Positions 1 through 28,822 of a stretch of 28,822 nucleotides of DNA are shown here, piece after piece. The notes under the pieces were generated by a model. It had not been told where the DNA came from. It was given only the letters and a program-made list of their open reading frames with translations, and ran no database searches. Each line of letters begins with the position of its first letter. Position 1 is the stretch's first letter. The DNA lies in the NCBI GenBank assembly GCA_004431415.1, contig QPMI01000616.1, forward strand, positions 1 to 28,822, read 5' to 3'. The position numbers were made by a program, and so were the translations under genes. This DNA comes from Cyanophora paradoxa CCMP329 (lineage: Eukaryota; Plantae; Glaucophyta).

Positions 1-426
1 GCGACTGCGCCAAATTCCCACTGCGTCTGGCTGCGTCGAGCGATGCAGCCTGGCAGCGCTAGCAGGCGTATCCTATAGCTAGTATAGTAGCTCGTAACCC
101 ATGCGGATTGCGGATTCAATGATTGCAGCGCGCGCGCTCGGGATCCACTGGGGCAGATCCGAGTGCGCGGGCGGATTGCAGCGCGCGCGCGGCTGTACCA
201 GTACCGCAGTACTAGTATATACGTATACTACGTGCATGCTTAGTTTGCTCGCGCTTCTGGGCCGCTGGGCCCGCGGCCGGGCCACAGCGGCGACAGGCCC
301 GTGGCCAGCTATTGTGAATCCGTGGCATGCGCTGTTCATAAAAGATGATGAACTGGAAGTATACAGCTGTCCGGGATCCGAAATCTATCCCACGCACCAG
401 CCCCTGAAGCCCGAATCCGAGCGCTA

Positions 427-2920
427 GCTAGTTGCCGAGAAAACGAAAACTAACTGCAATCAGCTGCCGAACAGCGGGTAGTGCTGCTGTCCTGCCTGCA
501 GCATCGTCCGCCGGCGGCACAGGCAGAATGCGCCCCCCCGCACTCGCTGCGGCAAGTCACCGCGCTCGCTGCGCTCAGAATAAGCGGACTCCTAGCTTAA
601 AGAGAGAAGTGGGAAGCAAGGGGACGTCTGCGCACCGAGAGAGGTAGCAGTCCGCTTCCTCCGCATCCAGCATCCCTTGCCCGTGCCCGACGTCGAAGGC
701 AGAGCGCTCGCTGCGCACGGAGAGGAAGTCAATCTAATGAAAAGAATGCGCGCCGATTAACAGACCGCACCTGCGGCCGAGCGCCCACACATGGACTGGA
801 AGAGCGCCTCCTCTGGCCAAAAGGGCGGAGCGTTGATGGCGCTCGCCGCGCTGCGGCATCACGGTCAGCGCGCGGATCGAACGAAGATAAGCGAGTGGTG
901 ACGGCAAACGACCGCTGTGCACCACAGCAGGGTGAGTGAGCAGCAGGCCGGCTCGCGCCGCGTCCGGGCCGGTCCGGCATCCCTCGACCCGCGATGCCGA
1001 AGCTGCGTTCGGAGCGTCAACCGAAAGAAGAGAAGAATGCGCGCCGGCAAACGACCGCACCTGCCGCACCTGCGCCCCAGCGGCCGCAAGCACAAGAACT
1101 CCGAGGCCGCGCCGTCCAGAAGCCACGCGTCCGAGAACGGCACCCGCTCCGCTGCGCACGCGGCCGGCGTCACAAAAATCAACGCGAGAGTAGCGGAAAC
1201 AAGAGCGAGCACCTGGCCTGCGGGAGAAGACGCTAGGCGAACTGGATGGTGGTGCTCTGCTCGCGCGGGCCAGTCACCCCGTTCCCTGGACGCCAGCGGA
1301 ATGAGGGATTGGGGCAAAGGAGATGAAACGAAAAAGCACCTTGCTTCGCATCGGCAGCCGCCTTCCCTTTTTGCGCGAGCCGACCAAAAGAAGGAACACT
1401 TGGCGGCGGCGGCCGGGCTAAGAATGCAGATCAAGGGCGCTTGAAGAGGCAAGAACGACGCGTACACGAGCGCTCTTCGCCACGAGCGGGCGCCCGCCCT
1501 GGGGCAGCGCTCTGCTTTTGAAATCAGGCCGGCGACAGGCGGGGGACGCGAGAGGATGCAAGTAGGCACCTTCGAACGTCGTTCGCGCTCGAGGCTCGTC
1601 AAGTTCGCGGCGCTGTGCGGACTCCGTTTTGACCTGTTTGAAATTGTGGAGTAAGGGAGACCAGGATGCGCTGCGGTGGAGAGCCAGCGCCGACGCACCG
1701 AGATTGCATTGCGTCCCGTGCTGGAGCCGCAGCCAGTTCTTGCCCTGCGTGCTCTTCAAAGTGCAAGGCCGGAATTCGGGTACACAGCTGTTGGGCGAAA
1801 AGCGGCAGCGACACCAACAGCGATATCGATCGAGGATGCTTGAGGACGCCTTTCGGCTCAGCTTTCCGAGGAAGCCTGAGCGGTCCCATGCTCCTTCGCA
1901 GCTCGCTCGGCCGCGGTGCCGAGCACGTTGGCGGAAGCTCGCAGATGCGGCGCGCGGCCCTTTCGTTAGCTATAGCTAGGCGCATGTGGCCCGTGTTCTC
2001 GCAGCTGCATGTCTATGCCCTGGCGTGGCCGTGTTTCCGTGCGGCGCCGCGTTCACGGCCTGCCTTCCTCCCACAAACCGACGACGTGCGTCTATGCCGT
2101 GCCCTCCGCGTTCCACGCGTGACGTACAGCTCACTCGATTTCGCAGGGATCGCCGGCGGTGAGCCCCGTCGGCCCAGTTGGTTGGCCCTGCGCCAAGCCG
2201 AGCCAAGGTGCGGCTACCGCCTGGACGGGGTGCGGGATCAGACGGGCTGCATCCCGTTTCTCGCTGTTGATCTCTCCTTCGTAGCGGGCGATGGCGTGCC
2301 GGCAAGCTGCTGGGCGGCGATCGCGCCCTGCCGAGCGCGTCGCCATCGCCGGGGGTGGGCCACCGGACCATAGCTTTGCGTCAGCGGCGCGCGAACGCAT
2401 GTCTCACGATTCTTGCTTGCGTTCCAGGCGCTGGATCGCGCGCGCCGTCTCCAGGCTCCGAATTCTGGACCCCTCTTCCACAGCTTGGTGAGGCTCAGGC
2501 CTAGACGAGGTGAGTTGAGCGGTCTGTGTGCGTACGCGTCGCTGACAAGGCGCTCCTGTCGCGCAGGATGATCGAGTCCCGGGGCGATGGTCGGAGGGAG
2601 CGGAGGGCGGCAGCATGGATTGCACGGCGGGGCGTAGGATCGGCGGGCGGCGGCCCGGGCGCACGCCTCGCGCGCCGCCGGCTGCCCGCCCGCCCCGGCC
2701 CGCCCCGGCGCCGTCGCTTCGCCCGCCCCGGCGCCTTCGCCCCGCTCCGCCCCGTCGCTTTCGCCCCGCCCCGCAGAGTCGGTGCGCCGTGCTGAGCGCC
2801 CTGCCCGGCACAGCCCGGCCTGCCTGCTGCTGACGCCCTCGCAGCTCTCGAGGATTTTGAATTTTCGGGGCGTCCCGCTGCCGCGGGAGAGGATCTTCGA
2901 GCGCCCCGCCGCCCCCGCCG
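427..2920 (+). repeat. Left arm of long inverted repeat (partner 8687..11080)
   Basis: GCTAGTTGCCGAGAAAACGAAAACTAACTGCAATCAGCTGCCGAACAGC at 427 matches the reverse complement of ~11025-11080. 1009..2920 matches 8687..10610 almost continuously; the ORF track shows the same peptides on opposite strands (e.g. MRLAIANERAARR at 1599..1985- and 9628..10017+). Confidence 0.95.
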
Positions 2921-2959
2921 TCCTCAGGGGACAGCGCCGGGGGTCGCGGAAGCTCAGCA

Positions 2960-3345
2960 GGCGGCGGCGCGGCTCACCTGGCGGGGCGGAGGCGCGGCGG
3001 GCGGCGGCACGGCTCGCCGGGAGGGGCGGCGGCGCGGCGGGCGGCGCGCAGCTCGCCGGGCGGGGCGAGGGTGCGGCGGGCGGCGGCGAAGCTCGGCGGG
3101 CGGGCGCGGGAGCGGCGGGCGGCGGCGCGGCTCGCCAGGCGGGGCGGAGGCGCGGCGGGCGGCGCCGCGGCTCGCGGGGCGGGGCGGAGGCGCAGCGTGC
3201 TGCGGCCCGGCTCGCCGCACGGGGTGGAGGCGCGGCTGGCGGCGGCGAGGCTCGCCAGGGGGGCGGAGGCGCAGCAGGCGGACAGGACGGCAGGCGCGGC
3301 GGGCGGCGGCGTGGCTCGCGGGGCGCCGCGGTGGCGCGACGCGGC
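2960..3345 (+). repeat. 40-bp G-rich minisatellite, about 9-10 degenerate copies
   Basis: (G)GCTC anchor recurs at 2971, 3011, 3051, 3091, ~3129, ~3169, ~3209, ~3249; consensus near GGCTCGCCGGGCGGGGCGGAGGCGCGGCGGGCGGCGGCGC. Confidence 0.9.
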
Positions 3346-3399
3346 TTCGATTCGTGATCACTGATCATGAGCGTGATGATCTCTTGTCATTCAATTTAA

Positions 3400-6300
3400 A
3401 CAGATCCGAGGCTGCGCTGCCCTGCAACTTGGCACAAATGAAGTGTTGGCAATTGGGGCCCACTATTGCTTGGCGAGGCACCAGCACCTTTTCAGCGCTT
3501 GCCACTATTAAAATCAAATCTAGCGCCTTTGATATAGTCCAGGTACGCTTCTCCAGTCAGTGAAAAGGCCGGGATCTTTTCCTGGCTTCATGATCAATTC
3601 TCATGATCATCATGAACACTGCATGCATGGGTGCTCAGATCCTCACTGCGAGCCAAATTGAAACTCGGGGCCCATATTGCATACGCCCGCGAGCATGCTG
3701 TTGGGGGTTCTCGAGGGCGCTGGATTTGATTATGAAGTCGGTTGAAGACAGATCCGAGGCTGCGCTGCCCTGCAACTTGGCACAAATGAAGTGTTGGCAA
3801 TTGGGGCCCACTATTGCTTGGCGAGGCACCAGCACCTATTCAGCGCTTGCCACTATTAAAATCAAATCTAGCGCCTTTGATATAGTCCAGGTACGCTTCT
3901 CCAGTCAGTGAAACGGCCGGGATCTTTTCCTGGCTTCATGATCAATTCTCATGATCATCATGAACACTGCATGCATGGGTGCTCAGATCCTCACTGCGAG
4001 CCAATTGCAAATTGAAACTCGGGGCCCATATTGCATACGCCCGCGAGCATGCTGTTGGGGGTTCTCGAGGGCGCTGGATTTGATTATGAAGTCGGTTGAA
4101 GACAGATCCGAGGCTGCGCTGCCCTGCAACTTGGCACAAATGAAGTGTTGGCAATTGGGGCCCACTATTGCTTGGCGAGGCACCAGCACCTTTTCAGCGC
4201 TTGCCACTATTAAAATCAAATCTAGCGCCTTTGATATAGTCCAGGTACGCTTCTCCAGTCAGTGAAAAGGCCGGGATCTTTTCCTGGCTTCATGATCAAT
4301 TCTCATGATCATCATGAACACTGCATGCATGGGTGCTCAGATCCTCACTGCGAGCCAAATTGAAACTCGGGGCCCATATTGCATACGCCCGCGAGCATGC
4401 TGTTGGGGGTTCTCGAGGGCGCTGGATTTGATTATGAAGTTGGTTTAAGACAGATCCGAGGCTGCGCTGCCCTGCAACTTGGCACAAATGAAGTGTTGGC
4501 AATTGGGGCCCACTATTGCTTGGCGAGGCACCAGCACCTTTTCAGCGCTTGCCACTATTAAAATCAAATCTAGCGCCTTTGATATAGTCCAGGTACGCTT
4601 CTCCAGTCAGTGAAAAGGCCGGGATCTTTTCCTGGCTTCATGATCAATTCTCATGATCATCATGAACACTGCATGCATGGGTGCTCAGATCCTCACTGCG
4701 AGCCAAATTGAAACTCGGGGCCCACATTGCATACGCCCGCGAGCATGCTGTTGGGGGTTCTCGAGGGCGCTGGATTTGATTATGAAGTCGGTTGAAGACA
4801 GATCCGAGGCTGCGCTGCCCTGCAACTTGGCACAAATGAAGTGTTGGCAATTGGGCCCACTATTGCTTGGCGAGGCACCAGCACCTTTTCAGCGCTTGCC
4901 ACTATCAAAATCAAATCTAGCGCCTTTGATATAGTCCAGGTACGCTTCTCCAGTCAGTGAAAAGGCCGGATCTTTTCCTGGCTTCATGATCAATTCTCAT
5001 GATCATCATGAACACTGCATGCATGGGTGCTCAGATCCTCACTGCGAGCCAAATTGAAACTCGGGGCCCATATTGCATACGCCCGCGAGCATGCTGTTGG
5101 GGGTTCTCGAGGGCGCTGGATTTGATTATGAAGTCGGTTGAAGACAGATCCGAGGCTGCGCTGCCCTGCAACTTGGCACAAATGAAGTGTTGGCAATTGG
5201 GGCCCACTATTGCTTGGCGAGGCACCAGCACCTTTTCAGCGCTTGCCACTATCAAAATCAAATCTAGCGCCTTTGATATAGTCCAGGTACGCTTCTCCAG
5301 TCAGTGAAAAGGCCGGGATCTTTTCTGGCTTCATGATCAATTCTCATGATCATCATGAACACTGCATGCATGGGTGCTCAGATCCTCACTGCGAGCCAAA
5401 TTGAAACTCGGGGCCCATATTGCATACGCCCGCGAGCATGCTGTTGGGGGTTCTCGAGGGCGCTGGATTTGATTATGAAGTCGGTTGAAGACAGATCCGA
5501 GGCTGCGCTGCCCTGCAACTTGGCAAAATGAAGTGTTGGCAATTGGGGCCCACTATTGCTTGGCGAGGCACCAGCACCTTTTCAGCGCTTGCCACTAAAA
5601 ATCAAATCTAGCGCCTTTGATATAGTCCAGGTACGCTCTCTCCAGTCAGTGAAACGGCCGGATCTTTCCTGGCTTCATGATCAATTCTCATGATCATCAT
5701 GAACACTGCATGCATGGGTGCTCAGATCCTCACCGTGGCACTGCGAGCCATTGCAAATTGAAACTCGGGGCCCACATTGCATACGCCCGCGAGCATGCTG
5801 TTGGGGGTTCTCGAGGGCGCTGGATTTGATTATGAAGTCGGTTGAAGACAGATCCGAGGCTGCGCTGCCCTGCAACTTGGCACAAATGAAGTGTTGGCAA
5901 TTGGGGCCCACTATTGCTTGGCGAGGCACCAGCACCTTTTCAGCGCTTGCCACTATTAAAATCAAATCTAGCGCCTTTGATATAGTCCAGGTACGCTTCT
6001 CCAGTCAGTGAAAAGGCCGGGATCTTTTCCTGGCTTCATGATCAATTCTCATGATCATCATGAACACTGCATGCATGGGTGCTCAGATCCTCACTGCGAG
6101 CCAAATTGAAACTCGGGGCCCACATTGCATACGCCCGCGAGCATGCTGTTGGGGGTTCTCGAGGGCGCTGGATTTGATTATGAAGTCGGTTGAAGACAGA
6201 TCCGAGGCTGCGCTGCCCTGCAACTTGGCACAAATGAAGTGTTGGCAATTGGGGCCCACTATTGCTTGGCGAGGCACCAGCACCTTTTCAGCGCTTGCCA

Positions 6301-7790
6301 CTATTAAAATCAAATCTAGCGCCTTTGATATAGTCCAGGTACGCTTCTCCAGTCAGTGAAAAGGCCGGGATCTTTTCCTGGCTTCATGATCAATTCTCAT
6401 GATCATCATGAACACTGCATGCATGGGTGCTCAGATCCTCACTGCGAGCCAAATTGAAACTCGGGGCCCACATTGCATACGCCCGCGAGCATGCTGTTGG
6501 GGGTTCTCGAGGGCGCTGGATTTGATTATGAAGTCGGTTGAAGACAGATCCGAGGCTGCGCTGCCCTGCAACTTGGCACAAATGAAGTGTTGGCAATTGG
6601 GGCCCACTATTGCTTGGCGAGGCACCAGCACCTTTTCAGCGCTTGCCACTATTAAAATCAAATCTAGCGCCTTTGATATAGTCCAGGTACGCTTCTCCAG
6701 TCAGTGAAAAGGCCGGGATCTTTTCCTGGCTTCATGATCAATTCTCATGATCATCATGAACACTGCATGCATGGGTGCTCAGATCCTCACTGCGAGCCAA
6801 ATTGAAACTCGGGGCCCACATTGCATACGCCCGCGAGCATGCTGTTGGGGGTTCTCGAGGGCGCTGGATTTGATTATGAAGTCGGTTGAAGACAGATCCG
6901 AGGCTGCGCTGCCCTGCAACTTGGCACAAATGAAGTGTTGGCAATTGGGGCCCACTATTGCTTGGCGAGGCACCAGCACCTTTTCAGCGCTTGCCACTAT
7001 TAAAATCAAATCTAGCGCCTTTGATATAGTCCAGGTACGCTTCTCCAGTCAGTGAAAAGGCCGGGATCTTTTCCTGGCTTCATGATCAATTCTCATGATC
7101 ATCATGAACACTGCATGCATGGGTGCTCAGATCCTCACTGCGAGCCAAATTGAAACTCGGGGCCCACATTGCATACGCCCGCGAGCATGCTGTTGGGGGT
7201 TCTCGAGGGCGCTGGATTTGATTATGAAGTCGGTTGAAGACAGATCCGAGGCTGCGCTGCCCTGCAACTTGGCACAAATGAAGTGTTGGCAATTGGGGCC
7301 CACTATTGCTTGGCGAGGCACCAGCACCTTTTCAGCGCTTGCCACTATTAAAATCAAATCTAGCGCCTTTGATATAGTCCAGGTACGCTTCTCCAGTCAG
7401 TGAAAAGGCCGGGATCTTTTCCTGGCTTCATGATCAATTCTCATGATCATCATGAACACTGCATGCATGGGTGCTCAGATCCTCACTGCGAGCCAAATTG
7501 AAACTCGGGGCCCATATTGCATACGCCCGCGAGCATGCTGTTGGGGGTTCTCGAGGGCGCTGGATTTGATTATGAAGTCGGTTGAAGACAGATCCGAGGC
7601 TGCGCTGCCCTGCAACTTGGCACAAATGAAGTGTTGGCAATTGGGGCCCACTATTGCTTGGCGAGGTACAAGCACCTTTTCAGCGCTTGCCACTATCAAA
7701 ATCAATTCTAGCGTTTTTGATATAGCCTAGATACGCTTCTCCAGTCAGTGAAAAGGCCGGGATCTTTGCTGGGCCTCATGATCATGATCA
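3400..7790 (+). repeat. Tandem satellite array, 348-bp unit, ~12.6 near-identical copies
   Basis: CAGATCCGAGGCTG anchor at 3401, 3749, 4103, 4451, 4799, 5145, 5492, 5849, 6197, 6545, 6893, 7241, 7589 (spacing mostly exactly 348; range 346-357). Hand count for one unit is about 51% GC. Confidence 0.98.
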
Positions 7791-7819
7791 GTGATCATGA
7801 TCATCATGAGCACTACACC

Positions 7820-8465
7820 GCCTGGCGACCCGCGCCACCGCCCGCCGCGCCTCCGCTCCGCCCCGCGAGCCGCGCCGCCACCCCTGAGCCCCCGCCCCGT
7901 CCGACGAGCCGCGTCGCCGCCCGACGCGTTTCCGCCCCGCCCCGCGAGCCGCGGCGCCGCTCGCCGCGCCCCCGCCCCGCCCGGCGACCCGCGCCGCCGC
8001 CCGCAGCGCCTCCGACCTGCCCGGCGGGCCGCGCCTCCGCCCGCCGCGCCTCCGCCCCGCCCCGCGAGCCGCGGCGCCGCCCGCCGCGCCTCCGCCCCGC
8101 CCCGCGAGCCGCGCCTCCGCCCGCCACGCCTCCGCCCTGCCCGGCGAGCCGCGCCTCCGCTCGCCGCGCCTCCACCCCGTGCGGCGAGCCGCGCCTCCGC
8201 TCGCCGCGCCTCCGCCCCGCCCTGCGAGCCGCGTCTCCGCCCGCCGCGCCCCCGCCCCGCCCCGCGAGCTGCGCCGCCACCCGCTGAGCCCCCGCCCTGC
8301 CCGGAAAGCCGAGTCGCTGCCCGCGCGCCTCCGCCCCGTCCGGCGAGCCGCGTCGCCGCCCGCCGAGCCTCCGTCCCGCCCCGCGAGCTGCGCCGCCGCC
8401 CCCCGCGCCCCCGCCCCGCCCAGTGAGCCGCGCCGCCACCCTGCCCGGAGAGCCGCGCTCGCCGC
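7820..8465 (-). repeat. 40-bp C-rich minisatellite, about 16 copies (inverted copy of 2960..3345 unit)
   Basis: GAGCC/GAGCT anchor at 8066, 8106, 8146, 8186, 8226, 8266 (exact 40-bp period); the unit is the reverse complement of the left minisatellite unit. Confidence 0.92.
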
Positions 8466-8686
8466 GTCTCCCACCTGGCCGGAGGGAGCTGTGCCACCAC
8501 CCGCTGTCTCGCTGAACCCGCCAGGCAAGTTAAGCGGGGGGAGAGAGGGGGGAGGGAGGGAGAGCCGTGGGCGAGGGGAGGGCATACTCCGAGGGCGCTT
8601 CGGCGCGGCGGCGGCAGGGCTCTTGCGGCCGCGGGGTGCACAGGCAGCCGCGAGGGCGGGCGCGGGGCGCTTGTCGTTGTGCGGCG

Positions 8687-11080
8687 CGGCGGGGGCGGCG
8701 GGGCGCTCGAAGATCCTCTCCCGCGGCAGCGGGACGCCCCGAAAATTCAAAATCCTCGAGAGCTGCGAGGGCGTCAGCAGCAGGCAGGCCGGGCTGTGCC
8801 GGGCAGGGCGCTCGGCACGGCGCACCGTCTCTGCGGGGCGGGGCGAAAGCGACGGGGCGGGGCGGGGCGACGGCGACGGGGCCGGGCGAAGCGACAGCGC
8901 CGGGGCGGGCCGGGGAGCCGGCGGGGCTGCACGGGGCTGCACGGGGCGTGCGCCCCGGGCCGCCGCCCGCCGATCCTACGCCCCGCCGTGCAATCCATGC
9001 TGCCGCCCTCCGCTCCCTCCGACCATCGCCCCGGGACTCGATCATCCTGCGCGACAGGAGCGCCTTGTCAGCGACGCGTACGCACACAGACCGCTCAACT
9101 CACCTCGTCTAGGCCTGAGCCTCACCAAGCTGTGGAAGAGGGGTCCAGAATTCGGAGCCTGGAGACGGCGCGCGCGATCCAGCGCCTGGAACGCAAGCAA
9201 GAATCGTGAGACATGCGTTCGCGCGCCGCTGACGCAAAGCTATGGTCCGGTGGCCCACCCCCGGCGATGGCGACGCGCTCGGCAGGGCGCGCTCGCCGCC
9301 AGCGGCGTGCCGGCACTCCATCGCCCGCTACGAAGGAGAGATCAACAGCGAGAAGCGTGCGGCAGTTCGCCTGTCCCCCCGTTCCCGGCCAGGCGGCCGC
9401 CGCACCTTGGCTCGGCTTGGGCGCAGGGCCAACCAACTGGGCCGACGGGGCTCACCGCCGGCGATCCCTGCGAAATCGAGTGAGCTGTACGTCACGCGTG
9501 GAACGCGGAGGGCACGGCATAGACGCACGTCGTCGGTTTGTGGGAGGAAGGCAGGCCGTGAACGCAGCGCCGCACGGAAAACCGGCCACGCAGGGCATAG
9601 ACATGCAGCTGCGAGAACACGGGCCACATGCGCCTAGCTATAGCTAACGAAAGGGCCGCGCGCCGCATCTGCGAGCTTCCGCCAACGTGCTCGGCACCGC
9701 GGCCGAGCGAGCTGCGAAGGAGCATGGGACCGCTCAGGCTTCCTCGGAAAGCTGAGCCGAAGGGCGTCCTCAGCATCCTCGATCGATATCGCTGTTGGTG
9801 TCGCTGCCGCTTTCGCCCAACAGCTGTGTACCCCCGAAATCGCGCGCCTTGCACTTTGAAGAGCACGCAGGGCAAGAACTGGCTGCGGCTTCCAGCACGG
9901 GACGCAATGCAATCTCGTGCGTCGGCGCTGGGCTCTCCACCGCAGCGCATCCTGGTCTCCCTTACTCCACAATTTCAAACAGGTCAAACGGAGTCCGCAC
10001 AGCTGCCGCGAACTTGACGAGCCTCGAGCGCGAACGACGTTCGAAGGTGCCTACTTGCATCCTCTCGCGTCCCGCCTGTCGCCGGCCTGATTTCAAACGC
10101 AGAGCGCTGCCCAGGGCGGCGGGCGCCCGCTCGTGGCGAAGAGCGCTCGTGTACGCGTCGTTCTTGCCTCTTCAAGCGCCTTGATCTGCATTCTTAGCCC
10201 GGCCGCCGCCGCCAAGTGTTCCTTCTTTTGGTCGGCTCGCGCAGAAAGGAGAAGGCGGCTGCCGATGCGAAGCAAGGTGCTTTTTTCGTTTCATCTCCTT
10301 TGCCCCAATCCCTCATTCCGCTGGCGGTCCAGGGAACGGGGTGACTGGCCGCGCGAGCAGAGCACCACCATCCAGTTCGCCTAGCGTCTTCTCCCGCAGG
10401 CCAGGTGCTCGCTCTTGTTTCCGCTACTCTCGCGTTGATGTTTTTGTGACGCCGGCCGCGTGCGCAGCGGAGCGGGTGCCGTTCTCGGACGCGTGGCTTC
10501 TGGACGGCCGTGGCCTCGGAGTTCTTGTGCTTGCGGCCGCTGGGGCGCAGGTGCGGCAGGTGCGGTCGTTTGCCGGCGCGCATTCTTCTCTCTTTCGGTT
10601 GACGCTCCGAGCTCAGCGAGCGCTGCGCCGTCGCGGCGACCGCGTTCCGGGCGCTCTCAATCTCGGTGTGGGCGCTCGGCGACAGGTGCGGTCTGTTTAT
10701 TGGCGCGCGTTCTCTCTTCTTTTGATTGACATTCCTCTCCGTGCGCAGCGAGCGCTCTGCCTTCGACGTCGGGCACGGGCAAGGGATGCTGGAAGCGGGA
10801 CGGGCCTCCTGCTCTCTCCTTGCTGCGGTGCGCAGACGTCCCCTTGCTTCCCACTTCTCTCTTTATGCTAGGAGCCCGCTTATCCTGATGCGCGCAGCGC
10901 AGCGAGCGCGGCGACGTTCCGCAGCGAGTGCGGCGAGGGCGATCTGCCTGGGCCGGAGGCGGCTGCTGGCGATCGGCTGGCATGCGCAGGCGGCGGACGA
11001 TGCGCAGCAGGACAGCGTACTACTGCTGTTCGGCAGCTGATTGCAGTTAAAACGTTAGTTTTCCTTTTCTCGCAACTAGC
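8687..11080 (-). repeat. Right arm of long inverted repeat (partner 427..2920)
   Basis: Reverse complement of the left arm; near-identical over 8687..10610, more diverged with indels over 10610..11080. Confidence 0.95.
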
Positions 11081-11532
11081 GCGGGGGACGACGCCGCTTC
11101 AGGTCATTGCGTATTGTGTAAAGCCCTTACAGCCTAAGTTGCAGCGGGGCAGATTGGGGCAGATGAGCTCGAGGCGCCCGCGCACGATCGGCCACGAGGC
11201 CGCTAGCTGTTTCACAGTGTGCGCACATCTACACGAGGCGCCGCGCGGGCTCGGGAATTGGCCCCACGAGGCGCTGAGCTGTGTGCGCATGCGCACATGT
11301 ACTACGGTACGACCTAGGGGCGCCGGCGCCACGCGTACGCGTCCCCGTCGAGCTTGACGACCGACTCTCTCTCTCGGCGAGCTCGAGCCGCGTCGAGCTC
11401 AGGCCCATAGCAACGAGCTCGACGACCGTCGACGGTACCGGCCACGCTGCTGGCTATAGCTACGTATACGCCGGCGCAGTGCGTCCAGCTGCGTCGAGCG
11501 GCGCAGTGCGTCAACTTCGAGTGCGTCGAGCG

Positions 11533-11651
11533 ACGCAGTTTCGTGAAACTTGGCGCACTGCTTGAAACTGCGTGGAGATTTCGAGCAGTGCTTCATTTCC
11601 GACGCAATGCTTGAAATTCCCACGCAATGCTTGAAATTTCCGACGCAATGC
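11533..11651 (+). repeat. 20-21-bp tandem repeat ACGCAATGCTTGAAATT(T)CC
   Basis: ACGCAATGC at 11602, 11622, 11643; degenerate copies at ~11533, ~11554, ~11585. Confidence 0.85.
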
Positions 11652-11819
11652 GTGGGTGAGCCAAAAGTGCCGGGGTAGTGCTGGCGGCGCAGGAGGCGGC
11701 GGCACCGTGGTGGCCATCGCGGCGGTGGCAGGGGCGGCTACCAGAGCGGCGGTGGAGGCGGCGGCCAAGGCGGGACGGGATCTAACGCACCCTCCTCGGC
11801 AATCCCGCCCGATGCAGCG

Positions 11820-12010
11820 CCGACTGGCCCCGTTGTTGACGCGCCGTCTCGCGCCCGACTGCCCCGTTGTTGACGCGCCGTCTTCGCGCCCGGCTGGCCC
11901 CGTCACTGACGCGCTGCCTTCGCGCCCGACTGGCTCCGTTGCTGACGCGCCGTCTCCGCGCCCGACCGGCCCCATCGCTAACGCGCCGCCCCCGAACCCT
12001 CGCCCGACTG
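11820..12010 (+). repeat. 36-bp coding tandem repeat (PTGPVxDAPSxR), about 5 copies
   Basis: CCGACTGGCCCCGTTGTTGACGCGCCGTCT(T)CGCGC units; the first two are 35 bp (one base missing each), later ones 36 bp. Confidence 0.85.
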
Positions 12011-15000
12011 ACCACGGAGACGCCGTGCAGTCCGGTGGTCCTGACTCGGGCCGGGAGACTGAGGCTACGACGGACAGCCTGGCCATGGTACCGATCGCTC
12101 CGGTGCAAACTGTCCCGATCACGCCGACGCAGCCCTCGGCATCGGACATCGCGCACTTCGTTCGGGACGTCAACGCCACGACGGCGACGCAGCCGGTAAC
12201 GTCGGCGGCGGAGAGGACGGCCCCCGTCCCCGTCGCCATCCCCGTCGCTGAACCCGCGTCGCCGTCCCCCTCGTCGACTCACGCGACCGGCCCGTCGTCG
12301 CCGGCCCCGTCTGACTTGTCGACAGAGATGGAAACGGGAAGCCGTACTGCGGCCGAGTCCCGTGTTCCAATTCGGTGTGCGCAGCCCCGGCGGGGCGTCA
12401 CTGCCGGCAGTATCCGCGACCTCATCAACGCTGGCCTCCGCCGGCACGACCACACTCGCATGTCCGCCGCCTTGGCTCCCGTCACGTCCAAGAAAACCCC
12501 GCTCTTCACTCGAAACTTTGGCCGTATGCACCGCCCGCGCCCGAACGCCATCAATCCCGTCGCCCGCGTCGCAGTCACGAGGTCGCTCACCTTCGCGGCC
12601 GCCCCCTCGGCGAAGAGCACGAACTCCGACGCTGACTCTGTGCGGGAGCCGAAGACCCGGACGTACTGCGCCCTGGGGACCCGTCACAGAGTCGCCGATG
12701 GACACTGCACTCGGCCCGCTAACCTCCAAATCGAGCACCGACTCCCCCGCAGCCACCTCGCAGCAGGAGGGGAACGTCTCGAAGGGAAGTGGGCGGCCGA
12801 CCCCGAACTACAAGGCCCCGCCCGCCAAGATGCCCGAAATCGACTCGCTACCGGCGGTCGAGGGCTGCGAGTCCTTGGTACCCCTTTGCACTGACTGGCT
12901 CGACAACGTTGCTTACAACATGCACACTCGCGTGTTAACAACCGCATGCACGTCGACGGCATCCAGTGCACTGACTGGCTTCGTGATGGCATCCCTTCGA
13001 GCGACCAGCGCCAGATCCACGCGCGTACCATCCTTTACTGCCCGCCCTCCAGATGCTCACGACGTACCTCGAGCCGAAGGGCCCCGGTGTCTGCTGGGCT
13101 CGCGTCCGCAACGCTATCGATGCGGAAGGCGACTCGGAGGAGGCGCGCGCGCACCGCTTCCCCAAGCCCCACGACAACATGTACCCCGTCTTCACGCAGG
13201 CCTCCAATTACCGTACCGCGGTATTCACGGAGGATGCGCACATGCCTCGCCGTCGGGACCTGTCTTTCGCCAACGAGACGTGTGCTGACTGCCACCCCAT
13301 GTCGTCGGCCGCCAGGAGAATGGTACCCTTGTTGCCCGCCCCATTCCTCGGCACACCGTCGTGACGCGCCCAATGACGGACTTCGTACTGCTCACTCCGC
13401 GCTCATCGCTGCGCTTGAAAGCCTCCCTACGTCGCACCCGTTCGTGACCCGACCAGGGAGATGGAGTTCTTTGTGATCGCCGCGACATCTCCGGACACGC
13501 GAAGAACGGGCGGTTCCCGATCCCGCCGGCGCTCGACGTGAACCCCGGCATCCCGTGCGCTGACGGCACTCACGCTCACCACAGCCACCCGCATTGGCAC
13601 TTGCTGGCGACCCGCCGCTCATCAACCCGAAAGGCCACAGTGAGCACAAGCGTCTGAATGCGGCCGTCACACGCATCATTGCAGACACGGCCACTGAGGA
13701 TGACGTGACAACGTTGCGCACGTGGATCGCAATCGCCCGTGAGACGACGACTATCGCGGCAATTAACACTAACATCTCGAACACCAACGAGCAGCTTCGC
13801 CGGCCCTACCGGGGCGCTGAGGGCGAGCAGCTGTTACACTTGGTTGAAATGGCAGCGATGGCCATCACGAACACGGGCGCCCCGCCGCCTCGCACGCGGC
13901 AGGCTGCGGCCAACCACGTCACGAGTGTACTGCGTAAGGAGCTCGAGGCATTCGATGTTGACACTGACGGTTCAGGCAATCGTCAACGCTCTGTGCGCCC
14001 GTCGTGTCTTCACTTTCACCGACGGCGCCATGGACACAACCGACGCGCCGCCTGCACCTACGACAACGCTGACGCTCCAGGAGCTGCTGTCGTCGAGTCC
14101 CTCCTGAACCGTGTCAAGACGTCCTTCACCGACGCGCAGAACCGCAGCCAACATTCATGCGCCCCAACCGACGAACGGCCGCTGTCAATTACGTTGAGAG
14201 CACACTCCGCACGTACCTCCGTGGCTACGACGTCGAGTCTACGATCCTACTTCTCGTCTACATTCTCGAGCGCGAGGTGAGCTACGGTTCGCCTCAGGCC
14301 CTGACGCGACTTCGGCAAAGGCTGCTGACGCCTACTCTCGTTTCGTCGCGGCAAACGCTCCGACCGACCCCGTCGCCGACCCAGCTCTGTCGCGACGGCA
14401 GAGGGCCTCGCCCCTGAGGACAAGACGCCAATCGTCCCGCCGACCACGCCCACTCCACCGCGCCCGCCGTACTGCGGCCCAAGGCGTCGGAGGACAGGGC
14501 TGACAATGACCCCATCAACCGCAACCGGAAGTTGCGCGAGATGCTGATGGACATTGCGGAAGACTCGATCACGCTCATCGCTCGTCGCCACCAGGCAGCG
14601 GGGAGGTATGAGCGCGAGGGTGGAGACCGCGTCTTCGCCTCTCGCACGGTCGAGAAGATCATGGTCAGTGTTGGGGGACAGCAAATTCTTCTCTTCCTGT
14701 CGCCAGTCGACATGCCTGCACCGTGCCACACGTGCAGCATCGGCCCCGATGGCTCACCCGTCATCGTGAACCACGGCTCCGTGCATCAGTGATCAGCATT
14801 GCGCACCGCTACTACGAGTACATCGACTCGACCACGGGCAACACGGTGACAATGACTAACGTCGAGCTTCAGGAGCACTGCCGCCTCTGCACAACGCCGC
14901 CGTACATGGAGTTCGTCCGCAATTGCCCCGTACCGTCGCCAACCTCACGCCAGCGCACGCCGTACCCGAGTACTCTGCGACCTGACGATGCACCGGCGGA

Positions 15001-16125
15001 CATCACGCTCGACGCTCTGTACGGAGTGACGATGGAAATGAAGACGCTCTTCCTGCGGATTATCGGTCTGTTAATGGATATCACCCCACAGGGAACGACG
15101 TCTTTGACGGGGAACGACGACTGGCCTCGGGTCGCTGACATCTTCCTTAACGTCGACGTCAGCCCCTTCACCGTCCGCGCCAGCACCCTCCGGCCTGGCG
15201 TTCGCGACGCGAGTACTGGACCGATAGGCACTCGGCCAATCATTCTCGCCCCGGGAGTTGTCAACACCTCTGGGCAGGACACGTCCGACTCGCGCGAACG
15301 ACTGTGAACGCGTCGCTTCCCGTCTGCTTGTCGGCACCGGCGTTCTACCATGCTCACGCGTTAATGCACCCGTCGATGAGCCGAACACGCGCCTCGGCCC
15401 GACACCAACTGATCTTCCGCCCTACCCGGTGCCTGAGACCACGGTCGCTGCAGCTGGGGAGTGAGCCGCAAGTTGGCGTCGATTTACGTCGCTGCCGTTC
15501 TACACGACTGGCCGGCTCGACAGCGGGACAAGATTAAGCCGCATCTCACTCTCCGAACCAACGACGTCGACATGGAGTACTTGCGACTCGCCGCCGAGAA
15601 CGCGCGACTTCGGGACCCGACGCAGTTTTCGGCGAGGTACCTCGAAGTCCACAACGTGTTGACAGACATCCTTCGTCGCCGCACGCCTGGAACGCCGTCC
15701 CCGACCACTCCGCCCGACAAGCACGCGCAGCTGCTGGCCGACGAACAGCTCGCACGTGAACTGCAGGCTCGCCTCGACGCCGAAGCTGCAAGGGAGAGGA
15801 CCCGGTGCAGGCCGCGGCGCAAGCCCCCTACTTGCAGGCTGCAATCGGTGGTATTGCTCGTGGCCGCACCATGGACGCCCGTCGCCGTACTGCGGCAGCA
15901 CAGGCTCCACCGCGCCAATCGGCGAGGCACGGGGGAACGGTCAGGGCCGCGGCCGCGCGCTCCCGATTCATACCAGCCGGCCCCAGACCCCGGCAACCCT
16001 CACTACCACGACGACGACATGACGTGCCCAACGGCACCGGTGACACCGCCGACCGACGCCCCGGAGCCCCCGGCCCCGCGGAACGACCACCCCCTGCGCC
16101 CGAGGTGACGGCCTCGTCGACGGAC

Positions 16126-16206
16126 ACTCCGGACGCCCAGCCCGTTGCACCCGCGACGACGACTCCGGACGCCCAGCCCGTTGCACCCGTGACGACGACT
16201 CCGGTG
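16126..16206 (+). repeat. 36-bp coding duplication (TPDAQPVAPxTT x2)
   Basis: ACTCCGGACGCCCAGCCCGTTGCACCCG(C/T)GACGACG twice in tandem. Confidence 0.85.
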
Positions 16207-19200
16207 GACCCGACGCCCGCTCTCGAGACGCCGGTCTCGTCGACGGCCGCTCGAGATGCTTCGCCCATCGCACCGGCGATGGCGACCTCGCTGACGACCC
16301 CCGCACAGCGTCCCGTCCCCCACGGCCGTGGCTGCGGTCTCGACGGCCCGTCGCCTGCGCCTGAGCTACTGGCCCCGTCGACGCCCCGCCAGCCCCGGCC
16401 ACGACTGTGACGGCGGCCCCGCCGCAGAGCCCGGCCCAACCCCCGATGCTGCCGATCCCGTCACTTCACCCCGACTACACTGCACCGACCGACGCGTCGA
16501 TGCCTGACTCGACGACTGCCGACTCGTCGGGCACTGAGAGGACCGAGGACGTGCCCATGGGCGACCCGCGCGTTTCGAGGGGAATCATCGTCGACACGCC
16601 GACCTTGCCGAGCCCTCACGACGACCGTGACAGTCCTCCTGACACCGACGAAGACACGTCCAGCGACTCGGAGCCCGAGATCAAGGACGTGGCCGCCGAC
16701 CTTGGACACCGCCACGCCTGGACGATCCTTCGCCTCAAGCCGTGGTGCACACCAGCTGCGTGCGTACCTGGACACGCCGCGACGCTTCATGGTCACAACG
16801 ACGACGACGGATTGGCGCAGACCCTGAGACGCCGACCCTCTTCGCCGCCAGCGAGCTCACGAGCTGCATGCACCTCGCAGCTGCCCGCAGCAACACGCCT
16901 ACTGGGCAACCGTTGCTGGGTACTCGCCCGAGTGACCAGGCTCACTACCTCCTTCAACATCTGACCGAATTCCGCTCCGTCATCCACGTCATCATGCGCC
17001 TCGCGCGGGCTCAGCCCTTCGCGCCTGGGGAGACGGCGACCACGTGGCCTCACCCGAACGACCCGCTCGCCGATGTCCTCGGACGGCCAGAGATGCTGGA
17101 GCTGTTTGGTTTGACACCGACAGAGTTCACTCTTGTACACCAGTCCAAGACTCCAGTCGTACCGTGCATCCTTCAGGTGGCTGTCAACCTTGCCCGCAAT
17201 CTCCGGACGCTGCACTACGACGTGGAGATGACGGAGAGCGATGAACGGTTCTTGAACTTCGACAAGATCACGAACACGGCGACGCGCCTTGCAACAATCA
17301 GGCAACTGGTCCAAACTGTCAAGTTCACGGCCCCGCTCACAGGACCTGACGACATCTATCTGTCTACGCTTCGACACGGTTCACCGCCGCCGACATCGCC
17401 TTGTCGATGCGTTCGACGGCCCTGGCGCGGGCGTGGGACATCGCTGCATACTTCGACCATTACAAGTGGGACGAGACGCGCGACCGCTACGGGGATAGCC
17501 GATTTGCTCACCTCTACGACGTTCGTGACCCAGCACCGAGCTCCGACCGTCCATGGCCGACGAGTCACGCGCCGTTGCTGTCAATGCTCACCGAGCAAGT
17601 CGAGAACGTACTCCGCCTCGTCAACATCACAGCCGACGTCGAGGGCCCGGCAACTTCCTGCGCCGTTACTACACGTCCCGTTTCAACCCGAAATCCGACG
17701 CGAACCCGGCTACGAACCAGCGGGCGACCGCCGAGCTCGCGGAGGAGATCCGGCTGAACAGCCAGTTAGCAGTGGTCGCGGCACGCGATGTCCATCGTCT
17801 GCGCACGCCCCCGTCAGCGAGTCCGACCTACACCACTGTCTTCGGCACGGACTGTCCCGTCACCGCTCCGGCGTCCTCCCTCAAATTTCACGAACGTCGT
17901 CGCCGCGTCTGTCACGGAGACGACTGCGCTGGCAAGGCTCGCCGAGCTACATGACACCACCGTTGTCGCGATGTCAATCACTACGTTCATGCACAAGCGT
18001 CAACTCGCCAAGAAGGGCAAACCGATCCGTCTCGAATCGCGACTGCACGCCCCCGTCTTCACCCCGAAGCAGCCCGAGCCAGCTGTCGAGCTCTATTACA
18101 ACTCTGACCGTTACATAATGGTGCACCCTGAAGAGGCGGCGCTCCTGGCGTGCAAAACTGCGTGCGCTCCCATATCCTCCAGCTGACTCTCGAGGCCATG
18201 CGTCGCGCGTACAAGCTCGAGACGGAGTCAAGCACTCGTACTGCGAGCAAGCTTGCTTTCGGCCTCGTCGCTCGACTCGACACTGCACTTAGCAAGGCTA
18301 CGACCACCCAGCGCTTGGCGGTAACACGGGCCTTCCTCCTGGACGCCGAGCATCGATTGAATCTGTTCTACTGCATGCTTTACCCGCGCTACCGCGATCA
18401 CCTACTCCCTGTCCTCCCCAGTCCGATGGTACCCGTCACCGACCCTCTCGCCGTCCCGGTCCCACGGCCCCCTGAGCGCGACGTTGACGAGTACGGATAC
18501 CTGACACAGTGGACGTCGGACGGCATCGACATCTTGCCTCGCGTTCCTGACTGGGATTCCCTCGTTGGACTTGTCGACGACATGAGCAAGGACACTTTCT
18601 GGAACTCCAACACGTACTTCGGGCTTCGCGCCCGCGCTATGGTCTACGGAACAGAGCGCAAGCGCCCCCGCGAGAAGCGACGAATGACGAGAAGTTGCAG
18701 AAGAAGGAGCGCAAGGCCGCCCGGCTCACTCCCGAGGAGGTCGACTCCATCATCTCCAGAATTTTGAGCGAACTCCACACTGTTCCTTTCAAGGAGGTGC
18801 TACTCTCGGAGAACGCTGACATTCCTGACGTCTATTTCTGGGCCTTCCTCAACGAGGAATGGGCGAAGGGCTTCACGGTCGTCGACGGCGCTGGCTACCA
18901 GCACGGAGTGTGGCCGGATCTGAGCGGCGTGATGGTCCGACGGGAACCGCGACCTGATTCGACGGAGAACGAGCGCGACACGTTCTATGCGGGTTTTGGA
19001 CGGCGCAACAATCACATCAACGGGGAATTATTCGCCCAAACGATCAACGACTGGTACCCAATCCGTCTCCACAATCCTCGCCCCCCACTCCGTACGGCAT
19101 GCGCACATACAGCCCCGAGGAGACGCGAGCTGGAGGTGACTTCCTACCTCTGGATACTGATCCGGGACGGGATACCTCCTATCACATCTTCATGACACCG

Positions 19201-20639
19201 CTTCTCTTCACGAACACGGACTTCCTGGCCACAGCGTACTGCAAAACGATCCAGGAACATGGGCGACACGCGCCCCACATCTTCGCCGTCGCGGCTCACA
19301 TCCTCGGAGGCCCAGCCCCGTTCGGACAGACGGCTGATCTGACCGAGGAGCTCACTGTGGAGGACGGGCACAGACCGGAGGAGCTCCCGGAGCCGCCGCC
19401 GTCGAAGAGCTGGAGGGAATCCCGACTCGGGACCCACCCCCAGTTCATCCCGCCACCACGACAAAGAAGTACATGCACGTCCTAGGTGAGGTCCACATGC
19501 CATACGTGCTACTCGGCGACTCTGGTCTCGAGGCATTTCTCCGGCGCGTCCCGTACATGCGCCCATTCCTCATGAAGATGCACGTACGCTGGTCGAACTT
19601 CTCGCGAGCACTCAGTCGTGTCCTACGCTACGGCGTCGGCCCCGGCACCTACCCGTACCGCGCCGGTGCTCCCGGCCATGGCGAACTCAGCCAGCACAAC
19701 CGCGCGGCCTGCCCTTCCGATCGTTCCTGATCACGGCCGCCGACGAGTTCCACCCGGCCAACAAGTATGCCGACTACTTCGACTGCATCTACGACGAGGA
19801 CAACCACGCGCACCTCCGTGACTCCGCTTCACGTCAAGATGTCGAACGATGCTTCTACGAGATTGCCATGCCCGACGACCTCAACGCGCCGCCCATGACT
19901 CTTACGCCGGCCAATGCTGACCTGTGCGGCCCTCGAATCGTCCGATTCACGCACGTTGCACCGCCGGACCCAGCCGCGGTGCCCCAACACGATCCAGAAC
20001 CGCTCGCACATCACTATCTTCGACGCGAACAACCGGAACACCTGGCAGCAGATCATCGCGGGCACGAGGAAACCCCCAAACGAGGCGGCGGGGCCGCACC
20101 CGTGCGGCCCCGACCCCAAGTACTTCCGGTGTCCGTCAATGACTACACTGGCCCTGGGGGCGTCGTCGTGTCTCTGCGTCGTCGCGGGCCCACGGGCACC
20201 GCGCCTGCAACGCCCCCGTCGTCCACCAGGTCCTGGGGTTCCCGCTTTCGGTACACACTTGGGTGTACGGAATCGCAGCGTACCTGGCGGCGGCAGTCAA
20301 GCTGCACGGTGCCTTGTCGTTCTTCCTCGAGCCCTACCGGGGAACTCGGGAACATCATCATCGACTACGTTCGTAGCCACGAGGATGAGCTGCACTTCCG
20401 CTTCACGGCTTCAGGCGAAGTGGCGCGCAGTGCCAAACTCGACAAATGGTACGAGGTCGAGTACCCTGACTGCGAACGCGTCGACCCGGCACATTTAATC
20501 ACAGCCTTCGAATCCCTACTGCACAAGGCAACCAACGACTGGTTGGCGGTCCAGATCAAGCACGAGACACCCCCGGCGGCTCGCGAAGATGTCGACATGG
20601 ATCGAAACCACTGCTGGCCCGTAGCATTCCGACTCCCGG

Positions 20640-23375
20640 ATGGAGTCATCAACGCACTCAACGCCCAAGTCCGGGGCGCTGACTTCGATCCCACGAACGA
20701 TCCGTCACACCCGCATCGTCCCAGTGTCTATGACGTCAACGCGAGCGCAGTGCGCAACGCTATTATGGATTTCGAACAGCGATACGCCGACATACACGAG
20801 CAATTCCGTCACGCCGAATATGGCAACTTCACATTCGATCCATTCTACAATGAATTCGGCGCCGCCATCTTCAGTCGCGAACCGCAGGCGCGGGCGCTAC
20901 TCCACGGTTGGTTGGAACAATTCGTTTACAATCACGCCACCGTCGACGCGGCGACGAGGCGGCCCATCACGTTCACTAGCCGCGAAGCCTACCGGGCGGT
21001 ACAGATCGTCGACGTCCTCCCCTGCGTCACTCCCTGGGCGATCCGGACAACGACAGCCTCCTTCGTCAGATCCCCACATTTACATTGGTCACGGCCCCCA
21101 CGGCGCGCCTGTCGACCCGTACGAAGGCCGCACGCGCTTCACTAACATCATGAACTACATCACTACGACGAAGGCAGAGGAGTCGCGCGCGTACATTTGG
21201 GACCCGCGCCTCGACGGCAAGATCAAGCTCGTGGGCACGGACGAGTACATTCGTCGGAACCCTGGGATTGCGCGCAAGCCCTTTGTCCGACCCTTCGTCG
21301 TCTGGTCGACCGACTTCAAGGATCTGCGCACCAACGAGCCGACGGGACTGGCACGCTTCGGTCACATCCAGGGTGTTGTCTTCAAGCCATCTGGCAGTAA
21401 CAGGCCTCCGCGTCGTAGTCCTACGGGGACCGAGACGACGGGAACCTCTGACGGCGACGACTCCAGCTCGGACAGTGGTGGCTCCACCGCCGAGTCCGTA
21501 GCTCCATCGGAGACCCCGTCGGCCGGGACGCCGAGCCTAGCCTCGCGCGTGCAGTCGTCCGCGTTCGCCCCCCACGGCCTCCTTGGACCGCTCACACGGC
21601 AGCACACGTACACGATCGCATACAACGACCTCACTAATCCCAGGACGTCGACGGATCTCACGATGGGCTGCTGGCTCCTCTACTCTGGACGGGGACCGGA
21701 CTACGAGCGGATCACGTCCGCGCGACACCGTGCCTTCGAGGACCCTGAATTCGCTGCCAGTTATCACTTGTACGACTGGTCGCCGCTTCAGCGGTCTCAC
21801 CAACTCAACGCCCACGCAATCCTGGAGACGCTCCACGAGATCGAGAACTTTCGGTGGGATTTCACAACCTCTCAGGGCCTGTCAGCCGACCTCGCTTTCA
21901 CTCGCGCCTTGTTCACTCGGGCGGCCTTCATCCTCAATTCAATCGGCCTCGCGGCGTGGGACGTGGTCCTCCACAATGACTTCCGTAGTCATGACGCTCA
22001 ACGGACACGTTTCTACGAGCGGCACGTACTCCAACGCGACACGCGCCTCCGCCACGCTTGGCCCCAACTCGTCAAATATCTCCGGGCGTCTCTCTCGCGC
22101 CACCGCGAAGCCATCCCGTTCCGATCCCCCGGAGAGCCTGGCTACCGGCCGGCTGAACGACGGGATGGCGCAGCGGGGACCGAAGTTGACGCGATCAACG
22201 AGATTCACTATGGCTGGCCCAGCAACCGCCACCTCAACAAGCTCGCAAACGCCGACTGCAAGCCCATCCTTGGCGTCGGATACTTTTCAGCCACAATGCG
22301 CAATCACCGGCCCCCGCTGCGTCTGTCGGCAGCTCCCTGCAGGGCACGCCCATTCGCCGCGACGGACGTCCTCATGAACGTGCACAGGCGGACAACCACG
22401 CGGAAGCGACCTCGCCTCAAGCGGACGGCACCGCTCCCGCCAGCCAGCGTCATCTCCGGTTCGACACCGTGCACACCGTATGAGCAGAGCTACCTCGCCT
22501 CGCTTCGCGTCTGCGCGGCACGCATGTTGGGATTTGACGACGTCGAGGACCCCCTTGACGTTCCCCTCTTCGGCGACGGCGGCCCGTCAGTACCACACCC
22601 CATTGCGCGAATGACGGACACGAACCGCACGCTCAGAGAGCGCATCAACGACGGCCGAATCTGCGTCAACTTGCACATCGCCGCTATCGATCACCGACGA
22701 CAAGTCCTTCAATACCTCCTCACCAAGGCATTGGTGGATACAGGAGCCGCTGCGGACGTACTCGACGGCAGTATCGCCGACAAACTGCCAGGCCTTCGCT
22801 ACAGCAACGCTCCGCGCGTGCACCTCACCGGCTTTGGAACGGACATGACTGCCTATGCGCGCATCGCATTCATTGCAATTAAGGTTGGTCCGGTCACAAT
22901 TCCGCGGAAGGTCCTCGTCGTCGCGCCTGGTCTCATGGGCAACACTCCAATGCTACTCGGCCTCACAACGCTGGTGGCGCTCAACGCTCACATCGTGCTC
23001 GACCCAGCAAATTGGGGAATGACGATCACGTCGCCTGACTCCTCGGATGGCGAACGATTCCACGTCCCTTTTCGGCTGCGGGCCAGCACGACGGCGGCGT
23101 TCTGGTCCGATTGGCGAAGGACATCACTGTACGGCCGGGTGAATCGCTCGTTCGATGTTACATGCCACAAACGACTTCGAACACGACTCTCGGCGCACCG
23201 GAAGTCCTCCTCACTCCGCCACCACTCCTCCTCGACGACGACGGCTTCGACGGAGCCGACGAAGTCGAATTCTTGGTGCCATACCAAATTCACCGCAACC
23301 CAGCACACGGCACGTTTTTCGTGCAGATCTGCAACCCTCACAGGCGGCCTGTCCGCCTGCGAGCCGGAACTGTGA
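20640..23375 (+). CDS. Polyprotein fragment containing retropepsin-type aspartic protease
   Basis: KALVDTGAAADVL (DTG at 22737-22745), flap-like VHLTGFG and C-terminal PMLLGLTTL; the protease spans ~22650-23000. The true frame is probably ~21030-23090. Confidence 0.85.
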   Translation: MESSTHSTPKSGALTSIPRTIRHTRIVPVSMTSTRAQCATLLWISNSDTPTYTSNSVTPNMATSHSIHSTMNSAPPSSVANRRRGRYSTVGWNNSFTITPPSTRRRGGPSRSLAAKPTGRYRSSTSSPASLPGRSGQRQPPSSDPHIYIGHGPHGAPVDPYEGRTRFTNIMNYITTTKAEESRAYIWDPRLDGKIKLVGTDEYIRRNPGIARKPFVRPFVVWSTDFKDLRTNEPTGLARFGHIQGVVFKPSGSNRPPRRSPTGTETTGTSDGDDSSSDSGGSTAESVAPSETPSAGTPSLASRVQSSAFAPHGLLGPLTRQHTYTIAYNDLTNPRTSTDLTMGCWLLYSGRGPDYERITSARHRAFEDPEFAASYHLYDWSPLQRSHQLNAHAILETLHEIENFRWDFTTSQGLSADLAFTRALFTRAAFILNSIGLAAWDVVLHNDFRSHDAQRTRFYERHVLQRDTRLRHAWPQLVKYLRASLSRHREAIPFRSPGEPGYRPAERRDGAAGTEVDAINEIHYGWPSNRHLNKLANADCKPILGVGYFSATMRNHRPPLRLSAAPCRARPFAATDVLMNVHRRTTTRKRPRLKRTAPLPPASVISGSTPCTPYEQSYLASLRVCAARMLGFDDVEDPLDVPLFGDGGPSVPHPIARMTDTNRTLRERINDGRICVNLHIAAIDHRRQVLQYLLTKALVDTGAAADVLDGSIADKLPGLRYSNAPRVHLTGFGTDMTAYARIAFIAIKVGPVTIPRKVLVVAPGLMGNTPMLLGLTTLVALNAHIVLDPANWGMTITSPDSSDGERFHVPFRLRASTTAAFWSDWRRTSLYGRVNRSFDVTCHKRLRTRLSAHRKSSSLRHHSSSTTTASTEPTKSNSWCHTKFTATQHTARFSCRSATLTGGLSACEPEL

Positions 23376-23986
23376 TTGCGGAGACTGAATTCGGGACTTG
23401 GCCGGAGTCCGAATTCCGTCCACACGAGAATGTCGAGACCTACCCCAAGGGGTGTTACAGCTCCTGGACACCTCAACAACAACTGACATTCCCGATCTCT
23501 TCCGTAGCCGCGCAAATCTATGAGAACTTCAAGCCTGTTGTCGTACCCCGACGCTCGCAACCACGGCGCTACATCTCCCGAGCCCGACGCCTCTACCCGG
23601 AGGTCTACCACCGACGACCGCCCGAACCCAACTGCAAGGAGGGCGAGGCGGCGCATGTTGGCTCCGTCGATGCTGCTGCCGACATCCCGCTATCCCACGA
23701 GGCCAGCGAGCGTCTCATGTCGTACGTCGCACGTGTCGTCACCCCTTACACTGCTCGAACCGGCGATCACTTCAACGACAAGGAGCTCATGGAGCTGGCC
23801 AGTTTCTTCGAGCCTCACTTCGCCCGCTTCGACTCCGAGCCGATGCTGGTTGGCCCGCAGTCGGCCCCACGGTGCCCATCGCGTCCGTCAATGCCGACGC
23901 TCGAATGGAGCCCCCGTCGAGTGACACTGCGCCTCCTACAAAGCCATCGCCCGAGACCATCAAGGCGATGGTGGACGCCCTGTTGA
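23111..23986 (+). CDS. Polyprotein fragment: degenerate dUTPase-like beta domain plus pre-RT linker
   Basis: KDITVRPGES ... FFVQICNPHRRPVRLRAGTVIAE resembles dUTPase-fold scaffold strands; catalytic motifs are not evident. Lies between PR and RT, joined by frameshifts. Confidence 0.55.
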   Translation: MAKDITVRPGESLVRCYMPQTTSNTTLGAPEVLLTPPPLLLDDDGFDGADEVEFLVPYQIHRNPAHGTFFVQICNPHRRPVRLRAGTVIAETEFGTWPESEFRPHENVETYPKGCYSSWTPQQQLTFPISSVAAQIYENFKPVVVPRRSQPRRYISRARRLYPEVYHRRPPEPNCKEGEAAHVGSVDAAADIPLSHEASERLMSYVARVVTPYTARTGDHFNDKELMELASFFEPHFARFDSEPMLVGPQSAPRCPSRPSMPTLEWSPRRVTLRLLQSHRPRPSRRWWTPC

Positions 23987-25734
23987 AACCATCGGAGTCG
24001 AACCCCGACGCCCTTCCCGAGGATCGCACTCAACTCCAGAACCTTCTCACGCAACGCCAGCACTGCTTCGCCCAGAACATCAATCCACGCGAGCTCCTGA
24101 AGTACAAGCACAGCATCCGACTTCTGCCCGGCGTCCCCGCCAAGCACCTCCCGCTGTACACCGTCCCTCGCCGGCTCTCTCCGCCTGCGGAGAAGGCTGC
24201 GAAGGCGGAAATCGAGAAGCTGCTACGCGACGGTCTCATCGAGCCTTCGCAAGCTGGTTTCGGCAGCCCCGTGGTGCTGGCACCGAAGAAGGATGGCACG
24301 ATGCGATTCTGCGTCGACTACAGGAAGCTCAATTCCCTCACGGAACGTGATGTCTTCCCGTTGCCACGCATTGAGGACCAATTGGAGCGCCTACAGGGTG
24401 CGTCCACGTTCTCGACTGGCGACGCAACGTCGGGTTTCTGGCAGTTGGAACTCGACGAGGAGTCACGTGACCTGACGACATTCATCGTCCCCTGGGGAAT
24501 GTACAGGTGGAAAGTGACCCCTTTTGGTATCACGAACGGCCCAGCGGCGTTCTGTCGAGCCGTGACGTCAATTTTGGGCAACCTTTTGTCCACCTGCGTC
24601 GTGGCGTACGTCGATGACCTCACGGTCCACTCGCCGAACGTCAAACAACACCTTCTCGACCTGGAGGCCTTCTTCGCTGCGATCGACCGCGGTAACCTCA
24701 AACTCAAGCCCAGCAAATGTCGTTTCATGGTGCGGGAAGTCGAGCTGCTCGGATTCCGTGTCAGCAGCGACGGCATTCGCATGGACCCCAAGAAGGTTGA
24801 GATCATCTCCAAGATCACGGCGAACGAACTCCAGACTGTCGAGCAACTCCGCAGTTTCCTCGGCCTCACGGGCTTCTACCGGCGCTTCGTACAGAGTTAC
24901 GCGCGACGGGAACTTTCCCTGCGAGACCTCCTCACGGACGCACTACGAGCCGACCGGCTCAACTTGGTGTGGAATGACGAGGCTCTCGCTGCGTTGGACG
25001 ACCTCAAGAAGGCGATGTGCGAGGACATTGTGCTGATGCTGCCCGACTTCACGAAGCCGTTCATCATTTACACGGACTGGAGCAAACGGGCCATGGGAGC
25101 GGTGCTCATGCAGGAGGACAAGGACGGCCGCGAGCGCCCGATCGCATTCATCAGTCGTACTCTGACAAACATGGAGCGCAAGTACCAATCACCAACGGAG
25201 GGCGAATGCATTGCGGTACTCTGGGCGGTTAAGGTCTGGCACCACTACTTCGTCTGCGGCCACCCGTTCACGATCCGCACGGATCATTCGGCGTTGCAAT
25301 GGTTGAAGACACAGGAGCTGGCGAACAACAAGACGCTTGGGCGCGCGGCCATCGCCCTCAACCACTACAACTACACTATCGAGTACCGCAACGGGCGGTC
25401 GAACGTCGTTGCGGACTGCTGCTCTCGCCTTGCGGAGACGCACGCAGTGTACAAGCCTGGCGGCGCTGACGGCACTGACATCACGACTTCGATACCAGAC
25501 GGCGCTCACGGGTTCGGTGTGCCCGATGCGGGAGACTACGACGATCCACGCGAACTCTACCGCGTCGCCATCCACCGCACCTCCTCGGCCCTGCAACATA
25601 CTCTGGACGGGCGGCGTGGATCCCTACTGGGGATAGACGCCGCGCCACCACGCGACCCGAGCACCTTGCCCCGGCGCCACCGCGCCGAGACCGCGACGAC
25701 CCTCAGACTTCACGGCGACGTCCAAGGTCGTTGA
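23872..25734 (+). CDS. pol: Ty3/Gypsy reverse transcriptase - RNase H
   Basis: SPVVLAPKKDGTMRFCVDYRKLN, FPLPRIED, DATSGFWQ, TPFGITNGPAAF, YVDD (24607-24618), LRSFLGLTGFYRRFV; RNase H FIIYTDWS, TEGECIAV, TDHSALQWL, NVVADCCSR (ends 25428). Confidence 0.97.
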   Translation: MPIASVNADARMEPPSSDTAPPTKPSPETIKAMVDALLKPSESNPDALPEDRTQLQNLLTQRQHCFAQNINPRELLKYKHSIRLLPGVPAKHLPLYTVPRRLSPPAEKAAKAEIEKLLRDGLIEPSQAGFGSPVVLAPKKDGTMRFCVDYRKLNSLTERDVFPLPRIEDQLERLQGASTFSTGDATSGFWQLELDEESRDLTTFIVPWGMYRWKVTPFGITNGPAAFCRAVTSILGNLLSTCVVAYVDDLTVHSPNVKQHLLDLEAFFAAIDRGNLKLKPSKCRFMVREVELLGFRVSSDGIRMDPKKVEIISKITANELQTVEQLRSFLGLTGFYRRFVQSYARRELSLRDLLTDALRADRLNLVWNDEALAALDDLKKAMCEDIVLMLPDFTKPFIIYTDWSKRAMGAVLMQEDKDGRERPIAFISRTLTNMERKYQSPTEGECIAVLWAVKVWHHYFVCGHPFTIRTDHSALQWLKTQELANNKTLGRAAIALNHYNYTIEYRNGRSNVVADCCSRLAETHAVYKPGGADGTDITTSIPDGAHGFGVPDAGDYDDPRELYRVAIHRTSSALQHTLDGRRGSLLGIDAAPPRDPSTLPRRHRAETATTLRLHGDVQGR

Positions 25735-26760
25735 CGCCCGACACTCAGCGAGTGCGTGACATCGTCGAGAACGGCGGCCTGGAAGACGTGGAGTCCCAGA
25801 TCACGCTGGAACGGCTCCACGAGAACGGCGCCCTCTCTGCCCCCGACGTCGTACCCATGGAAGTTGACACGCCTGCACCGGCCGCAGCGGCAGACGAGGC
25901 GGGCGCGACGGCCCCTCCTGCACGGCGACGCCGCGGGGTGACGAACCTCGAGCATACACTCGACGGCGCGGCCTGGCTACCGGCCGAGGGTCGCCGCCGC
26001 CGACTTCAAGTTCGAGGACAGGAGAGCTCCGCTGACGGGCTTCAAGCTCGAGGACGGGAGAGCTCGGCCCGGAGGCCTCGGTCTCAGTCACCGGAAGGAG
26101 GGGGAGGGGGTACAGACGAGGAGAGCGAGCCGTCGCTACCCCGTCCATCTTTGCGAGCTTCGATCGTCAAGCAGCTGACCGCACGCTACGCGACTCTGTG
26201 GAACGGGCACGACGCGGGCCCTCACGGATGACGGCCAATCTTCGCAGTCCTCGGCGTCCGACGGAACGTCGAACTCAAGACGGAGCACGGCTTGGAGTGT
26301 CCCGCGCCAATACCAGCGACGGCTTGAAAAGGACTACGCTGACCGCCTCGCCAGTGATCGCGACAGACGTTCGCGTGCGGCCCGAGATCTGCACGAAGCC
26401 TCGCGGGAGAGGACGGCGACGACGCTCGAACGGCGACGCCAACTGGCAGAGATGGGCCGTACCCCGTCTGAGATCGACGCGCTCGTACCCCTGCCCTCTG
26501 TTCGGAACCGAACCCCGGAGGAGCGGCGCAGACGGCGACAATCCCGCAAGGCGCTGAACGCCAAGGCATGCCCCGTACCGCGGGTGAAGCCTCCCAAGGG
26601 CAAGAATTCACGGCAGTCTCGATATGCATTGCGCCCCCGCGCATCTCGAGTTGCTGACGAGGAAGAGTAACATGCACTTCCTGCGCAAGAAACGTGACCT
26701 CGGTCGTCCGCGACCTGATCCCAACTTCTAGCAGCGCTATCGCCCCGCTGGACGAAGGTG
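25731..26760 (+). pseudogene. Frameshifted RNase H-integrase linker of unknown function
   Basis: Overlapping + ORFs 25731..26231, 26198..26557, 26452..26670; low-complexity and basic; 36-bp duplication at 26004/26040. Confidence 0.45.
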
Positions 26761-28413
26761 AAGGCGCCCAGAATGAGCCGAACACACGTTCGCTTGCCGC
26801 GTGGCACCGTTGTCATGGACACCTGGAGCGAGGGCCCCCGCCCCCTCGTTGACGTTCCTCCGCCACCGACGATCCGTGAACTTGTTTCCGATGGGACCGC
26901 GGTCATCATGGCTCAGGCTCGTGACCCTCTTTGCCAGATGGTGTTCGCACTTCTTCGCGAGAAGGAGAACCTGGCGCGCTGTCACTCCCACTACACTGCT
27001 GGTGAACGTGACCCGGAGGTGCTTGGGAGCTGCATTCTCTGCAAGTCTGCACGCGATCGCTTCGCTCGTGAAGCTACTCAGTACACGATCGATGAGCAAG
27101 ATACCGTACTGCGGTTGCCCTTGCTCCCCACTATGCGGCCTCAGATCGTTGTACCCCCAGAGTGGCGGGAGAAGATTGTTCACGCTTACCACGATGACTG
27201 GGCTCACCGTGGTGCCCCCATTGTTGCTCGGCGCATCGCCTCACGGTTTTGGTGGCCGGGCATGACGACTGCTGTCCATCGCTACGTGAAGACGTGCCGA
27301 CACTGTCAGTTTGCCAAGGCTCACAAGAAGCCGAAGTCACAATTCACTGTGATCGAGTCTGAGCATCCTGGCGACTTGCGTCAAGCCGATCACTTCCCTA
27401 TGGCGCCCTCTGAGAACGGTCGACTTCACCGTTTCACACTTGTGCACATTGACGTCGACGCTTTTACCAAGTACCCTGAGATTTTGATGCTGACGGAGGC
27501 TGATGGTCGTGCCTGTGAGTGGGCTGCACAAACTGTGTACGCGAATCACGGCCCTTGCAAGCGGTATCTCACGGATAACGCCAAGGTCTTCACGCCTACT
27601 AGTCTCTGGGGCAAATTCTGGACTCGCCAGGGTACTCGGTTGATTTACGCTCCCACGTCCCACCAGTCCACGAACGGCGGTGCTGAGCGGCTTGGTGGCA
27701 TTTACAAGCGCTTGGTGTATGCTCTTTGCGATGAGAACGGGGAGGACAATTCCCATTGGCCTTTCTATCATTATCGCGTGCTCTTCGCTCTCCGGACCAC
27801 GATTCACGCTGCCACTGGTTTTTCACCCGCCGCTCTGCACTTTGGACGAGAATTGATGTTGCCTGGCGATCTTCGTCTCGACCTCACCCTGCGCGAACCT
27901 CACGAAGATCCCGTTTCTCTCTACGATTACGCTTTGTCGGTCGCTCGAGCCGCCCGCGACCAAATCTCTGCCGTCCGAGAACACCGCAAACTTTACAACA
28001 AGAAGTTGCTTCGCTATGGCACTGGCCGTGAGCCGCATCGTGTTTTCAAGCCTGGTGACAAAGTGTTGTGCTGGATTATCAGCGCGAAGACCAGTAACGT
28101 CAAGCGCACTGGGCCTCGCAATGGTTGGACTGGCCCTTACACTGTCACTGAGGTTCACTCTCACGGTCTTTTGTACACTGTCCGAGGCGATGACACTTCA
28201 CTGGTGTATCGCTCGCGCGAGGTTCTCATGCACGTTGATCTCATGATCGCTTTTCACGAGCGTCCTGCCAATGTTCTCGCTCCCCGCAAAGCCGGTCGCC
28301 CTCGCAAGGCCCCCGTGCCTGTGCCGCCCGATCATGAGGTCCCCGTGCCTCCGCCACCTGCCGTTGATCCCGATTCACTTTCCGATGATGACACGACGGA
28401 TGACGAGTCTTGA
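26758..28413 (+). CDS. Ty3/Gypsy integrase (HHCC zinc finger, DDE core, GPY/F module, AT-hook)
   Basis: YHDDWAHRG...RFWWPGM...CRHC; core QADHF / LTDNA / NGGAERL (D-x36-E); TGFSPAALHFGR; FKPGDKV...WTGPYTV; RKAGRPRK at 28285-28308. Confidence 0.95.
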   Translation: MKAPRMSRTHVRLPRGTVVMDTWSEGPRPLVDVPPPPTIRELVSDGTAVIMAQARDPLCQMVFALLREKENLARCHSHYTAGERDPEVLGSCILCKSARDRFAREATQYTIDEQDTVLRLPLLPTMRPQIVVPPEWREKIVHAYHDDWAHRGAPIVARRIASRFWWPGMTTAVHRYVKTCRHCQFAKAHKKPKSQFTVIESEHPGDLRQADHFPMAPSENGRLHRFTLVHIDVDAFTKYPEILMLTEADGRACEWAAQTVYANHGPCKRYLTDNAKVFTPTSLWGKFWTRQGTRLIYAPTSHQSTNGGAERLGGIYKRLVYALCDENGEDNSHWPFYHYRVLFALRTTIHAATGFSPAALHFGRELMLPGDLRLDLTLREPHEDPVSLYDYALSVARAARDQISAVREHRKLYNKKLLRYGTGREPHRVFKPGDKVLCWIISAKTSNVKRTGPRNGWTGPYTVTEVHSHGLLYTVRGDDTSLVYRSREVLMHVDLMIAFHERPANVLAPRKAGRPRKAPVPVPPDHEVPVPPPPAVDPDSLSDDDTTDDES

Positions 28414-28822
28414 ATCACAGCCCGTACTGCGGTTTACCGGATTCACTTCCGTTGTCGATGACGTGCCCTTCACTGGGATGTGGCTTGCGAGTTTCGGGAA
28501 TTCTCTCTGGCGCTGGGTCAGCGGCTGATCACTGCTGCCTGGTTTGCCCTCAACAAATGCGCAGCTCTACATCTCTTCTGATCCAGCCGCGTGGAAGCGT
28601 CTGTGAGGACCTGGAGAGCTGTTGCCGATAGGGTTTCCTAGCCGTTAGTGCTTGTTTGCACTTCGTTCGCAGTAGTACCGTGACTTGACCCGCGGTTCTC
28701 GCGATTTCCTGAGTCACTGTACCCCTGTACGAAGATGCGACCCTAGCTACTTTTTCTGACTCTAGCTTGATACTTTCCGGTAGCCGTGTCCTAGGGTACA
28801 CAGTAGTCTGTGATTAGCAGCT

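Follow-up and report, generated by a model that had tools for sequence, protein, structure and literature searches.

Several kinds of chromosomal element combine long inverted repeats with tandem repeats. In the foldback transposon FB of Drosophila, the arms consist almost wholly of short tandem repeats. FB and Galileo are composed mainly of long inverted arms with internal repeats, and the majority of their copies lack a transposase; Galileo is a member of the P superfamily, an assignment that rests on its transposase gene (PMC3573991). The Tetris foldback transposon of Drosophila virilis, which is apparently non-autonomous, carries tandem repeats of approximately 220 bp in variable copy number; these repeats sit in its inverted repeats and have also expanded to kb-size satellite arrays outside the element (PMC4079207). 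Repeat-carrying foldback transposons of this sort have served as models for the origin of satellite DNA within mobile elements. Short subterminal repeats are the usual transposase binding sites in several DNA-transposon superfamilies. The non-autonomous CACTA/EnSpm (CMC) elements have arrays of such repeats beside the tip, and CACTA-type ends read ...TAGTG; the superfamily is further characterised by CACT(A/G) termini and a 3-bp target duplication. A superficially related layout is found at the centromeres of Schizosaccharomyces pombe, Komagataella phaffii and Candida tropicalis, where inverted repeats a few kb long surround a core that likewise measures a few kb. The cores of these centromeres are unique sequences defined by CENP-A binding, and in C. 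tropicalis the inverted repeats are alike between chromosomes.

Here we analyse a mirror-symmetric unit in the glaucophyte Cyanophora paradoxa CCMP329. It occupies the beginning of a 28,822-nucleotide stretch of DNA (contig QPMI01000616.1), which we call the window. A first-pass annotation of the letters had proposed that the unit was either an inverted-repeat centromere or a foldback element. The foldback side of this choice is favoured, because near-identical arms are found on several contigs, the right end is sharp (at 11670), and the unit appears to interrupt a multi-copy retroelement; the centromere side finds no support. We therefore consider it likely that the unit belongs to a multi-copy family of non-autonomous foldback-type DNA transposons, and that this copy, complete in the window except for its left tip, is nested in a Ty3/gypsy-like retroelement.

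How does this element compare with those already described? Like Tetris, it has modular long inverted arms and carries tandem repeats within the element. In contrast to Tetris, its 348-bp repeats are confined to one block of uniform orientation between the arms and show no sign of expansion outside, the repeat inside the arms is a GC-rich 40-bp minisatellite, and there is no sequence relationship between the two. It shares with FB and Galileo the long, internally repetitive inverted arms that form most of the element, as well as the missing transposase. Unlike the arms of FB, however, each of its arms contains approximately 2.9 kb of unique sequence with introns, and the transposase gene that places Galileo in the P superfamily has no counterpart here. 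The short subterminal repeat arrays beside the tip are reminiscent of CACTA/EnSpm elements, and the tip itself (...AAGTG(C)) loosely recalls a CACTA-type end, a comparison made at the right end only. The inverted-repeat centromeres have a core and flanks of comparable size, but the core here is a tandem array, and the unit, with its transposon-like ends, lies within a retroelement.

To the first-pass annotation, the combination of inverted arms with a homogeneous central satellite array was unfamiliar. This combination has precedents in kind, since FB, Galileo and Tetris all carry tandem repeats (PMC4079207, PMC3573991). The element differs from them in having long unique intron-bearing arms, a GC-rich 40-bp minisatellite in each arm and a single one-way central array. 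It is of a known kind and appears to be undescribed in glaucophytes; our search of the literature on Cyanophora gave no paper dealing with its foldback elements, satellites or centromeres.

Architecture of the Mirror-Symmetric Unit

The features of the unit and of its flank are collected in Table 1. The mirror layout that had been described from the letters (arm, 40-bp minisatellite, TGATCA border, 348-bp array of 12.6 units, second border, inverted minisatellite, inverted arm) is borne out by TRF and BLASTN. The term “palindrome” suits the arms and the minisatellites, which are inverted, but not the 348-bp array, whose units are direct repeats running one way and are not mirrored. The end of the element had been placed at 11651; contig ends move it to approximately 11670. 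On the other side, the first base of the window is the counterpart of approximately position 11561 in the right arm, so that the left tip lies approximately 110 bp beyond the window. The whole element is about 11.8 kb long. Most of it consists of two inverted arms of about 3.4–3.9 kb (1–3399 and 7785–11670), within which TRF finds tandem subrepeats: the 40-bp minisatellites, 24-bp repeats, and the 17- and 20-bp subterminal repeats.

Table 1. Features of the mirror-symmetric unit and its flank (positions in the window)
Feature	Position	Strand	Basis or remark
Left arm, tip missing	1–2934	+	1–60 terminal-type motifs; 60–420 poorly conserved; 420–2934 conserved arm
Left-arm inward-reading spliced transcription unit	1984–3361	+	Gene model tig00021358_g20807 (P0001)
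Left 40-bp GC-rich minisatellite, x8.8, GC 0.885	2935–3281	+	TRF
Left TGATCA border, sites 3355 and 3362	3355–3399	.	Motif positions
348-bp tandem array, 12.6 units, single orientation	3400–7784	+	TRF, unit alignment
Right TGATCA border, sites 7779, 7785, 7792 and 7798	7779–7817	.	Motif positions
Right-arm inward-reading transcription unit	7816–9629	-	Gene models P0002, P0003, P0004
Right 40-bp minisatellite, x15.6, opposite in orientation to its left counterpart	7818–8441	-	TRF, reverse-complement match
Segment private to the right arm, 245 bp	8442–8686	.	Exact 325-nt contig, DNA run
Right arm, complete to the tip	8687–11670	-	Inverted-match alignment, contig ends
Subterminal repeats, 17-bp x3.1 and 20-bp x2.8	11490–11651	.	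TRF
Right junction	11670–11674	.	Ends of short-read contigs
Flank, outside the element: Ty3/gypsy-like retroelement interior	11671–28413	+	Domain matches, sister gene models

The base composition changes sharply between the parts. As the first-pass annotation had noted, the array is a low-GC island (4.4 kb, GC 0.51); the arms have a GC content of 0.66 and the minisatellites of 0.885, and the window outside the repeats ranges from 0.60 to 0.69. The two minisatellites are mutual reverse complements, and close to the array there is an exact inverted match of 16 nt (3355–3370 versus 7782–7797). The hexamer TGATCA is largely confined to this central part: 30 of the 33 sites in the window lie within the array or its borders.

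The arms are very similar but not uniformly so. In the BLASTN alignment, 1002–2920 matches 10617–8687 at 96% identity over 1944 columns (E = 0), and one stretch of 347 nt is 100% identical between the arms. Identity is 98–100% at left-arm positions 1001–2200 and 2401–2600, 93–95% at 2201–2400 and 2601–3000, and about 91% at 401–800. Farther out, the left region of approximately 60–420 can barely be aligned with 11070–11480, and the likeness resumes in the terminal motifs. The gradient of arm identity peaks toward the centre of the element.

Two short repeats lie next to the right tip, whose sequence is AAGTG followed by C (11665–11670). The first is a near-palindromic 17-bp motif at 11490–11539, of which a single further copy is present on the left side at window position 32; the second is a 20-bp motif at 11595–11651, just before the tip. 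By analogy with other DNA transposons, we regard these subterminal repeats as candidate transposase-binding sites.

Spliced Gene Models in the Arms

The unit had been described as having no coding capacity. This is correct in that no ORF contains a Pfam family, but the reference annotation has spliced gene models in both arms; the reference genes were predicted with an RNA-seq-trained Augustus (PMC6704402). A Pfam search with 25 ORFs or gene models from the arms, array and edge gave no family at or above threshold, and hence no transposase. Two sub-threshold matches in arm and array ORFs, Replic_Relax (20.6 bits; cut-off 25.3) and P5-ATPase (13.6 bits), were read as chance matches of GC-rich ORFs. 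There is no Rfam family within the window, and six ORFs of the window that were compared with the protein collection are all absent from it. The arm ORFs and gene models match EukProt EP00741 (Cyanophora paradoxa) only.

The left-arm model P0001 maps to the window exon by exon, with seven exons and zero mismatch. Three models, P0002 (tig00000383), P0003 (tig00021326) and P0004 (tig00001027), map near-exactly to the right arm, and their matches include base changes found only in the right arm as well as its private segment. The introns of the arm models are 56–79 nt long with GT-AG ends (within the rounding of codon-level mapping). The splice patterns and frames differ among the three right-arm models, and the predicted products of the arm models are rich in Arg, Ala and Gly and belong to no family. 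We therefore take the arm transcripts to be, at most, inward-reading non-coding RNAs; the left-arm transcription unit is probably non-coding. In two runs, the contig match to the window ends exactly at 9528, which is the predicted boundary of exon 1 and intron 1. These ends are consistent with splicing, the RNA nature of the two runs being only a guess.

Copies of the Unit and Its Read Depth

The C. paradoxa reference consists of 712 Canu contigs; repeats account for 29.4% of it, including 11.5% of unknown type, and the genome paper makes no mention of satellites or chromosomes (PMC6704402). The arm gene models, identical or near-identical at the DNA level, stand on four of these contigs (tig00021358, tig00000383, tig00021326 and tig00001027), at most one of which can be the present locus. 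The unit is therefore not a one-off inverted duplication, a case that the first-pass annotation had considered. We estimate that there are at least three to four copies and perhaps about ten, an estimate that rests on the contig names of the gene models, where Canu may split one repeat over several short contigs, and on summed contig depth, a rough measure without a single-copy calibrator. An absolute count of 10–14 copies, based on the depth of variant minisatellite contigs (about 55–70 each), was rejected since GC bias could mimic it.

Both kinds of arm can be followed separately in the short reads. A contig specific for the right arm (8392–8716; 325 nt, no mismatch) has a depth of 608 and 566 in two DNA runs, and the left-type arm junction has a depth of 586 and 526. 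The left-type junction appears as a skip of 591 nt or 565 nt, with 25 inserted letters in X1 and 39 in X4, and in both the inserted letters end in the exact reverse complement of left-arm positions 2921–2945. The agreement of the two depths in each run (586 versus 608, 526 versus 566) indicates that both arms are equally frequent. The inner arm, measured by words common to both arms, has a depth of about 1520–1800 and the outer arm of about 860, approximately half; the flank, at about 980, is close to the outer arm. Neither the right tip nor the 348-bp unit, searched as exact patterns, has a match in metagenome or viral contigs.

The Right End and the Flanking Retroelement

The contigs of the outer right arm end at 11670 in X1, X4 and X15 and at 11677 in X17. 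Conversely, a 2469-nt contig found in X15 and X17 matches 11674–11845 with its last 176 bases, while its upstream 2293 bases are other DNA. The sequences on either side of approximately 11670 are thus each repeated with different partners, which is the signature of nested repeats.

What is the sequence beyond this junction? A chain of plus-strand ORFs runs onward from it, and protease, reverse transcriptase (RT), RNase H and integrase zinc domains are found at 20640–28413. The flank belongs to the interior of a giant Ty3/gypsy-like retroelement, for which the window contains no LTR pair. In sister copies of this flank (P0005 and P0007, from tig00000581 and tig00000381), 370–410 residues precede the exon that starts at 12031, and a TBLASTN search locates none of them in the window. 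From these sister models, taken with the 2469-nt contig, we argue that position 11671 is internal to the retroelement. An insertion of the retroelement beside the mirror unit by an LTR end does not fit this evidence, and it is simplest to suppose that the retroelement has been interrupted by the mirror-symmetric unit.

The junction also bears on the question of whether the unit moves by itself. Segmental duplication or recombination, and not transposition of its own, could have multiplied a palindromic repeat of this kind, possibly as a composite unit with the neighbouring retroelement. The similar depths of outer arm and flank speak for such a history, and so does the lack of a transposase family in the element, whose left tip, and hence its target-site duplication, lies outside the window; an arm identity that is highest near the centre also fits palindromes kept alike by gene conversion. 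Against this, the contigs break exactly at 11670, where the element ends in short subterminal repeats such as DNA transposons typically have, and another contig continues the flank into different DNA, so that the two repeats occur independently. We consider spread by duplication unlikely.

The Central Array and the Centromere Alternative

The 348-bp units of the central array are highly homogeneous. TRF gives 97% matches, and in an alignment of 13 units they are 98–100% alike. Four consecutive units are identical, while the last partial unit is only 91–93% identical to the others. Identical neighbouring units together with a degenerate edge unit fit an array that changes by unequal exchange. 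When a single unit is folded as single-stranded DNA, the result is unremarkable (z = -1.1). The summed contig depth of the 348-bp repeat is about 5,800–13,400 per bin, i.e., 10–15 times that of one arm by this rough measure. Since this ratio matches the 12.6 units per element, there is no sign of large arrays elsewhere.

These properties are relevant to the possibility that the unit is a centromere module, that is, an inverted-repeat unit with a satellite core, present once per chromosome and homogenised between chromosomes as in C. tropicalis. Inverted repeats around a lower-GC core of approximately 4.4 kb do resemble small regional centromeres; there are several near-identical copies, transposons abound in the neighbourhood, and no centromere has been described for Cyanophora in the literature searched. 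However, the core consists of tandem repeats instead of unique sequence, and at 4.4 kb it is shorter than the long arrays (tens of kb or more) of satellite-based centromeres. The 348-bp repeat is not in excess of what the elements hold, both arms are annotated as transcribed, and the sharp transposon-like end lies inside a retroelement reading frame. A centromeric role for the unit is, in our opinion, very improbable. We would give even less weight to the specific proposal that the near-identical palindromic units, with their 348-bp arrays between inward-transcribed arms, serve as the Cyanophora centromeres, each chromosome having one and all being homogenised. If true, it would provide the first glaucophyte centromere and an example of the inverted-repeat type outside fungi; no chromosome-level C. 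paradoxa assembly was found in the literature searched.

Finally, a false palindrome arising from a chimeric long read that folded back on itself is hardly credible. In its favour, we saw no read or contig extending across the array and the two arms, there are many 1-nt indels between the window and the short-read contigs, and the window begins within the left arm. Against it, the arms differ from each other (the 245-bp right-only segment, the minisatellite lengths, the outer segments), both arm types occur at equal depth in independent short-read runs, and the passage from the array to the right minisatellite is covered by an exact 430-nt contig.

Possible Mode of Propagation and Implications

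If the unit is a foldback-type transposon, as we think likely, it might be moved in trans by the transposase of an autonomous partner, which would bind the terminal and subterminal repeats. The array may grow and shrink by unequal exchange or replication slippage. The presence of 100% identical tracts beside 93% tracts suggests that gene conversion inside the element might keep the arms alike.

On this reading, the element would be a glaucophyte addition to the short list of foldback transposons with tandem repeats. It would also account for part of the 11.5% “unknown repeats” of the genome (PMC6704402), and a tempting but unsupported centromere candidate would be removed. The predicted inward spliced transcripts of the two arms would be directed toward the array from either side.

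Accuracy of the Right Arm

In the right arm of the probable foldback-type element, positions 9566-10610 of the window differ from the assembled short-read contigs by a dozen single-nucleotide indels plus a few substitutions, and these differences are found in all such contigs from the four public runs (see table for examples). With some of the short-read variants, the right arm becomes the same as the left arm. Residual long-read errors are probably present in the window sequence, and the real identity between the arms is therefore likely to be higher than 96%.

Farther along the same arm, a skip of 103 nucleotides (10798-10902) with non-canonical ends (GA..CA) is seen at a depth of 124-137 in the two RNA-like runs only and is absent from the DNA runs. 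Either a variant copy or unusual processing could account for it.

Coordinates of features in the window
Feature	Position	Remarks
102-codon ORF of the 348-bp unit	3603-3911	recurs in later units, e.g., 6051-6359
Example differences, window versus short-read contigs	9581, 9582, insertion after 9590	
36-bp coding tandem repeat	11820-11988	within + strand ORF chain 11671-20640

Repeat Families of the Element

Words of the GC-rich 40-bp minisatellite (7885-8278) reach summed depths of 33,000-56,000 in the DNA runs, far above those of the arms, and its variant contigs and joints number in the hundreds. This minisatellite family seems to be widespread in the genome, also outside this element. For the 348-bp unit, run X15 has a 1657-nt contig whose match covers only 201 nucleotides (window 7417-7617) and includes 17 differences. 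A relative of the unit that is older and has diverged is therefore present in another sequence context.

Open Reading Frames

The protease of the flanking Ty3/gypsy-like element is preceded by a chain of + strand ORFs of about 9 kb. The reference gene models of its sister copies (P0005-P0007) contain no Pfam family, apart from an EAD10 match below threshold. Most of the 348-bp units share the same 102-codon ORF, which starts with ATG and runs across the boundary between units; no Pfam family matches it, and it may have arisen by chance.
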